Shown here: piece by piece, positions 1 to 64,000 of the stretch | Position numbering within the stretch: position 1 is the stretch's first letter | Layout of the letters: each line of letters begins with the position of its first letter | Sequence record: PP488543.1 | Reading direction: 5' to 3' (one strand) | DNA from: Escherichia phage BP9 | Length of the DNA: 64,000 nt | Position numbers and translations under genes: made by a program | Notes under the pieces: generated by a model | What the model was told of the DNA's origin: nothing | What the model saw: only the letters and a program-made list of their open reading frames with translations | The model's database searches: none

Positions 1-1
1 A

Positions 2-250
2 TGTGGGTGTGCAACCAGCGTTGAGAGAGAATACAAGATTGACCCTCCGGATGTAGGAAGGTTGATTGTTAAACCCCCAGAAGGTGCCATGAAACCACCT
101 GCTAAAGCTATGCCTTTGAAGAAAGGTGCGCCAGATGCAGTGAATTCTGGCATTATGAGGGATAATAATCTGTCTTGTAGCAATGATAGAGCTAAATTGA
201 TCATTTTGCAAGACTATATTAGAACACTGTTTCCAAAGGAGAGAGGTTAA
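2..250 (+). CDS. 5'-truncated ORF upstream of terminase (possibly small terminase subunit C-terminus)
   Basis: Reading frame is open from window edge to TAA at 248-250; stop overlaps terminase ATG (TAATG). Confidence 0.3.
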   Translation, partial: CGCATSVEREYKIDPPDVGRLIVKPPEGAMKPPAKAMPLKKGAPDAVNSGIMRDNNLSCSNDRAKLIILQDYIRTLFPKERG

Positions 251-1797
251 TGTCTAAGATTTACGGACCGTGTTCTGAAAAGCAGAAGATGATCCTCGAA
301 AACGATGCAGATATCTTGGTAATCGGCGGTGCCGCAGGGTCTGGCAAGTCGTTCCTCTTGCAGTTGATGCCACTTAAAATTATTGATGACCCCCACAGCT
401 CTGTGGTTATGTTCCGAAGAACAACCCCACAGTTAGAAGGTGAGGGTGGACTATGGCCTAAAGCAGTAGCTATTTATAGTGATCTGCCTGAAAACATTAA
501 GCCAAAGTTCAGAGAGAAGGATCATAAGTTCATTTTTCCACGGTTTGATCCGAACACTGGTAAGTGGGATAGAAGCAAAAAGGGAGCTGTTGTAAAATAC
601 TGCCATATGGAGTATGTACAAGATAAGCTTAACCATCAGGGGCTTGAGTACACCATGGTTTGCTTCGATGAGGGCACGCAGTTCGAATGGGAGCAGATAG
701 ACTACCTGATGTCTCGTCTGCGATCTCAGTCAAAGTATCCATCAAGAATGGTTATCAGCTGTAACCCCGATTCAGAACACATGCTTGCCAAACTGGTTAG
801 ATGGTGGTTGGACGATGAAGGGTATCCAGATCCGGAGAAATGCGGTAAGAAAAGATATTTTATCCGACGCGACGGTGAATTTATCTGGGGGGACTCTAAA
901 GAAGAGTTGATAGAGAAATACACCACGGTTAACGGACTTGGTGTGGAGATCAAGCCAAGACCGTTGTCATTCTCGTTTATAGGCGCAACAATATTCGATA
1001 ATCCTGTTTGCTTAAGAGACAACCCAGAATACCTTGCTTTCCTTGAAGGTCTGCCGGAACTGGAAAAAGCTCAGCTTCTTCATGGTAACTGGTTTGCAAA
1101 GCCTGAGGGCGCAAACTATTTTCAAAGATCTTTCCTTCGTGATGCCGATAGAGTACCCCTTGGATCAGTATCTTGCAGGGCATGGGATAAGGCAGGAACC
1201 GAGAGAACTTCCGGTAATAAATTTCCTGACTTTACCGCCAGTGTTAAGGTAAGTAAAGATAGCGACGGCTTTTATTACCTGTCCGGTGATTATTGTCCTG
1301 AGAACGTGGATGACGGGAGGTATTCCACAGGTATAGAAGGCAAGTTCTGTAAAAAGGCTGGTGAACGAGATGTGATCATCAGGAAACAGGCGCAGTTCGA
1401 TGGTGATGATTGCATAATCGTCTTCTCTGTGGACCCAGGGCAGGCAGGTAAGAGTGAGTTCTTAACATCCTCCAGATCCTTGCTCGCCGAAGGGTTCAGG
1501 GTTGAAGAAGACCCAATGCCTTCCAACAAATCTAAACTGACAAGGTTCTCACCTTTTGCCAATCTTGCCCAACAAGGAATGGTGAGAATTGTAAAATCCA
1601 GTTTCCATCCTGATACTCTGGAAGCATTTCTGACTGAACTTGAAAAATTCAACGGGGAAAGATCAACATTTAACAGAAAAGACGACTGGGCCGACTGTGT
1701 AGCTTCTGCGATTAATTTCCTGGAGAAAGAGGAGGTAGCACTTCCTTGTGTGATTCCATCAATCTCATCACCTTCTATGTTCAAGCGTTTTATCTAA
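250..1797 (+). CDS. terminase large subunit
   Basis: 515 aa; Walker A-like VIGGAAGSGKS near N-terminus; SD AGGAGA upstream; first gene of packaging/head module. Confidence 0.85.
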   Translation: MSKIYGPCSEKQKMILENDADILVIGGAAGSGKSFLLQLMPLKIIDDPHSSVVMFRRTTPQLEGEGGLWPKAVAIYSDLPENIKPKFREKDHKFIFPRFDPNTGKWDRSKKGAVVKYCHMEYVQDKLNHQGLEYTMVCFDEGTQFEWEQIDYLMSRLRSQSKYPSRMVISCNPDSEHMLAKLVRWWLDDEGYPDPEKCGKKRYFIRRDGEFIWGDSKEELIEKYTTVNGLGVEIKPRPLSFSFIGATIFDNPVCLRDNPEYLAFLEGLPELEKAQLLHGNWFAKPEGANYFQRSFLRDADRVPLGSVSCRAWDKAGTERTSGNKFPDFTASVKVSKDSDGFYYLSGDYCPENVDDGRYSTGIEGKFCKKAGERDVIIRKQAQFDGDDCIIVFSVDPGQAGKSEFLTSSRSLLAEGFRVEEDPMPSNKSKLTRFSPFANLAQQGMVRIVKSSFHPDTLEAFLTELEKFNGERSTFNRKDDWADCVASAINFLEKEEVALPCVIPSISSPSMFKRFI

Positions 1798-1846
1798 GTG
1801 TTGCCAATCTTAATTAGATGTGGTAGAATAGAGTAATCGGAGATAC

Positions 1847-1875
1847 TAGCCCTCTAACACGAGGGCTATTTTGTT
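1847..1875 (+). terminator. intrinsic terminator-like hairpin between terminase and portal
   Basis: TAGCCCTC-TAACAC-GAGGGCTA followed by TTTTGTT. Confidence 0.5.
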
Positions 1876-1899
1876 ATACTGTTTTGAGGGGTAAAGCTT

Positions 1900-3456
1900 G
1901 TGTCCAAAAAGAACCGCAGGAAACACAACGCCACAGCCAAAACTGTGAATAAATCTGGGAACGCAGGCGCACCAACTCATAATGTTCGTATGAGTGAGAT
2001 CGGTTCTGGCGCACTTTCCCAAATTATGGCAGAATCGCAATCTATGATGGTTGAGGAATTGCGTTGGCCTCAGCTGATTGCCACAGTGGAGACTATGAAA
2101 TGTGATTCCACAGTTGCTACTGCCTTAGATACAAAATATGTTTTCATCACGAAAGCATTCAATGATTTTAAGATCCTTTATAATGTTAAAAGTGAAGACT
2201 CTAAGAAAGCTGCCGAGCTTATAGAGTATTCTTTGCGTAATTTGGCAAACCAACAAACTCTTCGAGATATTGCAAGAAGCGCAGCTACCTTTAACGAGTA
2301 TGGTTTTTCACTGTTTGAGAAAGTATACCGCAGAGAGAAAGAAGGTAAATATGCCGGGATGCTTCTTATTGATAAAATTGCATTCCGACCTCAGGCCAGT
2401 TTGTCCAGATCAGAGCCGTTTGTCTTTGACAAGAATAGTAGAGCACTGACAGGTATTTATCAGTCACCTAATGCATTTCTAAACACTCAGAATGCACGCT
2501 GGGCTGGACCTCTTGCTGCAATGCCTTCAAAAGGCTTTAATGAGCCTGAAATTTTCATCCCTGCTAAAAAGCTTATGCTCATGACCCTGTCAGGAACAGA
2601 ATCTAACCCTGCAGGTGTGTCACCTATGATAGGTTGCTACAGATCTTTCCGTGAGAAAGTTCTGATTGAAAACCTTGAGGTTGTTGGCTGTTCCAAAGAC
2701 CTTGGTGGTGTGCTTGAGCTGAAAATTCCTTCCAATATTTTGAACAAGGCCAGCATTGACCCGAATTCAATGGAGGGGAGAATGGTTGCAGACCTTATGC
2801 TTGACGCAGCAAACGCCCATAGTGGTGAGCAAAGTTTCTTTATACTTCCGTCTGATAGAGATAAGTCTGGTAAAGAGCTTTACTCCATGACCCTGAAGGG
2901 GGTTGACGGTATGGGTAAGCAGTATTCCACTAAAGATTTGATTGATGCCCGTAAGAAGGCGATTCTTGACCGTTTCGGTGCTGGCTTTATTAACCTCGGT
3001 AACGATAACGTTGGATCCTTCTCTCTGTCTGAGTCAAAACAGTCTATCCATGGTCATTTTGTTCAGCGTGATATAGATATTATCACTGAAGCCTTCAATA
3101 AAGATCTTATTCCACAGCTTCTGGCATTGAATGGTATCATCCTTGAAGATGATGATATGCCTAAACTGAAACCTGGTCTGATTGAAGAAGTGGATATGGA
3201 GAGCTTCTCCAAGTTTGTCCAGAGGATCGGTGCTGTAGGTTACTTGCCAAAAACTCCTGCAGTAATTAATAAGATTCTTGAAGTAGGTGGGTTTGATGAA
3301 AGATTTGACGAGGACATGGATCAGGAAGAGCTGATGAAGCTCTTGGGCCAGGATATCAGTAGGGCTGGTGATGGAATGGCTGCAGGATCCACTGGTAACG
3401 GCACTTCTAAGATGTCATCAACCAGAGATAATTCCATATCCAACATGGAAAATTAA
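1900..3456 (+). CDS. portal protein
   Basis: 518 aa ORF immediately downstream of terminase; GTG start with SD GAGGGG; size and position typical of portal. Confidence 0.65.
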   Translation: MSKKNRRKHNATAKTVNKSGNAGAPTHNVRMSEIGSGALSQIMAESQSMMVEELRWPQLIATVETMKCDSTVATALDTKYVFITKAFNDFKILYNVKSEDSKKAAELIEYSLRNLANQQTLRDIARSAATFNEYGFSLFEKVYRREKEGKYAGMLLIDKIAFRPQASLSRSEPFVFDKNSRALTGIYQSPNAFLNTQNARWAGPLAAMPSKGFNEPEIFIPAKKLMLMTLSGTESNPAGVSPMIGCYRSFREKVLIENLEVVGCSKDLGGVLELKIPSNILNKASIDPNSMEGRMVADLMLDAANAHSGEQSFFILPSDRDKSGKELYSMTLKGVDGMGKQYSTKDLIDARKKAILDRFGAGFINLGNDNVGSFSLSESKQSIHGHFVQRDIDIITEAFNKDLIPQLLALNGIILEDDDMPKLKPGLIEEVDMESFSKFVQRIGAVGYLPKTPAVINKILEVGGFDERFDEDMDQEELMKLLGQDISRAGDGMAAGSTGNGTSKMSSTRDNSISNMEN

Positions 3457-3511
3457 AAATTATCAACACAGGTGGTTGCAAAACCTCCTTTGGCGTGATA
3501 AAATAATCCAC

Positions 3512-3943
3512 ATGGGGAATAAGATGCCACAGGAAGAAATGATTTCCTACGAAATCATCTACGAACCTGACACTAAAGATGCTCACGGTGAGTGGATGAG
3601 TAAAGACACCATCAAAAAGGCTAAAGATAACTGGGACGCAGCATACGCCGCAGGCCTAGTTTCTGAGAACCTTTTCCACTTGACCTCTACAGATGCTTTC
3701 ACCATTGAAAAGACGTGGATTCAAGAAGAGTTTGATGTTGTAGTGATTGGCACTGAGCAGGTCATCAAGGCTGGCTCTTGGGTTGCTAAAGTTAAATACA
3801 ATAATCCTGAACTATGGGAAGCTAAGAAGGCTGGCATTGTTGGTGGCCTAAGCATTCAGGCAACAGGTAATGTTGATGAAGAAACTGGTGAAATTACCAA
3901 CGTAAACTTCGGGATCAGTGTTGTAGAAGAGGGCAATGAATAA
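3512..3943 (+). CDS. putative prohead protease or head morphogenesis protein (XkdF-like)
   Basis: Motif EPDTKDAHGEWMS resembles XkdF-family signature; track ORF starts at 3368 overlapping portal, internal ATG 3512 or 3524 more plausible. Confidence 0.4.
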   Translation: MGNKMPQEEMISYEIIYEPDTKDAHGEWMSKDTIKKAKDNWDAAYAAGLVSENLFHLTSTDAFTIEKTWIQEEFDVVVIGTEQVIKAGSWVAKVKYNNPELWEAKKAGIVGGLSIQATGNVDEETGEITNVNFGISVVEEGNE

Positions 3944-4920
3944 TGTCTGAAAAAACGATTACTATTAAAGAGAAGGGGATTGCCCTGTGCCATAAGGCGC
4001 AAGGCTATAGCGCTAACAACAGACCTGTATCTCTTTTGATGAAGAGTGATCTTAAGCCTGAGCAGTTAACAGACGATATTGTTAAGGCACTTCGCCAAGT
4101 TACTGTGGAGCTTAGTTTTGAAGAATACCTGCGTCGTTTCTTCGATATGTGGTATGATGATGCTAAAGCACTTGCACACATGCTTGGTTTTGAGATTGAA
4201 GAGGAGGCTTGGGCTAAAGAGCATCCTGATTGGGAATGGGCGCAAGCTGACGCAGAGTCTTGTATTGCATGGCTGGAAGAGCGTTGTGATAACGTGACCA
4301 TTCATAAAGCTGCAAAAGAAGGTAAGCAGCTTAGTGTGGTAGATCAGTACAGCCTGTTAAAAACACAACAGATTTTTGAACAAGTAACCGCTGATCTCTT
4401 CGATAAAGAAGGGAACCTGATCAAGGCGGTACAGGAACCTGCTGAGGTGGATAAAACTACCGAGGTGGATGATGTTGCAAAATCCGCAAATACCGAGGAG
4501 AATCCGGTGGACGTAACCAAAACTAAAGAGTATCTGGATCTGCTGAAGCAAGTAGAAGAGCTGAAAGCAACCCAGAGTAAAGCTGAAGAAATCATCAAGG
4601 CCCAGGTTGAAGTTGAAAAAGCTAAAATGCTGACTAAGGCTCAAGCTTTAAGCTTTGTTGGTGAAGAAGATCACGCAACCCTGGTTGACTTCATGCTGGA
4701 GAAAGCTAACGAACCTATCGTAGCTATGCTGGAGAAAGCTCAAGCAAAAATTGAAGAGCTGGAAGCAGAGGTGCATAAAACTAAAGAAGAGTTTGCCACC
4801 ACTGAACATGGTAATGATGGCGAACCTGTTGTGGATGATGTTGCAAAATCCGCAGAAGAAATTCTTGCTGAAAACGTTGCAAAAGCACTTGCTCGTGCAC
4901 GTGCAGAATCTAACAAATAA
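3943..4920 (+). CDS. scaffolding protein
   Basis: 325 aa, acidic, long predicted helical/coiled-coil stretches, located between protease-like gene and capsid genes; TAATG coupling. Confidence 0.55.
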   Translation: MSEKTITIKEKGIALCHKAQGYSANNRPVSLLMKSDLKPEQLTDDIVKALRQVTVELSFEEYLRRFFDMWYDDAKALAHMLGFEIEEEAWAKEHPDWEWAQADAESCIAWLEERCDNVTIHKAAKEGKQLSVVDQYSLLKTQQIFEQVTADLFDKEGNLIKAVQEPAEVDKTTEVDDVAKSANTEENPVDVTKTKEYLDLLKQVEELKATQSKAEEIIKAQVEVEKAKMLTKAQALSFVGEEDHATLVDFMLEKANEPIVAMLEKAQAKIEELEAEVHKTKEEFATTEHGNDGEPVVDDVAKSAEEILAENVAKALARARAESNK

Positions 4921-4940
4921 GACATTAACGGGGGAAATAA

Positions 4941-5330
4941 ATGATTACCGCTCAATATTCTGATATCGTGCTCGGCAAAGTTGATTCTAGCGATGCTGGC
5001 TACAATTTTAAAGAGATGGAAATTACACTGACAGAGCACCATCATGCTGGTACTGTTGTAACAAAAACTGGCACTATCGCTAACGATGATGGCTCAGACG
5101 TTTATGGCGTTCTCGTAGACCGAGCTCTGGTAAAAGATGCAGGAAAAGTTCATCTCGCTGAGCCTCTGCAAACAGGTCAGAAATATAAACTGGTTGTTGC
5201 AGTTCACGGTGTTACCTTTGCAAAAGATAAGCTGCTGGGGTCTAACGGTGAAGCAGCTAAGCAGGCTGTTCTTGAAAAGCTGGAAGCTCTGGGTAACAAA
5301 GTTCACGTCCAGACTCTTGGTGAAGAGTAA
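4941..5330 (+). CDS. head decoration protein (lambda gpD-like)
   Basis: 129 aa directly upstream of major capsid gene; resemblance to gpD-type decoration proteins; SD GGGGGAA. Confidence 0.45.
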   Translation: MITAQYSDIVLGKVDSSDAGYNFKEMEITLTEHHHAGTVVTKTGTIANDDGSDVYGVLVDRALVKDAGKVHLAEPLQTGQKYKLVVAVHGVTFAKDKLLGSNGEAAKQAVLEKLEALGNKVHVQTLGEE

Positions 5331-5378
5331 GCCCTAAATTGTTCGGGAAAATATTTAAGTTTTACTTTGGAGAAATAA

Positions 5379-6386
5379 ATGATTACTCGTAAAGATGAAT
5401 TTGGCATTGTTGATTTAGGTGCTACTCTGGACCTTGTTCCGCGCCAATTCCGACTGATCACCGGTATGGATCTGTTCGAAACCCGTCTCGGCACCTCAAC
5501 AATTGCTCAGATCGAGCGTGTTGATGAAGTTGTAACCGACATTCCGGCACGCCGTCGTGGTGGTGAGCGTAACTACGTTGGTAATGAACGTGCTCAGGTT
5601 AAAAACCTGAACATCCCGTTCTTCCCTCTGGATAAAGGTATCACTGCTGCAGATGTCCAGAACTTCCGTCGTTACTTCACTCCTGATGCTCCAAAAACTG
5701 TTCAGGACGTAGTAACCCGCGTTGTTCGCCGTATCCGTGTTTCCCATGAAGCACTGCGTGAGAAAGCGCTGTTCCAGGCTATTCTGGGTAAATCCTATGC
5801 ACCTGGTGACACAACCTGTCAGTATGACTACTACACTCTGTGGGGTGTGTCTCAGAAGTCTGTTGAGATCGACCCTGCAAAAGCAGATCAGGATCCTATG
5901 GAGGTTCTGGAAGAAGCTCGTCTGCACATCGCACTGCAAGCTGGTGATAACGCAGCTGGCTATCGCATTGTAGCTCTGTGCTCACCGGAGTTCTTCAGTG
6001 CTGTTACTCATCACCCGCTGGTAGAACTGGCATACACCTATTACGGCTCTGCTCAGGAACCTCTGCGTCGCCGTCTGGGTGCTGGCGGTCAAGACAGCGT
6101 ATATCGTGTGTTTGAGCATAAAGGTATCACCTTTATCGAAGATATCTCTGGCAATATTCCTAAGAAAGAAGCTCGCATTCTGCCGATGGGTATTGATCAG
6201 ATGTTCCAGCTGCACTTTGCTCCGGCAGACGATGTTAACGAAGCAAACACTCCAGCACAGGAACTGTACATGTGGTACAAACACTCTGCATACCTGCGTG
6301 AAGAGAAGATTGAATCTGAAACTTCCATGCTGGCAGTTAACACCCGCCCAGAGCTGGTTGTTAAAGCAACTCTGAAAGGTGACTAA
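5379..6386 (+). CDS. major capsid protein (lambda gpE-like family)
   Basis: 335 aa; position after scaffold and decoration genes; followed by strong terminator. Confidence 0.75.
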   Translation: MITRKDEFGIVDLGATLDLVPRQFRLITGMDLFETRLGTSTIAQIERVDEVVTDIPARRRGGERNYVGNERAQVKNLNIPFFPLDKGITAADVQNFRRYFTPDAPKTVQDVVTRVVRRIRVSHEALREKALFQAILGKSYAPGDTTCQYDYYTLWGVSQKSVEIDPAKADQDPMEVLEEARLHIALQAGDNAAGYRIVALCSPEFFSAVTHHPLVELAYTYYGSAQEPLRRRLGAGGQDSVYRVFEHKGITFIEDISGNIPKKEARILPMGIDQMFQLHFAPADDVNEANTPAQELYMWYKHSAYLREEKIESETSMLAVNTRPELVVKATLKGD

Positions 6387-6410
6387 TCACTAAGGTGATT
6401 CATCCCATAT

Positions 6411-6444
6411 GGGGAGGGGGTTCTCCCCCTCCCCTTTTTTATTT
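6411..6444 (+). terminator. strong intrinsic terminator after major capsid gene
   Basis: GGGGAGGGGG-TTCT-CCCCCTCCCC followed by TTTTTTATTT. Confidence 0.85.
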
Positions 6445-6468
6445 ATTAGGGTTTAACAGGAGTGTCCC

Positions 6469-7314
6469 GTGAAGAGAGCCGTATATCCAGTTGAGTATGA
6501 TCCTCTATTAAGAGTTTTCAACAATCAGTTAAGTTTTTATCAATTTTTAGCACAATATAACCCAGAAATCAATGTTGGTTTATCAGCCCTGCTGCCACCA
6601 ACAGAATTCGTTATCGGCAGTGTTCACTATCCATGTAGAACGATTGTAGACTTCTTCGAGAAGATTGCAAAACACACAGGCCTGCCAATTGATACTGGTA
6701 TTTCAACTATCCGTATGGGTGTTATTCTTCTGTTCTTCACAGAGAACCTTGATGAAAGCACTTTAACACTGCAAAGTGGGGATGTCAATATCACACTCAC
6801 CCCGTCAGTGTTTAAAGAGGTAGATGCGGCTTTCCAAGTTTCCGTGGCAGAGGGCCATCTATGGGACCCTGTAGGGATGCCTAAAAAGGTGACCATAAAC
6901 GATGAGCAATGCAACGTTGTTTATGAAGAAGATACCCAAACTTTCACCATTGAGTGGCCTAAGAAACGTTCTCAGGTTGTAAATCTTGGGCTGGTCTCTA
7001 CGATAGCTCCACCGCCTCAACCAGAGCCGGAGCCGCCTGTAGGTCCTACTGAACCTGGTGGTGGTGAAGAATCCCAAGGTCCGACTGTACCGGAGGGAGG
7101 CACTGAGCAGGATCCTGAACAGGCACAAGAATCAAGATCTTCTCGCAGTGATGTTGATGCCCTACTACAGCAGGCCGCAGCTCTTAACAACGAAGATGAC
7201 AAAAGTGGTTCAAAAGATGCACTCCAAACCTTCGCCAAAGAGCACGGTGTTACCTTAAGTAAGGCAAAAACTTTCCAAAATATGATGAAAGATTTTGAGG
7301 CTGCACTGGCATAA
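6469..7314 (+). CDS. hypothetical structural protein with Pro/Glu-rich linker
   Basis: 281 aa; GTG start with SD AGGAG; internal PPPQPEPEPPVGPTEPGGGEE linker suggests two-domain surface protein. Confidence 0.35.
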   Translation: MKRAVYPVEYDPLLRVFNNQLSFYQFLAQYNPEINVGLSALLPPTEFVIGSVHYPCRTIVDFFEKIAKHTGLPIDTGISTIRMGVILLFFTENLDESTLTLQSGDVNITLTPSVFKEVDAAFQVSVAEGHLWDPVGMPKKVTINDEQCNVVYEEDTQTFTIEWPKKRSQVVNLGLVSTIAPPPQPEPEPPVGPTEPGGGEESQGPTVPEGGTEQDPEQAQESRSSRSDVDALLQQAAALNNEDDKSGSKDALQTFAKEHGVTLSKAKTFQNMMKDFEAALA

Positions 7315-7323
7315 TTTTGTTAA

Positions 7324-7358
7324 GGCCCCTTCCAAATTAGGAATGGGGCTTTATTTTT
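7324..7358 (+). terminator. intrinsic terminator
   Basis: GCCCCTTCC-AAATTA-GGAATGGGGC hairpin then TTTATTTTT. Confidence 0.6.
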
Positions 7359-7373
7359 ACGAGGTATTTTCAA

Positions 7374-7994
7374 ATGGCATGGTATGAAGATGAAGAGATT
7401 ATCCCGTCCCCGCCTAACCATGATGGTGCAGTAGATACCCCAGAAGAACCACCAAAAGAAGATCCTGTACCTCCGGAACCTGATCCAGACCAACCTCTTA
7501 TTAATATTATGAGGTTGTTGCTTGGCAATGTTGATGAGGAAACCCTCCCTGACGAGGTAATTAAAACATTCCTTGACATGGAGAAGTTGAAACTAAATTA
7601 TCCGGCAGATCCTGATAAGCTGCCTCTGCTTAAGTACAATGTGCTTGTGCAGCTTGTGCGGTGGCTGATGATGCAGGAAGTGTCCAGCGGTAATGCAAGT
7701 ATAACTTCCCGTCTGGAAAAAATAGGTGATGAGACCATAGAGATTCGTGGTGGATCTTCCTACGCCCAATGGAAAGATTTCCTTGATTGGCTGCTGGCAC
7801 ACCCAGACTATGTAGATTCTGAGTTAGATGCTTACAGCAGAATGATTATCATTGGTGGTGTCCGTGTAGACGAAGGAATTCGGGTTAAATTTAATGAAAA
7901 CAGCAACGGACCGTTCGATGTCCAGGGGATTACACCTATCAGTGGTCTAAATAACCAACCTCCTCGCCACCCAAGACGCAAACGCAGTTTTTAA
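7374..7994 (+). CDS. hypothetical head-tail joining region protein
   Basis: 206 aa ORF, acidic Pro-rich N-terminus; position between capsid and tail genes. Confidence 0.3.
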   Translation: MAWYEDEEIIPSPPNHDGAVDTPEEPPKEDPVPPEPDPDQPLINIMRLLLGNVDEETLPDEVIKTFLDMEKLKLNYPADPDKLPLLKYNVLVQLVRWLMMQEVSSGNASITSRLEKIGDETIEIRGGSSYAQWKDFLDWLLAHPDYVDSELDAYSRMIIIGGVRVDEGIRVKFNENSNGPFDVQGITPISGLNNQPPRHPRRKRSF

Positions 7995-8000
7995 AAATTG

Positions 8001-8029
8001 TTGCTTTTGATGTATCTTTGTGGTAAAAT
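8001..8029 (+). promoter_or_regulatory. sigma70-type promoter (TTGCTT, 17 bp, TAAAAT with upstream TGG)
   Basis: -35 TTGCTT 8001-8006, 17-bp spacer, -10 TAAAAT 8024-8029; member of recurring TGGTAAAATAC family. Confidence 0.6.
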
Positions 8030-8047
8030 ACATTAGTGAGGGATATA

Positions 8048-8506
8048 ATGCTAAAGGTTAAATGTCAAACAAGGTTCAACCTAAAGCGTTTAGATCGCTT
8101 CTACAAAGAACTTGTGAGACTTGAAAGTAAAACAATAACCTACGGCTTTTATGACGAACCTCACCCGTCAGGCTTAAATATGGCAACATTGGCAGCCATT
8201 CACAACTTCGGTTGGAACGGGCTGCCTGTTCGCAATTTCATGGAGACAGCCTTTGCATTTCACAGCACTCAACTACAGACCTTGACAGAAAAATTGTTGA
8301 GAGCTATGGCTAGAGGATCAAGTGCAGAGGCTATTCTTAAGCAGATGGGGGACACAGGGGCCAAAGCTATCCAGTTTGTTATTGAGGCTGGGCAGTTTAG
8401 TAATCCTACTGTTAGCGAGCAGTGGGCACAAGAGAAAGGCTTCAACGAGGCTATGCGGCATTACGATGTGCTGCTTGAATCTGCAACCTTTAAAATCGGA
8501 CAGTAA
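8048..8506 (+). CDS. hypothetical head completion/connector protein
   Basis: ATG 8048 with SD GAGGG; track GTG start 8036 lies too close to promoter -10. Confidence 0.3.
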   Translation: MLKVKCQTRFNLKRLDRFYKELVRLESKTITYGFYDEPHPSGLNMATLAAIHNFGWNGLPVRNFMETAFAFHSTQLQTLTEKLLRAMARGSSAEAILKQMGDTGAKAIQFVIEAGQFSNPTVSEQWAQEKGFNEAMRHYDVLLESATFKIGQ

Positions 8507-8520
8507 AATAAGGGGGTTGA

Positions 8521-8946
8521 GTGGCAGCAGGTTATAAGCTGATAGGAAAGAACAGACTAATACCTCGTAAAACATTCAAAGGTCGCCACAGAGTGTATAA
8601 CAAAACAGTTGGTGGCCCTTTTGCCAACGAGGGGTTAGAACTTGAGTATGAAGAGTTTGATGTCTTAGAGTGTGTTGTGCAGCCGTTGACAGGAAGGGCG
8701 GCTAAAGATTACTCCTCTCAAATAAACCCTGAAGGTGACAGACAGTACGAGGCTTTTACAGTTTACTCCTCAACCAAGTTGTATAGTCCGGATGAAGGAA
8801 CATACGCAATGGCTGATCAAATTCAACTTCCTGACATCCGTGGTGACTTGAAATGGTTTACCGTTTTAAAATGCGATGCATATGTTACCTCTGGTGGTGG
8901 GAGATATAGATTTTTTGTGGTAGAAGAGCCTGAAGGAGAAAACTAA
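8521..8946 (+). CDS. hypothetical neck/head-closure protein
   Basis: 141 aa; GTG start with SD AAGGGGG. Confidence 0.3.
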   Translation: MAAGYKLIGKNRLIPRKTFKGRHRVYNKTVGGPFANEGLELEYEEFDVLECVVQPLTGRAAKDYSSQINPEGDRQYEAFTVYSSTKLYSPDEGTYAMADQIQLPDIRGDLKWFTVLKCDAYVTSGGGRYRFFVVEEPEGEN

Positions 8947-9497
8947 TGGAAGCTTTCGAAAAAGTTTTTTCTGATCTTGAAACAACCATTGCTAAGCTTG
9001 TCAAGGTTGCCACAGGAAGAACTGTAGTTCTGGCAGAAAGCTCTACCATACCGAAGCCGGAAGGTGAGTTTGTACTTTTACAAACCTTGGCGATCAATCC
9101 TACCACTTGGGAAGATAATGAGTTTCAAGATGCGGAGGGTAATGCTTACGTCACCCACAGCTATACTGTTACCTATCTGCTAACAGCTTATCGTGGCAGG
9201 GCATATGCTGCACTTAGCAGAGTATTGCAAGCAATAAATCTTCCAATGTTTTATGACAAGTATTTCCCTCTGGGGTCGTGCTTTGCCTACTCTAACAATT
9301 CAACAATCTCACCTCAAAGAGTGCCGTTGAATAAGCAGACGTATGAAAATAGAGCCACTGTGATGCTGACATTTAACGTAAGGTTTGTTGAAACAGACAT
9401 TGGGGCTTTTGAGGATCTTCAGGGAATTAAGGCTGAAATAACCACACACTTCCCTTCACCCAATTCTGGTAAAGCGGTTACAGACAGTGGTCAGTAA
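8946..9497 (+). CDS. hypothetical tail completion protein
   Basis: 183 aa; TAATG coupling to upstream gene. Confidence 0.3.
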   Translation: MEAFEKVFSDLETTIAKLVKVATGRTVVLAESSTIPKPEGEFVLLQTLAINPTTWEDNEFQDAEGNAYVTHSYTVTYLLTAYRGRAYAALSRVLQAINLPMFYDKYFPLGSCFAYSNNSTISPQRVPLNKQTYENRATVMLTFNVRFVETDIGAFEDLQGIKAEITTHFPSPNSGKAVTDSGQ

Positions 9498-9507
9498 TCG
9501 TTATAAT
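9478..9507 (+). promoter_or_regulatory. sigma70-type promoter upstream of sheath gene
   Basis: -35 TTACAG 9478-9483, -10 TATAAT 9502-9507, spacer 17-18 bp; overlaps 3' end of previous gene. Confidence 0.45.
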
Positions 9508-9512
9508 TGTGT

Positions 9513-9556
9513 AGTGTAATGATTACACTGCGTGTTTGATATCCGTGCACAGATAT
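9513..9556 (+). promoter_or_regulatory. two palindromic operator-like elements in sheath gene leader
   Basis: AGTGTAAT-G-ATTACACT (9513-9529) and ATATCcGTGCACaGATAT (9539-9556) between promoter and SD. Confidence 0.4.
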
Positions 9557-9569
9557 TAAGAGGAAACAA

Positions 9570-10946
9570 ATGCCATATTTAGATAAGGTGGTAGATGTTA
9601 CAGTTAACCTCGGAACCCAGCCTATTGACACTGTAGGTTTCGAAACTCCCCTGTTCATCGCTATCCACAACAACTTTACTGAGCGAGCTCGCGTATATGC
9701 GGAGCTGGATCAGATGGTGGAAGATGGTTTCGCACAAGGCTCTGCAGCGTATGAGTTTGCAGCAAAAGCTTTTGGTGGTGTATTCCCTCCACAATACGTT
9801 ATGATCGGCAGACAGGCCAAAGAAAAGACCACTGTAGATTTTAAAGGTATTGCTGCCGCAGCTGATACCGATGTCGTAATGACTATTGCAAAAGGTAGCT
9901 ACAATACTTCTTTGATAGTGCCTATCTCTGGTGGAACAGGTGCAACTCAGATTGCAGAGTCAATGAAGACTAAAATTGAAGCAGATGATAGCTTGAACGA
10001 TATCACTGTAGAGGCTGCTGAAGGTGTTCTCACCATCACTGGTAACTGCACTGTTGGTTATCATACTGGTAACTACACAATCAAAAATATCGCCAATGCT
10101 GAAAAACCTTCTACAGTAGTTGATAAGATCAATGCTGAGCGTGACAATTGGTACTTCCTGTGCCATGAAGACCACACCGACATTGAAGCATGTGCCAAGT
10201 GGGCTCAGGCTAACTATAAGCTGCATGTCTACTCTACTGCAGAAGATGTGACTGGCAAAGATAATAACATCGCCACCAAACTGATGGCTGCACAGTATGA
10301 CAGTGTCGGCATGTACGATCCTCGTGCTGATAAAGATTTTCCAGAGGGTGGTATCGTAGGCGCTATGGCATCCAACGATCCGTCTTACGGTGACAGCTTG
10401 CACTTAAAACAGATGCCGGGTGTGATTGCACCATCTCTGACTTTAACTCAGCGCATGGCGATTTGGGAAAACCACGTTAACTTCTATAGAATGATTAACG
10501 GTGTTGGTGCTTTCTGGGAAGGTAAGTGTGCTTCAGGTCAGTATGCAGACGCTATTCGTTTTGCACACTGGATCAAGTTCAGATCTGAAGAATCTATGTT
10601 TGGGTACATGCATCGCCGCTCCAACATGGGTTTAAGCATGAAGATGTCTGATGATGATCTTCCGGTTATCAAGTCTGTCTTGATGAACAACCCAATCAAC
10701 ACTGGCATTAAGAATGGTGCGATCCTGACAGGTTTCGACGAAGACAATAATGTATTCTACGACCCGATCATTACAGTTCCTAAACGTGCAGAAATCCCAA
10801 CTAATCAGTTGGCTGCTCGTGTTCTGGAAGGTGTGAAAGTAGAACTGGTGTATAACAACGCCCTGCACTTCGTTCGTATCCGGATCAACGTCCTTCTGGA
10901 CAAAGTTGGTTCTAAATCCACCAATGCTGTTGCAATGACTGAATAA
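9570..10946 (+). CDS. putative tail sheath protein (alternatively major tail protein)
   Basis: 458 aa; gene order large protein, 157-aa protein, chaperone pair, tape measure; baseplate genes downstream support a contractile tail. Confidence 0.5.
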   Translation: MPYLDKVVDVTVNLGTQPIDTVGFETPLFIAIHNNFTERARVYAELDQMVEDGFAQGSAAYEFAAKAFGGVFPPQYVMIGRQAKEKTTVDFKGIAAAADTDVVMTIAKGSYNTSLIVPISGGTGATQIAESMKTKIEADDSLNDITVEAAEGVLTITGNCTVGYHTGNYTIKNIANAEKPSTVVDKINAERDNWYFLCHEDHTDIEACAKWAQANYKLHVYSTAEDVTGKDNNIATKLMAAQYDSVGMYDPRADKDFPEGGIVGAMASNDPSYGDSLHLKQMPGVIAPSLTLTQRMAIWENHVNFYRMINGVGAFWEGKCASGQYADAIRFAHWIKFRSEESMFGYMHRRSNMGLSMKMSDDDLPVIKSVLMNNPINTGIKNGAILTGFDEDNNVFYDPIITVPKRAEIPTNQLAARVLEGVKVELVYNNALHFVRIRINVLLDKVGSKSTNAVAMTE

Positions 10947-10956
10947 GGAAGCCTAG

Positions 10957-11430
10957 ATGGAAACTCAAATTTTAACTCCTTATGCGTATGACCCTAAAAA
11001 GGTCAAACTGTATCTGATGCAGCAGCGTGTCACTGGCTTCGCTGCTGACACCAAGATTGTTGTTTCAAGAAACGAAGACAACATTTATCCTCACGTTGGT
11101 GTGGATGGTGAAATGTCTGCGGCTCTGTCCCGTAACCAATCTGGTGTTATGACTGTATCTTTGCAGAACACTTCTGTATGGAACGCTTACCTTTCTGACT
11201 GGCAGAAACAGGCATCGATCACTGGCCTGGTATTCTTCCCGGTTCTGCTGGAAGGTAGCCAGGGCCCCGGTATTTCCACAATCGGTTGGATCCAGAAACA
11301 GCCTGACCTGACTTACGGAACCGAAGTAGGTCAACTGGACTGGGATATCGGTATTCTGGATGCATGGCTCAACCGTGACAACATCACTGGTGCTCTCACT
11401 GGCCTCGCAGGTCTTGCAGGTATTATCTAA
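10957..11430 (+). CDS. putative tail tube protein
   Basis: 157 aa directly after sheath candidate. Confidence 0.45.
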   Translation: METQILTPYAYDPKKVKLYLMQQRVTGFAADTKIVVSRNEDNIYPHVGVDGEMSAALSRNQSGVMTVSLQNTSVWNAYLSDWQKQASITGLVFFPVLLEGSQGPGISTIGWIQKQPDLTYGTEVGQLDWDIGILDAWLNRDNITGALTGLAGLAGII

Positions 11431-11448
11431 GGGCACACTTTAGCATAG

Positions 11449-11478
11449 GCCTCACCTTCGGGTGGGGCTTTTTGCTTT
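11449..11478 (+). terminator. intrinsic terminator
   Basis: GCCTCACC-TTCG-GGTGGGGC then TTTTTGCTTTT. Confidence 0.75.
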
Positions 11479-11520
11479 TATGGTTTTGACACACGTTCTT
11501 GAATTGCTTGAAAGGTTAAA

Positions 11521-11549
11521 TTGACAATGCACCATAATCATGGTAAAAT
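11521..11549 (+). promoter_or_regulatory. sigma70-type promoter (TTGACA, 17 bp, TAAAAT) with flanking inverted repeat
   Basis: -35 TTGACA 11521-11526; -10 TAAAAT 11544-11549; 9-bp inverted repeat TGCACCATA (11528-11536) / TATGGTGCA (11557-11565) brackets the -10. Confidence 0.65.
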
Positions 11550-11592
11550 ACACAAATATGGTGCACAACATGACTAATAAGGATGCTATAAA

Positions 11593-12066
11593 ATGGCTAT
11601 AAACTTTAGACCTACAACAGAGATTGATTTAGCAGGGCACAACTTTGTGATCACCCACTGGGGACCGATGAAAGCAATGAAAAATATGCCTAAAATCGGT
11701 AAGATTGTGGCTGTCCCGCTAGGTGCTATCGGTGGATCTATTATCTCAGGTGGTCAGAATATGGCAGAGGTCCTTCCTACTGCTCTGGCTTACCTGTTCC
11801 AAGAACTTGATGATAACTCTATTGAAGAGTTATTTAAAATTTTGTTCGAAGATATTACCGTAGATGGTGTGGATAAGCTTAACCCGGATGTTGTGTTTGC
11901 AGGGCATCTGCTGGAGATGATTAAGCTGGCAGGTAAGGTTCTGGAGGTTAACTACGGCTGTTTTTTCACACAAGACGGTTTAGGAAGCCTTCTGGAGATG
12001 TTACAGCAGATGGGTATGATTCAGCAGGTGAACAACCTGGATCAGACTCCGGAAGAGCAGGAATAA
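11593..12066 (+). CDS. tail assembly chaperone (G-like)
   Basis: 157 aa between tube and tape measure; contains slippery heptamer; acidic C-terminus. Confidence 0.6.
   Translation: MAINFRPTTEIDLAGHNFVITHWGPMKAMKNMPKIGKIVAVPLGAIGGSIISGGQNMAEVLPTALAYLFQELDDNSIEELFKILFEDITVDGVDKLNPDVVFAGHLLEMIKLAGKVLEVNYGCFFTQDGLGSLLEMLQQMGMIQQVNNLDQTPEEQE
11961..11967 (+). promoter_or_regulatory. -1 programmed ribosomal frameshift slippery site T_TTT_TTC
   Basis: Heptamer in zero frame of chaperone gene; -1 frame is open from 11952 to 12326. Confidence 0.5.
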
Positions 12067-12077
12067 GCAAGGTTGTT

Positions 12078-12326
12078 GTGAGGGCCAGTGAGTGGGCAGC
12101 CAAGAACAGTTCACTAAACTGGTTCGACTTTCTTTGGTGCAGGGTGCTCAAGAATTTCAAAGGGGAAAATTTTGAATCGCTAAATCTTGCAGATATGGCG
12201 TATTTCCTGAAGCTCTGTGAGTATCTTGATATCGAAGAATTCCTAGATACCGTCCAAAACAGGGAAATGGAGCGGGAGCAGAAGGCTGCCGCAGCTGCTG
12301 CGAAAGCTAAGCGCAGGAGAGGATAA
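12078..12326 (+). CDS. frameshift extension ORF of tail assembly chaperone (GT-like product)
   Basis: ORF in -1 frame relative to chaperone, open from 11952; basic Ala/Lys-rich C-terminus. Confidence 0.5.
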   Translation: MRASEWAAKNSSLNWFDFLWCRVLKNFKGENFESLNLADMAYFLKLCEYLDIEEFLDTVQNREMEREQKAAAAAAKAKRRRG

Positions 12327-12330
12327 TCTA

Positions 12331-12368
12331 AGGGCCGGATTCCTTTTCTGGGATCTGGCCCTTTTTAT
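12331..12368 (+). terminator. intrinsic terminator
   Basis: AGGGCCGGATTCC-TTTTCT-GGGATCTGGCCCT imperfect hairpin then TTTTTATT. Confidence 0.55.
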
Positions 12369-12380
12369 TATGAGGAAACC

Positions 12381-14717
12381 ATGGCTACAAACAAAATAGT
12401 TGCCACAACAGTCAACAAGATTGGCTTTGAGATAGAGAACTCCTCCTACAAAAAAGCTGTAGAGAAAATTCGCAGTATTGGGAGGGAGTTCAGGAAACTG
12501 GGCGAAGATTTTAACTCAGCCAACCCCATGAGTAGATGGCAGGCGGTAGCTGTTAAAACCCAGCAGACAATGCAGCGGGTTGCCAGACAGCAATCTCAGG
12601 CAAATGCTAAGCTGCACAGGGAGAGCGTAGCACAGGCCAAGAAAGAGGCTGCAGTAAGGGCTGCAATAGAACGTAGGGAGAATGCGAGACGTAAACAAGC
12701 TGTAGGTAATCTTACCGCTAAAAATCCAGAAATGGCTAGGATGCGTAAGTTCTACCAGCAGCAAGCTAAAGAGGCCAAAAAGGCTGCCAAATCTGCACCA
12801 GTGTCTTACGGTGGTTATAAGGCACCTAAGGCAAGAGTTCTTGCTAACGCCAAGTCTTTCAGATATATTCCAGGCAACCCGAACATGGGTGGGGTGGCTT
12901 CAGATCCTAATCTTGTTAAAGCCCAGACCGCTGCCATGAACCGTTATCACAGACAGCTAAGAAGGGACGGTAAAGCTGGTATGGATAATAGGCTTATGTC
13001 GGATCGTGAGGCAAGAAGAACCCACCTCTACAACTCCGCGATAAGACTTTCTGCCAAGTATGGTGCCGGATTCCGTGGAAGCTTGCCAGGATACTCAGAG
13101 TTAGAGTCCAGGTTTGCTCGCGGGGAGATGAAAAAGTCAACATTTAACGCCCACTTGTCAGCGCTGCAGTCTGGATTTAAAAGCGCCACCAGCCAAACGC
13201 TTACACTAGGCGATGCCATGAGAGACTTACGTAGATCTGTTATTAATGCAACAGCTGCGTATACAGCTTTTTCTGGATTTGCTGCGGTTAACAGATCCGG
13301 TCACATGATGGAGGGGGCAAGTGCTGCTCTTACTGCTGTTACTGGAGATCCAAACAAAGCCAACAGTGAGGTTGCGTTTGTCCAGCAAGAGGCTATGCGT
13401 CTTGGTTTTGATCTCAAATCTGGTCTTCAAGGTTACGCCCAGATGTCGGTAAACGCCAAAAACCAGATGACAAATCAGGAAGTGCATGAGCTGTTTTCTG
13501 CATACTCCCAGTATGCTGCTGCTTATGGTGCTGATGAGGTAAAATATCAGCGCGGTATCATGGCAATCCAGCAGATGCTTGGCAAGGGACAAGTAATGTC
13601 CGAGGAACTGAAGCAACAGCTTGCTGAAGCATTACCTGGTGCATACGAACCTTTTATCAAGGCCACCAAAGAGGCTTTTGGTCTTTCTGAACTCTCCATG
13701 GATCAGTTCATGGACATGATGAAGAAAGGTGAGGTTAAAACAGCCAAGATCATGAAGTATGTGGCTAAGTACATGAACGAGGCATCTGCAGCTGGTTATG
13801 AAAGAATGCAGAAGTCTAACGTGCTGGCAGAAAACAGACTGAAAACCTTCATTGAACTGACTCGTCAGAAACTGTTCACCCGTTGGTCTGACGAACTAAC
13901 AGAGTTCTATTATACACTAATCCGCACTGGTGAGACTCTGCAATTTGTGTGGGATGCCTCTGGTGATTTTGTTAGCGGGTTTGTGAGAGGCCTTAACTGG
14001 GTAGTTGGTGAACTAAACAACACTATAGTCAAGATCCGCATGTTTTTCCTTGAATGGGGGATTAAATGGGGATTCATAACAGCTAAGACGAAGGAATATT
14101 CTGAAGAGCTTCATGACACCTTTAGCTATGCTAGATGGGCAGGGTTTGCTGCTGCCATCATGCTGGTAGTCAACGCCCTAACAAAAGGTTTTGTCATGGC
14201 ATCCATGCTTGTAAAAACCTTTAAATTCCTTAACTCTTTAAGAGGTGCAGCTGGAGCAGCTGGTGTCGCTACTGCAGAAGGATCTGGTGGTGGAGCTCCG
14301 GCAGGAAAAGGTGGAGGTGGCCTCAAGACACCTGGTGGCAAAGTTGGTCTGCTTGGTAAGCTGGGTATTATCGGTACAATATTAAGCGCAGGGGAATTAT
14401 TTAATGACCGTTTCAACCCACTAAGTGAAAGAAATCAGCAGCTGGACACTATCAGCGATATGATTCGCAAAGATATCATATCAGGAGGTAACGGGTTTGT
14501 TAATCCTTTGGACACCTTACCGGGCGGGACTCTTCCGTTGCCAGGTGGCCCCGGTTTTGCTTCTCAATTAAGAACTATGGAAATGCTACCTTTAGAGATC
14601 AGTGATGGGAAAATCACGATTTCAATAGATGAGGGTGAGTTTAACAAAATATTTGATGCAAAACTTGAGTGGGAGAACAATAAAGATATCAACTTCATGT
14701 CTACCGACCTTTGGTAA
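12381..14717 (+). CDS. tail tape measure protein
   Basis: 778 aa; helical repeats, Gly-rich hydrophobic segment (GGGAPAGKGGGGLK...GIIGTILSAG); follows chaperone pair. Confidence 0.8.
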   Translation: MATNKIVATTVNKIGFEIENSSYKKAVEKIRSIGREFRKLGEDFNSANPMSRWQAVAVKTQQTMQRVARQQSQANAKLHRESVAQAKKEAAVRAAIERRENARRKQAVGNLTAKNPEMARMRKFYQQQAKEAKKAAKSAPVSYGGYKAPKARVLANAKSFRYIPGNPNMGGVASDPNLVKAQTAAMNRYHRQLRRDGKAGMDNRLMSDREARRTHLYNSAIRLSAKYGAGFRGSLPGYSELESRFARGEMKKSTFNAHLSALQSGFKSATSQTLTLGDAMRDLRRSVINATAAYTAFSGFAAVNRSGHMMEGASAALTAVTGDPNKANSEVAFVQQEAMRLGFDLKSGLQGYAQMSVNAKNQMTNQEVHELFSAYSQYAAAYGADEVKYQRGIMAIQQMLGKGQVMSEELKQQLAEALPGAYEPFIKATKEAFGLSELSMDQFMDMMKKGEVKTAKIMKYVAKYMNEASAAGYERMQKSNVLAENRLKTFIELTRQKLFTRWSDELTEFYYTLIRTGETLQFVWDASGDFVSGFVRGLNWVVGELNNTIVKIRMFFLEWGIKWGFITAKTKEYSEELHDTFSYARWAGFAAAIMLVVNALTKGFVMASMLVKTFKFLNSLRGAAGAAGVATAEGSGGGAPAGKGGGGLKTPGGKVGLLGKLGIIGTILSAGELFNDRFNPLSERNQQLDTISDMIRKDIISGGNGFVNPLDTLPGGTLPLPGGPGFASQLRTMEMLPLEISDGKITISIDEGEFNKIFDAKLEWENNKDINFMSTDLW

Positions 14718-14727
14718 TAAACTGTGC

Positions 14728-14755
14728 AGGGGGCTCCGGCCCCCTTTATTTTATC
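14728..14755 (+). terminator. intrinsic terminator
   Basis: GGGGGC-TCCG-GCCCCC then TTTATTTT. Confidence 0.8.
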
Positions 14756-14759
14756 GGTG

Positions 14760-14788
14760 TTGTAAAAACAGCTATTTTATGATACAAT
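14760..14788 (+). promoter_or_regulatory. sigma70-type promoter (TTGTAA, 17 bp, TACAAT with TG extension)
   Basis: -35 14760-14765, -10 14783-14788 preceded by TGA; palindrome ATCTAGAT 14789-14796. Confidence 0.5.
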
Positions 14789-14821
14789 ATCTAGATGGTA
14801 TCGGAGTGTCCTGGAGAGGTT

Positions 14822-15706
14822 ATGCCAAGCAATATAGTTGATGAAAAAGACCTGTACAAGCCTCAAGAGGTTAAATCTCCAAAGGCTGAAAAGGCAGAGC
14901 AGCAAACTGAAAGCGATGTAAAGTACACTATGTTTGTCAGCGGTCTTAACTATGGTGGTCGCAATACGGAGATGAAGGGTAAAAACTTTACTAACGATCT
15001 TGCCATTATCTTCGACCAGGTTGAGAACTATTCTTTCAAACATTCTGTTGATAAGACTGATTTTGCAGTGGAAGATAAATCTACCCTGTCAGACCACGCT
15101 GTAATTAAAGATGGTGTATTTTCTTTTACTGGTAGGGTAAATACATCACCACATATAATCTATGAGCAAAACTACATTGACAGGAATACTGACTCTAAAA
15201 ACCCTGCAGCATCTATGCGACCGGGCGCTGCACTGGAGGCTTTGACTGAAATCATTAATAAGCGCCAATTGGTTTCTTTGGTTACCGAGGAAAGACTCCT
15301 TGAGAACTACATTATAACCAGCCTTTCTGCCAGCAAGTCTGTTGGCGAAGGTGCTGCAATGGTTTTTGATGTAGAGCTTACAGAGTTCCGCACATTCTAC
15401 TTGAACAAGGTTGTTAATGCAACTGTATACAGCAATCCTAAGAAAGTAGGCAAGACCCAACAAAAAGGTGCTGTCAACGACTGTAAGAATGGTAGTAACG
15501 TAGGTAACAAGAGGGACACAGGAGCATTCGCAGACACTGCATCCACAAACGCTGCAGAGGAGTGGCAGCCATACAAATCTATGATGTGGACAGATGAAAA
15601 CGGTGTTACCCAATCGGCTGCGGATTGGTATTATCAGGAATATGGAAGACCTTCTACCATAGTCCCATCTGAGCAGGGAAACTACAACAAAGTTAACGGG
15701 AAATAA
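14822..15706 (+). CDS. hypothetical tail/baseplate protein
   Basis: ATG 14822 with SD GGAGAGG (track start 14795); first gene after tape measure. Confidence 0.4.
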   Translation: MPSNIVDEKDLYKPQEVKSPKAEKAEQQTESDVKYTMFVSGLNYGGRNTEMKGKNFTNDLAIIFDQVENYSFKHSVDKTDFAVEDKSTLSDHAVIKDGVFSFTGRVNTSPHIIYEQNYIDRNTDSKNPAASMRPGAALEALTEIINKRQLVSLVTEERLLENYIITSLSASKSVGEGAAMVFDVELTEFRTFYLNKVVNATVYSNPKKVGKTQQKGAVNDCKNGSNVGNKRDTGAFADTASTNAAEEWQPYKSMMWTDENGVTQSAADWYYQEYGRPSTIVPSEQGNYNKVNGK

Positions 15707-15718
15707 GGGGAGCGTATA

Positions 15719-16099
15719 ATGGAGCTTAAAGATTGGTGCATAATCACCTTTGTGTGGGACATTGACGGCTTTCCTGATCAAACCATGCGTGTTGTTTTAG
15801 ACAACGAAACGTATGAAATGCGTATGCAATGGAATGAGAGGGATGAGTCTTGGTGGTTATCTCTTGGTCCAGTAGGTGACAGCCCTTTAGTAACCAGAAA
15901 AGTAACAGCTTGTCAAGATATCTTAGACGGACTGCATTATAGAGACGATTTACCGAAAGGTAGATTGATGGCACTGTCGTTTAAAGATGATCAATATTGG
16001 GGCAGGGTTGGAAGATACAACCTTGGAGCAAGATCCGAGCTACAACTTGTATACGGCACTCCAGTTGATCTTTACAAGGAACAGCAAGGGTTAGAATAA
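15719..16099 (+). CDS. hypothetical baseplate protein
   Basis: 126 aa; SD GGGGAG; TAATG coupling downstream. Confidence 0.35.
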   Translation: MELKDWCIITFVWDIDGFPDQTMRVVLDNETYEMRMQWNERDESWWLSLGPVGDSPLVTRKVTACQDILDGLHYRDDLPKGRLMALSFKDDQYWGRVGRYNLGARSELQLVYGTPVDLYKEQQGLE

Positions 16100-17103
16100 T
16101 GGCAGAGTACAGACGTAGAACATGGCGATTATTGTTTGGTCGTCCTGTAGAACATGGCGGTAAATCAAAAACCAATATCCCAAAATCTGTTGAAAAGAAA
16201 GGGGAGAGTGATTCCGGAGTTTATGAAGTTAGCTCAGACACTGGTGCTGCCAATATAGAGTTTGACATACAAAAGGACAATACCAAAGAGCCAAACAAAG
16301 GTTATGTGACAGTTTACAACCTGTCCGACGATACAGTTAACTATCTGGATATGCATCAGGCTGATGCTCTTGCAGTTATGTTTGAAGCTGGCTATGATAA
16401 TGAGAACCAGTTGATATTCTCCGGAACTGTGGAGTTTGTTGAAGACAGATGGGAAGGTCCTACCAGAAAAACTAAGTTCATCTTTGGGGATGGCACTGAG
16501 AACATCATTAAGTGCCAAAGCACAAGATCTTATCAGAAAGGCACACCTCTGAACTCTGTGCTTAATGACTTACTGAAGGATATGAACTTGCCAAAAGGTA
16601 GGGTTGTTGGTTTTGGAAACCAGACTTTGCAATACTCTATGGCTTTCTCTGGAAACACTGCAGAGAACCTCCGCAGGTTTGCAAGGCTGACCAACTCAAC
16701 ATTTAGCGTTCAGGATGGGGCTTTGTATTGGACCAAGGTTGGAAAAAGGTTCAAAGACTCTGTGTTTGAAATAAGCGCAGAGTCTGGGATGCACGGATCT
16801 CCTACCCCTAAAAACCCAGAACCTGCTAAAAAACGAAAAGCTAAAGCTGCTGCCAAAGGTGGTTCGACATCTAAAAAGAAAAAGAAAAACCCGAGAGAGG
16901 ATGTTGGCCTTACTGTAACCACATGCCTTAACGGAGCTATCCTCCCAGAGTCCACTATTTATCTTAAAAGCAAGCAATATACAGGCTTCTATAAGGTGAT
17001 CACGGTGCATCATAAGGGCACCATAGAAGGTGGTGATTACACTACAGAGCTTGGCCTTGGGGAAACAGTGGGTGGAGTTGTTGACAAAACTGAGGAGGTA
17101 TAA
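16099..17103 (+). CDS. putative baseplate hub protein (XkdQ / gpD-like)
   Basis: 334 aa; position after tape measure; Lys-rich internal segment; resembles hub-type proteins. Confidence 0.4.
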   Translation: MAEYRRRTWRLLFGRPVEHGGKSKTNIPKSVEKKGESDSGVYEVSSDTGAANIEFDIQKDNTKEPNKGYVTVYNLSDDTVNYLDMHQADALAVMFEAGYDNENQLIFSGTVEFVEDRWEGPTRKTKFIFGDGTENIIKCQSTRSYQKGTPLNSVLNDLLKDMNLPKGRVVGFGNQTLQYSMAFSGNTAENLRRFARLTNSTFSVQDGALYWTKVGKRFKDSVFEISAESGMHGSPTPKNPEPAKKRKAKAAAKGGSTSKKKKKNPREDVGLTVTTCLNGAILPESTIYLKSKQYTGFYKVITVHHKGTIEGGDYTTELGLGETVGGVVDKTEEV

Positions 17104-17780
17104 TGGCAATAAATAGGAAAGATGCTGCTGTAAGATCCTTCATAGAAAAAATAATGAGGGACTACCACACCAGTATCAGGGCCAGAGTTGTCAGTGTAGA
17201 CTACAGTATCCCTTCTGCATCTGTGCAGCCAATAGCTGAAACCACGTTTGATGACGGAGATGTGGAGAGATACCCCCTTATCTATGACGTTCCAATTCAG
17301 GTGATGTCTGCAAACAGCGGAAAGGCAAGGTTAACACTTCCTATTAAGGCCGGAGATGTTGTAGGATTGCAGTTTTCAGAGAGGAATGAAAACAATAACG
17401 ACGATCAACAAACTCACGGCCTGTTTCCAGGGTGGGCAATCACCTCCGTTCATTCAGACTCAAACGCTTTACAGATCGATCCTGATAACGTAGAGTTATG
17501 GAATGATAGGGTTTATTTTAAACTGACACCTTCTGGCGATTTTGAGCTTCAGACACCGGGTGGAACATTACGGTGCGACAGCAGCGGGGAGTTTTCTTTC
17601 ACTAACGGTGCTGCCAATTTGCGAGCTGCTGTGGATGGAAATATCAGAATGAATGGTGCCACAATAGACCCATCTGGTAGAATTATAACTGCTGCTGGCG
17701 TGGATTTGGATTCATTCTATGCAGAATATAAAGGTCATACCCACTCTTGCCCTGATGGCGAGACAAGTGGACCGCACTAA
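17103..17780 (+). CDS. putative baseplate central spike (gpV-like)
   Basis: 225 aa; C-terminal GHTHSCPDGETSGPH His/Cys motif typical of spike tips. Confidence 0.4.
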   Translation: MAINRKDAAVRSFIEKIMRDYHTSIRARVVSVDYSIPSASVQPIAETTFDDGDVERYPLIYDVPIQVMSANSGKARLTLPIKAGDVVGLQFSERNENNNDDQQTHGLFPGWAITSVHSDSNALQIDPDNVELWNDRVYFKLTPSGDFELQTPGGTLRCDSSGEFSFTNGAANLRAAVDGNIRMNGATIDPSGRIITAAGVDLDSFYAEYKGHTHSCPDGETSGPH

Positions 17781-17792
17781 TAGAGGGCTTTC

Positions 17793-18509
17793 ATGGCTAC
17801 GCTTTATAGTGATATATTGATGGACCCACAGACAGGCGATTTGGCGATAGACAAAGGTCTTGAGTTGATAGATTCAAACCAGGTAAGTCTGCGCCAGCGC
17901 TTGTGGATGAGATTTAATACGTGGAAGGGGAGCTGGTACTTTGACGAGCTGTTTGGCTTCCCTTATATGGACTTTCTCAGCAAGAAGGTCATGAAGACTG
18001 TTCTTGATAACAAGATTATGGAAGTGGCAAGACAAGAGCCGGATGTGCTAAACATCATAAACTTCCAATCTACCATGGATAGAAGATCGAGAACATACCA
18101 AGCGTTCTTTGAGGTTGTTACCAAAGAGAACGAGATTGTAAGGCTGGCTTTTGTAGGTCTTGATCAGTTCACCTACCCACAGCCTGATTCTGGGACAACC
18201 TCCCTCTGTGATGATGAGGGTTGGATTAAGTGGGCTAATAAACTGTACTATCTGATCAACTTCAGATTGCCTAGAACCGGAGATGCCACATGGTGGAACC
18301 AGTATGCTGGTCCTGAGATGGAAAACCCGATCCCTGTAGGCTCTCTGTTGACTCAGGATAAAGATCTGCTGATGACTGAGGCAGAACAAACCATTAACCG
18401 CAATACCTGGACGCTTGCTCCAGATGAGCGCGAATACTCTGGTGTTATTGCTACCTCCAATGATGAGGCTATTGCCAACCAGTCTGGTCGTGCTATTGAT
18501 GTTAACTAA
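17793..18509 (+). CDS. putative baseplate wedge protein (gp25 / XkdS-like)
   Basis: 238 aa; N-terminal motif LRQRLWMRFNTWKGSWYFDELFGFPY resembles gp25/XkdS family. Confidence 0.4.
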   Translation: MATLYSDILMDPQTGDLAIDKGLELIDSNQVSLRQRLWMRFNTWKGSWYFDELFGFPYMDFLSKKVMKTVLDNKIMEVARQEPDVLNIINFQSTMDRRSRTYQAFFEVVTKENEIVRLAFVGLDQFTYPQPDSGTTSLCDDEGWIKWANKLYYLINFRLPRTGDATWWNQYAGPEMENPIPVGSLLTQDKDLLMTEAEQTINRNTWTLAPDEREYSGVIATSNDEAIANQSGRAIDVN

Positions 18510-18518
18510 GGAGAAATC

Positions 18519-19187
18519 ATGGCTGTAGCTTATCCTACAATACCAATTCCAGATCTTGAAGATGCAGAAACAGTCCTGAGTGATGACTTCTTGGTTGTCA
18601 ACCAGACTGATGGGACAAGAAAGGCTAAGATTGACGATGTTGTCAACGATCTTAGCATCACTAAGATAGTCTATTTCACAGAGGGTGGTTATCTTAAGAG
18701 CAAGAAGGACTTTGCTTATGATCCAGAAACTAAGCGCTACTACACGTGGAACGGGGATTATCCTAAAATAATCCTCCCAGACTCCACTGTAGAGGGTGCT
18801 GGGGGTGTGTCTGCAAATGCCTGGTCTGTTTTTGGTGAGCTTGCTGCAACTTCTTCTGGCAGAATAGTTGATTACGGATCTATCGGTGGTCAGCTTGATA
18901 TGGATCTTGAAGTTGCGGATACCTTTAAGGTTCGACTAACTTCAAATACCACAATCTCTTTTGAAAATCAAACAGAAGGTCTTGAAGGGGTGGCGAGAAC
19001 TATAACCGTATGCATTACTCAGACCTCTGGCGGCAACAAAGTCTATTGGCCAGGTAATGTTAAATGGTCCTACGGAAGAGATCCTATCCTAACATTTACA
19101 GCTGGTGCAACAGACATTTTCAAGTTGGAAACCTACGACAACGGGTTAACTTGGTACGGGGCACTGATTATCGCAGGAGCTATCTAA
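18519..19187 (+). CDS. fibre-anchor domain protein (paralog of N-terminus of the 1270-aa fibre)
   Basis: N-terminus DDFLVVNQTDGTRKAKIDDVV...KDFAY parallels DDYLVVQQPDLTRRVKIGDVV...MDFAY of ORF 21823. Confidence 0.55.
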   Translation: MAVAYPTIPIPDLEDAETVLSDDFLVVNQTDGTRKAKIDDVVNDLSITKIVYFTEGGYLKSKKDFAYDPETKRYYTWNGDYPKIILPDSTVEGAGGVSANAWSVFGELAATSSGRIVDYGSIGGQLDMDLEVADTFKVRLTSNTTISFENQTEGLEGVARTITVCITQTSGGNKVYWPGNVKWSYGRDPILTFTAGATDIFKLETYDNGLTWYGALIIAGAI

Positions 19188-19188
19188 G

Positions 19189-21786
19189 ATGCGTATTCAA
19201 CATAACATTGATAACGTATTTCAGATGATTGAGGGGCACAGGAAGTGCCTCGATAACAACACAGGCATTACCAATCTCCCTACGCAGAACAAGCTGGTAA
19301 ACCCTGATGGTCTTATAGCTGCAGGGTGGGCAGGTAATAAGATAAATAATGATTGGGCAATGCATGAGTCCCAAGCTGTGTTGATTCTGGGATACATTGA
19401 AGCATACAGGGCATCGAAAAGCGATTTCTATCTGGATAGGGCAAAAGATGCTTGGGAAGCTTACAATAGTCATCTTCTGGGTGCATATGCAGTAGAAAGT
19501 AAAATGCAAAGATTGTCCCACTACCCTCTATCTACAGATGGGGTTCCATCACATGGTGGGTTTAAAGATGTGGTGGTGTCTTTTACCAATGGTAGAGGAA
19601 AAATCCCAGCTGGATCTCCGACATGGGGAGAATACCTGGACAAGGCATTCCAAGCGTATAACGGTGTGTTAGGAAGAAACACGGTAGACTCCGATGTTTA
19701 CGGTGGCACAGATGCTAACCCAGATTGGACAACATCCGGATTAAGTTGGTGGGTTGAGTGGTATATAGCATGGGATGGTAACCGCTATTGGGCTAACGGT
19801 AGCATAGCCGACAGTGGGCATACGTCTGTAGAGTTCGGCACAATCCAATTACAAGATAAGGGTGTTACAGGAAGCCACAAGGTAACCTATTGTGTAAGAT
19901 TACCTCAAGAGCAGGGTGGATCGGTGATACCTGCAGGATCCCCTGTAATTGTGAATCCTATAAACGTGGTTGCAGACAATCAAGCCCCAGAGTTGGACGG
20001 GGAAGAAATGTGGTGTGACGCTTGTTATCAACTCTACACCTTGACAGGTGAGGAAAAGTATTACACCGCGTTTAAACAGTCTTACAACAAGTTGCTTAAT
20101 TTCAGTGATATAAACGCCTACGACAAACTGTTTAGAAAGACCACGTTGATTAAGGCACCATTTACAGATGGTGCTTGTCTTGTTGCAGGAACAGTTCCTG
20201 TCATGATCAGGGATAGTGACGGGTATATCAATTTTAGAATGAACGCACGCCAGCCTTGCGAAATAATTCAAAAAGGGACTACATACAAAATAGGCAGAGA
20301 TGCTGAAATTGTTATGAATTTCGGAGGAGAAGGGGTTCTGTTCCAGCCACATTTCATCCTTAATGATGGCAACAATAACAAAAAACAGTACAGGATAGGT
20401 GTTCCTTTTGGAGGTGCAGAGGTAACAGAAATAGTTGCCAAGGTTACTGATTTCGTAGAGGTAGTTGGTAAAGACGGTAATCCGTACCTCTTACCTAAAG
20501 AGGAAAACATTGCCGTGAGCGGTGGTGCCAGTGTTAGTATGCAGTACGATACCGACATTTACAACCACTCTGACAACTTCACCCGTTGTAATATAGCAAG
20601 GGGCAAAGTAACTTTCAATTTTGGAAGAGAGATTTCTTTAAACTCAGTAACTTATCGATCAGATGATGAGATGGTAAGGGTCAAATTTCTTGACAAAGAC
20701 AGGTGGTTATGGTATGCTGATCTATATGCCACTAATGGACAATGGATAACAGAAACTCTTACTCTAGGAGATTTCAAACTAGATCCGACACAACCTCATC
20801 ACACCGAAGAAGAGATTAAACCTTTCTTTGCTAATCCTAAGGGGCTCACCTCTGTAGATTTCAGCCTAAGCGACAGGCAGATAGGTAATGGCTTGTTTGA
20901 CCTATATTGTGTCAACACACTGCCGCAATTTTATATTGCAGATAGAGATGCTTATCTAATCTGGTTTAGCGTATGGATGGCAAGCAAGACAGAATCAACC
21001 GCTAGGGTTGGCGATTGCTATGTCAGAAACTACAAGCAAGGCGCATACAGGCACACACCGGGTGTGTTCCCTGCCGGAAAGGTGATAGATAAGGAAAACT
21101 ATCTCTTAGAGGAAAAGCCAAATTGGCCCTACCCTGGCATGCAATATCCAGCAGTCTACTGCATGGGTGCAGAAAACATAGATCGCCATAGATTGTCAAA
21201 TACAATAGGCTTTCTGTATGACGCTCAAGTCTGGTATAATAATACATTTAAGACAGAGGGTCCAGTTGCCTCGCGTTATGTATGGCAGAGAGGTAATGAA
21301 GGGCTGACTGGTTGGTGGGAGATGGTAGATAACTCTAAACTCCAGTCAAGATCTTTTGTTGCTGCGTGCCGCACAATATATGAGCTCAAGAAACATAAAG
21401 AACCTGTTGATGAAAGACTATTCCTGTTCTGCCAGAAATGGGCATGGTTCCTCAACAGATTCCAGTCATCTCATTCAGGAAATCTGCCCACAGACTTTAA
21501 CACCTCTGGGGGATATTCTTATCAAGACAGAGGAGACAGGATGTGGGTGGTAGGTGAATGGCTTGCAGGTTGCTGCTGGCTAGGTCTGTGCGGGTATTCA
21601 GAGACAATACCTCAAATAGATATTGTTGTGGAAGCCTGTGTGAAGCTACTGCAAAAGCACCACTTCATTAATGGGGATAATATTTTAAACGGCTGCTGGG
21701 CAGTTTCTGATCCGGTTGGCTATCACTCTGGCGAAATCCTTCGCGGTCTGGGCCTTTATGCTCAATACCGTGGATTGTACCTTTAA
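19189..21786 (+). CDS. large tail-associated protein, enzyme-like (possible polysaccharide depolymerase)
   Basis: 865 aa; Trp/Tyr-rich, no fibre anchor domain; translationally coupled to preceding anchor-domain gene (TAA-G-ATG). Confidence 0.35.
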   Translation: MRIQHNIDNVFQMIEGHRKCLDNNTGITNLPTQNKLVNPDGLIAAGWAGNKINNDWAMHESQAVLILGYIEAYRASKSDFYLDRAKDAWEAYNSHLLGAYAVESKMQRLSHYPLSTDGVPSHGGFKDVVVSFTNGRGKIPAGSPTWGEYLDKAFQAYNGVLGRNTVDSDVYGGTDANPDWTTSGLSWWVEWYIAWDGNRYWANGSIADSGHTSVEFGTIQLQDKGVTGSHKVTYCVRLPQEQGGSVIPAGSPVIVNPINVVADNQAPELDGEEMWCDACYQLYTLTGEEKYYTAFKQSYNKLLNFSDINAYDKLFRKTTLIKAPFTDGACLVAGTVPVMIRDSDGYINFRMNARQPCEIIQKGTTYKIGRDAEIVMNFGGEGVLFQPHFILNDGNNNKKQYRIGVPFGGAEVTEIVAKVTDFVEVVGKDGNPYLLPKEENIAVSGGASVSMQYDTDIYNHSDNFTRCNIARGKVTFNFGREISLNSVTYRSDDEMVRVKFLDKDRWLWYADLYATNGQWITETLTLGDFKLDPTQPHHTEEEIKPFFANPKGLTSVDFSLSDRQIGNGLFDLYCVNTLPQFYIADRDAYLIWFSVWMASKTESTARVGDCYVRNYKQGAYRHTPGVFPAGKVIDKENYLLEEKPNWPYPGMQYPAVYCMGAENIDRHRLSNTIGFLYDAQVWYNNTFKTEGPVASRYVWQRGNEGLTGWWEMVDNSKLQSRSFVAACRTIYELKKHKEPVDERLFLFCQKWAWFLNRFQSSHSGNLPTDFNTSGGYSYQDRGDRMWVVGEWLAGCCWLGLCGYSETIPQIDIVVEACVKLLQKHHFINGDNILNGCWAVSDPVGYHSGEILRGLGLYAQYRGLYL

Positions 21787-21790
21787 CATA

Positions 21791-21813
21791 GGGGGGCTGT
21801 TTGCCCCCTTTCA
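21791..21813 (+). terminator. hairpin, weak terminator or attenuator
   Basis: GGGGGC-TGTTT-GCCCCC then TTTC. Confidence 0.4.
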
Positions 21814-21822
21814 GGAGAAAGA

Positions 21823-24800
21823 ATGGCTGATATTAAAGTTGTCAGAATTGAATCTCTTCCTGCCACTACCGCAGTGACAGAGGATGATTACCTGGTTGTT
21901 CAACAACCAGACCTGACCCGTCGTGTAAAAATTGGCGATGTTGTCCATGTTGATGGGACTGTTTCTCATGTAATCTCCTTTAAGGAAGGTGGTAAGTTAA
22001 ACGGCCCAATGGATTTTGCCTACTTCGAAGAGGAAGACCTCTACCTGCGTTGGAAAGGCGAATTTCCGCACACTGTTCCTGCACTATCTTCACCGTACTC
22101 CGATGGCGGGATTACTGACGCTGCATGGATGGTATATACTGACCCGTCCTTAAGGGAGGAGCTGGAATCTACCATTGGCGCATCCATGATCATGACAGCC
22201 GAAGGGCAGTCTGTCCAGGATGTAATGGATGTTACTGTTCAGACAGCTAACGATGCCAAAGCACTTGCACAGCGTGTAGATTTTGGTACAGTGCACACTG
22301 TAGGCGATGTTATTCACCTTGATAACTTTGTTGGCCCTGCAGTTATTGAAGAGGGAAGAACTACCAACTACCCTTCTGTAGCAGCTGGTGAAAAATTTCT
22401 GAACGGTGTGGTATCTCGTCGTGATACTACAACTGTTGATGGTATTTTCCGTGGCGCTACCTCCGGAGCAATGTATACCATTGCAGTAACCAACGGTGTA
22501 GCAACAACAAAAAGAATAGCACTTCGTGATGAATTTAAACGCCTGGAGGCAAACAACCAAACAAGAACAATTATCCGTGCTGGAGATGATTTAAACACGG
22601 CAGGGTACTTGCAGCTTGATGCAACAGGCCGTTGGGGTATGTGGAACCAACAAACAGCTTCTTGGCAGCCTCTTGCTATAGAGCAGGGCGGCACAGGGGC
22701 TAGAGATGCCGCTGGAATCCGTACCAATATCGGTGCTTTCTATAAGCAACGTGCAGCCCTTGAGCCAAATTTCAATATCAATAACTTGACTGGTAATCAG
22801 GATGGTATATACTACCAGCCGATGACTGCTTATGCAACTGAGGCAAATGGTTATCCTGCAGGTTCTGGTGCTGGTCACTTGATTGTTTGGCAGAACAATG
22901 CTAACGGTGGTACAGGTTGTCGTCAGGAATACTATCCATTCTCCAACGTAGATGTTTGGTATTTGAGAACCTATCAGGCCAACACAAATCAGTGGACTGC
23001 ATGGCAGCCGATGGTCAGACCTCGTAACGATGATACCTTTAGAGCGCACATCGGTCTCGGGTCTAGAAACTCCCCTACCTTCGGGCACCTTTACCTGTCT
23101 CAAAGCTCTGCGGATGTTAAGTCAGCATCAGGTATTGTTAACGGAGACAAATACAACGCTGACGGTGTCCTTGAGCATGGGTATAGGATCTACTCTGAGG
23201 TAAGGAACGACAATAAGGCTTGGTTGACAATCCACCTGCACAAAGGTGCAAAAGGATCTGAAACTCATAGATATTTAGGCTTCCGTGAGGATGGGGTCTT
23301 AGATTGTCCTAAATATATGCAGGTTGGTGATCTGAACGGTCAGATGGCAAACTGGGGACTTGGAGAATGGATCCGCAGTTCAGGAGCAGAAAGAGGTTTC
23401 TGGGGATCTAAGAAAGCCGCCAAGATGGTCATCTGGGATGGCGGTATGGACGAGCAAGGTGAAGGAACGCTTGAGTGGGGTGTTTATAACAACCGGAAAG
23501 CCAAATGGGAACCACTACCGATAGCTTGTGGTGGTACCAGTGCCAGGACTGTAGGGGATGCTCAAGCACAATTCAGAATCCCTCTGGCAGCAGGTACTAG
23601 ACCATATGTAAACCTGCCTAGAACTGCAGCTATGCAGGACGGTAAGTATTATCCTATTATCGTCAGAACTGACCCCAACTTTGCAGCAACTATCGGGACA
23701 GATTTAACCATTGTCACCAGATCTTCTTCTGGCGGCGACCCAATGAACTGTGCTACACTACAGTGTCACTACAGAATTGGTGGCTGGACAGACAGAGGTG
23801 ATTCTTTCCAAGGGGTTATTAATTTCTACCAAAACGAGAAAGCAATCCTCGGATGTGTATCTCCAACCAGAGGTAAGCAGGAGTATGTTGCATTCTATGT
23901 AGAGGCACGTGCATTCCCTGTTACAGTATATGCTGGCGCTACTGTAATAGAAGTGTCAACCAGGGAGGTTGATTGGCAGGTAGGCAACGTGGAAGGTAAC
24001 CAAGATGGTGTCAAGTTCTGTGCTCCTCTGGCATCTGCAGATTTGAGTCTTGCAATCAAAGGTGATGATGTAACAAACACTAGACCTCTGGTTGAGTTCA
24101 AAGGGACATCAGGTTTCTACACTGGTGGTGGAACTATGTGGCACTACCTGGGAACTCCTGAACGCTATGCAGTGATGAGCAAAATGAACATGCCTAAAGT
24201 CGAGCTTTGGGCAGACGGTATTGACTACATTTGTCCTGGTAGTCAGACCACTAGAAAAGCACTGTTCTCTAACGCAGGGTTCCAAGCTGCATCGGAAGGA
24301 ACAGAGGATCTGATCAACAACACCTTTACCTCTAAATGTGGTAATGGTGCAAGACTACAAGGCCAGGCAGAGTTCAGATCTACTCCAGAGGCTGGTCAAG
24401 TTATTGTTCGTGATGTTGTAGGCACAGCTCATAGATTCTATAACTTCAACAAAGATGGCACTTTCTCAGCCCCTGGTGGTTTTGTATGTCATACTGGTGC
24501 AGACTGGAACAACCAGTTTGGGCCTAACAACCCTTCTAAAATAATGGCAGGCAATGTCAACGGACCTGAAGGATCGATGGTTGTTGGTGGGTTGTCTGTG
24601 GCGTTTTCTGGAAACTATGCCTTCCAAATGGCTGGTCGCCTTGATCAGTTATACACCAGATCTATCGAGGGTGGTAACCATAGGGCATGGAACAAAGTTA
24701 TTCAGCACCGTGGTCAAGGTCTGGGGACAGAAGACCTTAATGACTACGATGGTAGCCGTGAAGGTTTCTATCACCAGGGTTCAAACGCTGACGCACTTGT

Positions 24801-25635
24801 AATAGCTCGTCACTACCCTGCTCCGTACGCTGGTACGCTGCTTGTTTACAAAAACACAGCCAACAGACCGCAAGGTTGTGTGCAGGAATACATTACCTAT
24901 TTTGGTGACAGATATACTCGTGCTGGTAACTACGTTGGCGATGTCTTTACTTGGGAAGAATGGAGACACGATGCTGGTAAGGGCATTCAGTTAAGACCTA
25001 ATTACACTTTCGGTGAAAACAGTACTCAGCTGGAAATTCATGTTGGTGCTAATGGTCTTCCATCCAACGCCGATAACTTACCTACCAACAATGCTATACT
25101 CCATTATTGGGGTAACGGCAGTGCAGGGACTCGTCCAAACGTGTTAGAGTTTAAGGTTCTTGACGAGTCTCAATCGGCTTATGTATGGCATTGCGGTACC
25201 TTGCCGGATAAATCAAGATATCTTTCTGTAAACGGTGCTGTGAATTGCACATCTGTCAATCAGAGTTCTGACAGAGATCTGAAAGATAACATAGCTGTTA
25301 TTCCTGATGCGTTAGAAGCTATCCGGAAGATGAGGGGTTATACTTACACTCTTAAAGAGAACGGTATGCCTTATGCAGGTGTTATAGCACAAGAAGTTCT
25401 TGAAGCGCTGCCGGAAGCAGTTAGCTCTTTCGTGCAAAGAAAGGAAATCCCAAACCCTGATCAGGATGGAACTCCTTTAATAACAGAGGAAAGATTCTAC
25501 AGCGTGGATTACGCAGCTGTAACAGGCTTGCTTGTCCAGGTTTGCAGGGAACAGGATGATAAAATAACCGCCCTTGAGGAGCAGGTTAAAAAATTGACAG
25601 AGGTTGTTACTGGGTTGCAAGAGAAACTGAAGTAA
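21823..25635 (+). CDS. long tail fibre with C-terminal intramolecular chaperone (peptidase S74-like) domain
   Basis: 1270 aa; C-terminal SSDRDLKDNIAVIPDALEAIRKMRGYTYTL...AGVIAQEV...coiled coil matches auto-cleaving chaperone domain. Confidence 0.75.
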   Translation: MADIKVVRIESLPATTAVTEDDYLVVQQPDLTRRVKIGDVVHVDGTVSHVISFKEGGKLNGPMDFAYFEEEDLYLRWKGEFPHTVPALSSPYSDGGITDAAWMVYTDPSLREELESTIGASMIMTAEGQSVQDVMDVTVQTANDAKALAQRVDFGTVHTVGDVIHLDNFVGPAVIEEGRTTNYPSVAAGEKFLNGVVSRRDTTTVDGIFRGATSGAMYTIAVTNGVATTKRIALRDEFKRLEANNQTRTIIRAGDDLNTAGYLQLDATGRWGMWNQQTASWQPLAIEQGGTGARDAAGIRTNIGAFYKQRAALEPNFNINNLTGNQDGIYYQPMTAYATEANGYPAGSGAGHLIVWQNNANGGTGCRQEYYPFSNVDVWYLRTYQANTNQWTAWQPMVRPRNDDTFRAHIGLGSRNSPTFGHLYLSQSSADVKSASGIVNGDKYNADGVLEHGYRIYSEVRNDNKAWLTIHLHKGAKGSETHRYLGFREDGVLDCPKYMQVGDLNGQMANWGLGEWIRSSGAERGFWGSKKAAKMVIWDGGMDEQGEGTLEWGVYNNRKAKWEPLPIACGGTSARTVGDAQAQFRIPLAAGTRPYVNLPRTAAMQDGKYYPIIVRTDPNFAATIGTDLTIVTRSSSGGDPMNCATLQCHYRIGGWTDRGDSFQGVINFYQNEKAILGCVSPTRGKQEYVAFYVEARAFPVTVYAGATVIEVSTREVDWQVGNVEGNQDGVKFCAPLASADLSLAIKGDDVTNTRPLVEFKGTSGFYTGGGTMWHYLGTPERYAVMSKMNMPKVELWADGIDYICPGSQTTRKALFSNAGFQAASEGTEDLINNTFTSKCGNGARLQGQAEFRSTPEAGQVIVRDVVGTAHRFYNFNKDGTFSAPGGFVCHTGADWNNQFGPNNPSKIMAGNVNGPEGSMVVGGLSVAFSGNYAFQMAGRLDQLYTRSIEGGNHRAWNKVIQHRGQGLGTEDLNDYDGSREGFYHQGSNADALVIARHYPAPYAGTLLVYKNTANRPQGCVQEYITYFGDRYTRAGNYVGDVFTWEEWRHDAGKGIQLRPNYTFGENSTQLEIHVGANGLPSNADNLPTNNAILHYWGNGSAGTRPNVLEFKVLDESQSAYVWHCGTLPDKSRYLSVNGAVNCTSVNQSSDRDLKDNIAVIPDALEAIRKMRGYTYTLKENGMPYAGVIAQEVLEALPEAVSSFVQRKEIPNPDQDGTPLITEERFYSVDYAAVTGLLVQVCREQDDKITALEEQVKKLTEVVTGLQEKLK

Positions 25636-25642
25636 CTGTTTT

Positions 25643-25672
25643 GCCCCCGCTTCGGCGGGGGCTTTTTGTTTG
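25643..25672 (+). terminator. intrinsic terminator (CCCCGCTTCGGCGGGG family)
   Basis: GCCCCCGC-TTCG-GCGGGGGC then TTTTTGTTTGT. Confidence 0.85.
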
Positions 25673-25674
25673 TA

Positions 25675-25703
25675 TTGCGTATTAACTCAAAATCTGGTAA
25701 AAT
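25675..25703 (+). promoter_or_regulatory. sigma70-type promoter (TTGCGT, 17 bp, TAAAAT with upstream TGG)
   Basis: -35 25675-25680, -10 25698-25703. Confidence 0.6.
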
Positions 25704-25734
25704 AACTATCATGATTGTTTAACCGGGAGGCACA

Positions 25735-26325
25735 ATGTTTTTATGGGAAAGGCCTAGATACCTTCCAGATATTAGATTGGAGCTGCTGGCAGATATTGTT
25801 ACGTTTAAAAGTCCGTTTACAGGTAAAACGCAAAAAGTAACCTATGCCACACCTAACTGGAAAGGCACTTTGACGGTTTCCAATATCAGCGAGTCACAGT
25901 TGCTAGAGCTTAAGAGCTTTGTTGATCAGGTGTATAAAGATGGAAACATCTTTCTTATTAAAACTTACGGTCACTCAGTAACAGCTAATGAGCCAATCGC
26001 CCTCGGGCCTACTGGTAACGATGATTTTTTGAGGACGGTTGGGTGGGAGCCAAACAGAGACATAGCCAGAGCTGGGGATAAAATATCTGTCAATGATGAA
26101 TTGAAAGTGGTAACAGCTCCAGTGCGTAGCGATGGTGTTGGGTCTGCTGTTATAAGCATATCTCCAAGACTTAGAAAACCTATTGCCGCAGGGGACACTA
26201 TGAAGATAATAACTCAATCCCCGAAGGGTAGGTTTCATATCAGAGATATTTATAAAATTAAGCAAAAAGTCGATGCTATGCAAAAAGGGGATAATATAGT
26301 TATCAACTTCTTTGAGGATTTCTAA
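25735..26325 (+). CDS. putative distal tail protein (lambda gpM-like)
   Basis: 196 aa; segment WKGTLTVSNISESQLLELKSFV resembles gpM; first gene of a lambda-like tip cluster ending in a J-like protein. Confidence 0.4.
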   Translation: MFLWERPRYLPDIRLELLADIVTFKSPFTGKTQKVTYATPNWKGTLTVSNISESQLLELKSFVDQVYKDGNIFLIKTYGHSVTANEPIALGPTGNDDFLRTVGWEPNRDIARAGDKISVNDELKVVTAPVRSDGVGSAVISISPRLRKPIAAGDTMKIITQSPKGRFHIRDIYKIKQKVDAMQKGDNIVINFFEDF

Positions 26326-26430
26326 GATGATCAGAGCGCCATTAGATAATTTATTTCTTGAAAGCTGGAGCTTGATGGTGTTGAGATCTTAATTGCTGCA
26401 AAGCTGGAGCTACCGACAGGAACTGTCAGG

Positions 26431-26877
26431 GTGTGCTCAGGCACTGGTGTTGTAGTAATTGAGGGGCAACATTTTATAGGGATAGGTGGGTCAGCAACAT
26501 TAACCGCTGTGTCTGAGAAAGATGCCACCAACTTCGGATCTGTGGTAGCGACATTGAACGGGTTTGATCCTAAGTATGTGGGTGATCTGCTGAAGACGGA
26601 GTATTCTGGTTGTCGTGCCACGTTGTACATTACCGCTATGGAGAATGGTCTGCCTGTTACAACTAATGGCTTGTTTGACGGCCTTATAACAGATATGGCT
26701 ATTCAGACGGGTGAGAATAGCGCTTTGTCCATATCCATCTCTTCCATCTTCAACAGTTGGTTAAGAGGTTTTCCTTATCGGTACACGGAGGAAAGCCACA
26801 GCTCAAGAAACGATAACGACAGATTTTTTAAATATGTGGATCAGGTGGCGAGCCGCCCGATCATTTGGGAGGTTTAA
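26431..26877 (+). CDS. hypothetical minor tail protein (gpL-like position); 5' end uncertain
   Basis: GTG start 26431 with SD AGGA; frame is open upstream to 26362 and encodes a KLEL repeat. Confidence 0.35.
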   Translation: MCSGTGVVVIEGQHFIGIGGSATLTAVSEKDATNFGSVVATLNGFDPKYVGDLLKTEYSGCRATLYITAMENGLPVTTNGLFDGLITDMAIQTGENSALSISISSIFNSWLRGFPYRYTEESHSSRNDNDRFFKYVDQVASRPIIWEV

Positions 26878-27302
26878 TGAGCACACATCCTCGTCTAGTG
26901 GACTGGCAAGAAAGATTGTGGAAAGTGTTTGACGAAGAGGCCACCATACCTTTTGAATGGGGATTCCACGATTGTTGCACCTTTGCAGCTAAGTGTGTTG
27001 ATGCCCAATACGGAACAGATTTTCTTTCTAACTTCGAAGGAACGTATAAAACAGAGTTGGAAAGCAAAAGATGGTGCATGCTCCGTTTCAAAACCACACA
27101 CCTGCCTACTATTTTTGATCTCTTTATGACTCGGCTGGATACTCCTAAACAGGTTCAGCGTGGAGATATTGTCATTTTCGAAGGTCTGAACGGCCTCACC
27201 GCTGGTGTGTTCTGGAACAACCAGATTTGGGCGAAAGGTGATAAAGGGGTCTTTATGTTCGATATGAAAGATTCTATCGTTGTTGATGTCTGGAGGTATT
27301 AA
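26877..27302 (+). CDS. hypothetical tail assembly protein (gpK-like position), Cys/His motif HDCC
   Basis: ATG 26877 with SD GGGAGG, TAATG coupling (track start 26865). Confidence 0.35.
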   Translation: MSTHPRLVDWQERLWKVFDEEATIPFEWGFHDCCTFAAKCVDAQYGTDFLSNFEGTYKTELESKRWCMLRFKTTHLPTIFDLFMTRLDTPKQVQRGDIVIFEGLNGLTAGVFWNNQIWAKGDKGVFMFDMKDSIVVDVWRY

Positions 27303-30300
27303 TGCCAATTGCAATGATTGATAACATCGTTGCTTCTGCAAGATCTTCAAGTTATGACTGGAACGCATCCAAGGCAGCTCTGGCTGACAGCCTGAACACT
27401 GTTACCACCAGAACTCTGGATAAGATTTTTGAGGGTAACAAATCTTACAGAAGTCAGCAAGATAGACAAAAGCTTCTCAGATCTTCTGCTGCACCCTGCT
27501 CTGTAGTGTATGGAAAGACACGCACATCTGGATTGCTTGCGTTTTTGGAGCAGGATAGAGACAAAACCCTCCATTGTGCTATTGTTCTTGCCAATCACCC
27601 TCTGGAAGGTATAGAAGATATACTTATCGATGGTAATCCTATTTCCTCGTATGGAGATTTGGTATCGTGGGAGTTACATAACGACAGAAAAACGGCTGAT
27701 CCTTTCATGGGGACACACTGCCCATCGTGGTCACCAGACATGATAGGTAGAGGGATCAGTTGGCTACGTGCCAGCTTCAAGTTCGACCCTAACAAGTTTC
27801 CTTTTGGGTTGCCAAACGTTACACTCGTTAAGGTTGGTAAAAAATGCTATGATCCTCGTATCAGTAAAGAGGTGTACACCAATAACGCATCCTTGGTGAT
27901 CCTGGACTATTTAAGAACGTACCTTAAATGTCCTGACGAAACCATCAACTGGGAGTCCTTTAAGGAGGCTGCCAACATATGCGACGAGGCGGTAAAAAAC
28001 GCTGACGGAACCAGTGAGCGACGTTACACCATTAACGGTGAGTTTGACATGGATGAGGCCCCAGCAAGTATTATGGCAGAAATGCTGAAAGCTTGCGGTG
28101 CAGACCTTAGTTATGTTGCTGGTAAGTATGGTTTGCTGGTTGGTGCATACTATGGTCCGGCAACAATGACATTGAGTGAGGACTGTGTCTGTGGTGAGGT
28201 TAAGATCTATCCGGAAGCCTCATTTGACAAAAGATCTAACACAATAACTGGCAGATTCACTAGTCCGACCAAAGGGTATTCTGAAACAGATTTCCCATCA
28301 GTGTTTGTCCCAGAGTGGATAGAGAAGGATGGAGAAAGAAAGATAATCGATATAGACTATCGCTTTGTTACCAGTCCTTATCAAGCTCAACGTGTTTCTG
28401 CAATCTTCTTAAGACGTGCTAGAGCTGGCAGGATTATTGAAGTCACCTGCAATATGCGAGGTTTTAAATTTAAGCCTGGCCGTTACGTTACAATGAATCT
28501 CCCAAGTATTGGTATAGTAGGCCAAGAAATGAGGGTTCTTGAATGGGAGTTCACCAAAAAGGGTGGTGTCAAGGTAAAACTTCGTCAAGATGCTAAAGAG
28601 TGGAATGATGCCACAGGGCAACTTCCGGATTCTGGTGATGTAGATATTCCGATATCTCCATCTGGTGTAGCTCAACCGCAAAACTTCAGATACTCCGTCC
28701 TCCAAGCTGGGGAAATAACTCACGGTGTTCTGGCTTGGGACAACGTTGGGACTTACGCTCAAAATATTGTGCAGGTAAGAAAGAACGGAGAGATTGTTTG
28801 GACAGCACAGACAGTTGAGCAGTTTGTCCGAGTAGAAGGCTTGACCAAAGGGTCATACACAGCAACCGTGGTTGCAACATCTTATAAAGGTGGTGTATCT
28901 CCAGAAGCGTACTGCGAGTTTAACATTCAGGCACCTGAAGCTCCTGTTTCTGTAGAGGTTAAGCAGGGATACTTTGCTATCACCTTGATTCCACACAGCA
29001 GGGATTTAGCAAGTGTAAGCACCCAGTATGACTTTTGGACATCTGGTATGACAAGGTTGCCCGACACCAGCGATGCAACCGTTACTTCAAACGCCACCCG
29101 TATGGGTGTTGGTTCAACTTGGACATCCGAAGGTCTGCAGAACGATAAGGTTTATTATTGGTATATTCGAACCACAAACGCTTTTGGTAGCTCTCAGTTT
29201 GTAGAGTGTGCTGCACGCTGCTATACCTCCATTGAGGATTTGATGCCTCAGATAGATGCTGAATTCAAAAAGACAGAAACTTATAAAGAGTTGATGAGCA
29301 CTTTGGATTCCTCTATTGAAGAGGTTGAAAATCGTGTCACAGAACTTAACAGGTACATGGATGGTAGAGTTGACGAGGCTTTTGACCACATGGAAGGTGA
29401 GTTCTCTAGAGTAGACAAGCTGTATGCTCAGTTGGGAGATAGGGTTGGAATATTCATCCAAGAAACCCACGACAACTTCCAGGACGTTAATGGAACGCTT
29501 ACCACTCTAGATCAGAAACTGGTAGCCACTCAGAACAAGTTTGCAGATGATCTTTCTAAAGAAAGTGGCAAGCTTGCTTCTCTAATCCAGACCACTAACA
29601 AAGCTACAACCGATCTGTTAAATCAGAAAACTGAAGCTTTGGACGAGAAGATTGTTTCAACCAGGGGTGAGTTGGAAGATGCTTTAGCGCAGGAAAGCTC
29701 TGAGCTGAACTCCCTGATTGTATCAACCAATAAAACGACTACAGATCTCCTTAATCGGAAAACCGAGGCTTTAGACAATAAGCTGACGGCAACGAAAGGT
29801 GAGTTGACCAACAATCTGCAGAATGAGAGTGCTAAACTATCGTCCTTGATTGAGTCAACCAACAAATCCACCACTGATCTTCTTAATAAGAAAACAGAGG
29901 CGTTGGATGAAAAACTGGTTGCTGCACAGGGCGAGTTGACTGAGCAGATCGGAGATGTTGAAAAAGGCTATCTGGCTGGTGATAAGAGCCTAGAGGGCAA
30001 GTTGAATACTCAAAGATCTGAGTTGGATGCGAGCATTCTGAGCACTAACCAGGCCACTGTGGACTTGCTGAACAGAACTTCTGAGACTCTTGACCAGAAG
30101 ATTAGCCAGACCAACGCCACAGTGTCCAAAAACTACACCACGCTTGATGGTAAGATAAACACCGCCAAGTCTGATCTTAATACGTTGATTTCTACCACCA
30201 ACAAGGCCACAACTGACCTGTTGAATCAGAAAACGGCAGCTTTGACTGAGCAGTTAACCACTGCTAAAGGGCAGATTACAACCAACACCAATAATATTAC

Positions 30301-31447
30301 TGGGTTGGACAATAAGCTGACTCAGACGAAGAAAGACTTGTCTGCGAATATTTCTGAAACTAATAACGCCACTGTTGATCTGATTAACGGCACAGCGTCA
30401 GCTATTCGTCAAGAACTTGCTGTTGCTAAGCAGGAGATCATTGATGGTGTTGGCGATGTGTCCGAGATCAGGGCTGCAGTAGCTACAACAGCTAAGGCTG
30501 TGACCGACTTAGAGGGTAAAGTAAATGCTCAGTGGGGTACAAAAATACAGGTAGACTCCGCAGGGAATAAATATGTTGCAGGTATCCAGTTGGGGATGGA
30601 AGGGTCTGGGGGCCAAGTTCAATCCTACTTCATGGTTAGTGCAAACAATTTTGCGGTATACAATCCTGGCAATGGAACAGCAACCCTTGCTTTCGCAATC
30701 AAGAACAACCAAGCGTTCTTGAAAGACGCTTTTATAGAGAATGGCACGATCTCCTCTGCCAAGATCGCACAAGAAATTTCGTCAAACAACTACGATGGCA
30801 ACGGGTACCATAAATACGGTTGGTATATTAACAAGAACGGGCACGCCCAATTTATGGATGTGTGGGTGAAAGGCAACATCAACGCCAGTTCTGGTAACTT
30901 CACAGGGGCAGTTAACGCCACTAGTGGTACCTTCCGTGGGGATGTTTATGCCAATAATGGTAGCTTTAGAGGCACCATAGATGCAACCGGAGGTACCTTC
31001 CGTGGTCGTGTAGAAGCTTCTGTTATCCGTGCCAACCAGTTCGAAGGTGCAATTGTTGCACACAGGACTTACGGGGATTGTGCTCCAGTATATAACTCTC
31101 AGCAAAGGGTTTGCCGTTGGAGGTGGAGATACGTAGATAACGTTTCAGGTCAGGGTAAGAACGTAACATTCTTCTTTAAACTGAACGGTACTCTTGCCAG
31201 CTCCCAACTGAATGCATGGATAGCTGGTCATCAGATCCTTGCTGGCAAGAAGTATTTTAACGACAACAACGGCATGTGTGCGGTAGGGATAACAGGTCTG
31301 GGTGAACAAACTATAGACATTGTTATCGAGATTTACACACCGTGGTCAACGTCGAGCGTGACAGGTGTCACAATCTCCTGTCCCACTGTGATAGTAAGTC
31401 GTTCAAACTCTAGCTTCCAGGGACCTTGGAACGAGTCTCACGACTAA
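27302..31447 (+). CDS. central tail fibre / host specificity protein (lambda gpJ-like) with inserted coiled-coil repeats
   Basis: 1381 aa; FN3-like segment and YVAGIQLGMEGSGG...FMVSANNFAVYNPGNG region parallel lambda J; 5-6 tandem TNKxTTDLLNxKTEALDxKL repeats. Confidence 0.75.
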   Translation: MPIAMIDNIVASARSSSYDWNASKAALADSLNTVTTRTLDKIFEGNKSYRSQQDRQKLLRSSAAPCSVVYGKTRTSGLLAFLEQDRDKTLHCAIVLANHPLEGIEDILIDGNPISSYGDLVSWELHNDRKTADPFMGTHCPSWSPDMIGRGISWLRASFKFDPNKFPFGLPNVTLVKVGKKCYDPRISKEVYTNNASLVILDYLRTYLKCPDETINWESFKEAANICDEAVKNADGTSERRYTINGEFDMDEAPASIMAEMLKACGADLSYVAGKYGLLVGAYYGPATMTLSEDCVCGEVKIYPEASFDKRSNTITGRFTSPTKGYSETDFPSVFVPEWIEKDGERKIIDIDYRFVTSPYQAQRVSAIFLRRARAGRIIEVTCNMRGFKFKPGRYVTMNLPSIGIVGQEMRVLEWEFTKKGGVKVKLRQDAKEWNDATGQLPDSGDVDIPISPSGVAQPQNFRYSVLQAGEITHGVLAWDNVGTYAQNIVQVRKNGEIVWTAQTVEQFVRVEGLTKGSYTATVVATSYKGGVSPEAYCEFNIQAPEAPVSVEVKQGYFAITLIPHSRDLASVSTQYDFWTSGMTRLPDTSDATVTSNATRMGVGSTWTSEGLQNDKVYYWYIRTTNAFGSSQFVECAARCYTSIEDLMPQIDAEFKKTETYKELMSTLDSSIEEVENRVTELNRYMDGRVDEAFDHMEGEFSRVDKLYAQLGDRVGIFIQETHDNFQDVNGTLTTLDQKLVATQNKFADDLSKESGKLASLIQTTNKATTDLLNQKTEALDEKIVSTRGELEDALAQESSELNSLIVSTNKTTTDLLNRKTEALDNKLTATKGELTNNLQNESAKLSSLIESTNKSTTDLLNKKTEALDEKLVAAQGELTEQIGDVEKGYLAGDKSLEGKLNTQRSELDASILSTNQATVDLLNRTSETLDQKISQTNATVSKNYTTLDGKINTAKSDLNTLISTTNKATTDLLNQKTAALTEQLTTAKGQITTNTNNITGLDNKLTQTKKDLSANISETNNATVDLINGTASAIRQELAVAKQEIIDGVGDVSEIRAAVATTAKAVTDLEGKVNAQWGTKIQVDSAGNKYVAGIQLGMEGSGGQVQSYFMVSANNFAVYNPGNGTATLAFAIKNNQAFLKDAFIENGTISSAKIAQEISSNNYDGNGYHKYGWYINKNGHAQFMDVWVKGNINASSGNFTGAVNATSGTFRGDVYANNGSFRGTIDATGGTFRGRVEASVIRANQFEGAIVAHRTYGDCAPVYNSQQRVCRWRWRYVDNVSGQGKNVTFFFKLNGTLASSQLNAWIAGHQILAGKKYFNDNNGMCAVGITGLGEQTIDIVIEIYTPWSTSSVTGVTISCPTVIVSRSNSSFQGPWNESHD
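29560..30440 (+). repeat. in-frame tandem coiled-coil repeats (about 37-40 aa units) inside J-like gene
   Basis: Protein-level repeats with synonymous divergence at DNA level. Confidence 0.7.
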
Positions 31448-31454
31448 CCTTTAA

Positions 31455-31483
31455 AGCCCCGCTTCGGCGGGGTTTATTTTTAT
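31455..31483 (+). terminator. intrinsic terminator (CCCCGCTTCGGCGGGG family)
   Basis: AGCCCCGC-TTCG-GCGGGGT then TTATTTTTAT. Confidence 0.85.
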
Positions 31484-31490
31484 GCTCAGA

Positions 31491-31519
31491 TTGACTATTG
31501 TTACAAAATTTGGTAAAAT
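31491..31519 (+). promoter_or_regulatory. sigma70-type promoter (TTGACT, 17 bp, TAAAAT with upstream TGG)
   Basis: -35 31491-31496, -10 31514-31519. Confidence 0.65.
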
Positions 31520-31552
31520 ACCTTGTAGAGATTTTCATACCGGAGGAGTGAC

Positions 31553-33043
31553 GTGGCTAAGTATGGATTGACAGAGGCTGGTTTCGTTATACCAACCCTA
31601 AATGACCTAATCGTTGAAACTAAGCAAAGCCTGATCCGTGCTTTTGGCGAAAACTTCAACGTACAGAGTAACTCCGTTGCAGATAAGCTGACCACTATCT
31701 TCAACGAGCGAGAGTATCAACTTATTCTTATGGCAGCATCTGTATACGCATCACAGACGCTGTATGGGGCAGAAGGTATTTACCTAGATGAGCTTCTTGG
31801 AAGACAGGGTATTTACCGAAGAGGCCGTTCTAAATCATCAGGTACCTGCCAGTTGACAATCAACACAACTGTGCCGTACAATATGATTTATGATTCCAAA
31901 ACTTATACGCTGGACAGTGGCAACTTTGTTCTTAGCAACGATGTGCAAGTAGCAGGGAATCTTATTGCTCACAGAATAAATGCTCCAGACCTAAGGATTG
32001 GGAAATACAACTTCCAAATTACCAACCAGACAGATGGAAGTATCAAAACAAAAAGCCTGGTTTTAACAGATAAGTCTCTGGACTCTTCTGATTTGCCAAG
32101 CTTTTACGGAGAGATTAAGCAATTCATTGTCGATAATACAACCCTGTTGAACGACGATTTGATTCAGATCGATATGTTGACAGGGACGTTGTGGATAGGG
32201 TACAATTCAAATCTTGATCAAGTTGGACTTAATAGCAGAGTAGATTTCAGAGTATCCCCGATTGTAGGGGAAAGAACTATCACACTGGATGTTATCGCTA
32301 ACGAGGCTGGTGAGCTGTCAAGAGAAGCAGAAACCGTGACAACAATGTCGCCTACTCCTAGTGGATTTATCAAGCTTACCAACCGAGAAAGATTCAATGA
32401 GGGCAGGGATGTTGAGAAAGACTCAGAGTATCGCTTAAGAGCTTCCAGCACAAAACAGTTAACATCGAAGGCTACCCGTCCTGCAATCCTTAGCGCTGTA
32501 AGCGAGGTAAAAGGTGTTGAGAAAGTGAGAGTGTTCTCCAACAACACCGATAAAACTGATGCTAAAGGTATACCTCCTTACAAGTTCCAAGTGGTTGTGT
32601 TTGGTGGTGCAACGGAGGACATTTGCCAAGCACTTTACCAAACTATAGCCTGTACGAACAGGACTTATGGTAATATTTTCTACGATATCACTACATCTGA
32701 CGGTCAAACTGAAAGAATTTATTACTCCAGGGCAAATACCTACCGCCTAGATGTAAGAATTACCTATTCCGGCGCTGCGCTTTCCACAACCGAAAAAGAT
32801 GCCATTGTAGAGGCTCTTTTGCAGGTTGTTAACGGACTTGATGTTGCAGATACGTTGTACAATATCCAATTGGTCGGTGCTGCATCCGCTGCTGTGTCGA
32901 TAGGTAGATTTAATAGACTGGTAATTCAAGTTAAACCAGTAGGAGCTTCTGATGAAGCTTACACGACAAACGATATTGTTGCGAACATGACCGAGGTGTT
33001 TGACCTCGACGAAAGTAATATAACTTTCCAACAAACTATTTAA
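31553..33043 (+). CDS. putative baseplate wedge protein (Baseplate_J-like)
   Basis: 496 aa; N-terminus MAKYGLTEAGFVIPTLNDL resembles baseplate J family; GTG start with SD GGAGG. Confidence 0.5.
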   Translation: MAKYGLTEAGFVIPTLNDLIVETKQSLIRAFGENFNVQSNSVADKLTTIFNEREYQLILMAASVYASQTLYGAEGIYLDELLGRQGIYRRGRSKSSGTCQLTINTTVPYNMIYDSKTYTLDSGNFVLSNDVQVAGNLIAHRINAPDLRIGKYNFQITNQTDGSIKTKSLVLTDKSLDSSDLPSFYGEIKQFIVDNTTLLNDDLIQIDMLTGTLWIGYNSNLDQVGLNSRVDFRVSPIVGERTITLDVIANEAGELSREAETVTTMSPTPSGFIKLTNRERFNEGRDVEKDSEYRLRASSTKQLTSKATRPAILSAVSEVKGVEKVRVFSNNTDKTDAKGIPPYKFQVVVFGGATEDICQALYQTIACTNRTYGNIFYDITTSDGQTERIYYSRANTYRLDVRITYSGAALSTTEKDAIVEALLQVVNGLDVADTLYNIQLVGAASAAVSIGRFNRLVIQVKPVGASDEAYTTNDIVANMTEVFDLDESNITFQQTI

Positions 33044-33054
33044 GGCGGCGAGAT

Positions 33055-33741
33055 ATGGCAGAGATTAAGTCGGATGTTAACCACATCCACACTCTGCCAG
33101 ATTTTGTTCAGGGAGGTCTTGACTACCTACCTGGAGATTTTCTGGCTGAGAAGGTTAATTTAGTCACATTCTTAACCGTATACCTTAAAAGGTTGGAGGA
33201 TGTTGATAAGATGCTGGTAGGTTTGGCTGAAGGAAGATTGCTTAACAATGCCAGCGGAAGATACCTTGACGAAGTTGGTAATCAATTTGGTATTCTTAGG
33301 AATGGACTTTCAGATGCTGATTTTCGTGCCACACTAATTATTCAGCAGGCCGCAGCATCAAGGGGCGGGACTCGCGAAGATGTCATCTCCACCTTGCGAC
33401 AATTGTTCGGAAGAGACAATTTCGATACGTGGAAAGGAGACAACTTCAGGTTTGACATAAATATTAGAAAAACTTGCTTTGACATATTGCAGTCTATCGA
33501 TCAGATCTTAGATATGCTACCATTGCCTTGTCATTTGCGTCTTACAGAATCGCAAGGGCAAGCTTTTGGTTTTGAAGGGGACTCTACAGCTCTTGGCTTC
33601 GGATCGGTGTGGGAAGAAAACCAATTCGGAGTTGGTGGGCTGGCTACTTTGCTGTATGTTCCTGACGTAAGACCTGATTGGGACACCACAACCATTTATT
33701 GTGAAAGTATTACAGTAAACGCAACTAGACAGGAGGGTTAA
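33055..33741 (+). CDS. hypothetical baseplate protein (gpI-like position)
   Basis: 228 aa following J-like baseplate gene. Confidence 0.3.
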   Translation: MAEIKSDVNHIHTLPDFVQGGLDYLPGDFLAEKVNLVTFLTVYLKRLEDVDKMLVGLAEGRLLNNASGRYLDEVGNQFGILRNGLSDADFRATLIIQQAAASRGGTREDVISTLRQLFGRDNFDTWKGDNFRFDINIRKTCFDILQSIDQILDMLPLPCHLRLTESQGQAFGFEGDSTALGFGSVWEENQFGVGGLATLLYVPDVRPDWDTTTIYCESITVNATRQEG

Positions 33742-35813
33742 TGGCAACAGCTGTTTTTAAACCTTACCGTGATTACTCTACAATGGCTGCACAGTTTCAT
33801 TACCGAACAGTTCAGGATACTGCCGTTCCTGGTAGGGATTATAATCATGTTGAGGGCGATGTAACTATCCCAATTGGGGCAACCAGTATTGAAATCCCAG
33901 TGGAAATTGTTGACAAATTACCCAACAGGTTACCAAGAAGCTTCTTTATGGAGTTTTCATCAAAATCTCAAGGGGTGATGATTGGGACACAAAGGGCAAA
34001 ATGTACAATAGTTTCAGATGAGAATCTTGACAGGATATCTTGGGATACTGTTGAGGAGAGAATGTTTCACCCAAGATATTGGGTTACAACCACCCAGCAG
34101 ACTGAAAGTACCTGTATTGTTGCAGATGACAACTGTTGTATTAACCGTTTAGTGTCAAGAACATATGGGGGTATGGCTGGGTGCATTTGGGAAACAGTTG
34201 ACAAGTATGACCATTTCGGTATTGGGTTTGATGATCACTATGAGATGAGAAATACCAAGCTTTGGTTCAGAATGTCAATAACCAATGCCAGCAACTTCTC
34301 CACTCCTGAAAAGATGATTATGACTGTAGACCTTGTTGATGGCACAATCATCTATGTTCCTTTAGCTCAATATGCTGTCAGCATCTCAGAGGATAAGAAT
34401 GTTGCAGAAATTCATATTGATTTTGAGGACTGCGTCGGGATGGACCAGAACAACAACATGATGGGTGTTGATCCTCGGCAGGTGAGAAGGATTTTAATAC
34501 CGCTCATGCCTAAAGACTGGGTAAGTAATAGCACAGACCCGAGAACGGAAAATGTAGAGTGCGAGTTGCGCTTAGACCTGCTTCAGCCAGACACAGGTTG
34601 GAAAATGATGCAACTTAACAATATTCAGGTTAAAGAGCACGACGTTGGGATCTGCACTGCATATGACGATATGTGGAACGTATCCCCTTTAAGGGTGTTG
34701 AACAATATCAAGCGTCTGGGCTATACCGGAACCATAAACCATTATGTTGGTATGAGTCATTATTATGACTACACGTGGTCAGGAACCCAATGGTCTATAA
34801 ACAGAACAGGGGCGCTAAACGCTGCAGCTTATAAATGGCATGATGATTTTATGTACAATGCCAAACGACATAACTTCGACGTTATGCAGTCTGTAAGTTT
34901 TGAGCTTTACAGCGATGCCTGCCCGTTGGAATGGACCCAAAGAGACTGGAACGATAACTACGCTAAAACAGGGTATACACCTTGTAGCTACCTCCTGTCT
35001 CCAACCATTGAAGAGGGTATGAATTTCCTTACTGCAGTATTTAAGAATTTTGCATCAGCCGCTATGAGAAACAACCTGCCAGTGATTATGCAGGTTGGTG
35101 AACCGTGGTGGTGGTACAATACCGATACTCGTAGACCTTGTATTTATGATTACCCTACAAAACAGGCGTTTTATGATGAGACAGGCGAGTATGCATTAGA
35201 TATTGGGACTATTGACGATCCTAAAACTGGCGGTGTTTACGATAAGTATGTAGCATTTTGTCGTGGTAAGCTTGGCGCTCGTATTGCGGCTATTTCAAAG
35301 GCAATAAAGGCACACGCTGCATCAGCTCAGATGACAGCTCTGCTGTTTTTCCCAACCATTATGGAAACCGAGCTTACGCAAAAGCTTAACCTTGCTGACC
35401 AATATAAAAAGGAAGCAGGTGCTCTTGATTTCTTCTGCACCGAGTGCTACGATTGGGTGATGCAGGGAGGTATTGAAAAGGCAAAAGAGTCTGTAAACAT
35501 ACCTATCGTTAAGTTAGGTTGGCAACCGTCTGAAATACAATACCTTGCAGGGTTCGTTCCTAGCAAAGAGCTTGCTCCGGTATATGGCTACGACCCAACC
35601 AGGAATTACCAAGAATTCTTATGGAGATGTATCTGCGGAAACATGGCAACTATAGAGTATAGATACCCTGAGGTAAAACAGTATGTGTGGGCATACCCGC
35701 AAGTAATGTCTGACAGCATTACTGTTACCGCTAGAGATTCTACCGTGCTTCATATGGGGCAGGTTGCTCTGAAAGGGTATGTAGAGGATGTTGTCCCGCC
35801 AGACTTCTCATAA
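33741..35813 (+). CDS. large baseplate/fibre-associated protein with N-terminal Calx-beta-like segment
   Basis: 690 aa; GRDYNHVEGDVTIPIGATSIEIPVEIVD resembles Calx-beta motif; Trp-rich C-terminal domain. Confidence 0.3.
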   Translation: MATAVFKPYRDYSTMAAQFHYRTVQDTAVPGRDYNHVEGDVTIPIGATSIEIPVEIVDKLPNRLPRSFFMEFSSKSQGVMIGTQRAKCTIVSDENLDRISWDTVEERMFHPRYWVTTTQQTESTCIVADDNCCINRLVSRTYGGMAGCIWETVDKYDHFGIGFDDHYEMRNTKLWFRMSITNASNFSTPEKMIMTVDLVDGTIIYVPLAQYAVSISEDKNVAEIHIDFEDCVGMDQNNNMMGVDPRQVRRILIPLMPKDWVSNSTDPRTENVECELRLDLLQPDTGWKMMQLNNIQVKEHDVGICTAYDDMWNVSPLRVLNNIKRLGYTGTINHYVGMSHYYDYTWSGTQWSINRTGALNAAAYKWHDDFMYNAKRHNFDVMQSVSFELYSDACPLEWTQRDWNDNYAKTGYTPCSYLLSPTIEEGMNFLTAVFKNFASAAMRNNLPVIMQVGEPWWWYNTDTRRPCIYDYPTKQAFYDETGEYALDIGTIDDPKTGGVYDKYVAFCRGKLGARIAAISKAIKAHAASAQMTALLFFPTIMETELTQKLNLADQYKKEAGALDFFCTECYDWVMQGGIEKAKESVNIPIVKLGWQPSEIQYLAGFVPSKELAPVYGYDPTRNYQEFLWRCICGNMATIEYRYPEVKQYVWAYPQVMSDSITVTARDSTVLHMGQVALKGYVEDVVPPDFS

Positions 35814-35825
35814 TCAGGAGATAAA

Positions 35826-36866
35826 ATGTCAAAACCTAGTTTTCCATTAGAGATTTGGGCAGAGGAGGATCAGGTTCTGCCTAACACCCACAGACAGAAC
35901 AGGCTACGCCCGATTGATGATTTGTGGAGAAAAGGTTGGGATCTTGGTCAAAAGCCCTCATGTGAAGAACTTAACTATATTTTCAATATGCTCGGAACTT
36001 GGGCAAAATACATTGCTGACGAGCAGATCCCCGCTCAAGAAGGCCGTTATCTGGTACGTGATAATAACTTGAGTGATCTTTTGAACATCCCTGTTGCCCG
36101 TAGAAACCTTGGGATTATTACCAAGGAAGAGGCAGACGCCAGGTATGTAAAAGTTACAGGTGATACAATGACAGGCCCGTTGGGTTTGCAACGTATCAAC
36201 TTTAAAGCTGCCGAGACAGATAAGGCTTGGATAGAGACAACTATTGGCCCAGATAAGACAACTCTCGACTTCGGGTTAAGTGATAATATTGGGTCGTTTG
36301 ATGATGGTGGTACATCTACAGTAGATGCGTTTCGTTGGAGATTCCAGCCAACTCAGCCGGATATTAATCCAGAGTTCACTTTGATGTACCTTAACGCGAT
36401 CACGGCGAACCGTGCGCTGTTGAAAGTGGTAGGCAATGTTGAAGTTGTCGATAACATGAGGTGCAATAACCTTACTATCAGCAATACAGCAACATTCACC
36501 AACTGTAATGTGGCTAGTCAGTTGACGGCCGGGTCAGTATATGTTAATGGTGGTGCAAGTTGTGACAGCATGGTTGTAAGAAGTCAGCACTGTGTTGTCG
36601 GTAACAGAAATGTGGTTCGCTCTGTGAACGGAGTGACGGCTAACGGTAACGGTGATGTAACGATCACTATCCCGCAGACAGGTGTGCAAGACATCAGAAT
36701 CGGTGCAAGACTTGTTGACGGCGTTTCTGAATCTCCAATTCGCAACGGCTACGTTGTCACAGGCTGGCATTTCGGTGACAAAAAAGAGATGCGTGGTTCA
36801 ACCTACTGGGCAGGACCTTTACAAAAACTTGTAAATGGTCAATGGATCACTGTTAATTATGCATAG
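35826..36866 (+). CDS. tail fibre protein (P2 gpH-like) copy 1
   Basis: 346 aa; conserved N-terminus (PLEIWAEED...KGWDLGQKP) and C-terminal tip QKLVNGQWITVNYA; followed by Tfa chaperone. Confidence 0.7.
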   Translation: MSKPSFPLEIWAEEDQVLPNTHRQNRLRPIDDLWRKGWDLGQKPSCEELNYIFNMLGTWAKYIADEQIPAQEGRYLVRDNNLSDLLNIPVARRNLGIITKEEADARYVKVTGDTMTGPLGLQRINFKAAETDKAWIETTIGPDKTTLDFGLSDNIGSFDDGGTSTVDAFRWRFQPTQPDINPEFTLMYLNAITANRALLKVVGNVEVVDNMRCNNLTISNTATFTNCNVASQLTAGSVYVNGGASCDSMVVRSQHCVVGNRNVVRSVNGVTANGNGDVTITIPQTGVQDIRIGARLVDGVSESPIRNGYVVTGWHFGDKKEMRGSTYWAGPLQKLVNGQWITVNYA

Positions 36867-36880
36867 ATCGGAGGACTAGC

Positions 36881-37465
36881 ATGAAAATACTTCAAGAGTT
36901 TAAACTTTACCAACCGGGATCTGGCGAATACCACGCCAACAAGGAAACCAAAGAGCTGACCCCTCAAGAGGTTGAGGATTACACCGCATACACTGGGTAT
37001 TTTTTACGTAATGATGATGGCGATTGGTATGTGCAGTCACGAACATTACGACAAGAAAATCCGGGTTGTATCTTCCTACTTGTTGACGAGAAGGGAATTC
37101 TTAAGACATCTACAGAAGAACCTGATGCCTTATGGCCTGCTCCAGGTCTTCGTGTGGTTATCGCCAAAAAAGAAGAGGTACCAGAAAACATTATGCTTCA
37201 CCACGACGCTTTGCGTTTAGTTGGTGATGAATTTGTCACAGATAATGAATTCTTTGTTCAACAGGCAGAGGGTGTCATAGAGACAGAACTTGCTTGGGCT
37301 ACTGCTAGAATTGGTGCCTATCAAGACATGATTGACCTTGAATATGATCTTACTGATGACCAGAAACGTAACATCAGGGATTTGAAAATGTACAGGGTAA
37401 AACTTCTTGAAATAGATACATCTAAAGCCCCTGACATTTTCTTCCCGGAGCGACCTACCCTCTAA
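36881..37465 (+). CDS. tail fibre assembly chaperone (Tfa / gpG-like)
   Basis: 194 aa; C-terminal ...AWATARIGAYQDMIDLEYDLT...LKMYRVKLLEID...FFPERP typical of Tfa family. Confidence 0.75.
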   Translation: MKILQEFKLYQPGSGEYHANKETKELTPQEVEDYTAYTGYFLRNDDGDWYVQSRTLRQENPGCIFLLVDEKGILKTSTEEPDALWPAPGLRVVIAKKEEVPENIMLHHDALRLVGDEFVTDNEFFVQQAEGVIETELAWATARIGAYQDMIDLEYDLTDDQKRNIRDLKMYRVKLLEIDTSKAPDIFFPERPTL

Positions 37466-37476
37466 GAGGAGGTGTT

Positions 37477-37791
37477 GTGGAGTTGGATTTGGCGGCATTG
37501 TACGGTATCTGCATGGGTACCGTTGTCCCGATCTGTGTATGGGCTTTCAACCAGTGGCACACCAAATGGAAAGGCATTTCCAAGAGGCTGGATGAACTGG
37601 AGAAAGACCTCATCTTAGTGAAAAACAGTATGGTTACAAAAGATAAACTTGATTCCGTTATCGAGACCCGGTTAAGCAAGCTAGAGGCCGATATTAACGA
37701 CCTTAAGCAGGATGTCAGGACAGATGTCTCCGGCATCAGAGCTGATGTACAAAAGATTTTGCACATGCTTGTAGAGCATAGTAAAAGGTAA
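37477..37791 (+). CDS. small membrane-anchored coiled-coil protein of unknown function
   Basis: 104 aa; N-terminal hydrophobic helix LAALYGICMGTVVPICVWAF then heptad-rich region; strong SD AAGAGGAGG; last gene before terminator. Confidence 0.5.
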   Translation: MELDLAALYGICMGTVVPICVWAFNQWHTKWKGISKRLDELEKDLILVKNSMVTKDKLDSVIETRLSKLEADINDLKQDVRTDVSGIRADVQKILHMLVEHSKR

Positions 37792-37800
37792 ACAAAGGTC

Positions 37801-37830
37801 AGAACGGAAAGGACTCCGTTCTTGCATTTT
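37801..37830 (+). terminator. intrinsic terminator
   Basis: AGAACGG-AAAGGACT-CCGTTCT then TGCATTTTGTT. Confidence 0.7.
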
Positions 37831-37850
37831 GTTCTCTAAAGTGTTAAAAT
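37822..37850 (+). promoter_or_regulatory. sigma70-type promoter (TTGCAT, 17 bp, TAAAAT)
   Basis: -35 37822-37827 overlaps terminator tail; -10 37845-37850. Confidence 0.55.
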
Positions 37851-37877
37851 AGTTCTAAGGAATTTTCTCAGGAGAAC

Positions 37878-38924
37878 GTGATGACTAAACCAGTTATCCC
37901 TCTTGATATTTGGGCCAATCAGGATGTTGTGCTTGAAAATACGGGAGAGTTGAATAAATCTCAACCAAAAAAAGAAGAGAGATTGAAAGGTTGGGATATG
38001 ACACAAAGAATGGCATGTGAAGTTGTTAACTTTGAACTTCACATGCTTTCTGCGTGGTTGAAGCATTTAACAGAAGATGTTGTCCCTGGATGGGATAATA
38101 GATTCTTAAGGGTCACTAATAATCTGGCAGACGTTCCAGACAAAGCTGCTGCACGTCAAGTTCTCAATGTATACTCGCCTGAAGAAATGGATGACCTTTA
38201 TGTTGACAAGACTGGAGACACAATGATCCAGACTCAAACTTTAGGTCTTCAAAGGATCGAGTTTGCATCTGCGTCAACAGACAATGCGGCGATATACACC
38301 ACCATAACTCCAGACAAGACGATGATGGATTTCTGGATTATGGACAACATCGGTGGTGCTGACGGCACAGACCTTGATGACCCTTCTCACCAAATAGACG
38401 GTTTCCGTTGGAGATTTCAACCTTCTGGTGGGCAGCCTGTGTTTTCGGCTATGAAGCTCAATGCTATAACTGCCAACCGTGCAAGACTGGCTATCCAAGG
38501 AAATCTTGAATGCAATGATGCAAAAAGCTCCTCTGCAAATGCTAATGCGGTAACGATACCAAGAGCCACTGTTAATGGGCAACAATCCTGCGGCAGCGCT
38601 CAAATAGGTGGAAGAGTAGATTGTAACGATAAAACCGCCAGGGGTCAATATGCAACAGTTGGTGGAAGAAACGTGGTCCGCAGGGTAAATGGTAGTAGCG
38701 CAGATAGCAGTGGTAACCTTACTATTCCTATGCCTAGTAGGGGTGTTGAAGATGTAAGGATAGCAAACCGTTTCAGAACCACCTATAGAGAATCAAGAGT
38801 ATACCCTGGGCATGTAATGTGCTCCGGCAATTACGCCTATAAACACCCGTATCAGGGCGACTATTGGACTGGAGCTATTCAAAAATTTGTAAACGGTCAA
38901 TGGATCACCATATCTTATGCTTAA
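37878..38924 (+). CDS. tail fibre protein (P2 gpH-like) copy 2
   Basis: 348 aa; paralog of 35826 ORF (PLDIWANQD...KGWDMTQRM; tip QKFVNGQWITISYA); start GTG 37878 or ATG 37881 after SD AGGAGA. Confidence 0.7.
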   Translation: MMTKPVIPLDIWANQDVVLENTGELNKSQPKKEERLKGWDMTQRMACEVVNFELHMLSAWLKHLTEDVVPGWDNRFLRVTNNLADVPDKAAARQVLNVYSPEEMDDLYVDKTGDTMIQTQTLGLQRIEFASASTDNAAIYTTITPDKTMMDFWIMDNIGGADGTDLDDPSHQIDGFRWRFQPSGGQPVFSAMKLNAITANRARLAIQGNLECNDAKSSSANANAVTIPRATVNGQQSCGSAQIGGRVDCNDKTARGQYATVGGRNVVRRVNGSSADSSGNLTIPMPSRGVEDVRIANRFRTTYRESRVYPGHVMCSGNYAYKHPYQGDYWTGAIQKFVNGQWITISYA

Positions 38925-38933
38925 AGAGGGTAA

Positions 38934-39200
38934 ATGAAATTAACTCAGTTTTTATGGGGACTGGTTGCAGCATCTGATGACCCTACAAAAGTGTCCCAAT
39001 CTAAGCTATGGTCAAACATAGGCATGGCAGTGATGACTGGGGTGTTTATTCATATGGGGTACAATGATACGCTTCCTGAATGGTATGCGTGGATATACGC
39101 ACCTTCGGTAGCCTGCCCCCAGCTTATTAGCAAATTCATCTCGCTCCGGTGGGGTTGCCAGCACCCTGACCACGTTAAAAACGAAGAGCAAAAAGCTTAA
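38934..39200 (+). CDS. small membrane protein of unknown function
   Basis: 88 aa; hydrophobic segment NIGMAVMTGVFIHMGY; directly downstream of fibre copy 2. Confidence 0.4.
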   Translation: MKLTQFLWGLVAASDDPTKVSQSKLWSNIGMAVMTGVFIHMGYNDTLPEWYAWIYAPSVACPQLISKFISLRWGCQHPDHVKNEEQKA

Positions 39201-39209
39201 GGAGAAATC

Positions 39210-40955
39210 ATGGCGCAAGACATGACAAGCTTCGAGCAGGCGGTAGATCAAGTAATTGTTGATTCTGAACGTTTGCACTTGATTGTCAACGGTAACGCTG
39301 TGGATGAAGTTGTCGTAGAGGATGGGACCACTATCCCTACGGTACGAAAAGCCATGCTTGACACCCTTTATTTTAAAACGCCACCAATCCCTTGGGCGTA
39401 TGGTGCATCCACAACAGTTTTTAACCAGTTGTATGAGTTTAAAGGGGATACAGGCACTCAGTGGTGGTACGCCCCAGCAGCATCAAAATCTAACCCAGTT
39501 AGGATGCCAGCAGATCCTTCACAATCTCCGAACTGGAGATTATATACAGATTCTGCAGTAATGGCAAAATACTACGCAAAACTTAACAGCCCAAGGTTCG
39601 AAGGTGATCCGAGAGCACCTACACCTCCAATGGACGATAAGTCCGAGTCTATAGCAAACACAGAGTTTGTTGTTGACTATGTGGATAGTATATTCAAAGC
39701 CATGGAGGGGATGAAAGTAACTGTAGGGTCTTTGGTAGTGAAAGGTCTTACAGAACTGGCTAACACCATAGTTGGTGGCACCCTTACCATACACGGGCCT
39801 GTTAATGGGGCTGATTCTACTGCACGCTTCAGGAACCTAATCCTTACTGCAAATACTTCTACACTAACTTTTGCGTGGAGCGATCCTAAGCATGCAGACT
39901 GGAGAAGCACAGAGCTGCAACCTCATGAAGTGGTCACCCACAGAGTTATAGCTGACACTATAACTTCTGGGAAACCAGTGGCTAATAACAACGATGTGCA
40001 TTTTGATGGTCTAGGTAATAACTTTTTTGACTACGTGTACATTCGTGGTAATGCCATGAAGGCAGCAACCGAACCGACATTGCAGGTTGATGGGACCACC
40101 AGGGTTAAGAACCTTGAGGTGACAGGCACCGTTACAGGGATAACCTACTCTGTGGATGGCACCATGATCTACCCTAGCTATATTGAAAGCACAGGGGATG
40201 CACTGATCAATGGGGATTTAGAGGTTGGCGGATCTATAGTCATTCGTGGCACAGCATCTGTTCAGAACATATCTTTAAATACTCTGAGGGTGAATGAGCG
40301 TGCCACTTTTGAAGGGGAAGGGCTTACTGCCAACAAAGGTGTGATTACCGAGCTGACAGCCACCACTCTAACTGCAACAACTGCAAACTCTGAAAACTGC
40401 AACGTTACCCGCAACTTGCAGGTAAATGGAGATGTTAGTTTAAACGCAGCAGGTACGGGTACCACCTCTGTTCACAACCTTGAAATATCTGGCACGGTGA
40501 CTGGGTGGCTGCCAGACTTCTCTAATGTCAACTTTGTCTGCAACGGCATTAACTCTAGTGGTAAGATAACCACCTCTCAAGAAATTGAGGCTGGTAAAAC
40601 TATTACTGCCCCTACTTTCCACGCAGGGAAGGTAGATTTTGATCTAGAGGAGGTTGACGCATCAGGTGGGACATGGACACCTAACGGGCAGGCCAGCATG
40701 TATGTTGTCCACGCGAAAGGGGATTTTACAATAGGCCAATGGCCTGGAACATCGGCTGAAGATAAACCTTACCCGTTTACTGCAATCATCTATGTCATTC
40801 AAGATGCTGTAGGCCACAACGTGACTTTGCACGATAAATATGCCATACTGTCGGCTACCCCTGTCATTAACAACAAAGCCAACAGCGTTACCTTGCTACA
40901 ATTGACATATTGTGGTGTTGGTGATATTGTGGATGTGGTTATTGCACAACGTTAA
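39210..40955 (+). CDS. tail fibre / tailspike-like protein
   Basis: 581 aa; repetitive TGTVTG-type beta-rich segments; SD AAGGAGA. Confidence 0.45.
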   Translation: MAQDMTSFEQAVDQVIVDSERLHLIVNGNAVDEVVVEDGTTIPTVRKAMLDTLYFKTPPIPWAYGASTTVFNQLYEFKGDTGTQWWYAPAASKSNPVRMPADPSQSPNWRLYTDSAVMAKYYAKLNSPRFEGDPRAPTPPMDDKSESIANTEFVVDYVDSIFKAMEGMKVTVGSLVVKGLTELANTIVGGTLTIHGPVNGADSTARFRNLILTANTSTLTFAWSDPKHADWRSTELQPHEVVTHRVIADTITSGKPVANNNDVHFDGLGNNFFDYVYIRGNAMKAATEPTLQVDGTTRVKNLEVTGTVTGITYSVDGTMIYPSYIESTGDALINGDLEVGGSIVIRGTASVQNISLNTLRVNERATFEGEGLTANKGVITELTATTLTATTANSENCNVTRNLQVNGDVSLNAAGTGTTSVHNLEISGTVTGWLPDFSNVNFVCNGINSSGKITTSQEIEAGKTITAPTFHAGKVDFDLEEVDASGGTWTPNGQASMYVVHAKGDFTIGQWPGTSAEDKPYPFTAIIYVIQDAVGHNVTLHDKYAILSATPVINNKANSVTLLQLTYCGVGDIVDVVIAQR

Positions 40956-40963
40956 TATATCTG

Positions 40964-40990
40964 ACCGCTCCTGACGGGGCGGTTTTCTTA
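40964..40990 (+). terminator. hairpin, probable terminator
   Basis: ACCGCTCC-TGAC-GGGGCGGT then TTTCTT. Confidence 0.45.
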
Positions 40991-41003
40991 TCTGGAGAAC
41001 ACA

Positions 41004-44000
41004 ATGCTTCCAATCCCTTTGCTAAAACTTGGTCGTCATTTCCTCGATAAGAGGGGTGGAGTTAAGGAACTTGCTGTTCTGTCATACCCAATAGACAACA
41101 GTGACGGTACAAGCACTACAGTAGCCTATGTAAATAGTTTAGCTATACTTTTTGACGACGGTCAACTTAATATTACAGGGTACAACAGGTTCGGGGAGTG
41201 TAGGACTGGGGATCTTGACACGATAAACTACCCTAATGAGGCTGCCTGGAACGTTGATCATGTGTGGAGAGCAGATCGTGCGTTTGTGATCCGAACTTTT
41301 GATAATCAGTTTTTCTACATCGGCTGTACTGCAGGGCTTATTGGGTCTGATGCTGCAGGCGGTAATGATGTTTGTGTAAGGGAGTGGACACCTCTTCCTG
41401 AACAAATCGTTAAAGGATTGCACCTTGACACCCACCCAGAGCGCCTTGTTGAGGTGATGGGTGGTATTAACAACACCGTCTGGGTTATGGCAGAGGCAGA
41501 AGGTACTGGCATTTTACACCTGTACGGATCTGGTAACAACACCTACGGATCTTTGCATGTGGATAAAAACCAGCATGCAACTCCTGTAAAGATTGGTGAA
41601 ACATCGGAAAATCCTGAAACAGGTCCTTGGAAAAACCCAAGCATCAACTGTGAGGTGCATGATAACTCTGTTATTTTCGGCGGTCCTAAAGGTTTCTGGA
41701 TTGCGGGATACGACTTTCTGAGAAACAACAGTAGAAACGACCTTGTTTGGCCTCCTGCTCAGATTACTCGTGACGATTTGAGAGGTATTCCTGCAGATGA
41801 GGAGTGGAAAGGGTTCATGTGTGGTCCGAACGGGGCAGTGGTTGTAACACAAAGAATGCACAGACCTGATGACCAGCAACTTGTTAACGTATTCTACGGG
41901 CAAAACATCTGGGGAGATGATACATGGCGTTCCTTAAATCTTACCTACACCCATGAAGTAATAATGGCGCGTGGGTACGGAACAAGCGGCATTTTCTTCA
42001 ATAATGGCACTAAGCAGTACCGTGGATTCTCTCGCAACTTATGTAATGATATTGGTGCACAGTCTGCAAACAATAGCCCTAGGGATAATTTTATCCACTA
42101 TCAAGCCCTTGCTACAGCTAAATATGTTGAGCAAAGACTGCCAGTCAGCTGGACAGAGAGTGTTTATTTCCAAGGCATTCACAGAGAAGGTTTTTTAGGA
42201 ACTTTTACCGTTGTTAATGGTAAACTTTGGTGGTCAGGTATCCCAAGGGGAAGTTTTGCAGGCTCTAATAACCTGTTTGGCGGCAGACTTAATAGCCAAG
42301 GGTTCACGGAGGTCCCTGAGAATTGGTATAAAAATGTCCCAGTAGATAGTTGGGGTGTTGATGATATTTTCGACGTTAACGGTGTTAGCAGCGTTAGCAA
42401 TATCTACATTGGCGACACGGTCAAGATGAAATTGAAGCCTCAGCCAGAGGGGGCTACGTTCATTATTGACAAGATTGAACTGGTAAATGCTGCAGGTACG
42501 GTTGTTACAGATGCAAATTACCAATTCTCTACCAACTGGAACCACGGCGGGGCCAACGAAGTTATTGTTACCCAGTATAACAGGAATGTTAACAGACGTG
42601 GACTGTACTCCGTAAAAATAACCTATCATGACAAACATGGCACAGGCAGGACCCACACAACAAGGACTTTGAACTGGAACACTATTGTCCCTGCGTATCC
42701 GTCTGATGGTAAATGGCATACTGTCGGTAGAAACAAACAGTTCCATGTTAATGACACTGTATACTTTGGACTAAATGCGGCCCAGCCTGCAGTAGAAGGG
42801 GATACATCGTATATGGTCAGACTCCATAGAATGGATGCTGGGTCAGTAACCTATGATGTTACCCAAGAGATTTATAATCAGCGACGAAATACCTATGATA
42901 ACTTGGTGCAGACACAGGCCCTATGGGAGTTCAACCCAAACGGAAGGGGTGGTAAAATGTTGCAGGTCAACGAACAAAACGGGACATCGTTGACTGTTCA
43001 CGAACACCCAAACCCTTGGCCTGATCCTGGAAAACCTAACTCTGGTGCTCGTACACTAAAAATTGTCAGCCATGACGTAGGATATTTCGGAATACGCTGG
43101 GAAGCCACAGTAAGATATGCCGACGGGACAACAAACAATATAGGGATTACCCTTGGTGGCACCAGTGAGAATAACTCGCTGAAAATTGCCTACACTCCTA
43201 GAGGTATTTCTATTGATAATATGGATGTTGTTCGCAACGGTTACGGGGATGTGAACATCAAAGTTACTCTTGGTGAACATCTTGGCGGGGAAAGGATCAT
43301 CATGTATGCCTTTGATCATGACCCTCGCACCAACGGAACATATGCAGACCAGGCGTGGAGCTACCTGATAAGCGCACCTGAGCCAAATACCAAAGAATTC
43401 TACTACGGTATGAAGCGAGATGTGTGCAAGAAAACAGGGACACATGACTGGATTGCGATCTGTGTTAAAGATGAACGTACCGCTTGGAACGAGCCTGTTA
43501 ACAGATGGTTCATAGGTATTCCCACCCGAAGTGATAAATACGTTGAAGAATACATTGTGTGCATGGGCGGCACCAACCTTAATATGTGTTGGAACGGGGA
43601 TGCAAACAACAAATACTCTGATTATGACTATATGCGGGACTATTCTTGCAATCAGTGGTTTAACCAACCTGGATATGCTGATCGACAGGCAAGAGTGAAT
43701 CCTGCAATCTTTACAGATACGCAGGTTTTCTTGACAAAACAGGCCAACGAGGTTCAGACCTTCAAGAACAAATACGACCCTAACAAGTGGTTTTATAACT
43801 GTTATGGCGCATTTTTCTGGGGTCCTGGGGAACTACCTGGCGGGGGATCTTGCTTCGAGTCTGCAACTTACGCCAGTGACTACATCATGGGGCAGGTTAA
43901 GAAGTATAAGATAATCCCCGGCCCTGAAACTTTGGGCAATGCCGTTGACCCTTATATCGTCATGACTGCGCTGAGATCAAACATGGATGGGACATCCATG

Positions 44001-46640
44001 TCTATGCAAATCCCAGTAACAAATGGGTACAAACGTGTTGTAATGATCATTAAGTGCGACCTAATAGGTAAACAAGTTCTTGCGGAAAACGGTACCTCCA
44101 CACATCCTTTTGAGATCGCTCTACACTATCAGTTTGCTGACTCGCCTTTTGCAGGTGATAAGAGAATATCTGATACAGATACACAGCGTTGTAAGAAGGT
44201 GTTGTTAGGTGCAGGTTGGTGGTGGTATGAATTTGATTTAACAGACAAATTCACCGACACGTCAAAAGTTGTAACGGGTCTTCGCCTAGACCTTGGCGAG
44301 AACATGCATAAAGCTGTTTGTGATGGCACCTATGGTGATCCTACAGTATATCTAAAGTATGTCTCTTTTGAGCATCCGGAAGATGTTGTTTACGGTCCAA
44401 AACTGAGATTGTTTGGCAGTTGGATTGCAAAAGACAGGGTAGGCATGGGTAAAAAGGTAAGAGGGTTCTTAGTTGATGCAGGAACAGAGGACATGCTGGT
44501 TAATGCAGTATGGCCTGAATTGCCCGGCACTCAGTGGGATAACTCTGCCAAATCTATAAACTGGTTCAACATTCACAGGGCTATGTGGACCACTAACTGC
44601 TACTTGTGGAGAGAGCTTAACGATCAGGCTTTTGGCTTCAGCAACGGCAGAAGGATGGCAATCATTTGCTGGACAACGCTGCAAAGGTGCTATGACCATG
44701 ACTACGAGATTGGCGGTAGGGCATGGAAAAATATCAGGGATAGAATCATAACCAATTTTGCAGACGACAACGGAGGTGGAGCACATAACTTCGGCACAAG
44801 TAGACTTATTCACTTGAATGGGTCATCTGCATATAAGAAAGAGGGTTATTCTGGGTCTATGATCGAGTGGGGTCTGGTGAAAGATGCTCGCGTATTGATG
44901 GGTCAACAACTTGCTGCTGCAATAGGACCTAACGCAGTGCAGTCTGTTAAACCAGCGTGGTTCGATATCCCAATATGGTCATCTGGAACACCAGGAACTG
45001 CGGCAATCAACCCTACCACTGGGGATCTGGAAATCTCTTGGGAGGACTTAAAGCAGGTTGGTGGCTGGGATAAGACTGGGTACCAAGTGCAATGGTGGAG
45101 ATCTGACGGATCGTTAGCGGCTGATGAGTTTGTTAAGGACAATTTCTACACTATGTCCTCTGCAAAAGCACAGCAATTGTTTGGTCAAGCAACTCCGTCA
45201 ACGATCACTATGTCTATGTGCTGTAAAGATACCAGGACTGGAGCTCTGGGGCCAAGGGTTGCTAAAGTTTTCTCAGGTATTAAGTGGAATCTTCCTGTTC
45301 AAAGTGTTTCATGGAAGCAAATAGGTGATAACAAGCTACTGGTTACTCCTGCCTGCCAGTTCAACGCAACTCTCAACGTTGACCCAGCTGTTGCAGCAAA
45401 CTCGGCTAGAGCTTCTGACTTCTCTGTGTCTAACACTGCCATGGCAGATGTGAGAAAGATTGACACACTGAATGCCAGAATTACCTGTAAAAACACTTAT
45501 GGCACATTCCAGATCATCAACAACTTTACAGATGTTGATTCTAAGGCAGTGAGGACAGCCAGCCAGACTATGCAGTTAGGCACTCTGGCATACTCTGCAC
45601 TGATCACTGAACAGTCTCCTACCCTTCAGGGTGGGGGTGTTGGTAAGTTGATTACAACTCCTGTATGGAAGCCAAATGAGTGGGTTGTATTCGATTTGAC
45701 TGTGGACTTCTCCAGTGATAATAACTGGACATGGGTAAGGAATTGTTTGTCACAGCTGATGGGTGGCCCAAACTCCATTAGTGATAGCCATGACTCTACT
45801 GACCCGAGTGTGTTCCAGGTTGGTAAAACTCACCCAGAAACTGGGGCACAGTTGCCTGACAGGAAGTATGCTTTGGTTTGCATCTCCAACGGCAAGGCAG
45901 ATGTAACCTTCTCAGGGACACACACATATAACGGCACTTACAACTTCTCTAAAAAGTACAGCCTCAAGGCAGGTAACATTGTAGACGAGGTTGGTGCGTT
46001 GTATAATCCGGGAAACGGGATAGGGATTGTAGGTGGTAAACTGCAGATGCAGGAACCTTCTATTACCCCTTCCAATGTGCCAGGAATCAGAAAGACTTGG
46101 GAAAGTAGTAATACCAACATTGCAACAGTGGATGCCACCACAGGATTGGTAACATTTAAAGCTACTGGGAATGTCACCATAAAGTTTGTAGTTACAGATG
46201 ATGCAGGGCGCAAAACGTCTTCAACATCTTTTACTGTCAAACAGATGGCACCGCAGTGGAGAATGTGGATAGGTACAGCAACAAACGGGGCATACCCTAA
46301 TCCGGCAGGTACTTCTGGTATGAAGACTTTCTCTACAAGCAAACCGATGGAGTACGGCAGCGGTCCTAAGGTAGGGCAGATGGTGTACTTTGGTGCGTAT
46401 ATTCCTGAAATTATAGGGCTTCCGAGAAGTCAGCTTCAGTTGCTGTTTGGGGCTGGTGTTGACGATCTTGCCACTTTCGGGTATAGCGACAACATCGAGG
46501 CTGCAAGGAGTTCAGGATGGGTAGGGTTCAGAATGGAGTCTGGAAAGGAAGGCAGGATTCTAGGGACAGCCTCTATAGGTGTTATGTTCCCTGGTGACCA
46601 GCAGTATCGTCTAGAAGCCTACGCAACCTTTTCTCGTTAA
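41004..46640 (+). CDS. giant virion-associated protein with RCC1-like repeats and Big_2-like domain
   Basis: 1878 aa; N-terminal GSGNNTYGSLHVDKN-type repeats; near C-terminus TWESSNTNIATVDATTGLVTFKATGNVTIKFVVTDDAG (Ig-like). Confidence 0.5.
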   Translation: MLPIPLLKLGRHFLDKRGGVKELAVLSYPIDNSDGTSTTVAYVNSLAILFDDGQLNITGYNRFGECRTGDLDTINYPNEAAWNVDHVWRADRAFVIRTFDNQFFYIGCTAGLIGSDAAGGNDVCVREWTPLPEQIVKGLHLDTHPERLVEVMGGINNTVWVMAEAEGTGILHLYGSGNNTYGSLHVDKNQHATPVKIGETSENPETGPWKNPSINCEVHDNSVIFGGPKGFWIAGYDFLRNNSRNDLVWPPAQITRDDLRGIPADEEWKGFMCGPNGAVVVTQRMHRPDDQQLVNVFYGQNIWGDDTWRSLNLTYTHEVIMARGYGTSGIFFNNGTKQYRGFSRNLCNDIGAQSANNSPRDNFIHYQALATAKYVEQRLPVSWTESVYFQGIHREGFLGTFTVVNGKLWWSGIPRGSFAGSNNLFGGRLNSQGFTEVPENWYKNVPVDSWGVDDIFDVNGVSSVSNIYIGDTVKMKLKPQPEGATFIIDKIELVNAAGTVVTDANYQFSTNWNHGGANEVIVTQYNRNVNRRGLYSVKITYHDKHGTGRTHTTRTLNWNTIVPAYPSDGKWHTVGRNKQFHVNDTVYFGLNAAQPAVEGDTSYMVRLHRMDAGSVTYDVTQEIYNQRRNTYDNLVQTQALWEFNPNGRGGKMLQVNEQNGTSLTVHEHPNPWPDPGKPNSGARTLKIVSHDVGYFGIRWEATVRYADGTTNNIGITLGGTSENNSLKIAYTPRGISIDNMDVVRNGYGDVNIKVTLGEHLGGERIIMYAFDHDPRTNGTYADQAWSYLISAPEPNTKEFYYGMKRDVCKKTGTHDWIAICVKDERTAWNEPVNRWFIGIPTRSDKYVEEYIVCMGGTNLNMCWNGDANNKYSDYDYMRDYSCNQWFNQPGYADRQARVNPAIFTDTQVFLTKQANEVQTFKNKYDPNKWFYNCYGAFFWGPGELPGGGSCFESATYASDYIMGQVKKYKIIPGPETLGNAVDPYIVMTALRSNMDGTSMSMQIPVTNGYKRVVMIIKCDLIGKQVLAENGTSTHPFEIALHYQFADSPFAGDKRISDTDTQRCKKVLLGAGWWWYEFDLTDKFTDTSKVVTGLRLDLGENMHKAVCDGTYGDPTVYLKYVSFEHPEDVVYGPKLRLFGSWIAKDRVGMGKKVRGFLVDAGTEDMLVNAVWPELPGTQWDNSAKSINWFNIHRAMWTTNCYLWRELNDQAFGFSNGRRMAIICWTTLQRCYDHDYEIGGRAWKNIRDRIITNFADDNGGGAHNFGTSRLIHLNGSSAYKKEGYSGSMIEWGLVKDARVLMGQQLAAAIGPNAVQSVKPAWFDIPIWSSGTPGTAAINPTTGDLEISWEDLKQVGGWDKTGYQVQWWRSDGSLAADEFVKDNFYTMSSAKAQQLFGQATPSTITMSMCCKDTRTGALGPRVAKVFSGIKWNLPVQSVSWKQIGDNKLLVTPACQFNATLNVDPAVAANSARASDFSVSNTAMADVRKIDTLNARITCKNTYGTFQIINNFTDVDSKAVRTASQTMQLGTLAYSALITEQSPTLQGGGVGKLITTPVWKPNEWVVFDLTVDFSSDNNWTWVRNCLSQLMGGPNSISDSHDSTDPSVFQVGKTHPETGAQLPDRKYALVCISNGKADVTFSGTHTYNGTYNFSKKYSLKAGNIVDEVGALYNPGNGIGIVGGKLQMQEPSITPSNVPGIRKTWESSNTNIATVDATTGLVTFKATGNVTIKFVVTDDAGRKTSSTSFTVKQMAPQWRMWIGTATNGAYPNPAGTSGMKTFSTSKPMEYGSGPKVGQMVYFGAYIPEIIGLPRSQLQLLFGAGVDDLATFGYSDNIEAARSSGWVGFRMESGKEGRILGTASIGVMFPGDQQYRLEAYATFSR

Positions 46641-46650
46641 CAAGGGGTAA

Positions 46651-46682
46651 ATAAAAAGGGGCCGTTTGGCCCCTTTCTTTTT
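46651..46682. terminator. bidirectional intrinsic terminator between convergent operons
   Basis: A-run, GGGGCC-GTTT-GGCCCC, T-run. Confidence 0.85.
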
Positions 46683-46686
46683 ATAG

Positions 46687-46887
46687 TTAGTAATACTCCC
46701 AACATGCCCCATCTTCAGACGGCTTGACGCGCTTACCTTTATGGTCAACATAGGTATAGCCACAACCTTCACAAATAACAGGTGCTGCATAGCCTTCCTT
46801 CCACTGATCCTCAGTGATCAGACCTTCCAAATCTTTGCAGTCAAAGCCAAACAACTCTTCAGAGCAATCTTTACAAAAATCAGCCAT
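46687..46887 (-). CDS. small zinc-ribbon protein
   Basis: 66 aa; CKDCS ... CEGCGY paired Cys motifs. Confidence 0.45.
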   Translation of the reverse strand: MADFCKDCSEELFGFDCKDLEGLITEDQWKEGYAAPVICEGCGYTYVDHKGKRVKPSEDGACWEYY

Positions 46888-46890
46888 TTC

Positions 46891-47337
46891 TCAGTCCTCG
46901 CATTTAACAAATTTTTCTACAGATCCACCAAGCACAGCTTGTTGTTTGATGGCACTTTCTTCATCATAGTGGATAGACTTATGTTCCGTACCTCCAAACT
47001 TACCTGTGTGGAAGGTGTGCACCCAAATCTCTTTAGGAAGGGATTTATTCTCTTCTTCCACCAACTCCCACATTCCCCATAAGTGATCTGTGATATCTCT
47101 GATGAAATATCCCTCGCCGAGGTTTGTATTCACACTATAAGCTGATTCGTGATTTCCACAAATATAACGGAAGGCTGTGTACTCTTTACCTGGTGTGAAG
47201 TGAGTGTCCATTAGTATAGCTGTTAAAGAATAAGGGTCTCGAAAGCCCAAGAACTTTAGTTTAACAATTTCGACATTTACATCTGCAAGATTGTTCATGA
47301 CGATCTCCTCTGTTTGGTTGGTGAGATAATCATACAT
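46891..47337 (-). CDS. hypothetical protein
   Basis: 148 aa ORF in minus-strand operon. Confidence 0.4.
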   Translation of the reverse strand: MYDYLTNQTEEIVMNNLADVNVEIVKLKFLGFRDPYSLTAILMDTHFTPGKEYTAFRYICGNHESAYSVNTNLGEGYFIRDITDHLWGMWELVEEENKSLPKEIWVHTFHTGKFGGTEHKSIHYDEESAIKQQAVLGGSVEKFVKCED

Positions 47338-47462
47338 AGATCTGATGTTGGAGTCAAGCTTAATTTTAAACGATTTTGGGGAGGTATTTTGTTCAGGAGG
47401 GTAATCACATAGGGTAGGACAATTTATGAAGGCACAGGCCTCGTTTGAGGCCTTAAAATCGA

Positions 47463-47843
47463 TTATGACACTTTGACGTAACGCTCTGACAGAGCTGGAA
47501 AGCCAAAAGCAGTACCTATACTACCGTATGCTACCCACCATTGAAGTTCATCGTGACACCATTTTCCGATCAGGAAGGTGCTGGGGTAGCGGGTCAGTAT
47601 TTTGGCATAAGCTTTAGGGTCTGCATCTTCTGGGATAATGATACTTGGAACATCTTTGTTATGACCACAGCAGCAGTTTAGAGTTTTCAATCCTGCCGCC
47701 CATAGACTCATGATAGGCTTAGCCATGCACTTATCAAGGCACACACGTTTTTTGCCGTCACGGAGCTTTTTAGGCACATCAACGATAACATTTTGATGCT
47801 TGGCACCTTTCACTTTCCAATTATAGGATTTACACTTGCACAT
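47463..47843 (-). CDS. Cys-rich hypothetical protein
   Basis: 126 aa; SD GGAGA; multiple Cys/His (CKCK, CLDKC, CCCGHN, WCHDE). Confidence 0.4.
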   Translation of the reverse strand: MCKCKSYNWKVKGAKHQNVIVDVPKKLRDGKKRVCLDKCMAKPIMSLWAAGLKTLNCCCGHNKDVPSIIIPEDADPKAYAKILTRYPSTFLIGKWCHDELQWWVAYGSIGTAFGFPALSERYVKVS

Positions 47844-47873
47844 TTAATCAGTCTCCATCTAGAAAGCAATACT

Positions 47874-48044
47874 TTACTTAAAATCTTTGTCACCTATTAC
47901 GATTGCACGAATCCACTCATTGTGATGTTCAATGGCGGCAAGGCGTAACATAATGCAGTGATTGTCATTACTAAACACGGTGCGGTAAGCTTTAGCAGCA
48001 CCATGATATAACTTCCACATCAGGTAATGATATCTTCGCCTCAT
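47874..48044 (-). CDS. small hypothetical ORF (56 aa)
   Basis: ATG with SD GGAG located 5 nt after upstream stop; below track size cut-off. Confidence 0.25.
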   Translation of the reverse strand: MRRRYHYLMWKLYHGAAKAYRTVFSNDNHCIMLRLAAIEHHNEWIRAIVIGDKDFK

Positions 48045-48049
48045 AGCTC

Positions 48050-48521
48050 TTACTCCGGTTCAGGATCTGGGTAATCTTCAATAATAAAGGGCCATCCGTT
48101 CCGCTTAGCCTCAGACTTATACTCAATCTCCTTCATTGCAAACTCTAACTGATTCTTAGCCGGAATACATGCCGGAGAATCATCAATCCAGATGTCTGGG
48201 TAGATATCAAACTGCGCCAGATAGGCTGCCTTCTGAACACCTCCAGTATAAAACACACCAACATCAAGCTCCTTGCGCCAATACTCAATGTCTACATTGT
48301 CTTGAGTAATGAATCGGAAAGTCACAAGGTAGACTGTCCACCCCCTCCTTCTTCAGATCCCTGATCAGGCGGGAGAAGATGAAAGGGCTCGCATTAAATG
48401 TTCCATCAAAGTCAATGGCAATGATGTGTGTGCCGTGGCGTGTCTCATATGGATTGCTTGTGGTAAGATTGCTGTAGTTAAAAGGGACCTCTTCCCCGCA
48501 GTAGCTGTAGTCCATATTCAC
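48050..48521 (-). pseudogene. HAD-family phosphatase split by frameshift
   Basis: ORF 48285-48521 carries motif I IAIDFDGT; ORF 48050-48325 carries DD motif (IWIDD); the two overlap in different frames at a G5 run (plus-strand C5 at 48341-48345). Confidence 0.5.
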
Positions 48522-48793
48522 ACCTTCTCGTTGATAAATTTACGGGCGGTTTGGTGAGTTGTTTCTGCTGTCTTCAGAATGATATTAATTTTATCGTCAA
48601 GATCATTCATCTCAGCAGTTAATTCAGGAATCTCTCCGGCATGCATGGTGAAATCATACATAGACATGCCAAGGATCTCATTGATTCGGCGGTTGCATTC
48701 TGCAGCACGCTGGTTCATTTTCCAAGCCAACACCAGAGCCTCTTGCGTAGCCTCCAGTGCAAAGTCTAATACGTCAGCTTCTTCTTTCGTCAT
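48518..48793 (-). CDS. hypothetical protein
   Basis: 91 aa ORF. Confidence 0.35.
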   Translation of the reverse strand: MTKEEADVLDFALEATQEALVLAWKMNQRAAECNRRINEILGMSMYDFTMHAGEIPELTAEMNDLDDKINIILKTAETTHQTARKFINEKV

Positions 48794-48848
48794 CTCAGTC
48801 TCTCTTGTTGTATTGTTAGTAGGTGCATGAACACCTTATATCTCACTT

Positions 48849-49415
48849 TTATTCAAACTGCAATAGCAAGTCCACCACCGCGCTAGGTCTGTCAACAAAT
48901 TCCCCAGGTCCACATGCCCACAGAGGGTATCCGTCCACATACCGCCAAATCCAACCTGCAGTGTGGAGTTCGAGCAGGGCAGTACCGTCCTTACTGTCAA
49001 CCACTCTTTCCCACAGTGTTGGGCAGCGAAGCTTGAGAATCGGATCACCTCCCTTATACCCGTCCATGTAGATACCCATTGCAAAGTTCAGCATCATCTT
49101 TTTGTGCACTGATCTCTTACTGAGGGTGCTCATCACTTCCTCTTTGTGAATGTTTGTAAGCTTCTCTTTGGCTACCTGCAGATCGTTGCAACCATTGTTC
49201 AGCAGATCTTCCAGACACTTGATCCGGAGGTCGTGAATGTCTTTGTCGTGTACCGTTGGCACAGGGTCGTAGCGGTATAGCACTGTTGATACAAGGTTGC
49301 TCGGGTGTGGGTCTGACAGCAACCCATAACCCCAATACTCTTCTGTATCTGAAAGGACAAGACACCCAATGTCTCTGTCAAGCTTTCCTGTGTTGTAAGC
49401 CACATTGACCGCCAT
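48849..49415 (-). CDS. hypothetical protein
   Basis: 188 aa ORF. Confidence 0.4.
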   Translation of the reverse strand: MAVNVAYNTGKLDRDIGCLVLSDTEEYWGYGLLSDPHPSNLVSTVLYRYDPVPTVHDKDIHDLRIKCLEDLLNNGCNDLQVAKEKLTNIHKEEVMSTLSKRSVHKKMMLNFAMGIYMDGYKGGDPILKLRCPTLWERVVDSKDGTALLELHTAGWIWRYVDGYPLWACGPGEFVDRPSAVVDLLLQFE

Positions 49416-49417
49416 GA

Positions 49418-49663
49418 CTATAGCTCCACTAGCAAAGTGCTTTCAAAGTGCCGTTCATGCAGACCGTTGTAAGGGACCACTTCCACAACACCATCACGGA
49501 CATACGGGGCCATCATAGTGGTATAATCTCCAAACGGGTTGGTATTGTCACTAACCACAACCACCTTCTGCCCTTCCTTGGCAGAGTGCCAAATAGATCT
49601 ACACTTCATCAGGTGTTCGAGAGCTCCAGGTAAAATTTTGTTACGTTCTTTACGGGTCTTCAT
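49418..49663 (-). CDS. hypothetical protein
   Basis: 81 aa ORF, tightly packed. Confidence 0.35.
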   Translation of the reverse strand: MKTRKERNKILPGALEHLMKCRSIWHSAKEGQKVVVVSDNTNPFGDYTTMMAPYVRDGVVEVVPYNGLHERHFESTLLVEL

Positions 49664-50109
49664 AACAGATATAGCTCCTTATGAAAGTGGTCTTTTAATT
49701 TCTCACTGAGAAACTTCTTGATACCTTCCTCTAAAGTGTTTTCGATGTAGTCCAGCTTAACTGCTTCGATGGACATATCATAGATCGCCAGCTCTAAGCT
49801 GTCAAGTCCCATCATAGCATGAACCATAAGATTTTCATCTTCAGATACATTCAGGGGACTTCCTATAACATCTGTAGGTAGGATAGTTTCCCAATTATTC
49901 TGAGTGGTAGTTCTCCCACCATCCACTTTACGGCGCAGTTCGAAGGTGTTCTTAGTGTAGAACACTTCATAAGAAACGATACGACTATCGCTCTCATAAT
50001 AAACGAAGTTCAGGTAGGAGCCTAGCCGCAGTCGGCAAACTTCTACCCCAAACCATTGTTTCTTATAAGAATTCAGGCTAATGCTGTCGCATTCACGCTT
50101 GCTCAACAC
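49660..50109 (-). CDS. hypothetical protein
   Basis: 149 aa ORF, 4-nt overlap with downstream gene. Confidence 0.4.
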   Translation of the reverse strand: MLSKRECDSISLNSYKKQWFGVEVCRLRLGSYLNFVYYESDSRIVSYEVFYTKNTFELRRKVDGGRTTTQNNWETILPTDVIGSPLNVSEDENLMVHAMMGLDSLELAIYDMSIEAVKLDYIENTLEEGIKKFLSEKLKDHFHKELYLL

Positions 50110-50125
50110 GGCTATCTCCTTTTTG

Positions 50126-50359
50126 TTAATCTTCGTAAATCAGGATTTCTGCTTTAGGTTTTCGTGCTTTCAAGTCCAGCTCTATCCAGTGCACCATAGC
50201 TGTTTCAAGAAAAACAGCTTGGATGCATCCGTCCTCAGCGTGCCCCACCAACATAACAAGATCTTCACCTTCGTCATCTGCATCACGAACATACAGAATA
50301 TCTCCAGATTCAAAGTCTTTCACAACCTGATTGCTGGATAATTTACGAATTTTTGCCAT
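50126..50359 (-). CDS. hypothetical acidic protein
   Basis: 77 aa ORF. Confidence 0.35.
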   Translation of the reverse strand: MAKIRKLSSNQVVKDFESGDILYVRDADDEGEDLVMLVGHAEDGCIQAVFLETAMVHWIELDLKARKPKAEILIYED

Positions 50360-50360
50360 A

Positions 50361-50624
50361 TCAGAAACCCTCTAAAAAGCTCTTGTAGAAAACAATCTCA
50401 GTATCAACACCAGTCACGATCTTGTCGTTCCGGATTTCATCGGTAAGATAGGTGTCAAAACGCAGAACCTGTGTGGTGTTGTCACACATCCACTCAGCTG
50501 TGACCATTGCGAAAATCTTAGCATCTTCATTATCTGGTGTGAATGTTACCACCTCGCCGCATTTAAACTTTTCGATAGGTTGCGTGTTAGCTTTCGGTTC
50601 TGCAATAGTGATTTTCGTGGTCAT
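50361..50624 (-). CDS. hypothetical protein
   Basis: 87 aa ORF. Confidence 0.35.
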   Translation of the reverse strand: MTTKITIAEPKANTQPIEKFKCGEVVTFTPDNEDAKIFAMVTAEWMCDNTTQVLRFDTYLTDEIRNDKIVTGVDTEIVFYKSFLEGF

Positions 50625-50890
50625 TACTCTTCCTCCATAGTTTCACCAAATACTTCGATACGAGCATCGAGCTCGGTTGCTTTCAGCTCCCCAACAAAAT
50701 CTTTTAGTTCTTTCTCATCCAGATCGTAAGCCCACACACAAGAAGAACATGCAGATTTCACAATCAGCAGCGTAGATACACGACCTGACTCTGTGATCAT
50801 GCTCACAATGGTCCCCACAGGGAACGTGTTGATAGCTTTTTTAACTGGACGTTCAGCTTTAATTACTACCTCTGTTGCCATAAATAACAT
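50624..50890 (-). CDS. hypothetical protein
   Basis: 88 aa ORF. Confidence 0.35.
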   Translation of the reverse strand: MLFMATEVVIKAERPVKKAINTFPVGTIVSMITESGRVSTLLIVKSACSSCVWAYDLDEKELKDFVGELKATELDARIEVFGETMEEE

Positions 50891-50896
50891 CCTCTC

Positions 50897-52378
50897 TTAC
50901 TTAGCGTACTCGATTAATTCCACAGTTTTACCAAAGCTAGGGATATAATTTTTATTATACCCTTCGGTGAGAACCCATAAAGTATCGTACTTTTTCCACT
51001 TGTTGTCAACAGCCTTTTGTTCAAAGTTATGCTCAAAGTATAGGTCGGTCAGGACGATGACATCTTTTGCATTTGGTATGTTGGCATCCAGATACTCGAA
51101 CACGCAAGCAGCTGTTGTGCCCCATGTTGAGTGGACCTCATAGTTGATCATTTCGTCTATGTTGCCGCGAGTATATACTTTAACCTCTCCGACTTCAGTT
51201 GACCAACAGAACATTGTAACCTTAAACTCTTTATACAGATTGCACAATCCGGTGATTTCATTGAACATTTTCTTTAAAGTTCTTTGAGAGATCGAGCCAG
51301 AAACGTCTAAAGCTACCACAATATCTATGGTGTTTTCCGGATTACGACCAGGAACAATAACGTGCTGGTTCTTGTTTATAGCCCCAACTTTTCGCATTGT
51401 GCTGGTCAAAGACCCAGATCGGCGACCAGGTTTTCTGTAGGTCAGTTCGGCCTTTCGTTTAGACAACATGCGTTGCTTAATGATGTCTATATAGTTGATT
51501 ACAGGCTTACCTCTGTTCTTGACAAACTCACGCACCGCCTCGGGGCAACGACCTCCGGAAGCTTGCATTGCTGCTTCCAGCATGTCACCAGAGTCTTGCA
51601 TGGCCTGATCTTTATCAGATTGGCTGATTACAGGTTGTGGCTGATCATACCCCATAGCCTTTCCAAGATCATCGCTGGTGCCACCGTTCCCACTCATGTG
51701 ATCATCGGTTTGTCGCTTATCCCCTTGAGAGTTCTCACCTTTACCGCTCTTACTTTTACCGTTATTCTGATCTCTTTGCTTATCAAGAACCGCATAGACG
51801 TTCTCAGCAATCCATCCATGAAACCTCATGTCGCAGTAGCAGCTGGCTAAGAAACCAAAAGGCTTACCTTTCACGAACGTAGTGCTTTTCCCCTTCGGGA
51901 AGAAAACACAGGGAGGCTTGCTAAAGTCAACCACAAGACCTGTGTTGATAACATGATCACAAGCAATATTAAACAGTTCCGGCTCGAAGCTTTTACCACG
52001 GACCAGGTGATCACAGATAATATGCCCCACCTCGTGTGACAGAAGAAAAGCCACCTCTTTCACAGATTTGGGAGAATAGAAAACCTCAGCCATCTCAAAC
52101 TGTTCGTCAGTTAGAGAAGCCTTAAGAATAGCCTTGCGTTCATCAGCCAATCCCATAATGAACTCAGGGCTGTAATAGATGCGTTTATGGTCGGTTGCCA
52201 TGGTGGAGCACCATGTGTGGTTTTCTACGAACTGCAATCCTGACAGCAGTGTGCCATAAAACGGCAGCTTTTCAAGGAGATACATACGTGCAGCCTGCAA
52301 CATTCTCAGGGCATCATCTTTCTGTGAGGCAATGATTTCTGAACTTCTGCTATCCATTAAAACTCCAGAAGGGGCCAA
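50897..52378 (-). CDS. VWA-domain protein with N-terminal HExxH metallopeptidase-like motif (CobT / DUF2201-like)
   Basis: 493 aa; HEVGHIICDHL motif; C-terminal VVALDVSGSIS MIDAS-like motif. Confidence 0.6.
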   Translation of the reverse strand: MAPSGVLMDSRSSEIIASQKDDALRMLQAARMYLLEKLPFYGTLLSGLQFVENHTWCSTMATDHKRIYYSPEFIMGLADERKAILKASLTDEQFEMAEVFYSPKSVKEVAFLLSHEVGHIICDHLVRGKSFEPELFNIACDHVINTGLVVDFSKPPCVFFPKGKSTTFVKGKPFGFLASCYCDMRFHGWIAENVYAVLDKQRDQNNGKSKSGKGENSQGDKRQTDDHMSGNGGTSDDLGKAMGYDQPQPVISQSDKDQAMQDSGDMLEAAMQASGGRCPEAVREFVKNRGKPVINYIDIIKQRMLSKRKAELTYRKPGRRSGSLTSTMRKVGAINKNQHVIVPGRNPENTIDIVVALDVSGSISQRTLKKMFNEITGLCNLYKEFKVTMFCWSTEVGEVKVYTRGNIDEMINYEVHSTWGTTAACVFEYLDANIPNAKDVIVLTDLYFEHNFEQKAVDNKWKKYDTLWVLTEGYNKNYIPSFGKTVELIEYAK

Positions 52379-52390
52379 TGGCCCCTGTCA

Positions 52391-53380
52391 TTATTTAACG
52401 TGTTTGAAAATACCTGCCAACTCGGTCATTGTCATGCGGGTGGTCTTCATAAGATCTGTCATAGCTTTCTCCATAATTGGAGATACTACCATAAAGTTAC
52501 CCTTGGTGAAACCTTTATTCCAGTCGGTCACTAATAGTGGTTTAAGTCCGACCCCGAGACGCTCACCAGTTAAAGCACAACATTTTCGAATGTACGTGCT
52601 CTTAAATTGACTGAATGACAGATCAACTTTCATACCTGCATCGTAGAACGTCTGACAATAGAAAGTGTAAGCTTTGGCAATCTCAACATCGTCAGGCAGT
52701 GCAGGAACCTCTTCTGTGAGCTCTTCTTCGTCCCCTTGAGGCTCTTTTTCCTCTTCGTAAGCCTGTTGCGCCACTTCTTTAATCTCCTCTGCTGCAGGCT
52801 CGTTTACAATGTCAGAAATGTGCTTGTTGGCTCCACGGTTAGCCATGAAGTTTTTAAAATCCTGCATTGGTGACATATCTTCCTCCCATTCTTCGTCAAA
52901 GAGTGCCAGTTTATCCTCTTCCGTCCCATATTGCAAGATGAAATCTTCAAAAGTGTAATCACCTTTCAATTTCTCCATGCGCTCTTCGCTCAGGTGGAGC
53001 ATCATCTGCTGGACAATTTTTCGATCAGTTTTGTCTTTAATCAAGATTGCGGTCTTTTTATCTACCAGGCAGTCTTTCAGAGAGTTACACCTCAATCCTA
53101 CCACACAACAGTTATCAATTGCGTAAGGACCTTCATCATCTATCCGCTCCAGAGATGGGTAGAAAGGATTCCCCAGCCCGTTTTCATCTGTGTACATGTC
53201 GAAAGGTATAAGGGTATAGTCGCATACCCCCTCTCCTAAAAGTTTTTTACCAAATAGGAGGTATTCTTCCCATGACAGGTTGAACTCTATATCCCGTTTC
53301 CGTGCATTATTCTGTTTGCGTCTATATTTTTTGAGCAGGCGCTCTAACTCTTCTGGTGTATAATATTTTTCAAGATTCAT
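52391..53380 (-). CDS. hypothetical early protein with Cys-containing N-terminal domain
   Basis: ATG at 53380 chosen because track TTG start 53446 lies upstream of the predicted promoter; first gene of minus operon. Confidence 0.4.
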   Translation of the reverse strand: MNLEKYYTPEELERLLKKYRRKQNNARKRDIEFNLSWEEYLLFGKKLLGEGVCDYTLIPFDMYTDENGLGNPFYPSLERIDDEGPYAIDNCCVVGLRCNSLKDCLVDKKTAILIKDKTDRKIVQQMMLHLSEERMEKLKGDYTFEDFILQYGTEEDKLALFDEEWEEDMSPMQDFKNFMANRGANKHISDIVNEPAAEEIKEVAQQAYEEEKEPQGDEEELTEEVPALPDDVEIAKAYTFYCQTFYDAGMKVDLSFSQFKSTYIRKCCALTGERLGVGLKPLLVTDWNKGFTKGNFMVVSPIMEKAMTDLMKTTRMTMTELAGIFKHVK

Positions 53381-53411
53381 GAGTTGTCTCTTGTGCTCTG
53401 TAGGTGAAGAA

Positions 53412-53440
53412 ATCTTATCAAGTGCCTCAACAGATGTCAA
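53412..53440 (-). promoter_or_regulatory. sigma70-type promoter for minus-strand early operon
   Basis: On minus strand: -35 TTGACA (plus 53435-53440), 17 bp, -10 TAAGAT (plus 53412-53417). Confidence 0.5.
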
Positions 53441-53453
53441 CCTCAAAAACGTG

Positions 53454-53482
53454 TTGACTTTACCCTAAATCCACGATATAGT
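53454..53482 (+). promoter_or_regulatory. sigma70-type promoter for plus-strand early operon
   Basis: -35 TTGACT 53454-53459, 17 bp, -10 TATAGT 53477-53482; -35 elements of the divergent pair form inverted repeat GTCAAC/GTTGAC. Confidence 0.55.
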
Positions 53483-53522
53483 GCACCCATTCGAAAGAAA
53501 ACGAACACAGGAGTACTTAATC

Positions 53523-54422
53523 ATGGCAAATCTTAACAGCTTTAGCACTCGGTGGAAACAAGATATCACAACCAATCTCTCAGCAGGCGATATCCTTTCT
53601 GCAATTTACGAGGCTTTGGATGATAAAGCTACTTCAAAAGCGGTTTGTACCAACCCACTAATTCCTGTAGTGATGAAGGTTATTGAGCGTAGATTGGTAT
53701 CTGGGTCTGATAAGTGGACATATTTAGATAATGAAGGACACACCTATTCCAATGGGTACGTCGATATAAAAGTAGAATACGCGGTATCATACCGCCGGAG
53801 CGGTTCTGTAACTTTCAACTTCTCTGGAGGTTTTCGATCTCTGGCTACCTCACCTTTTGTTTCCTCAGAGGAGAAGTATGAGCTTCCATTTCTTTGGATG
53901 ATGGCTAACGCGACAGGAAAAACCCCCGTTAGCATCCGAGTAAAATACAACTACAACGGATCTAGTAAGATCTATGCCGAGAGTGTCTCAGCAAGTTTTT
54001 ATTTTGTGATGGGGGATGGAATCCTCAAACATATAAAGATGTGCGATATGCATGATGTTATAAATGAAGTGACTGATAAGAATGTTCTGGTGAAGGATCT
54101 CAACAATTTTTATACACCCGGAGACTATTACGTCAGCCGTCCACTGTGCATCTTTAATGCCGCACACCCTCTAGGTGAGTATTTGATCGCCAATAGCGAT
54201 ATTGCCAATAACCGCTTCGAGGTAGCAAGAGTACAGAATGAGGTATTGACATCTTGCAAGAGCGGTGATAAGTTTACCGAAGAAGAGATGGGTGTTTTAG
54301 AAATGATGGGATATAAGTGTAGCCTTTGGGTAGATGAGGTGTTTAATGATTGCATCTATGGACAGGATATTTACCCATTAAAGAAGTATACTGATTCCAG
54401 TTTAATTTACGCGGAGATTTGA
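53523..54422 (+). CDS. hypothetical early protein
   Basis: ATG 53523 with SD AGGAG (track GTG 53481 overlaps promoter -10). Confidence 0.4.
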   Translation: MANLNSFSTRWKQDITTNLSAGDILSAIYEALDDKATSKAVCTNPLIPVVMKVIERRLVSGSDKWTYLDNEGHTYSNGYVDIKVEYAVSYRRSGSVTFNFSGGFRSLATSPFVSSEEKYELPFLWMMANATGKTPVSIRVKYNYNGSSKIYAESVSASFYFVMGDGILKHIKMCDMHDVINEVTDKNVLVKDLNNFYTPGDYYVSRPLCIFNAAHPLGEYLIANSDIANNRFEVARVQNEVLTSCKSGDKFTEEEMGVLEMMGYKCSLWVDEVFNDCIYGQDIYPLKKYTDSSLIYAEI

Positions 54423-54697
54423 CTATGATGAAGTCATGTGGTAGTGTATATTATGTTGGTGAGAATGTTCAGGCAGATAGTGTGTGGAAATCCATTAAGT
54501 CCACCACCGATGATGCCTTTCTGAGCGGGTTATGCTTTCCCAGCCCAGGGGACACTCTCCCTTACCCTGGAGATTTTGTTGTCAACAAGATGGACGGTTA
54601 TACCGTGTGCCTGATGGTTGAAAAAATCTTTTTAGACACTAGACACAATCACCGTCTTGTGTTAAAATTTCAAGAATGTAAAATGACAATTGCCTAA
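54419..54697 (+). CDS. hypothetical protein
   Basis: 92 aa; ATGA overlap with upstream gene. Confidence 0.35.
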   Translation: MTMMKSCGSVYYVGENVQADSVWKSIKSTTDDAFLSGLCFPSPGDTLPYPGDFVVNKMDGYTVCLMVEKIFLDTRHNHRLVLKFQECKMTIA

Positions 54698-54710
54698 GGA
54701 GACCTTGCCG

Positions 54711-55067
54711 ATGTCTAAAGTTACTTATCGTGCAGCTATTTACTGCAATGAACACCCAATCTATAATGATGGTCACTGCCTTTTTAAAGAAAATCAATTG
54801 GGCTGTATTGTCCTCCCTGATGAAGGTGAAGGTTATCTGATTGCGTTGACAGGGTTTGAACCTGAAGCTCTGGAAACCAATCTTGACTACCTGGTAGAAG
54901 AGGGTGCTGCAGACCTGGTTGCCAATGGCCTATCCGTAAGCCTTGATGAAGTGGAGCGCTTCATGGGCAATTACCGTGTAGTGCGTGAGTTTACTATCGA
55001 GGTGGAAACTCCAGAGTGGGGTAGCACTGAAACTAATGCCGAAGAAAAAGAAGAGGAGGTAGAATAA
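54711..55067 (+). CDS. small acidic protein
   Basis: ATG 54711 with SD AAGGAGA (track TTG 54690); Glu-rich C-terminus EEKEEEVE. Confidence 0.4.
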   Translation: MSKVTYRAAIYCNEHPIYNDGHCLFKENQLGCIVLPDEGEGYLIALTGFEPEALETNLDYLVEEGAADLVANGLSVSLDEVERFMGNYRVVREFTIEVETPEWGSTETNAEEKEEEVE

Positions 55068-55324
55068 TGAAAGTGCAGATCTTGACTAATGCCGAGAAGA
55101 TGTTTATTGAAGATACACCTTTTGAAGCTGGTGAGCTACAGTTCGTTTATTTTGTTGACTTAGATAAGGTGTTCCCTGCACTGAATCTGGGTCTGGATGA
55201 AGTTCCTCATAAGGTTTTGTGCCAAGTTGTTCGTGCCTTAGCGGCAGAGGGGGAGTTCCACACCCTTCAAGATATCCAGACCTACGGGTATCTTGAACTA
55301 CAACGAGAAGAAGAGGTGGACTGA
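55067..55324 (+). CDS. small acidic protein
   Basis: 85 aa; SD GGAGG; TAATG coupling. Confidence 0.4.
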   Translation: MKVQILTNAEKMFIEDTPFEAGELQFVYFVDLDKVFPALNLGLDEVPHKVLCQVVRALAAEGEFHTLQDIQTYGYLELQREEEVD

Positions 55325-55326
55325 TA

Positions 55327-55707
55327 ATGGCTCAGTGGAAGACAACAGTTGACCTTCATGATCAGTGGTTAGGACGCATCACTGAAGACGGGAAGTTAGT
55401 TGAGTGGGACAATAAGCATGTTAGCGAGTTGGCAAGTATTGTGGCTGGCAAGTTACGATCCAAGTTCCCTGAACAACTGGATCCTGATAGTTCAAAGTTC
55501 GATCCTGAGTTGGAGGATGTTGTATACTACTTCGACACCGTGGATGACTACGATGCGTGGTTTGCAGCACGGGAGCTTTACCCACAAGGATCTGCTATGC
55601 GCCAGATGGAAGAAGATTATCCTCCGTGCGAGCAATTCAATAGTGCAATGACTTGCCTCTACGATTGGGCAGATAAGAACCTTGTCTGGATTCGGACTGC
55701 ATTTTAG
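55327..55707 (+). CDS. hypothetical protein
   Basis: 126 aa. Confidence 0.4.
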   Translation: MAQWKTTVDLHDQWLGRITEDGKLVEWDNKHVSELASIVAGKLRSKFPEQLDPDSSKFDPELEDVVYYFDTVDDYDAWFAARELYPQGSAMRQMEEDYPPCEQFNSAMTCLYDWADKNLVWIRTAF

Positions 55708-55751
55708 TGGGCAGGAATGGCGGCAAGGATGCTGCTTAAGGAGTAGTAGAG

Positions 55752-56021
55752 ATGTTATACCAGCAATATGAACTTCGTGCAGAAAAAGAGTTAAATTTTG
55801 ACAAAGATATTCACAGATATTATTATGGGAAAGTTAGAGGGCAAGCAAGAAAGTGTACTCCAACACTCTTTTATGCCAGCAGACGACTAGCGCCAGAAGA
55901 GGCAACAGCAGAAAGGGTTGCGTACAACTGGAGAGTCACGTATGATATTGACAGATCCGATGTGATATCTGTTTTGGAAAACTTTGAAAACACTTACACA
56001 CAAGTAGAGGACTTTTACTAA
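55752..56021 (+). CDS. hypothetical protein
   Basis: 89 aa; SD AAGGAG; overlaps ATPase start. Confidence 0.4.
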   Translation: MLYQQYELRAEKELNFDKDIHRYYYGKVRGQARKCTPTLFYASRRLAPEEATAERVAYNWRVTYDIDRSDVISVLENFENTYTQVEDFY

Positions 56022-57205
56022 TGTCAAGAAACGTATTTGAAAGTGGTCAAATCACTGTCCGTGAGTTGCCAGCTATCATTCAGTTTGCCCAGCGTCATAA
56101 CCGATCTGTCCTGATTTTAGGACCAATGGGTGTGGGAAAGAGCCAGGTGATGAAGCAGATCGCAGACAATATGTTCGGTGAGCGAGATGACAACTTGGTT
56201 GACGTGCGGTTGTCAGATAAAGATCCTGCCGACTTATCTGGGCTACCTATCCCTGTAGAAGCGGATGGAACTACACGTACAGTGTTTGCAATTCCAGAAT
56301 TTTGGCCTGCGGATCCTGGCTGGAGCGGAATTATCTTTCTGGATGAGCTCACTCATGCAGATAACTACCTGCAAAAGGTTGCAATGCAAATTATGCTCGA
56401 CCACAAGTGCGGTACCTATGCATTCCCTAAAGGTTCTGTTTTTGTGGCTGCTGGTAACCGTTCTACAGATGGTGCGGTTCTTTCGGCGCTCGAAGCCCCT
56501 CTGGCTAACCGTTTTATCATTGTAGAAGTTACAAGCAATGCAGAGGTGTTTATTGAGGACTACGCATTCCTTAATGGGGTGCACTCCTCTGTAATTGGAT
56601 ATTTGAAAAGAGTTCCATCAGCTATCGATAATTATGAGGCTATGGCTGAGATTAATTGTCCATCTTTTGCCACACCACGATCTTGGGTTGCTGCATCTGA
56701 CATCTTGCACGATTTTGACAGCGGTATTATTTCTGACGCTATGGCCCGTGTTCTTCTGCAAGGTGCTGTTGGTCACACTGCAGCGGTAGAGATCTGGACT
56801 TACCACATCAAGAAACGTAACTTACCGGAAATCGGTCGGATTATGGCAGGAGGTTGCAAAGAATATGTAGGTCCTAAACAGCCAGACATCTTGTGGATTC
56901 TTGGATCTGAAGGTTGTATCGCTATTCGTAATATGATGGAAAATGCAAGTATCTCCGACGAAGATCTTGTTAGCTGTGTGGCAAACTTCCTCGATTTCCT
57001 TTGGGAAAATTTCAAGGACGAGAACCGAGATTTTGTATTCTCAGTCTTTATGGCGATGATGAAACCTAATGCCTTAGGAAATGCCTTGCTTATCGGTAAA
57101 GGGCGTGACAAGATTGTTGCTCAGCTGATCAAAGCATACCCAAACCTAATGAAGATTGTAAAAGAGTTTGGTGAAGAGTTTAGCGCCATTTTGGCTAAAG
57201 CTTGA
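56021..57205 (+). CDS. AAA+ ATPase, MoxR/CobS-like
   Basis: 394 aa; Walker A GPMGVGKS, Walker B IIFLDELTHAD. Confidence 0.75.
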   Translation: MSRNVFESGQITVRELPAIIQFAQRHNRSVLILGPMGVGKSQVMKQIADNMFGERDDNLVDVRLSDKDPADLSGLPIPVEADGTTRTVFAIPEFWPADPGWSGIIFLDELTHADNYLQKVAMQIMLDHKCGTYAFPKGSVFVAAGNRSTDGAVLSALEAPLANRFIIVEVTSNAEVFIEDYAFLNGVHSSVIGYLKRVPSAIDNYEAMAEINCPSFATPRSWVAASDILHDFDSGIISDAMARVLLQGAVGHTAAVEIWTYHIKKRNLPEIGRIMAGGCKEYVGPKQPDILWILGSEGCIAIRNMMENASISDEDLVSCVANFLDFLWENFKDENRDFVFSVFMAMMKPNALGNALLIGKGRDKIVAQLIKAYPNLMKIVKEFGEEFSAILAKA

Positions 57206-57214
57206 GGAGGTTGT

Positions 57215-57595
57215 ATGGCTAAAGTAGGTAAGCGGGGAAACTACTTGGTAGTATTGACCGAGGAGCCGGAGAAGGAGTACGAATGCAGCTCCACTTGCGT
57301 GATCGATATCCGAGAAAAAGATGTAGATGAAATCTGGTTTGAAATATTAGACGCTTGCGACAGCAGTGATTATTTCTTCATCTATGTCAACGATAAAGCC
57401 GGGTTCTTCCATGACGACGGAGAGTTGCCGTATGAAATCTATGAGCTTGTAGAGGCTTGCCATCGTGGAGATGCGGAGTTGTTTGGCTTACGGCTGAAAA
57501 GCGGTAAATTCTTCTATCAAGATGAGTGCATGAATCTTCATAACTTTGTAGAGGGAACTTGCAACGATGGAGAGATTTTGGTACACTACGATTAA
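57215..57595 (+). CDS. small highly acidic protein
   Basis: 126 aa; very high Asp/Glu content; SD GAGGAGG. Confidence 0.4.
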   Translation: MAKVGKRGNYLVVLTEEPEKEYECSSTCVIDIREKDVDEIWFEILDACDSSDYFFIYVNDKAGFFHDDGELPYEIYELVEACHRGDAELFGLRLKSGKFFYQDECMNLHNFVEGTCNDGEILVHYD

Positions 57596-57605
57596 TTTCT
57601 AAGAC

Positions 57606-57634
57606 ACCCCCGCTTCGGCGGGGATTTTCTATTT
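57606..57634 (+). terminator. intrinsic terminator (CCCCGCTTCGGCGGGG family)
   Basis: CCCCCGC-TTCG-GCGGGGG then ATTTTCTATTT. Confidence 0.8.
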
Positions 57635-57643
57635 GGAGTTATT

Positions 57644-58144
57644 GTGAAAATTAAGATCTTTGCTATTATTTTGAGCGCACTTTTATCGCTGCCTGTTGTT
57701 GCAGCACCAAAACAAAAAGTATATCATACTTGCAAGCCATCGGATACTAAGGAAAACATTCTGGCATGCAATATCTACAGGGAAGCTAGAGGAGATGGCA
57801 CGATGGGTATGCTGGCATCTGGGTTTGCCACCCTAAACAGGAAATCTCATCCCAAATACCCGGACACTATAAGAAAGATTGTCTACCAACCTAATCAGTT
57901 TTCGTGGACAACCTACGGCAAAACTTTTAAGGTGACAGAAAAAGATTCATGGGATCACGCTAAAAGTCTTGCAAAGATGCTTCTAAAGGTCTATAATAAC
58001 AACCATGTTGCATACATGGCTATGGATATAACAGGTGGAGCAACACACTACCATACGACCAAAGTACGACCGAAATGGGCAAAAAAGATGCAGAGGACAG
58101 CTCAATTCGGGAGTCATATCTACTACAAGGAGCGCAATAAATGA
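57644..58144 (+). CDS. secreted cell wall hydrolase, SleB-like
   Basis: 166 aa; N-terminal signal peptide MKIKIFAIILSALLSLPVVAAP; motif NIYREARGDG...LNR...IVYQPNQFSW; GTG start with SD GGAG. Confidence 0.6.
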   Translation: MKIKIFAIILSALLSLPVVAAPKQKVYHTCKPSDTKENILACNIYREARGDGTMGMLASGFATLNRKSHPKYPDTIRKIVYQPNQFSWTTYGKTFKVTEKDSWDHAKSLAKMLLKVYNNNHVAYMAMDITGGATHYHTTKVRPKWAKKMQRTAQFGSHIYYKERNK

Positions 58145-60123
58145 TTGTAAACAGTAATGAAACTAAAGCAGTGCTAACTGGAAATATGGAGGTCACCAGG
58201 GGCTCAATTTCTCTGAACAAAGAGACTTTTGGGCTAATCATTAAAGGGATTTACGAAGATAAGGTGCTGGCAAGCTGCCGTGAACCAATCTTCAATGCTG
58301 TGGACTCTCATGTTGAGTCTGGACGGGGTGATGTACCGATCATCATTCACTCTCCTACAGACCTTGAACCATACTTCTTTGTGCAGGACGTTGGATTAGG
58401 CATGTCAGAAGAGATGGTCCGCAACACTTTCATGAACCTCGGAGAGTCAACCAAGCGCAACAGCAACGCTCTGGTGGGTAATAAAGGTGTTGGTTCAAAG
58501 GCCCCGTTCAGCATGGTGGACACTTTCGATGTGATCAGTGTACACAATGGTGTTGAAAGCACATATCTATTGTTCTTGGATCAGGGTATCCCAAACGTTA
58601 CCAAAATCCGCGAGCGGAAGACCGAAGAGCACAATGGGGTAAAAGTTCAGTTCCATGTTAAGAAAGAGCATGTTCTGAAATATCGCACTGCTATTGCATC
58701 ATGCCTACGCTATGCAAAGTTTCCGTTTACCGTTACCGATCCTATGACCAATAAGATGCTGGAAGGTGACAAGGTTGAGGCGCAGTATCGCTACGAGAAA
58801 GATGGTTGGAAAATGACCATCCTAAAGGGCTATACCAGCTCTGACGAGAGTCGCGTGGTAATGGGTCACCAACCTTACCGTTCTAAGTTCCTGGAGACAT
58901 TAACAGACTACCCTGCAATCTGTGTAGAGATCCCTATCGGGGATTGCAATATTAACCCTGGGCGCGAATGGACCATAGAGGGGCACGACGATGGTGGATT
59001 CCAAGAGCGGTTGGAGGCTTTTGTCAAAGAGGGTATCCGTCTTCGTGGGGCAGAAGTTGTTGCGGAATTGGAGACAGCAAAAACATCCTCAGAAGCACGT
59101 GAGATGATGAAGAACAGTGGAGTGTTCGGGCACATCTTCGGTAAGAATTTTATGTGGGACCGATGGGAAGAGACAGGACTAGGAAGTTTGGGAGATTGTG
59201 AGATCTTCGCTGGCGGCTTAAATAAAGGCCGCATAGGTTACGCCTGCTACGGAAAGTCGGAGTTCTTACGAGGGGTCTACTTAGTGTTTAACGACGGAGA
59301 CGGCAAATATAACCGAAATAAGTGTAACTACTTAAGCGAGATCACCGGACGCAACGTTTTCTATTGCCGTAACACGGATTTGGTGGAAGAGTTTAAAGAA
59401 GCGGCACACCACCCGTTCTTTGCAGATACGGTCAAATTGTTATCAGAGCTTCCTCGCCGACCTGTGAAGAAAGGTGAAACCAAAACTCGTTACGAGCCAG
59501 GCTATTGGGTTAAAAAACTTGAGAAGGATGGTTACTTCCGTCGTGAGCGTATTACTAAGGCAGAGTTCAGGAAGATTAAGCACTGCATTCCTTATGAGGG
59601 TGATATCCAACGTGGAAGTTGTTGGCTGGGACAGCTGAGTAACATCTACCAGCAAAATTATGACCGTGTGCGTGCGGCACTCCAGATTCCTGAAGGGGAA
59701 GATCTGTACCTAGTATCAGAATCTCGTCTGCTTTGGACTGATCCTGATTGCCAGTATGTTACAGAGAAGAATGTGGAACATTTGTTGAAAGAGGACGCCT
59801 GGAAATTCTTACTGACTCGCGCAGCAAATGAAACTTCATATGACAGCCTGTATAGACAATTAGGGAAAATTATTCCCATGCAAGATTTTGGAAATTATCG
59901 GCCACATTTCCACAAGTGGGAAGGTAACACCGCGTGGAAGCACAGTGAGCTAAATCATCGTGCCAAAATCTTAATCGCCAACCGAGTTAAATGCGGGAAG
60001 GCCTATATTGCAAGATTGGAAAAGAAATACCCACTTTTGAAGCATGTAGGCTTGAAATATTGGGACACTCCTGCTATGATTGAATACCGTGAACTGATCG
60101 ATACAAAGAATAACATCAAATAA
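58141..60123 (+). CDS. rIIA: rIIA-like protein
   Basis: 660 aa; N-terminal region parallels T4 rIIA (...DVGLGMSEE...GNKGVGSKAPFSMVDTF...). Confidence 0.8.
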   Translation: MIVNSNETKAVLTGNMEVTRGSISLNKETFGLIIKGIYEDKVLASCREPIFNAVDSHVESGRGDVPIIIHSPTDLEPYFFVQDVGLGMSEEMVRNTFMNLGESTKRNSNALVGNKGVGSKAPFSMVDTFDVISVHNGVESTYLLFLDQGIPNVTKIRERKTEEHNGVKVQFHVKKEHVLKYRTAIASCLRYAKFPFTVTDPMTNKMLEGDKVEAQYRYEKDGWKMTILKGYTSSDESRVVMGHQPYRSKFLETLTDYPAICVEIPIGDCNINPGREWTIEGHDDGGFQERLEAFVKEGIRLRGAEVVAELETAKTSSEAREMMKNSGVFGHIFGKNFMWDRWEETGLGSLGDCEIFAGGLNKGRIGYACYGKSEFLRGVYLVFNDGDGKYNRNKCNYLSEITGRNVFYCRNTDLVEEFKEAAHHPFFADTVKLLSELPRRPVKKGETKTRYEPGYWVKKLEKDGYFRRERITKAEFRKIKHCIPYEGDIQRGSCWLGQLSNIYQQNYDRVRAALQIPEGEDLYLVSESRLLWTDPDCQYVTEKNVEHLLKEDAWKFLLTRAANETSYDSLYRQLGKIIPMQDFGNYRPHFHKWEGNTAWKHSELNHRAKILIANRVKCGKAYIARLEKKYPLLKHVGLKYWDTPAMIEYRELIDTKNNIK

Positions 60124-60133
60124 GGAGACCAAG

Positions 60134-60984
60134 ATGATTTTCATCTACGAACATTTCAAAACCCGTAAAGAAGCAAGAGACCGCCGTGCAGAACTTGAGA
60201 AGAAGGGTTTCATATGTGCCATTGAGAAAGGCGACACAACCTGGACACTGGCAGTTGGTGCCCCAGAGTTGTTCGATCCTGACCGTGACAGCGTCTGCTA
60301 CACCCGTGAAGATTTTGAAACCCGCGAAGAGGCCCGTTTATTTCGATACGGTCTGGAAGATAACGGTAAGTACGCCATGATCTTAGATTTAGGCGAAGGG
60401 TCCGTTAAACGTTGGGGCGTGGTATACCCACTGTGTGTTGTTCATGGTGTGGGGTTCACTGGGGTAGCAATCAAGTCAGAAGAACCTTTAGTAGAAGTCA
60501 AAGATCCGGTGCTGGAGGTGGTGAGCAGTGTATCTCAGCAACAGACTCGAAGTATTGAGCCTTTGGTAGTTATTTGTGGGGAACTCCTCCAGATCACCTG
60601 CAACGAAGGCATTTTTGAAATTCGCCGCAGTGAAAGTGAGGAAGTTTACCAGAAAGTCTTCGACCATATCTCTGTCCAGAAATATGACGAGGCAATTGGT
60701 GAAATCCTTGTCTGGTTGGAACGCAAGAATGAGTTCACTACACTTGCAGACAACCTGATCATGAAAGATGGTAAGCTCTACTACTACGGTGTAGAGATGC
60801 GATCCACCATTGCAAAGAAAATTGAGAAAGATTATGCAGACGGAACACTAGATGACCGCTATGTGAAATTCCTAGTTCGCCTGCTACGCAATCCTTCTGC
60901 AAAATCTGTAAACATGCTCTACGATTTTATGCAGGCCAACGATATCCAGCTTGCAGAAGATGGTCGAATCATTTGCTACAAAGG
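60134..60984 (+). pseudogene. rIIB: rIIB-like gene, 3'-truncated at junction with IS2 remnant
   Basis: Matches T4 rIIB through ...[25 protein letters not shown]; ORF then runs into IS2 sequence to a stop at 61033. Confidence 0.75.
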
Positions 60985-61271
60985 AGTTCATTTTCCATCG
61001 TTTTTTTGCCGAGCAGGAGCTGGAGTTCTTTAATCTGCTTCATGGCAGCAGCAAGTTCAGAGGCAGGAACGACCTGTTCTCCTGCGGCCACAGCAGTAAG
61101 ACTTCCCTCCTGGTATTGCTTGCGCCAGAGAAATAACTGGCTGGCTGCCACACCGTGTTGCCGGGCAACAAGGGAGACCGTCATTCCCGGTTCAAAGCTC
61201 TGCTGAACAATAGCGATCTTTTCCTGTGTAGTACGCCGTCTGCGTTTCTCCGGTCCTAAGACATCAATCAT
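60985..61271 (-). pseudogene. insC: IS2 insC (orfA) 3'-truncated
   Basis: First 97 or so codons of IS2 OrfA present; remainder of IS2 absent. Confidence 0.8.
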
Positions 61272-61362
61272 CTGCTCTCCAATGACTAGTCTAAAAACTA
61301 GTATTAAGACTATCACTTATTTAAGTGATATTGGTTGTCTGGAGATTCAGGGGGCCAGTCTA
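60985..61362 (-). mobile_element. IS2 left-end remnant (terminal inverted repeat plus 5' part of insC/orfA)
   Basis: Minus strand reads TAGACTGGCCCCCTGAATCTCCAGACAACC... and encodes [56 protein letters not shown]...; match stops after ...KTMENELL near 60985. Confidence 0.85.
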
Positions 61363-61384
61363 TATTCCACGCTGTACTGCAGTG

Positions 61385-61681
61385 ATGAATGGAGTATCTT
61401 CTGATCTTATCGGTTCAAATTCGTTTCAGGTAAACCCATCTATTTTTCACAAACATACTAGTTCAATCGATGTCAATAATGGAATTCATTCTATGGCATA
61501 CGATAATCACATGGCCTCTGGTAACATTGCAGAAACTGAAATATCTGAACTTACTCAGGATATTGTATCTAAAATAAAACTTGGTTATGCAAGTGAAACG
61601 ACTTCTGGAGTTGATGTTGTTATTGCCAGAGTGCAGGTTATTTTTGATGGATTAACATCATCTGGAGTTTGCAGGAAATAA
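61385..61681 (+). CDS. hypothetical protein adjacent to IS2 end
   Basis: ATG at 61385; track ORF (61325) extends upstream into IS2 and is probably artefactual; weak SD. Confidence 0.3.
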
Positions 61682-61856
61682 ATTTTGGCAACTAATAAAC
61701 CGCCTTACATTTATGGTTGTTTATGAATATTGTCATCAAAAACCAATGAATTGATAGTTATTTCAGAATATCTGATGGTTAAACATATATGGTTTGTTGT
61801 GTGTGGTGAGCTGTAAGTGAAGAGGTTCGATATGTACAAAAAAAATGGTGTGTGCT

Positions 61857-62261
61857 ATGTCGGTTAACATAACAACTGAGTCTTTAAATCAATGGCTTAG
61901 TGTGAGCTCTCTTGCTGCGGTTATCGTAGGCGTTCCGCCAGAGGTGGCGCTCGGTGCTCTTGCTGGCGCGGTAATTTTTGTTACCTCTGCGGTAGAGTAT
62001 CCAATTCGTCGTCGCGTACTCTTGTCGATGCTCAGCTTTCTCTGCGGACTTCTTTTCTACAAACCAGCAGCATCAATTCTTATCGGCATAGCCAGCCTGA
62101 TCCCTACCATCACGCAGGACTCTTTTGAAAAAGGTATTGTTTTCTCTGCTGGCGCATTCGTGTCAGCAATTGTCGCTGTGCGTATTGGTATATGGCTCTA
62201 CCACCGTTCAGACAATCCACGCGATTTAATTCCGGGGAGAAAAGACGATGGTAACGCATGA
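61857..62261 (+). CDS. multi-pass membrane protein, holin/antiholin-like
   Basis: Three to four hydrophobic helices; first gene of lysis cassette; alternative start 61845. Confidence 0.45.
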   Translation: MSVNITTESLNQWLSVSSLAAVIVGVPPEVALGALAGAVIFVTSAVEYPIRRRVLLSMLSFLCGLLFYKPAASILIGIASLIPTITQDSFEKGIVFSAGAFVSAIVAVRIGIWLYHRSDNPRDLIPGRKDDGNA

Positions 62262-62556
62262 GTTTTTTTTGCTTATCACCAATGCAGTTATTTGTACTGG
62301 CATAGCAATTCGCGTTGTCACATTCCGGCGTAACGGATCTCAACACCGAAGATGGGGTGGGTGGATTGCTTATTTCCTGATTGTTGCTGCGGCCAGTATT
62401 CCTGTTCGTGTCGTTTATGCAATCTGGTTACGCACGCCAATGGCTGTGGATTTATCTGAGGTCATTATCAACGCTGTCATGCTTGCTGCGGTTATTAAAA
62501 CGCGCGGTAACGTCGTTCAGATTTTCAAAATAACGAGGTCTAAACATGGAGATTAA
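62248..62556 (+). CDS. membrane protein, holin-like
   Basis: 102 aa; three hydrophobic segments; overlaps upstream gene; immediately upstream of endolysin. Confidence 0.45.
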
Positions 62557-63175
62557 ACAATTCCAGCGAGCTGCTGGTATTAGAGAGGCGCTGGCCGCTC
62601 GCTGGTTCTCGCATATAACTTCTGCGATGAAAGAGTTTGGTATCAGCAAAGCAGAGGATCAGGCAATGTTTATTGCTCAGGTCGGGCATGAATCTGTGGG
62701 CTTCACCAGATTGCAGGAGAATTTCAACTACAGTGTCAGCGGTCTGGCTAACTTCGTTCGGGCTGGGCGTCTCACTCAGGGGCAGGCTAATGCACTGGGT
62801 CGCCGTGCTGGTGAACCACCATTGCCACTCGAGCGCCAGCGAGCGATCGCCAATCTGGTGTACAGCAAACGCATGGGGAACAATTCCCCTGGTGACGGCT
62901 GGAATTACCGAGGCCGTGGACTTATCCAGATTACCGGTTTGAATAACTATCGTGACTGCGGAAACGGCCTGAAAGTGGACCTGCTGGAGAATCCTGAACT
63001 GTTAGCGCAGGACGAATATGCGGCTCGTAGCGCGGCGTGGTTCTTCTCCAGCAAAGGTTGCATGAAGTATACCGGCGATATTGCACGTGTAACTTTGATT
63101 ATCAATGGTGGCAGGAACGGCATCGACGACCGGAGAGCGCGGTACATCACTGCCAGTAAGGTGCTGGCGGTATGA
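62546..63175 (+). CDS. endolysin, GH19 chitinase-like lysozyme
   Basis: 209 aa; motifs VGHESVGF and [11 protein letters not shown]. Confidence 0.75.
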
Positions 63176-63654
63176 TCTGGGCATTCGTAAAAGCATACTG
63201 GAAACAGTTGCTTATCGTGGCGGTGCTTGCTGTTCTGGTCATATCAGGGGTTGTTGCCTGGAATGTACACGGTAGTCGTCAGTACGACGCCGGGTATGCA
63301 CAGGCGAAAGAAGACCGCAAAACCGAAGATGAGAGAGTTCGTCAGCACTACGAACAGGAGAAATCGATCAATGAACGTGAAGCGCAGCAGAGGATCGACC
63401 AGGCGCGCAATGATGCTCTTGATGCTGCCGCTCGCGCTGGCCGGTTGCAGCAACAGCTCGTTGCCATCCGTGAGCAGCTCAGGCAGTATAACGCCATTGT
63501 CGGCGCTGGGACGTCAGCCGCAGACACCGGAGTTTTGCTTGCCGACGTGCTCAGTAAATCTCTCGAGAGAAACAGACAACTGGCAGAGTATGCTGACCGG
63601 GCAGCCGAAGCCGGAAGAGTCTGTGAAAAACAGTACGACACCCTGACCAGATAG
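63172..63654 (+). CDS. i-spanin (Rz-like)
   Basis: 160 aa; N-terminal TM helix [18 protein letters not shown] then coiled-coil; ATGA overlap with endolysin; embedded Rz1 frame. Confidence 0.7.
63371..63646 (+). CDS. o-spanin (Rz1-like lipoprotein) embedded in Rz
   Basis: +1 frame within Rz; signal peptide with lipobox LAGC; Pro-rich mature region. Confidence 0.6.
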   Translation: MNVKRSRGSTRRAMMLLMLPLALAGCSNSSLPSVSSSGSITPLSALGRQPQTPEFCLPTCSVNLSRETDNWQSMLTGQPKPEESVKNSTTP

Positions 63655-63825
63655 CATGGCATTTTTCATGGTACTGATTTCCGGTGACGGTATATAAAAC
63701 GGTACGGTAAAAATTGAGATTTGGAAAAATGTTATCACTCAATTGGTTATGGTATCCGTAAATAATTGAGTGGGAATGATTAACAGCTAACTCATAGCAA
63801 ATCATTCCTATTCAGATGCTAACTC

Positions 63826-63859
63826 AACCCTCTGTTTTTGCAGAGGGTTTTTGTTTTTA
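63826..63859 (+). terminator. intrinsic terminator downstream of lysis cassette
   Basis: CCCTCTG-TTTTTG-CAGAGGG then TTTTTGTTTTT. Confidence 0.75.
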
Positions 63860-64000
63860 TGTATTCATTTCTATTCACTCTACACCATATTTTTCGGCGG
63901 TACAGGTGACGGTATTACCTTAAAGGTATACTCTCATACCGTCATGAAAATGGTTTCTATATGGGTGAATTGTGCTTACCGATACAAAATTAAAAAACCT

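Follow-up and report, generated by a model that had tools for sequence, protein, structure and literature searches.

Small acidic proteins encoded around a MoxR-like ATPase gene in a predicted early operon of an rV5-like Escherichia coli phage

Organisation of the locus

The window, which is the whole 64-kb stretch of DNA analysed here, comes from a Vequintavirus, an rV5-like myovirus of E. coli. The genes of interest are listed in Table 1. Four of them encode small acidic proteins, here called A, B, C and F. They share one predicted transcription unit, bounded by sigma70-like promoters and a terminator, and they flank the gene of a MoxR-like ATPase. An earlier note had listed A, B and F, and all three are present where it placed them, each with an ATG start and an upstream Shine-Dalgarno sequence (taaggag before A; gaggagg before B and before F). 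The fourth acidic ORF of the interval, C, was missing from that list. The start of B overlaps the stop of A (ATGA).

Table 1. Genes and signals of the acidic-protein locus and its flank (positions in the window; net, net charge; D+E, Asp plus Glu content).
Feature	Position	Strand	Properties and basis
DUF2201_N metallopeptidase and DUF2201 VWA-like protein, rV5 gp12-like	50897..52357	-	Pfam PF13203 (E=6.8e-28), PF09967 (E=3.5e-11); relatives annotated alike
Srd-like 'anti-sigma factor', rV5 gp11-like	52391..53380	-	divergent; net -19; annotation in relatives
Bidirectional sigma70-like promoters	53412..53482	+ and -	+ TTGACT-17-TATAGT; - TTGACA-17-TAAGAT, extended -10
gp10-like	53523..54422	+	299 aa; first gene of the unit
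gp9-like	54425..54697	+	90 aa; near-neutral
Acidic ORF A, rV5 gp8-like	54711..55067	+	118 aa; net -20; pI 4.12; D+E 22.9%; acidic C-terminal tail
Acidic ORF B, rV5 gp7-like	55067..55324	+	85 aa; net -11; pI 4.32; D+E 20.0%
Acidic ORF C, rV5 gp6-like	55327..55707	+	126 aa; net -13
D, gp5-like	55752..56021	+	89 aa; near-neutral; between C and the ATPase
MoxR-like AAA+ ATPase, rV5 gp4-like	56021..57205	+	phrog_1297 (E=1.8e-109); weak AAA and bpMoxR Pfam matches; annotation in relatives
Acidic ORF F, rV5 gp3-like	57215..57595	+	126 aa; net -18; pI 4.34; D+E 23.0%
Intrinsic terminator-like hairpin	57608..57623	+	CCCCGC-TTCG-GCGGGG, then T-run; end of the unit

The note had also placed its three genes in an early operon. 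This is plausible from the sigma70-like promoters, the strong terminator and the prediction of the same bidirectional promoters in the rV5 paper, and we infer that the interval is the promoter-proximal portion of an early operon driven by the host RNA polymerase, equivalent to genes 10 to 3 of rV5. The rIIA/rIIB genes and replication genes lie further along. A search of the literature for Vequintavirus transcriptomes, anti-defence genes, and BREX or PARIS data returned nothing specific to these genes.

The gp12-like protein, encoded on the opposite strand, probably partners the MoxR-like ATPase. The rV5 paper regards gp11 as a probable Srd homologue; a Pfam search with the gp11-like protein of the window gave no match. 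The gp10-like protein is annotated in relatives as a 'putative alpha-1,3-fucosyltransferase', an annotation without family support.

Acidity of the proteins

The description of A, B and F as short and strongly Asp/Glu-rich is borne out by their computed pI and net charge (Table 1). All three are within the top five of about 68 ORFs of the window when ranked by negative net charge per residue. The values are -0.169 for A, -0.143 for F, -0.129 for B and -0.103 for C, against a median of -0.027 for the ORFs of the window and -0.239 for T7 Ocr.

Composition does not discriminate, because many small proteins of such a genome are equally or more acidic. The complete genome of the close relative A51.2 has at least 16 small ORFs with a net charge of -11 or lower and a net charge per residue of -0.10 or lower, and 24 small ORFs with a pI below 4.4. 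Several exceed the flagged ORFs in acidity, for example a 113-aa ORF with a net charge of -26. T7 Ocr (117 aa, net charge -28) is more acidic than all of these ORFs.

The net negative charge is retained in homologues down to 32–56% identity. Acidity is therefore a selected property, and its upkeep at this divergence suggests that the charge itself matters. This weighs against the alternative that acidity is incidental, the proteins having phage-internal roles (assembly or replication accessory, or ATPase substrate) free of any conflict with the host. That alternative fits the abundance of small acidic proteins throughout the genome, the core-like constraint on F and C described below, and the continuation of the operon into rIIA/rIIB and the replication genes, and is at odds with the apparent dispensability of A. 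We consider it rather unlikely.

Homology and structure searches

None of the four acidic proteins matched a family in Pfam (E<=1), NCBIfam or the PDB, and their PHROG matches are limited to PHROGs of unknown function. Only Vequintavirus-type contigs were recovered when 1.84 billion representative proteins were scanned exhaustively with HMMs, and likewise by a word-indexed homology search; for A, the 1.84 billion proteins yielded one cluster representative and one fragment. Homologues of A, B and F were detected in the genus Vequintavirus only. The four are genuine proteins without relatives outside their phage group.

The earlier note had proposed, on composition, that its three proteins are candidate DNA mimics of the Ocr type. 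Neither phmmer nor profile searches of the PDB, a collection that includes Ocr (Pfam PF08684; PDB 1S7Z), detected homology to T7 Ocr, and tblastn with the Ocr sequence yielded nothing above noise in the window or in the A51.2 genome. ArdA (Pfam PF07275) was matched neither by the proteins of the window nor by the 119 small proteins of A51.2, and the small zinc-ribbon protein Lar/Ral (phrog_599) by no protein of the window. The related Avunavirus Av-05 does carry a Lar-like gene (a phrog_599 match) near the equivalent region; tblastn of its product against the window and A51.2 found nothing (best E=0.13). More generally, no known anti-restriction gene was found in A51.2, either by Pfam among its 119 small proteins or by PHROGs among the ten most acidic.

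Shallow alignments gave AlphaFold2 models of low confidence for A and F (pLDDT 57.7 and 54.3), with mixed α/β secondary structure. Foldseek comparison of these models with the PDB and BFVD returned nothing at E<0.3. The idea that A and F are paralogues was rejected by hhalign.

Two acidic proteins with a probable link to the MoxR-like ATPase

C is kept across the genera of the Vequintavirinae, always upstream of the MoxR ATPase gene and with one gene in between. The order C, small ORF, MoxR is found in Mydovirus, Seunavirus (PVP-SE1, GAP31), Avunavirus and a divergent metagenomic lineage. In phages of Klebsiella, Salmonella, Cronobacter and E. coli, as in the metagenomic lineage, the C-like gene, the small ORF and the gene of the ATPase overlap or abut at their ends. 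C thus shares with the ATPase a gene neighbourhood that is conserved and translationally coupled across genera, as expected of an accessory of a MoxR module. Its dN/dS is 0.06, and that of MoxR 0.022. From the order of the cassette and the overlapping stop and start codons in several genera, C most likely acts with the ATPase. We propose that it would be an adaptor, cofactor or substrate of this chaperone-like ATPase, alongside the divergently encoded VWA-metallopeptidase.

F lies directly 3' of the ATPase gene, a position occupied in other genera by unrelated small genes. Its dN/dS of 0.019, against 0.022 for MoxR, indicates very strong purifying selection, and Cys24, Cys48, Cys82-His83 and Cys105 are conserved. 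Its place beside the ATPase, the equal constraint and the four Cys and one His retained suggest that F is probably a core partner with a defined fold, which may bind metal. C and F have the look of conserved genes of a core or module, not of arms-race genes.

Variability of A and conservation of B

The dN/dS is 0.22 for A and 0.09 for B. Compared with contig L010, A is 72% identical and its neighbours 92–98%, and in one isolate, phage YP-6, A is frameshifted. The variability was first noticed at loci picked for divergence in A, and in unbiased counts by tblastn A is still variable, falling below 90% identity in 11 of 116 records, but less so than the neutral gp5-like D (37 of 116), which has divergent alleles across the genus. 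A zinc site in A was considered and rejected, as its three Cys are not kept in the divergent lineage. B is strongly conserved within the genus.

A is variable and apparently dispensable, and this makes A and B, which occupy genus-specific slots, the likeliest host-interaction factors of the unit. We envisage that, early in infection, each would use its negative surface to bind a basic protein of host or phage one-to-one, often a protein that itself binds nucleic acid. The four acidic proteins are not one class. The overall reading that we prefer, and hold tentatively at somewhat under an even chance, is of an early-operon unit of four unlike acidic proteins, with C and F linked to MoxR and A and B as the likeliest host-interaction factors.

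A related alternative is that at least one of the proteins is an inhibitor for anti-defence or host takeover that acts by means other than DNA mimicry; RecBCD, nucleoid proteins, RNA polymerase and abortive-infection systems are possible targets. The adjacent Srd-like anti-sigma gene in the early unit, the genus-specific slots around a conserved cassette and the variability and frameshift of A are consistent with this. It remains rather unlikely, since no result points to a target, and since the genus keeps F, C and B with little change, unlike typical anti-defence genes with their fast turnover.

Restriction escape in BASEL plating data

The raw plating data of BASEL bear on anti-restriction. 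On EcoKI, Vequintaviruses with 9–17 sites plate at an efficiency (EOP) of 0.1–0.75, and on EcoCFT_I, with 4–6 sites, at 0.2–4.7. Unprotected siphoviruses with 3–7 sites plate at 1e-4 to 1e-5 (EcoKI) and 1e-2 to 1e-3 (EcoCFT_I). Type II and III systems, by contrast, restrict these Vequintaviruses to 1e-3 or worse, and the Ocr-carrying T7 is likewise restricted by type III. At the level of the phage, escape from type I combined with sensitivity to types II and III is an Ocr-like pattern. The published summary describes rV5-like phages as without protection from restriction.

The BASEL phages that escape type I carry the genes described here at about 97% identity, and EcoKI sites are not avoided in the window (7 sites, against 8.25 expected). 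As no known anti-restriction family occurs among the small proteins of A51.2, escape would need an unknown gene. A, which is small, early, variable and dispensable-looking and whose acidity is conserved, is the most plausible candidate. These observations speak for one or more of the flagged proteins being a new DNA-mimic or Ocr-like inhibitor that would bind in the DNA-binding groove of type I enzymes, and perhaps also act on BREX. However, the related phi92-like Bas60-62 and the unrelated Felixounavirus Bas63 (Felix O1-like) also escape type I, and homologues of A, B and F were detected only in Vequintavirus, so that phages can escape without them. For the same reason an attempt to narrow down the candidates by the phyletic pattern of type I escape failed. 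In addition, the many other small ORFs of equal or greater acidity compete for the role, the charge density is well under that of Ocr, homology was not found, and the structural models are of low confidence. We therefore regard such a mimic among the flagged proteins as distinctly unlikely. That A itself is the mimic is a little less probable again, and the gp7-, gp6- and gp3-like proteins are weaker candidates still. It would be equally surprising if A founded a new family of inhibitors of type I restriction (possibly of BREX).

The question has practical weight. rV5-like phages rank among the E. coli phages most often isolated and serve in therapy cocktails, yet almost none of their early genes is annotated. 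The raw plating data present a type-I-specific escape, with no site avoidance and no recognisable anti-restriction gene, and assigning the escape to a gene would give a new anti-restriction family. Were A to found such a family, it would explain the type I escape of Vequintaviruses that the BASEL raw data show and that has so far gone unremarked. The conserved module of an acidic protein, a small ORF, the MoxR ATPase and the VWA-metallopeptidase would represent a second uncharacterised early function, common to the whole phage subfamily.

Comparison with known systems

T7 Ocr (gp0.3) inhibits type I restriction-modification and BREX; the carboxylates arrayed over the surface of its fold mimic the phosphates along bent B-DNA. 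In common with the acidic ORFs described here it is small (117 aa, against 85–126 aa) and acidic, its gene lying close to an early promoter of host type, and the phages carrying these ORFs plate as T7 does in the same assay, escaping type I and remaining sensitive to type III. In contrast, the sequences are not similar, A, B and F carry only -0.13 to -0.17 charges per residue against -0.24, and Ocr is all-α where the low-confidence models of A and F are mixed α/β. The type-I-specific phenotype, at the level of the phage, is also that expected of ArdA or small ArdA and of Lar/Ral, but the proteins of the window have no ArdA or Lar match in Pfam or the PHROGs.

T4 encodes small acidic early proteins for host takeover, such as Arn. 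The proteins described here are likewise small, acidic and early, and are encoded among anti-sigma-type and rII genes, but homology was not detected.

Modules of a MoxR AAA+ ATPase and a VWA-domain partner include RavA-ViaA and CbbQ-CbbO. The phage locus resembles them in that the gene of its MoxR-like ATPase lies near that of the VWA-like (DUF2201) protein, with small accessory genes conserved beside the ATPase. It differs in that the VWA protein is encoded on the opposite strand and has an N-terminal metallopeptidase-like domain, and in that described MoxR systems have no counterpart of either the small acidic protein C or the D-like ORF.

Gene organisation

Many Escherichia phages in the genus Vequintavirus (rV5-like myoviruses), the BASEL phage Bas54 MaxBurger among them, share 97-98% identity with window positions 53400-58200. 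The gene map below was taken from annotated relatives and the FV3 record, and follows the gene numbers of phage rV5. Downstream of F lie a SleB-type cell-wall hydrolase, rIIA and rIIB. Good sigma70-like promoters are found on both strands of the divergent intergenic region, and a GC-rich hairpin with a T-run lies 3' of F; it is therefore reasonable to infer that the unit between them is expressed early.

Features of the A-F region and of related loci (window positions unless another sequence is named)
Feature	Position	Strand
G, gp10	53523-54422	+
H, gp9	54425-54697	+
A, gp8 (acidic)	54711-55067	+
B, gp7 (acidic)	55067-55324	+
C, gp6 (acidic)	55327-55707	+
D, gp5 (neutral)	55752-56021	+
E, gp4, MoxR-like ATPase	56021-57205	+
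F, gp3 (acidic)	57215-57595	+
Cassette C-D-E	55327-57205	
Srd-like "anti-sigma factor"	52391-53380	opposite to A-F
DUF2201 metallopeptidase/VWA-like protein	50897-52357	opposite to A-F
Sigma70-like promoters in the divergent intergenic region	53412-53482	both
Sigma70-like match within D	55798-55826	
Hairpin and T-run	57608-57623	
66-aa zinc-ribbon-like protein	46687-46887	-
A51.2 ORF, 113 aa, net -26	A51.2 115172-115513 (outside window)	
A51.2 ORF, 116 aa, net -22	A51.2 100401-100751 (outside window)	
A51.2 ORF, 71 aa, net -16	A51.2 103852-104067 (outside window)	
Truncated A, isolate YP-6	L012 3201-3559	
Lar-like protein, Avunavirus Av-05	L009 141-344	

The top sigma70-like match of an 18-kb scan (TTGACA-17-TATTAT, 11/12) falls within D just upstream of E, and may be an internal promoter. 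G is annotated as a "putative alpha-1,3-fucosyltransferase" in many GenBank records, yet has no Pfam or NCBIfam match even at E<=1. In this region, E. coli Vequintaviruses are matched at 95-99% identity by sixteen UNVERIFIED records labelled "Campylobacter phage" with C. jejuni as host, a label that probably reflects contamination or host misattribution.

Acidic proteins

The earlier note had described A, B and F as strongly acidic, and had read them from composition as candidate Ocr-like DNA mimics directed against restriction or other defences. The ORFs and their acidity stand: each has an ATG start with a good Shine-Dalgarno sequence upstream, and the computed net charges are -20, -11 and -18 (pI 4.1-4.3). 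The three ORFs listed were correct, but C (net -13), inside the same interval, had been overlooked. Ranked by net negative charge per residue, these four are among the top five ORFs of the window. Their charge is conserved, at -9 to -18 in homologues with 57-71% identity and in syntenic homologues of a divergent metagenomic lineage with 32-56%.

Small acidic ORFs are common in this phage. By a crude ORF call on the complete genome of the relative A51.2 (ON286973.1), net <= -11 together with net/length <= -0.10 is reached by at least 16 small ORFs, and pI < 4.4 by 24. Several exceed the flagged ORFs in acidity, and the three tabulated, all in PHROGs of unknown function, are closer to Ocr in composition. 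T7 Ocr itself (sequence checked against PDB 1S7Z) is markedly more acidic than the flagged ORFs, at net -28 or -0.24 per residue.

None of the four acidic proteins matches any Pfam or NCBIfam model, all fall in PHROGs without known function, and PDB sequence and profile searches gave nothing significant. For A, only relatives of Vequintavirus type were found among 5.8 billion proteins, and one cluster representative plus one fragment among 1.84 billion representatives. From shallow alignments AlphaFold gave low-confidence models of A (pLDDT 57.7) and F (pLDDT 54.3). Their predicted secondary structure is mixed α/β, and the acidic tail of A is modelled as disordered; Foldseek searches with these models against PDB and BFVD gave no match better than E=0.3.

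Conservation of the gene cluster

The four acidic genes are unlike one another. Mydovirus, Seunavirus and Avunavirus phages encode homologues of C with 27-39% identity. All loci examined share one gene order, namely C-like gene, ORF of about 80 residues, MoxR ATPase, with stops and starts that overlap or abut. This cassette (also in L003, L007, L008, L009 and L019), an uncharacterised and presumably early module, occurs in at least four Vequintavirinae genera. Upstream of it the Srd-like gene lies divergently in this window and in the Seunavirus loci, and the DUF2201 protein is nearby in this window and other Vequintavirus-type loci. C is most likely part of a conserved MoxR-ATPase/VWA module. 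The A, B and F slots hold unrelated genes in the other three genera.

Within the genus, BP9 and a 137-kb metagenomic Vequintavirus contig have operon proteins 92-98% identical, except for A (72%, with saturated dS). Across nine loci, dN/dS is lowest in F (0.019) and the ATPase (0.022), followed by C (0.06), B (0.09), A (0.22) and D (0.31); these loci were picked for divergence in A, so that the diversity peak over A is biased. By tblastn over all phage records, those below 90% identity number 11/116 for A, 1/117 for B, 0/115 for F, two within the genus for C and 37/116 for D. Thus A is variable, though it is not the only such gene. The alleles of neutral D diverge sharply genus-wide (23/116 records at 60-80% identity, 14 at 80-90%), while its flanking genes are >95% identical.

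A 1-nt deletion in isolate YP-6 truncates A to a 42-codon product, and a frameshift in one metagenomic variant (protein P0006) turns the acidic tail basic (KKKKRR), which suggests from sequence that A is dispensable. Its three Cys are absent in the divergent lineage. F retains Cys24, Cys48, Cys82-His83 and Cys105 at 56% identity. F is a tightly constrained genus-core protein adjoining the MoxR ATPase; the slots that hold A and B are variable ones. We propose that the acidic proteins bind basic protein surfaces one-to-one early in infection; for C, this partner would be the phage's own MoxR/VWA machinery.

Restriction phenotype

Plating values and site counts were taken from the raw data of the BASEL paper (S1 Data and S5 Table; PMC8594841).

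Type I restriction sites and plating efficiency (EOP)
Phage	EcoKI sites	EcoKI EOP	EcoCFT_I sites	EcoCFT_I EOP
MaxBurger (Bas54, Vequintavirus)	11	0.11-0.54	4	0.6-4.7
Bas51, 53, 55, 56, 59 (Vequintavirus)	13-15 where read	0.1-0.75	4-6 where read	0.2-1.4 where read
Bas60-62 (phi92-like)	12-14	0.1-0.7	7-9	0.46-1.3
Bas63 (Felixounavirus)	9	about 1 (0.75-1.5)	9	0.3-0.8
Bas01 (siphovirus)	3	about 1e-4	6	about 1e-2
Bas02 (siphovirus)	7	about 1e-5	7	about 2e-3
T7 (Ocr-encoding)		0.6-1.3		0.3-1

Vequintavirus genomes have 9-17 EcoKI sites (PMC8594841), and EcoKI sites are not avoided in the window (7 found, 8.25 expected). The paper calls Vequintavirinae "exceptionally susceptible" to R-M systems and says that they "lack any effective protection" (PMC8594841). 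The type I raw plating is at odds with this summary: in the range Bas50-Bas63, the Felixounavirus, phi92-like phages and Vequintaviruses carry 9-17 EcoKI sites and plate at an EOP of 0.1-1.5 on EcoKI and 0.2-4.7 on EcoCFT_I. The drop in siphoviruses, which have 3-7 sites, is 1e2- to 1e5-fold. A mechanism of type-I-specific escape for which no gene is known appears to be common among large virulent E. coli myoviruses.

No recognisable anti-restriction gene was found by Pfam on 119 small A51.2 proteins, by PHROGs on the ten most acidic of them, or by tblastn with Ocr and with the Av-05 Lar-like protein. The latter (phrog_599, restriction alleviation) lies in the divergent arm adjoining the equivalent region, so a type I countermeasure can be recognised there in at least some Vequintavirinae. 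The 66-aa acidic protein of the window has zinc-ribbon-like CxxC...CxxC spacing and belongs to phrog_2210 (unknown function); neither PHROG nor Pfam supports it as Lar-like.

The escape keeps the DNA-mimic idea alive but cannot be assigned to A, B or F. It is not specific, because phi92-like phages and the Felixounavirus behave alike, and tblastn detected A, B and F homologues only in Vequintavirus (115-117 records). Because so many candidates are as acidic, A is unlikely to be a DNA mimic, and B and F are less likely still. Among the four acidic proteins, A is the strongest candidate for an anti-defence role.

Against the same Vequintaviruses, EcoRI (type II) gives an EOP of about 5e-4 and EcoRV usually no plaques; among type III systems, EcoCFT_II mostly allows no plaques and EcoP1 about 1e-3, with Bas51 on EcoCFT_II and Bas56 on EcoP1 much less affected (PMC8594841). 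T7 likewise forms no plaques on type III systems (PMC8594841). Vequintaviruses show a type-I-specific escape of the kind that Ocr confers, and in combining it with type III sensitivity they resemble Ocr-carrying T7.

Follow-up and report, generated by a model that had tools for sequence, protein, structure and literature searches.

A SleB-like cell wall hydrolase gene with a predicted Sec signal peptide next to rIIA in an rV5-like coliphage

The hydrolase gene, its neighbors, and its transcription

The stretch of Escherichia phage BP9 DNA analyzed here (64,000 nucleotides, nt; hereafter, the window) contains on its plus strand, at 57644-58144, a 166-aa open reading frame (ORF) that starts with GTG and ends with TGA, as read from the sequence and the ORF list. 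Its neighbors are a T5.083-like ORF (gp3) upstream and rIIA downstream. The features of the locus to which we refer in this report are as follows.

53454-53482, plus strand: sigma-70 promoter P010 (TTGACT-17-TATAGT), matching 10 of 12 positions in a consensus scan and near-identical to P010 of rV5
57608-57634, plus strand: intrinsic terminator/attenuator, with a 6-bp all-GC stem and a UUCG loop, then A-TTTTCTATTT
57635-57638, plus strand: Shine-Dalgarno sequence GGAG, 5 nt 5' of the GTG, read from the sequence
57644-57703, plus strand: predicted Sec signal peptide, aa 1-20 (MKIKIFAIILSALLSLPVVA), from hydrophobicity and the -3/-1 rule
57704-58144, plus strand: mature SleB/CwlJ-fold (Hydrolase_2) domain, 146 aa, 16.9 kDa, pI 9.9 (coordinates include the stop codon)
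57731-57769, plus strand: Cys30-Cys42 span (codons 57731-57733 and 57767-57769), a predicted periplasmic disulfide pair
57782-57784, plus strand: codon of Glu47, predicted to be catalytic, in the motif YREARGD (aligned to YGESRGE of SleB)
58141-60123, plus strand: rIIA (PHROG 612, E=1e-124), whose ATG overlaps the hydrolase stop codon (ATGA)
60134-60994, plus strand: rIIB (PHROG 609), truncated at the junction with an IS2 fragment

The terminator (CCCCGC-UUCG-GCGGGG plus a T-run) forms a perfect 6-bp hairpin directly 5' of the hydrolase gene, constitutes the boundary between that gene and gene 3, and is the same element as t003 of rV5 (-16 kcal/mol), to which it is identical in sequence. A preliminary description of this DNA had placed the 166-aa ORF alone behind a terminator and immediately upstream of rIIA/rIIB, without an adjacent holin gene, and our data bear out this layout: the hairpin occupies 57608-57634, rIIA overlaps the hydrolase gene at 58141, and the ORF list of the window contains no small membrane-protein ORF adjoining the hydrolase gene on either strand. 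The ATGA overlap suggests that translation of rIIA may be coupled to that of the hydrolase. By means of tblastn, we found no conserved pairing of the hydrolase with gp3 (T5.083-like) or MoxR at the homolog loci of Mydovirus, Certrevirus, T5-like phages, and KPP10.

Positions 55000-61000 of the window share 96-97% nucleotide identity with more than 100 genomes of rV5-like (Vequintavirus) coliphages, and positions 1-60994 are collinear with positions 434-61118 of MaxTheCat. Because collinearity is confined to this MaxTheCat interval, the window holds about 45% of the phage genome, i.e., the first 61 kb of an rV5-like genome of ~135 kb. Collinearity stops at window position 60994, within rIIB, which at full length in MaxTheCat measures 1206 nt. 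A 381-nt fragment of IS2 (InsC reading frame) occupies 60982-61362, and from 61363 onward identity to E. coli chromosomes reaches 100%. The only holin-endolysin-spanin cassette of the window (two holin-family genes, a GH19 endolysin gene, and a gene for an Rz-like spanin) lies at 61845-63654, and no phage record in the collection searched spans the rIIB/IS2 junction. Hence, the earlier statement that the sole classical lysis cassette is found beyond IS2 was right as to location, but the cassette is E. coli prophage DNA joined to the truncated rIIB and is foreign to this phage.

The hydrolase is the ortholog of rV5 gene 2, which appears in Table S3 of the rV5 genome paper (PMC3606486) under the name "cell wall hydrolase," with a length of 166 aa and the family PF07486. 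It was thus already catalogued, and there is nothing novel about it as a sequence feature, its annotation dating back to that paper. Identity to the counterparts in more than 100 published Vequintavirus genomes is 96-99%; the rV5-like copies (97-99% protein identity) are all alike in their length of 166 aa, the upstream t003, and the overlap with rIIA. The gene is present in 1,225 phage records, and the names given to it in GenBank are cell wall hydrolase, SleB cell wall hydrolase, and endolysin. Our homolog set came from an exhaustive search of representatives, which returned 11,009 matching cluster representatives, compared with just 5 proteins from a word-indexed search. A chance origin of the ORF is excluded, because of its presence in that many phage records and cluster representatives. 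Among more distant orthologs, CB7_83 of Pectobacterium phage CB7 is ~47% identical to the hydrolase. This SleB-like protein was reported in 2020 to have homologs in all Vequintavirinae genera, to be predicted with a signal peptide, and to be toxic upon expression in E. coli (data not shown there); its homolog CR3_087 of Cronobacter phage CR3 had previously been given a role in host lysis (PMC7344957). Published work and databases already cover the gene, the family to which it belongs, and the signal peptide of its orthologs, and nothing in our analysis runs counter to expectation.

The hydrolase gene belongs to a rightward block in which a MoxR ATPase gene is followed by the genes for the hydrolase, rIIA, rIIB, helicase, primase, and polymerase. 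In rV5, genes 10-1-238-164 form a transcription unit driven by the sigma-70 promoter P010 (PMC3606486), and we propose that the P010 sequence at 53454-53482 may drive an early unit that includes the hydrolase gene, rIIA, and rIIB. Neither a consensus scan nor the rV5 promoter list revealed a promoter between t003 and the GTG codon, and transcription must therefore read through the terminator. One consensus match, at 57642-57669, was rejected as a promoter, since it straddles the hydrolase start codon. We infer that t003 may act as an attenuator, with read-through limiting the dose of the hydrolase. The T4-like late motif of rV5, TGGTAAAATA, occurs 21 times in the window (5.5 expected); its plus-strand occurrences are confined to 590-44733, i.e., to structural genes, and it is absent from 53300-61000. 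Our literature search turned up neither transcriptome nor proteome data for infection by an rV5-like phage, the single paper retrieved being concerned with a T5-like phage. Layout and motifs together point to hydrolase expression that would be early and low.

The N-terminus and the catalytic domain

The hydrolase begins with MKIK, followed by an uncharged hydrophobic run of 18 residues with a mean Kyte-Doolittle (KD) hydropathy of 2.35. Heuristic inspection revealed the n-, h-, and c-region anatomy of a signal peptide, with Pro at -4, and the sole site that satisfies the -3/-1 rule and is followed by a permissible +1 residue is VVA/APKQK (the slash marking the predicted cut), after A20. This site resembles that of OmpA (AQA/APKD). 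An N-terminal hydrophobic segment was present in 147 of the 155 homologs and in every phage lineage checked. More specifically, the N-termini of the Mydovirus, Certrevirus, Justusliebigvirus, and T5-like homologs differ in sequence and are alike in anatomy, their cleavage sites being VLA/K, SFA/K, AQA/E, and SQA/S. Likewise, the cysteines of the homologs covary as pairs, namely, positions 30 and 42 (the rV5 type), positions 39 and 77 (the T5 type and most others), or both, with all four found in few proteins; this pattern suggests structural disulfides formed in the periplasm, a mark of exported proteins. The Sec-type signal peptide noted in the preliminary description is thus upheld as very probable, and of the classical cleavable kind, given the n/h/c regions, the VVA/AP site, and conservation across lineages.

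Other routes of export were rejected upon inspection of residues 1-25, which contain neither a lipobox cysteine (lipoprotein) nor a twin-arginine motif (Tat). A SAR domain was also rejected: the 18-residue run, at KD 2.35, has a G/A/S/T fraction of 0.33 and is followed by a canonical -3/-1 site, and the SAR domains of P1 Lyz and R21 measure ~24 residues, with a KD of ~1.4 and G/A/S/T fractions of 0.5-0.6. The first 18 residues of the mature hydrolase carry a net charge of +2; a net positive early mature region can slow Sec translocation and is an uncommon trait among E. coli proteins that are exported efficiently.

We also observed that in the records of VB-EcoM-WM and of one Klebsiella Mydovirus the annotated CDS is shorter and begins at an internal ATG. 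A start at this codon would delete both the signal peptide and E47; VB-EcoM-WM retains the complete ORF, starting with GTG. Such internal-ATG starts represent a practical annotation problem in several records.

The SleB-like hydrolase domain named in the preliminary description was recovered by every approach that we used, i.e., profile search, comparison with the PDB, and structure prediction. The Pfam family Hydrolase_2 (PF07486) matched with E=4.3e-19 and 69.4 bits (cut-off, 27) over profile positions 2-100 of 100, and PHROG 938 ("endolysin") matched with E=5.5e-27. Hydrolase_2 was the sole Pfam match, with no N-terminal peptidoglycan (PG)-binding domain, and residues 21-37 form a short Lys-rich linker. 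A phmmer search of the PDB returned as its only matches the SleB catalytic domains 4F55 and 4FET, in which YREARGD of the hydrolase aligned to YGESRGE and E47 to the Glu of the SleB motif. The AlphaFold (AF2) model built from an alignment of 79 sequences reached a pLDDT of 94.9 (a poor single-sequence model, with a pLDDT of 49, was discarded), and Foldseek matched it in the PDB only to 4FET and 4F55 (target-normalized TM 0.72-0.79, probability 1.00), the best match being 4FET (TM 0.78-0.79, rmsd 2.7 Å). E47 and R66 were invariant in all 80 aligned homologs, and Y45, R49, Q85, F86, S87, W145, and H158 were nearly so.

The hydrolase therefore has in common with SleB, the germination-specific lytic transglycosylase of Bacillus, its catalytic fold and the Glu motif, and SleB is also made with a signal peptide, judging from the depositors' name "prepeptide." However, the hydrolase is not an equivalog of SleB, an assignment that we rejected on the basis of TIGR02869 (47.4 bits versus a cut-off of 236.5), and the PG-binding domain is absent. 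Moreover, unlike in the setting of SleB, its host has neither a spore cortex nor muramic delta-lactam, and its substrate must therefore be ordinary Gram-negative peptidoglycan. Because SleB is a lytic transglycosylase, as the title given to 4FET by its depositors states, we consider by analogy that the hydrolase probably attacks peptidoglycan at its glycan strands, with E47 serving as catalytic acid in what would probably be a lytic transglycosylase reaction. The toxicity of the ortholog CB7_83 in E. coli bears indirectly on such peptidoglycan cleavage. For Gram-negative phage Hydrolase_2 proteins, the literature searched contained in-silico mentions only and no enzymology.

Lysis genes and hydrolase homologs in other phages

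Complete rV5-like genomes encode a 156-aa "endolysin" (e.g., bas57_0207 of MaxTheCat) that lacks a hydrophobic N-terminus. A Pfam scan of this protein gave zero matches, and it was a PDB match (1AM7, E=3e-56) that revealed its homology to lambda lysozyme. LysECP26, from the rV5-like phage ECP26, is a 156-aa protein with 62% identity to lambda lysozyme and lyses Gram-negative cells in vitro. The lambda-R-type gene was termed the "obvious lysin" by the rV5 authors (PMC3606486). Complete rV5-like relatives additionally carry i- and o-spanin genes beside the terminase gene, and other loci have been put forward as holin candidates. Judging from the collinearity with MaxTheCat, the endolysin gene, the spanin genes, and the holin candidates all fall outside the window, except that the last part of the o-spanin gene is found at the window start.

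These observations bear on several points of the preliminary description. Holin and spanin genes had been expected to be sought in the rest of the genome; in the complete relatives, spanin genes and holin candidates are present, but no holin has been positively identified. The notion of a phage short of the normal lysis set is not sustained, as the relatives carry a lambda-R-type endolysin, i- and o-spanins, and holin candidates. Nor can we retain the hydrolase as "the" secreted endolysin: because the relatives keep all of these components, and the lambda-R-type endolysin coexists with the hydrolase in the family, the hydrolase is probably a second, accessory enzyme.

A comparable combination of two wall enzymes was observed in other phages. 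KPP10 has a PF11860 Muramidase (ORF26) by its tail fibers and a Hydrolase_2 protein (ORF143) encoded between the ligase and helicase genes; Phapecoctavirus has Phage_lysozyme and Hydrolase_2; LNA4 also has two such enzymes; and in T5-like phages a Hydrolase_2 gene with a signal peptide is located in the early region. The Hydrolase_2 proteins of the T5-like, phi92-like/Phapecoctavirus, and KPP10-like phages are 35-41% identical to the hydrolase, consist of a single domain, and have an N-terminal hydrophobic segment. Their genes are situated in early or DNA-metabolism regions and coexist with that of a canonical endolysin; the T5 type has the cysteine pair 39/77.

The order hydrolase-rIIA-rIIB is common to Vequintavirus and Mydovirus. 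Mydovirus has an additional 51-aa ORF, containing two hydrophobic segments, between the hydrolase gene and rIIA, and our search of the window and of a complete rV5-like genome for a homolog of this ORF yielded nothing better than E=0.6. Certrevirus has no rIIA/B and keeps the hydrolase gene at the equivalent place, with a small ORF and then the helicase gene downstream; a two-TM class II holin candidate overlapping the hydrolase gene has been described there by its authors (PMC7344957). The homologs of the T5-like, phi92-like, and KPP10-like phages have no rII neighbor. Consequently, the association with rIIA/rIIB to which the preliminary description had drawn attention is not obligatory: adjacency to rII is a lineage feature rather than a requirement, because Certrevirus keeps the hydrolase without rII genes, and it is a peculiarity of Vequintavirus proper that no small membrane protein adjoins the hydrolase.

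Role of the hydrolase

With moderate confidence, we favor the interpretation that the hydrolase is an accessory muralytic enzyme, i.e., Sec-exported, cleaved, disulfide-stabilized, produced in a modest early dose together with rIIA/B, and serving as a holin-independent aid to lysis. According to this model, the protein, synthesized with a Sec signal peptide of the classical type, would reach the periplasm without a holin; signal peptidase I would cut after Ala20, a Cys30-Cys42 disulfide would stabilize the mature form, and the latter would cleave glycan strands via Glu47, by analogy with SleB probably as a lytic transglycosylase. The gene would be co-transcribed and translationally coupled with rIIA-rIIB as part of the early/replication unit, outside any late lysis cassette, with transcription probably arising from P010 by read-through of t003, which would keep the dose low. 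The principal endolysin would be the separate cytoplasmic lambda-R-type lysozyme, with the holin and spanins encoded elsewhere, and the hydrolase would most likely pre-weaken or remodel the sacculus, leading to faster or more complete lysis when the holin fires. What counts against this model is that an enzyme free in the periplasm from early in infection ought to put the host at risk ahead of progeny production. Some restraint is needed, which might lie in a small dose, in weak activity toward intact sacculi, or in a dependence on membrane depolarization.

Lys44 of oenophage fOg44 offers a comparison. It is Sec-exported by means of a cleavable signal peptide, is the only endolysin of its phage, has a holin encoded next to it, and works against a Gram-positive host. 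The hydrolase resembles Lys44 in that its predicted export would not depend on a holin and would call for extra restraint against premature lysis, and it differs from Lys44 in being a second enzyme, in having no adjacent holin gene, and in belonging to an early unit. We regard it as quite unlikely that the hydrolase is itself the principal, Sec-exported endolysin, its timing set by pinholin-type depolarization in the manner of Lys44 and the lambda-R-type enzyme being redundant. Such a role would agree with the name "endolysin" in PHROG 938 and many GenBank records, with the toxicity of the ortholog CB7_83 in E. coli and the assignment of CR3_087 to host lysis (PMC7344957), and with the fact that a holin was never positively identified in rV5-like phages. 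It would agree, too, with the 51-aa two-segment ORF directly downstream in Mydovirus and the overlapping class II holin candidate of Certrevirus (PMC7344957), and the small membrane protein right after the hydrolase in these two genera hints at a holin-enzyme pair with a more direct lysis role there. Yet here that small membrane ORF is absent, and it has no homolog across the rV5-like genome. Moreover, rV5-like genomes retain an intact lambda-R homolog without an export signal, which is active in the form of LysECP26 and whose gene is the "obvious lysin" of the rV5 authors (PMC3606486); the hydrolase gene is preceded by a terminator and belongs to the early/replication unit, distant from the late-promoter motifs; and four unrelated lineages have the hydrolase on top of a canonical endolysin.

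The accessory model also presupposes a cleaved N-terminus. The hydrolase and the SAR endolysins (P1 Lyz and R21) have in common an N-terminal hydrophobic segment, Sec-dependent export (predicted in the case of the hydrolase), and Gram-negative hosts, and signal-peptide calls on Gram-negative phage lysins often turn out to be SAR domains. The N-terminus might thus be an uncleaved signal anchor, SAR-like or a permanent tether, that holds the enzyme at the inner membrane until depolarization. Positive charges flank the run on both sides (MKIK ... PKQK), the early mature region is net +2 as noted above, and Pro22 bars cleavage at the second Ala, Pro at +1 forbidding cleavage by signal peptidase I as a general rule. 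Nevertheless, we consider an anchor very unlikely: the run is shorter and far more hydrophobic than the SAR domains of P1 Lyz and R21 and lower in G/A/S/T, it ends with a helix-breaking Pro at -4 and a canonical V-x-A/A site, the homologs finish in the classical sites listed above, and the SleB/CwlJ fold is not the T4-lysozyme fold of the SAR endolysins. By comparison, a main job that is non-lytic, i.e., early periplasmic management of the envelope (e.g., wall remodeling, or an effect on superinfecting phages or on lysis from without) linked to rIIA/rIIB, is unlikely rather than far-fetched. The early placement and overlap with rIIA, the hydrolase-rIIA-rIIB order shared by Vequintavirus and Mydovirus, the fact that the enzyme is surplus to a complete canonical lysis set, and the position of the T5-like and KPP10-like homologs among early or DNA-metabolism genes are all in keeping with it, but the Certrevirus hydrolase occurs without rII, the other lineages have no rII neighbor, and the toxicity of CB7_83 on expression fits simple wall damage (PMC7344957). 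Finally, certain injected or virion proteins contain PG hydrolase domains, PF07486 among them, and the hydrolase could in principle breach the wall at infection as a virion-associated lysin. We deem this extremely improbable, since a Sec signal peptide would route the protein away from virion assembly, the gene is not part of the structural module (where a separate tail lysozyme and gp25-like protein are encoded), and the hydrolase is not among the proteins named in the mass-spectrometry text on rV5 virions (PMC3606486). The suggestion in the preliminary description that the enzyme is virion-independent accords with the same absence from the named virion proteins, with the early-region position of the gene, and with the signal peptide.

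Beyond the accessory model for this phage, the homologs prompt a broader and distinctly tentative idea, which we think doubtful as it stands: exported SleB-fold hydrolases may constitute a conserved, holin-independent class of "second wall enzyme" in large virulent Gram-negative phages, with a role distinct from end-stage lysis. If true, this role could possibly be early conditioning of the sacculus or action on superinfection or on lysis from without, and in Vequintavirus and Mydovirus the second wall enzyme could be coordinated with rIIA/rIIB. Carriage of such an enzyme raises the questions of how the infected cell tolerates a free periplasmic wall-cutter and what the phage gains from it, the answers to which bear on lysis timing and on the mining of enzymes that reach Gram-negative peptidoglycan. 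The rV5-like, T5-like, and phi92-like coliphages used as therapeutic agents or models carry, beyond their endolysin, such a predicted muralytic enzyme, which is apparently exported.

Chimeric right-hand end of the window

Our analysis revealed that the window consists of three joined parts, namely rV5-like phage DNA, a fragment of IS2, and E. coli prophage DNA, arranged as follows:

60134-60994, rIIB, inside which the rV5-like phage DNA ends (at 60994)
60982-61362, IS2 fragment (InsC), 381 nt, overlapping the end of the phage DNA by ~13 nt
61363-64000, E. coli prophage DNA, 3' of the IS2 fragment

Because no phage record in the collection searched spans the rIIB/IS2/prophage junction, this junction probably reflects an assembly or composite join, not a real phage structure. 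A complete lysis cassette of an E. coli prophage occupies 61845-63654, comprising two holin-family genes (PF16931 and PF05449), a GH19 endolysin, and an Rz-like i-spanin (DUF2514); this stretch matches E. coli chromosomes at up to 100% identity. Embedded in the cassette is a +1-frame ORF that carries a lipobox (LALAGC) and likely encodes an Rz1-type o-spanin.

Start codon and cysteine pairs of the hydrolase

In some GenBank records, an internal ATG has been taken as the start of the hydrolase CDS, for example:

PQ014731.1 (phage VB-EcoM-WM), 8806-9147, hydrolase CDS as annotated, internal ATG start
PQ569690.1 (Klebsiella Mydovirus), 4564-4947, hydrolase CDS as annotated, internal ATG start

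With such a start, the protein loses its signal peptide, and the VB-EcoM-WM version lacks the catalytic Glu47 as well; the GTG-initiated hydrolase ORF of VB-EcoM-WM is complete and undamaged. Alignment of the exported Hydrolase_2 homologs (positions numbered on the window protein) revealed two alternative covarying cysteine pairs, i.e., 30+42 (rV5 type) or 39+77 (T5 type and most others), with all four residues (30, 42, 39, and 77) present in some homologs. As the cysteines occur as alternative covarying pairs, the aligned sequences suggest that the two pairs represent interchangeable disulfide solutions.

Gene neighbourhood of the hydrolase

Upstream of the hydrolase gene, the window carries the following genes:

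56021-57205, MoxR-type AAA ATPase, preceding the 126-aa ORF
57215-57595, acidic 126-aa ORF (PHROG 12370), directly upstream of the hydrolase

The rV5 paper (PMC3606486) describes the 126-aa ORF as a homolog of T5.083. In the loci examined from Mydovirus, Certrevirus, T5-like phages, and KPP10, the hydrolase is accompanied by neither this ORF nor the MoxR gene. In the Klebsiella Mydovirus record, the hydrolase and rIIA are separated by an ORF at 4952-5107 whose 51-aa product contains two hydrophobic segments; this product is possibly a class II holin or pinholin, and has no counterpart in rV5-like genomes.

Related records and proposed late-promoter motif

Over window 55000-61000, 16 records named 'Campylobacter phage' are ~96% identical to rV5-like coliphages, and the matches listed include C2 and C12 (host given as C. 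jejuni), both of which are unannotated. The host attribution of these records looks doubtful.

When up to 1 mismatch was tolerated, scanning the window for the proposed rV5 late-promoter motif TGGTAAAATA yielded 21 matches versus 5.5 expected, 19 of which are on the + strand at 590-44733, i.e., in the structural-gene region.

Follow-up and report, generated by a model that had tools for sequence, protein, structure and literature searches.

Specialized transducing phages and phage-host hybrids of the lambda bio/gal type are products of aberrant recombination at short homologies, by which an integrated prophage is joined to its chromosomal neighbors and phage genes are lost on one side. Insertions of IS2, a member of the IS3 family, in late genes of prophages display a canonical joint at the left end of the element. 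Chimeric contigs from viromes or lysates, as well as chimeras created in vitro by template switching, connect DNAs that shared a tube at microhomologies and yield singletons; such chimeras rarely outcompete the true high-coverage path, and private substitutions tens of bases away from the joint are not expected in them. In phage T4, experiments with clonal phage have shown that deletions and segmental amplifications arise within one genome by crossover in short homologies (typically 6-10 bp), a form of microhomology recombination that is well documented for T4-type phages (Srikant, Guegler & Laub 2022, PMC9391042, and earlier T4 studies cited therein).

Here, we analyzed a 64,000-nucleotide (nt) stretch of DNA (the window) from Escherichia phage BP9 (PP488543.1), along which a Vequintavirus sequence passes into a fragment of IS2 (60981/2-61362) and then, from position 61363, into an epsilon15/phiV10-like temperate phage. 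We refer to the rIIB-IS2 junction as joint A and to the junction of IS2 with the temperate phage as joint B. Like the T4 events, joint A lies in short homology (4 bp perfect, 13-14 nt imperfect), carries neither a recombinase site nor a transposon end, and affects a dispensable gene. In contrast to those events, the partner comes from a second replicon (an IS2 copy in a temperate phage), a single joint can be seen, and the junction is known from sequence alone. Hybrids of the lambda type share with this locus the joining of a phage to foreign DNA at short homology and the one-sided gene loss, but this joint involves a strictly lytic Vequintavirus as recipient and a donor that is itself a phage, in circle form. 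Joint B matches the known IS2 insertions, except that only nt 1-381/382 of 1331 bp are left and that IS2 occupies this tailspike site in 0 of 5426 complete E. coli genomes. We consider the anatomy (i.e., the identity of the joined DNAs, the positions of their joints, and the non-transpositional, homology-guided nature of joint A) to be very nearly certain; the locus is a one-off assembled from familiar parts, either a recombination scar or an assembly chimera, and not a new biological system.

RESULTS

Vequintavirus DNA ends within a truncated rIIB gene

Positions 1-60984 represent a Vequintavirus (rV5-like) genome of the ordinary type. Across 1-60994, the window was collinear with Vequintaviruses at 95-99.9% identity and full coverage, with no further discontinuity. 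Its left end is cut from a longer sequence, and it ends 3 kb beyond the rIIB-IS2 joint. The initial annotation had described the downstream DNA as visibly higher in GC, which holds for the lysis genes only: GC content was 0.446 in the phage part, 0.486 in IS2 and 0.513 in the lysis cassette, but it drops directly after IS2, in the tailspike remnant and intergenic DNA (0.31-0.36), and the contrast along the profile is modest and non-monotonic. Rfam and tRNA scans of the region gave no matches, and a promoter/terminator scan of the region revealed nothing beyond the expected terminator after the spanin genes. The rII region contains the following features:

57644..58144, plus strand: cell-wall hydrolase of the SleB/Hydrolase_2 type, directly upstream of rIIA (Pfam PF07486, E 4e-19; same annotation in relatives)
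58141..60123, plus strand: intact rIIA homologue, 660 aa (HATPase_c_3 domain; RIIA annotation in relatives)
60134..61033, plus strand: truncated rIIB fusion ORF, 299 aa (residues 1-285 from rIIB, final 14 from antisense IS2)

The start of rIIB lies directly downstream of rIIA, in the same layout as in all relatives, and the exact rIIA protein was found in 24 blocks of public contigs, each time with a 401-aa rIIB next to it. More specifically, rIIB comprises 401 codons in all relatives and was intact and followed by a PIF1-type helicase gene in 10 of 10 public contigs and in the GenBank relatives; in the window, it is interrupted at codon 284/285 (G284/V285). The undisrupted 3' end reads ...GGGGTTCAGTTTAACGG... 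after the position equivalent to 60984, and the normal gene continues past 60984 as ...GGGGTTCAGTTTAACGGCAGC. Up to the interruption, rIIB of the closest relatives differed from the window by 0-1 mismatch in 851 nt. The conserved C-terminal 116 residues (286-401), including 86 alignable with T4 rIIB, are missing, lost at the joint. Neither the missing rIIB 3' end, which the initial annotation had proposed to look for elsewhere, nor the downstream helicase gene gave a match within the window.

These data bear out the claim that rIIB is truncated and fused to IS2. The identification as rIIB was also correct, but the appropriate reference is the Vequintavirus gene and not T4 rIIB, to which the truncated ORF showed only 31% identity over residues 172-296 (E 8e-17); the intact 401-aa homologue aligned with T4 rIIB at 37% over 172-371 (E 4e-39). 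Precomputed matches assign the relatives' rIIB to PF26926, a family that our local Pfam scan did not report.

The adjoining DNA is a left-end fragment of IS2

We identified the following features on the IS2 side, with inverted repeat lengths (IRL and IRR) taken from PMC3299598:

60982..61362 (start 60981/2), minus strand: IS2 fragment, nt 1-381 (or 382) from the left end, 99.7% identity
61321..61362, minus strand: IS2 left inverted repeat (IRL), 42 bp, outer terminus at 61362, same sequence as the IRL of full-length L014
60969..61271, minus strand: truncated insC (IS2 OrfA; Pfam HTH_Tnp_1, PF01527, E 1e-18; native OrfA 121 aa)

The stretch is 381-382 bp long, slightly more than the 378 bp or so given initially, and the window runs through it from IS2 nt 382/381 down to 1; the assignments to IS2, to the minus orientation and to the 5' part of insC all stood. 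In the alignment to IS2, which had been suggested as a check, the fragment matched, at 99.7% identity, copies that thousands of E. coli records carry under the annotation IS3-like element IS2 family; it differed by one mismatch in 381 from the full 1331-bp copy L014, which is itself flanked by a 5-bp target duplication. Identity of at least 95%, a 42-bp IRL at a target junction and an OrfA with HTH_Tnp_1 place it in the IS2 family. A complete element would span 1331 bp and include orfB and IRR, but the remainder of IS2 was searched for within the window and was absent. The IS2 piece is therefore a fragment, and a functional IS is ruled out by the missing remainder. Within insC, the break follows codon 97, leaving 97 of 121 native residues (with R85L), after which antisense rIIB contributes Cys-Ser-Lys and a stop codon.

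Joint A lies in microhomology and is flanked by two private substitutions

The breakpoint near 60985 was previously proposed to lie inside IS2 and to reflect a deletion or rearrangement rather than simple insertion. Consistently, we located it at IS2 nt 381/382 within insC, and joint A is a non-transpositional joint. Three features describe it:

60981..60994: joint A, with crossover inside the perfect microhomology AAGG (60981-60984), as seen in three-way alignments
60950, plus strand: private substitution C (G or A in relatives; rIIB V/I273L), 34 nt left of joint A
61018, plus strand: private substitution A (C in IS2 copies), 34 nt right of joint A, the sole IS2 mismatch

The AAGG tract is embedded in an imperfect homology of 13-14 nt (AAGGrGTTCAkTTT), of which 11-12 nt match; at both mismatches, the window has the IS2 base. 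Equal homology occurred in 55-75 of 400000 random phage x IS2 junctions (1.4-1.9e-4; about 1 in 6000). Joint A thus has more homology than chance concatenation gives, as is expected for microhomology-mediated illegitimate recombination, and blunt or random joining is excluded. The initial annotation mentioned neither this microhomology nor the two substitutions that flank it.

Position 60950 is the sole one in 53195-60984 that differs from all 11 relatives, and its C was absent from 115 GenBank Vequintavirus records and 11 fetched loci. Likewise, none of the 5426 E. coli genomes carries an IS2 copy 100% identical to the stretch with 61018A. These two are the only private substitutions within 7.8 kb leftward and 3 kb rightward, and the chance of both falling within 34 nt of joint A is about 5e-5; apart from them, the sequence contains no errors (100% identity over 2.6 kb, no indels). 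The two changes suggest that the molecule bearing the joint had its own sequence history and is not the consensus of two abundant parents.

Several sources for the substitutions were considered. They lengthen a joint-centered stem from TCCAG/CTGGA to TCCAGCT/AGCTGGA, but an origin from a hairpin or other structure was rejected, as the fold was no better than that of shuffled sequences (z = -1.24). No ectopic donor sequence was found within the window. Adapter remnants (TruSeq/Nextera), inversion of the 70-nt core, and k-mer boundary effects were rejected by reasoning, as they fail to reproduce both changes.

Joint B is a canonical IS2 end in an epsilon15/phiV10-like phage

Beyond the fragment, the window contains the following features:

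61363..61681, plus strand: joint B and tailspike remnant, the final 319 bp (106 codons + stop) of an 868-aa SGNH/GDSL-hydrolase tailspike gene, matching intact prophage copies
61845..62261, plus strand: holin-like membrane protein (Phage_holin_8; Pfam PF16931, E 5.5e-12; relatives annotated as putative holin or membrane protein)
62248..62556, plus strand: holin (Phage_holin_3_7; Pfam PF05449, E 1.6e-27)
62546..63175, plus strand: endolysin, glycoside hydrolase family 19 (GH19; Pfam PF00182)
63172..63654, plus strand: i-spanin (DUF2514; Pfam PF10721, E 6.6e-44; phiV10 annotation)
63371-63646, plus strand: o-spanin embedded in the i-spanin gene, lipobox LAGC (from translation)
63781..63782: attP crossover point, lysis end and integrase end of one prophage head to tail (integrated prophages diverge at 63781)
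63826..63859, plus strand: intrinsic terminator following the lysis cassette (phiV10 has an annotated terminator at the corresponding place)
63972..64000, plus strand: P4-type integrase gene, first 9 codons (VLTDTKLKN), cut by the window end (CDS start corresponds in phiV10 and EC.W1-9)

The genuine IS end expected near 61362 was found at exactly that position (sequence ...GGGGGCCAGTCTA). Joint B coincides with it to the base, for which the odds are about 1 in 1331 for a random break, and is a canonical IS2 left-end transposition joint. TATTC is the target sequence adjoining the IRL; the opposite (IRR) flank is replaced by phage DNA. From 61362 onward, the window showed 100% identity with intact prophage copies. 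A search of the window for the 2.3 kb of the tailspike gene that lie farther upstream gave no match. The exact endolysin protein occurs in many E. coli contigs, every time adjoining an intact tailspike gene. In a related prophage of strain MS 196-1, an IS3-family element lies in the holin gene.

The lysis cassette had been called lambdoid, a label that did not survive comparison: its best phage matches were phiV10-like (90-97%) and epsilon15 (82%), and the gene order is that of Uetakevirus (tailspike, two holin-type genes, GH19 endolysin, spanins, terminator, P4-type integrase). By these matches, the downstream element is an epsilon15/phiV10-like (Uetakevirus) temperate phage. Segments 61362-63781 and 63782-64000 were 100% identical to opposite ends of one 39,873-bp prophage of E. 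coli EF5-18-41, and the free phages EC.W1-9 and phiV10 were collinear with the window across the attP region. The temperate partner is thus present in the excised-circle (attP) arrangement, or as a tandem copy, and not in that of an integrated prophage. The initial reading of a passage from an rII-bearing phage to a different, prophage-like region is thus right as to a lytic phage giving way to another phage, but not as to an integrated-prophage arrangement.

Neither joint recurs in the databases searched

We searched viral, metagenome, and genome collections for exact 44-45-mers spanning both joints, looked up the exact proteins (rIIB-IS2 fusion, truncated InsC, and truncated tailspike; no match), and ran BLAST with both joints against 72,556 plasmids and the 5426 complete E. 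coli genomes (no match). No instance of either joint, or of either fused ORF, was found in IMG/VR, JGI metagenomes, GTDB genomes, the gene-position index, 50,697 phage records, or the same E. coli genomes and plasmids. The joint is a database singleton. Moreover, rV5-like/Vequintavirus DNA was present in 0 of the 5426 complete E. coli genomes, and no relevant report of IS elements or host DNA in genomes of Vequintavirus emerged from a literature search.

DISCUSSION

The arrangement reflects two events, different in kind, that brought three DNAs together. In one, a copy of IS2 inserted by transposition into the tailspike gene of an epsilon15/phiV10-like temperate phage and left the clean IRL-target joint seen at 61362. 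In the other, codon 284/285 of a Vequintavirus rIIB was joined to nt 381/382 of the same IS2 copy by a homology-guided, transposase-free mechanism; a 3' end may have annealed, or a polymerase switched template, at AAGG within the 13-14-nt imperfect match. The setting would be a cell in which both phage genomes were replicating, with the temperate partner in an excised or concatemeric attP form.

We lean toward this origin, i.e., a real illegitimate recombinant formed in a cell between two phage genomes through microhomology, and prefer it tentatively, with a library or assembly chimera nearly as likely. The chimera would require that virion DNA of the Vequintavirus and particles of an induced, IS2-bearing epsilon15-like prophage were present in one sample, and that a template switch (PCR or MDA) or a chimeric read at the microhomology provided the path taken by the assembler. 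The homology at joint A, reached by so few random junctions, argues for recombination, but in vitro template switching likewise uses short homologies, and all that our random-junction test rules out is blunt or random joining. The circle form of the temperate partner fits replicating phage genomes; it is equally expected in a DNase-treated lysate with spontaneously induced prophage particles, an ideal source of in vitro chimeras, as the attP (virion/circle) form fits encapsidated DNA that survives such treatment. Removal of the host chromosome would also leave IS2 single-copy in the sample, allowing the assembler to pass through it unbroken. The singleton status of the joint favors the chimera over the recombinant, and so does the absence of Vequintavirus DNA from the E. 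coli genomes, which makes stable association with other DNA no known habit of the genus. Furthermore, a hybrid without any of the DNA downstream of rIIB would be unable to replicate alone, and its dominance in the assembly is hard to explain. On the other hand, a unique chimeric molecule would be covered about 1-fold and would compete with a far deeper true rIIB-helicase path, a situation that De Bruijn assemblers normally resolve by clipping or breaking, and the graph itself cannot have made the join, as an imperfect homology of 4-13 nt is far below any assembler k-mer. Abundant parents should also have given parental bases at 60950 and 61018. The presence of only these two private substitutions, each 34 nt from joint A in an otherwise error-free sequence, is more consistent with the recombinant, even though, to our knowledge, no repair mechanism accounts for their exact +/-34 symmetry.

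Two further explanations carry much less weight. Highly improbable, in our view, is a junction residing in a bacterial chromosome, where a large fragment of an infecting Vequintavirus would have been end-joined into the IS2 of a tandem epsilon15-like prophage and the cell survived. A clonal isolate of this type would account for a contiguous, error-free contig with private junction-flanking substitutions, contiguity from lysis genes to integrase is possible in a chromosome (FDAARGOS_1301), and the left end of the window is indeed cut from a longer sequence. Yet no complete E. coli genome searched held rV5-like DNA, at least 61 kb of lytic-phage DNA, with its genes for nuclease, lysis, and takeover functions, is likely to be toxic, and a tandem lysogen is required on top of the capture. 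Plain IS2 transposition into rIIB, or homologous IS2 x IS2 exchange between phage and prophage copies, retains next to no credibility: IS2 is abundant in E. coli and IS insertions are known in the related prophage module (the MS 196-1 holin gene), but the rIIB-side breakpoint at nt 381/382, inside insC and away from any inverted repeat, refutes both. Transposition is further opposed by the lack of an IRR and of any second part of IS2, with no 5-bp duplication possible, and homologous exchange would leave a full-length element.

In the window, only fragments of insC and of the tailspike gene remain, and a complete holin/endolysin/spanin cassette, attP, and the integrase start lie co-oriented downstream of rIIA and rIIB'. 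The product may be either a dead-end hybrid molecule or a viable phage with an insertion in its dispensable rIIB. We regard it as unlikely that this constitutes a viable, strictly lytic Vequintavirus with temperate-phage DNA (IS2 fragment, lysis cassette, attP, and integrase region) captured in the dispensable rIIB by microhomology-mediated, locally mutagenic joining, with two substitutions symmetric at 34 nt. Were such a capture true, it would offer a direct snapshot of genes passing from a temperate phage to a genus with uses in phage therapy and biocontrol, and the symmetric scar might be the mark of an end-joining geometry not yet described.

If the joint is an artifact, the contig needs to be divided at 60984/60985 before it is annotated; left unsplit, it would cause a lytic phage to be wrongly flagged for transposase, integrase, and prophage lysis genes. 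Either way, the locus consists of well-known parts throughout and does not imply a new system. If the joint is real, a lytic phage of a therapeutic type (Vequintavirus) has recombined with a temperate phage and gained an integrase-proximal module, which would bear on the mixing of lytic and temperate gene pools and on the safety screening of therapy phages, and the locus would represent a natural rIIB truncation in a non-T4 phage.

Composition of the window

Our comparisons revealed that the window consists of three parts, namely, Vequintavirus DNA, a fragment of IS2, and temperate-phage DNA, which meet at joint A (rIIB-IS2, 60984/60985) and joint B (IS2-tailspike, 61362/61363). From position 1 to ~60994, the window is a typical Vequintavirus (rV5-like myovirus), 95-99.9% identical to and collinear with many GenBank phages, and no other interruption of this collinearity was found within that part. 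Position 1 equals nt 434 of the MaxTheCat record and falls within the o-spanin gene; thus, the window was cut from a longer sequence. The rII locus reads as follows:

57644-58144, SleB-type cell-wall hydrolase, just upstream of rIIA
58141-60123, rIIA, 660 aa
60134-61033, rIIB-like ORF, 299 aa

In phage VB-EcoM-WM and in 10 public contigs that encode exactly the rIIA of the window, rIIB is 401 aa long and a PIF1-type helicase gene comes next (the usual genes after rIIB in the contigs being helicase, methylase, DnaB-type helicase, and polymerase). Over residues 172-371, this intact rIIB shares 37% identity with its T4 counterpart (E 4e-39). The window ORF retains residues 1-285, followed by 14 residues read from foreign DNA, in agreement with the initial annotation, which described rIIB as truncated and fused to IS2.

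Several other features of the Vequintavirus part were observed. The endolysin-type hydrolase (57644-58144) overlaps the rIIA start codon, and the spanin genes of the Vequintavirus itself adjoin its terminase gene where the window begins (1-250); thus, the lysis genes of this phage are dispersed, with one physically linked to the rII locus. A patch at 51596-53194 carries 25 positions unlike all 11 fetched Vequintavirus relatives, as against 1 in the following 7.8 kb, and probably represents a mosaic segment derived from some lineage outside these comparators. Vequintaviruses have 5-7 tRNA genes; a scan of the whole window found none, and those of MaxTheCat sit just upstream of the point matching the window start. 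Finally, ~16-19 GenBank records (MG0656xx) that are named 'Campylobacter phage' and give Campylobacter jejuni as the host share 95-99% identity with E. coli Vequintaviruses across the whole window; these are apparently genomes of E. coli phages that were mislabelled or present as contaminants.

The second part (60981/2-61362) is IS2 in minus orientation, 95% identical to one copy and 99.7% identical to thousands of E. coli copies, from which it differs by a single mismatch (61018). Scaled on a complete copy from strain AH25 (1331 bp, flanked by a 5-bp target duplication), the part present in the window corresponds to IS2 nt 1-381/382 and comprises the left inverted repeat (42 bp), the untranslated leader, and the first 97 of the 121 codons of insC (IS2 OrfA); the other 950 bp were not found in the window. 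The insC remnant matches HTH_Tnp_1 (E 1e-18), and its product carries R85L and is cut after residue 97. The proposal of a genuine IS end near 61362 was borne out, in that the outer end ...GGGGGCCAGTCTA terminates exactly there. That the breakpoint lies inside IS2 likewise held (381 nt in), although the coordinates of the IS2 part required correction to those given here.

The third part (61362-63781) is 100% identical to prophages integrated beside yfgI in several E. coli strains, and contains:

the last 319 bp of a tailspike gene (868-aa SGNH/GDSL-hydrolase)
a Phage_holin_8 protein and a Phage_holin_3_7 holin
a GH19 endolysin
a DUF2514 i-spanin, with a lipobox o-spanin embedded in it

Its nearest free phages are phiV10-like (90-97%) and epsilon15 (82%), which share with the window the order tailspike, lysis genes, terminator, and P4-type integrase. 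The temperate element is Uetakevirus-like and not lambdoid.

Among the related yfgI-site prophages, module changes arose independently: in that of E. coli MS 196-1, an IS3-family element interrupts the holin gene (3988-5728 of locus L001), and in that of FDAARGOS_1301 a K1-type endosialidase tailspike replaces the SGNH-hydrolase tailspike (5562-8681 of locus L023). The corresponding phiV10 slot holds a tail fibre and an O-acetyltransferase. This tailspike slot, which precedes the lysis cassette, is an exchange hot spot.

The integrated prophages part from the window at 63781, where their chromosomal DNA starts, and beyond this point the window goes on as in free phages. More specifically, both ends of the 39,873-bp prophage in E. 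coli EF5-18-41 (NZ_CP063492.1, 4303842 and 4343714) are 100% identical to the window, with 63782-64000 matching the integrase end, 39,873 bp from the lysis end. Since 63781/63782 unites opposite prophage ends, the window reproduces exactly the circle (attP) junction of this type of prophage. The temperate DNA is therefore not in the integrated form, but in excised, concatemeric, or virion form, a tandem lysogen being less likely. In the complete chromosome of FDAARGOS_1301, the lysis cassette runs straight into the integrase and early genes in phage-form order (8988-12350 of L023), which implies that the prophage is in tandem or integrated differently. The initial annotation was essentially correct, including the passage into a different phage, except for the identity of the partner: not a lambdoid prophage, but an epsilon15/phiV10-like phage in excised form.

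Anatomy of the joints

At joint B, the IS2 terminus abuts an otherwise unbroken target gene, exact to the base. Joint B resulted from transposition in the temperate phage or prophage; this insertion was absent from all 5426 complete E. coli genomes. Joint A, lying 381 nt inside IS2, cannot have arisen in this way. Aligning the three sequences (phage, ...CTACAAAGGgGTTCAgTTTAACGG; IS2, ...CTTTAAGGAGTTCATTTTCCATCG; window, ...CTACAAAGGAGTTCATTTTCCATCG) places the crossover within AAGG (60981-60984), itself part of a 13-14-nt imperfect match at both mismatches of which the window has the IS2 base. Some relatives have A at 60985, with which the perfect match would reach ~10 nt. Only 55-75 of 400000 simulated random phage x IS2 junctions had as much homology across the breakpoint, which excludes blunt ligation, scaffolding, or arbitrary concatenation; nor is the shared stretch anywhere near long enough for an assembler k-mer overlap. 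Joint A arose by annealing or template switching at microhomology, in the cell or in the tube.

Joint A is flanked by two private substitutions (differing from every compared relative or copy), 34 nt to its left and 34 nt to its right. Position 60950 is C, versus G or A in all 115 GenBank Vequintavirus records and the 11 fetched loci, and is the only position in 53195-60984 that differs from all 11 relatives. Position 61018 is A, which is the sole difference of 60985-64000 from the best database matches and occurs in no IS2 copy across 5426 genomes. The chance of both lying so near joint A is ~5e-5, i.e., (34/7790) x (34/3016). Each creates AGCT, and each pairs with the other's neighbour (60950 with 61019, 60951 with 61018), lengthening the inverted complementarity TCCAG/CTGGA (5 bp) to TCCAGCT/AGCTGGA (7 bp). 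The axis of symmetry coincides exactly with joint A. The predicted fold across the joint was not significant (z = -1.24), no donor sequence for the changes was found in the window, and the pattern could not be derived from adapter remnants, inversion, or k-mer boundaries. The pattern does indicate a separate sequence history for the joint-bearing molecule, as after error-prone repair synthesis, and argues against a consensus of two abundant parents.

Origin and significance of joint A

We tentatively favor, at a little short of an even chance, joint A being a real in-cell recombinant. The contig passes straight through the point where a far deeper true phage path should compete, private substitutions flank the joint, and the sequence is otherwise flawless. 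rIIB, the breakpoint gene, is dispensable in T4-type phages, and two phage genomes replicating together are plausible partners; large lytic phages are prone to microhomology recombination (PMC9391042). A library or assembly chimera is a serious possibility too, if a somewhat lesser one: the joint is a singleton across every collection searched, rV5-like DNA is absent from complete E. coli genomes, the temperate phage is in the very circle form expected of a DNase-treated lysate that contains particles of an induced prophage, and in-vitro polymerase template switching likewise uses microhomology. Capture into the chromosome of a cell that survived requires more assumptions and is improbable, and both simple transposition of IS2 and exchange between two IS2 copies, refuted by the junction anatomy, retain hardly any probability.

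All components are already known, and joint A adds a new case to a known kind of event or artefact. If the recombinant is real, rIIB would lack 116 C-terminal residues (86 of them alignable with T4 rIIB), InsC and the tailspike gene would be dead fragments, and an intact second lysis cassette, attP, and the integrase-gene start would lie co-oriented behind rIIA and the truncated rIIB. The significance lies mainly in the symmetric substitutions and in possible gene flow between lytic and temperate phages in a genus relevant to therapy.
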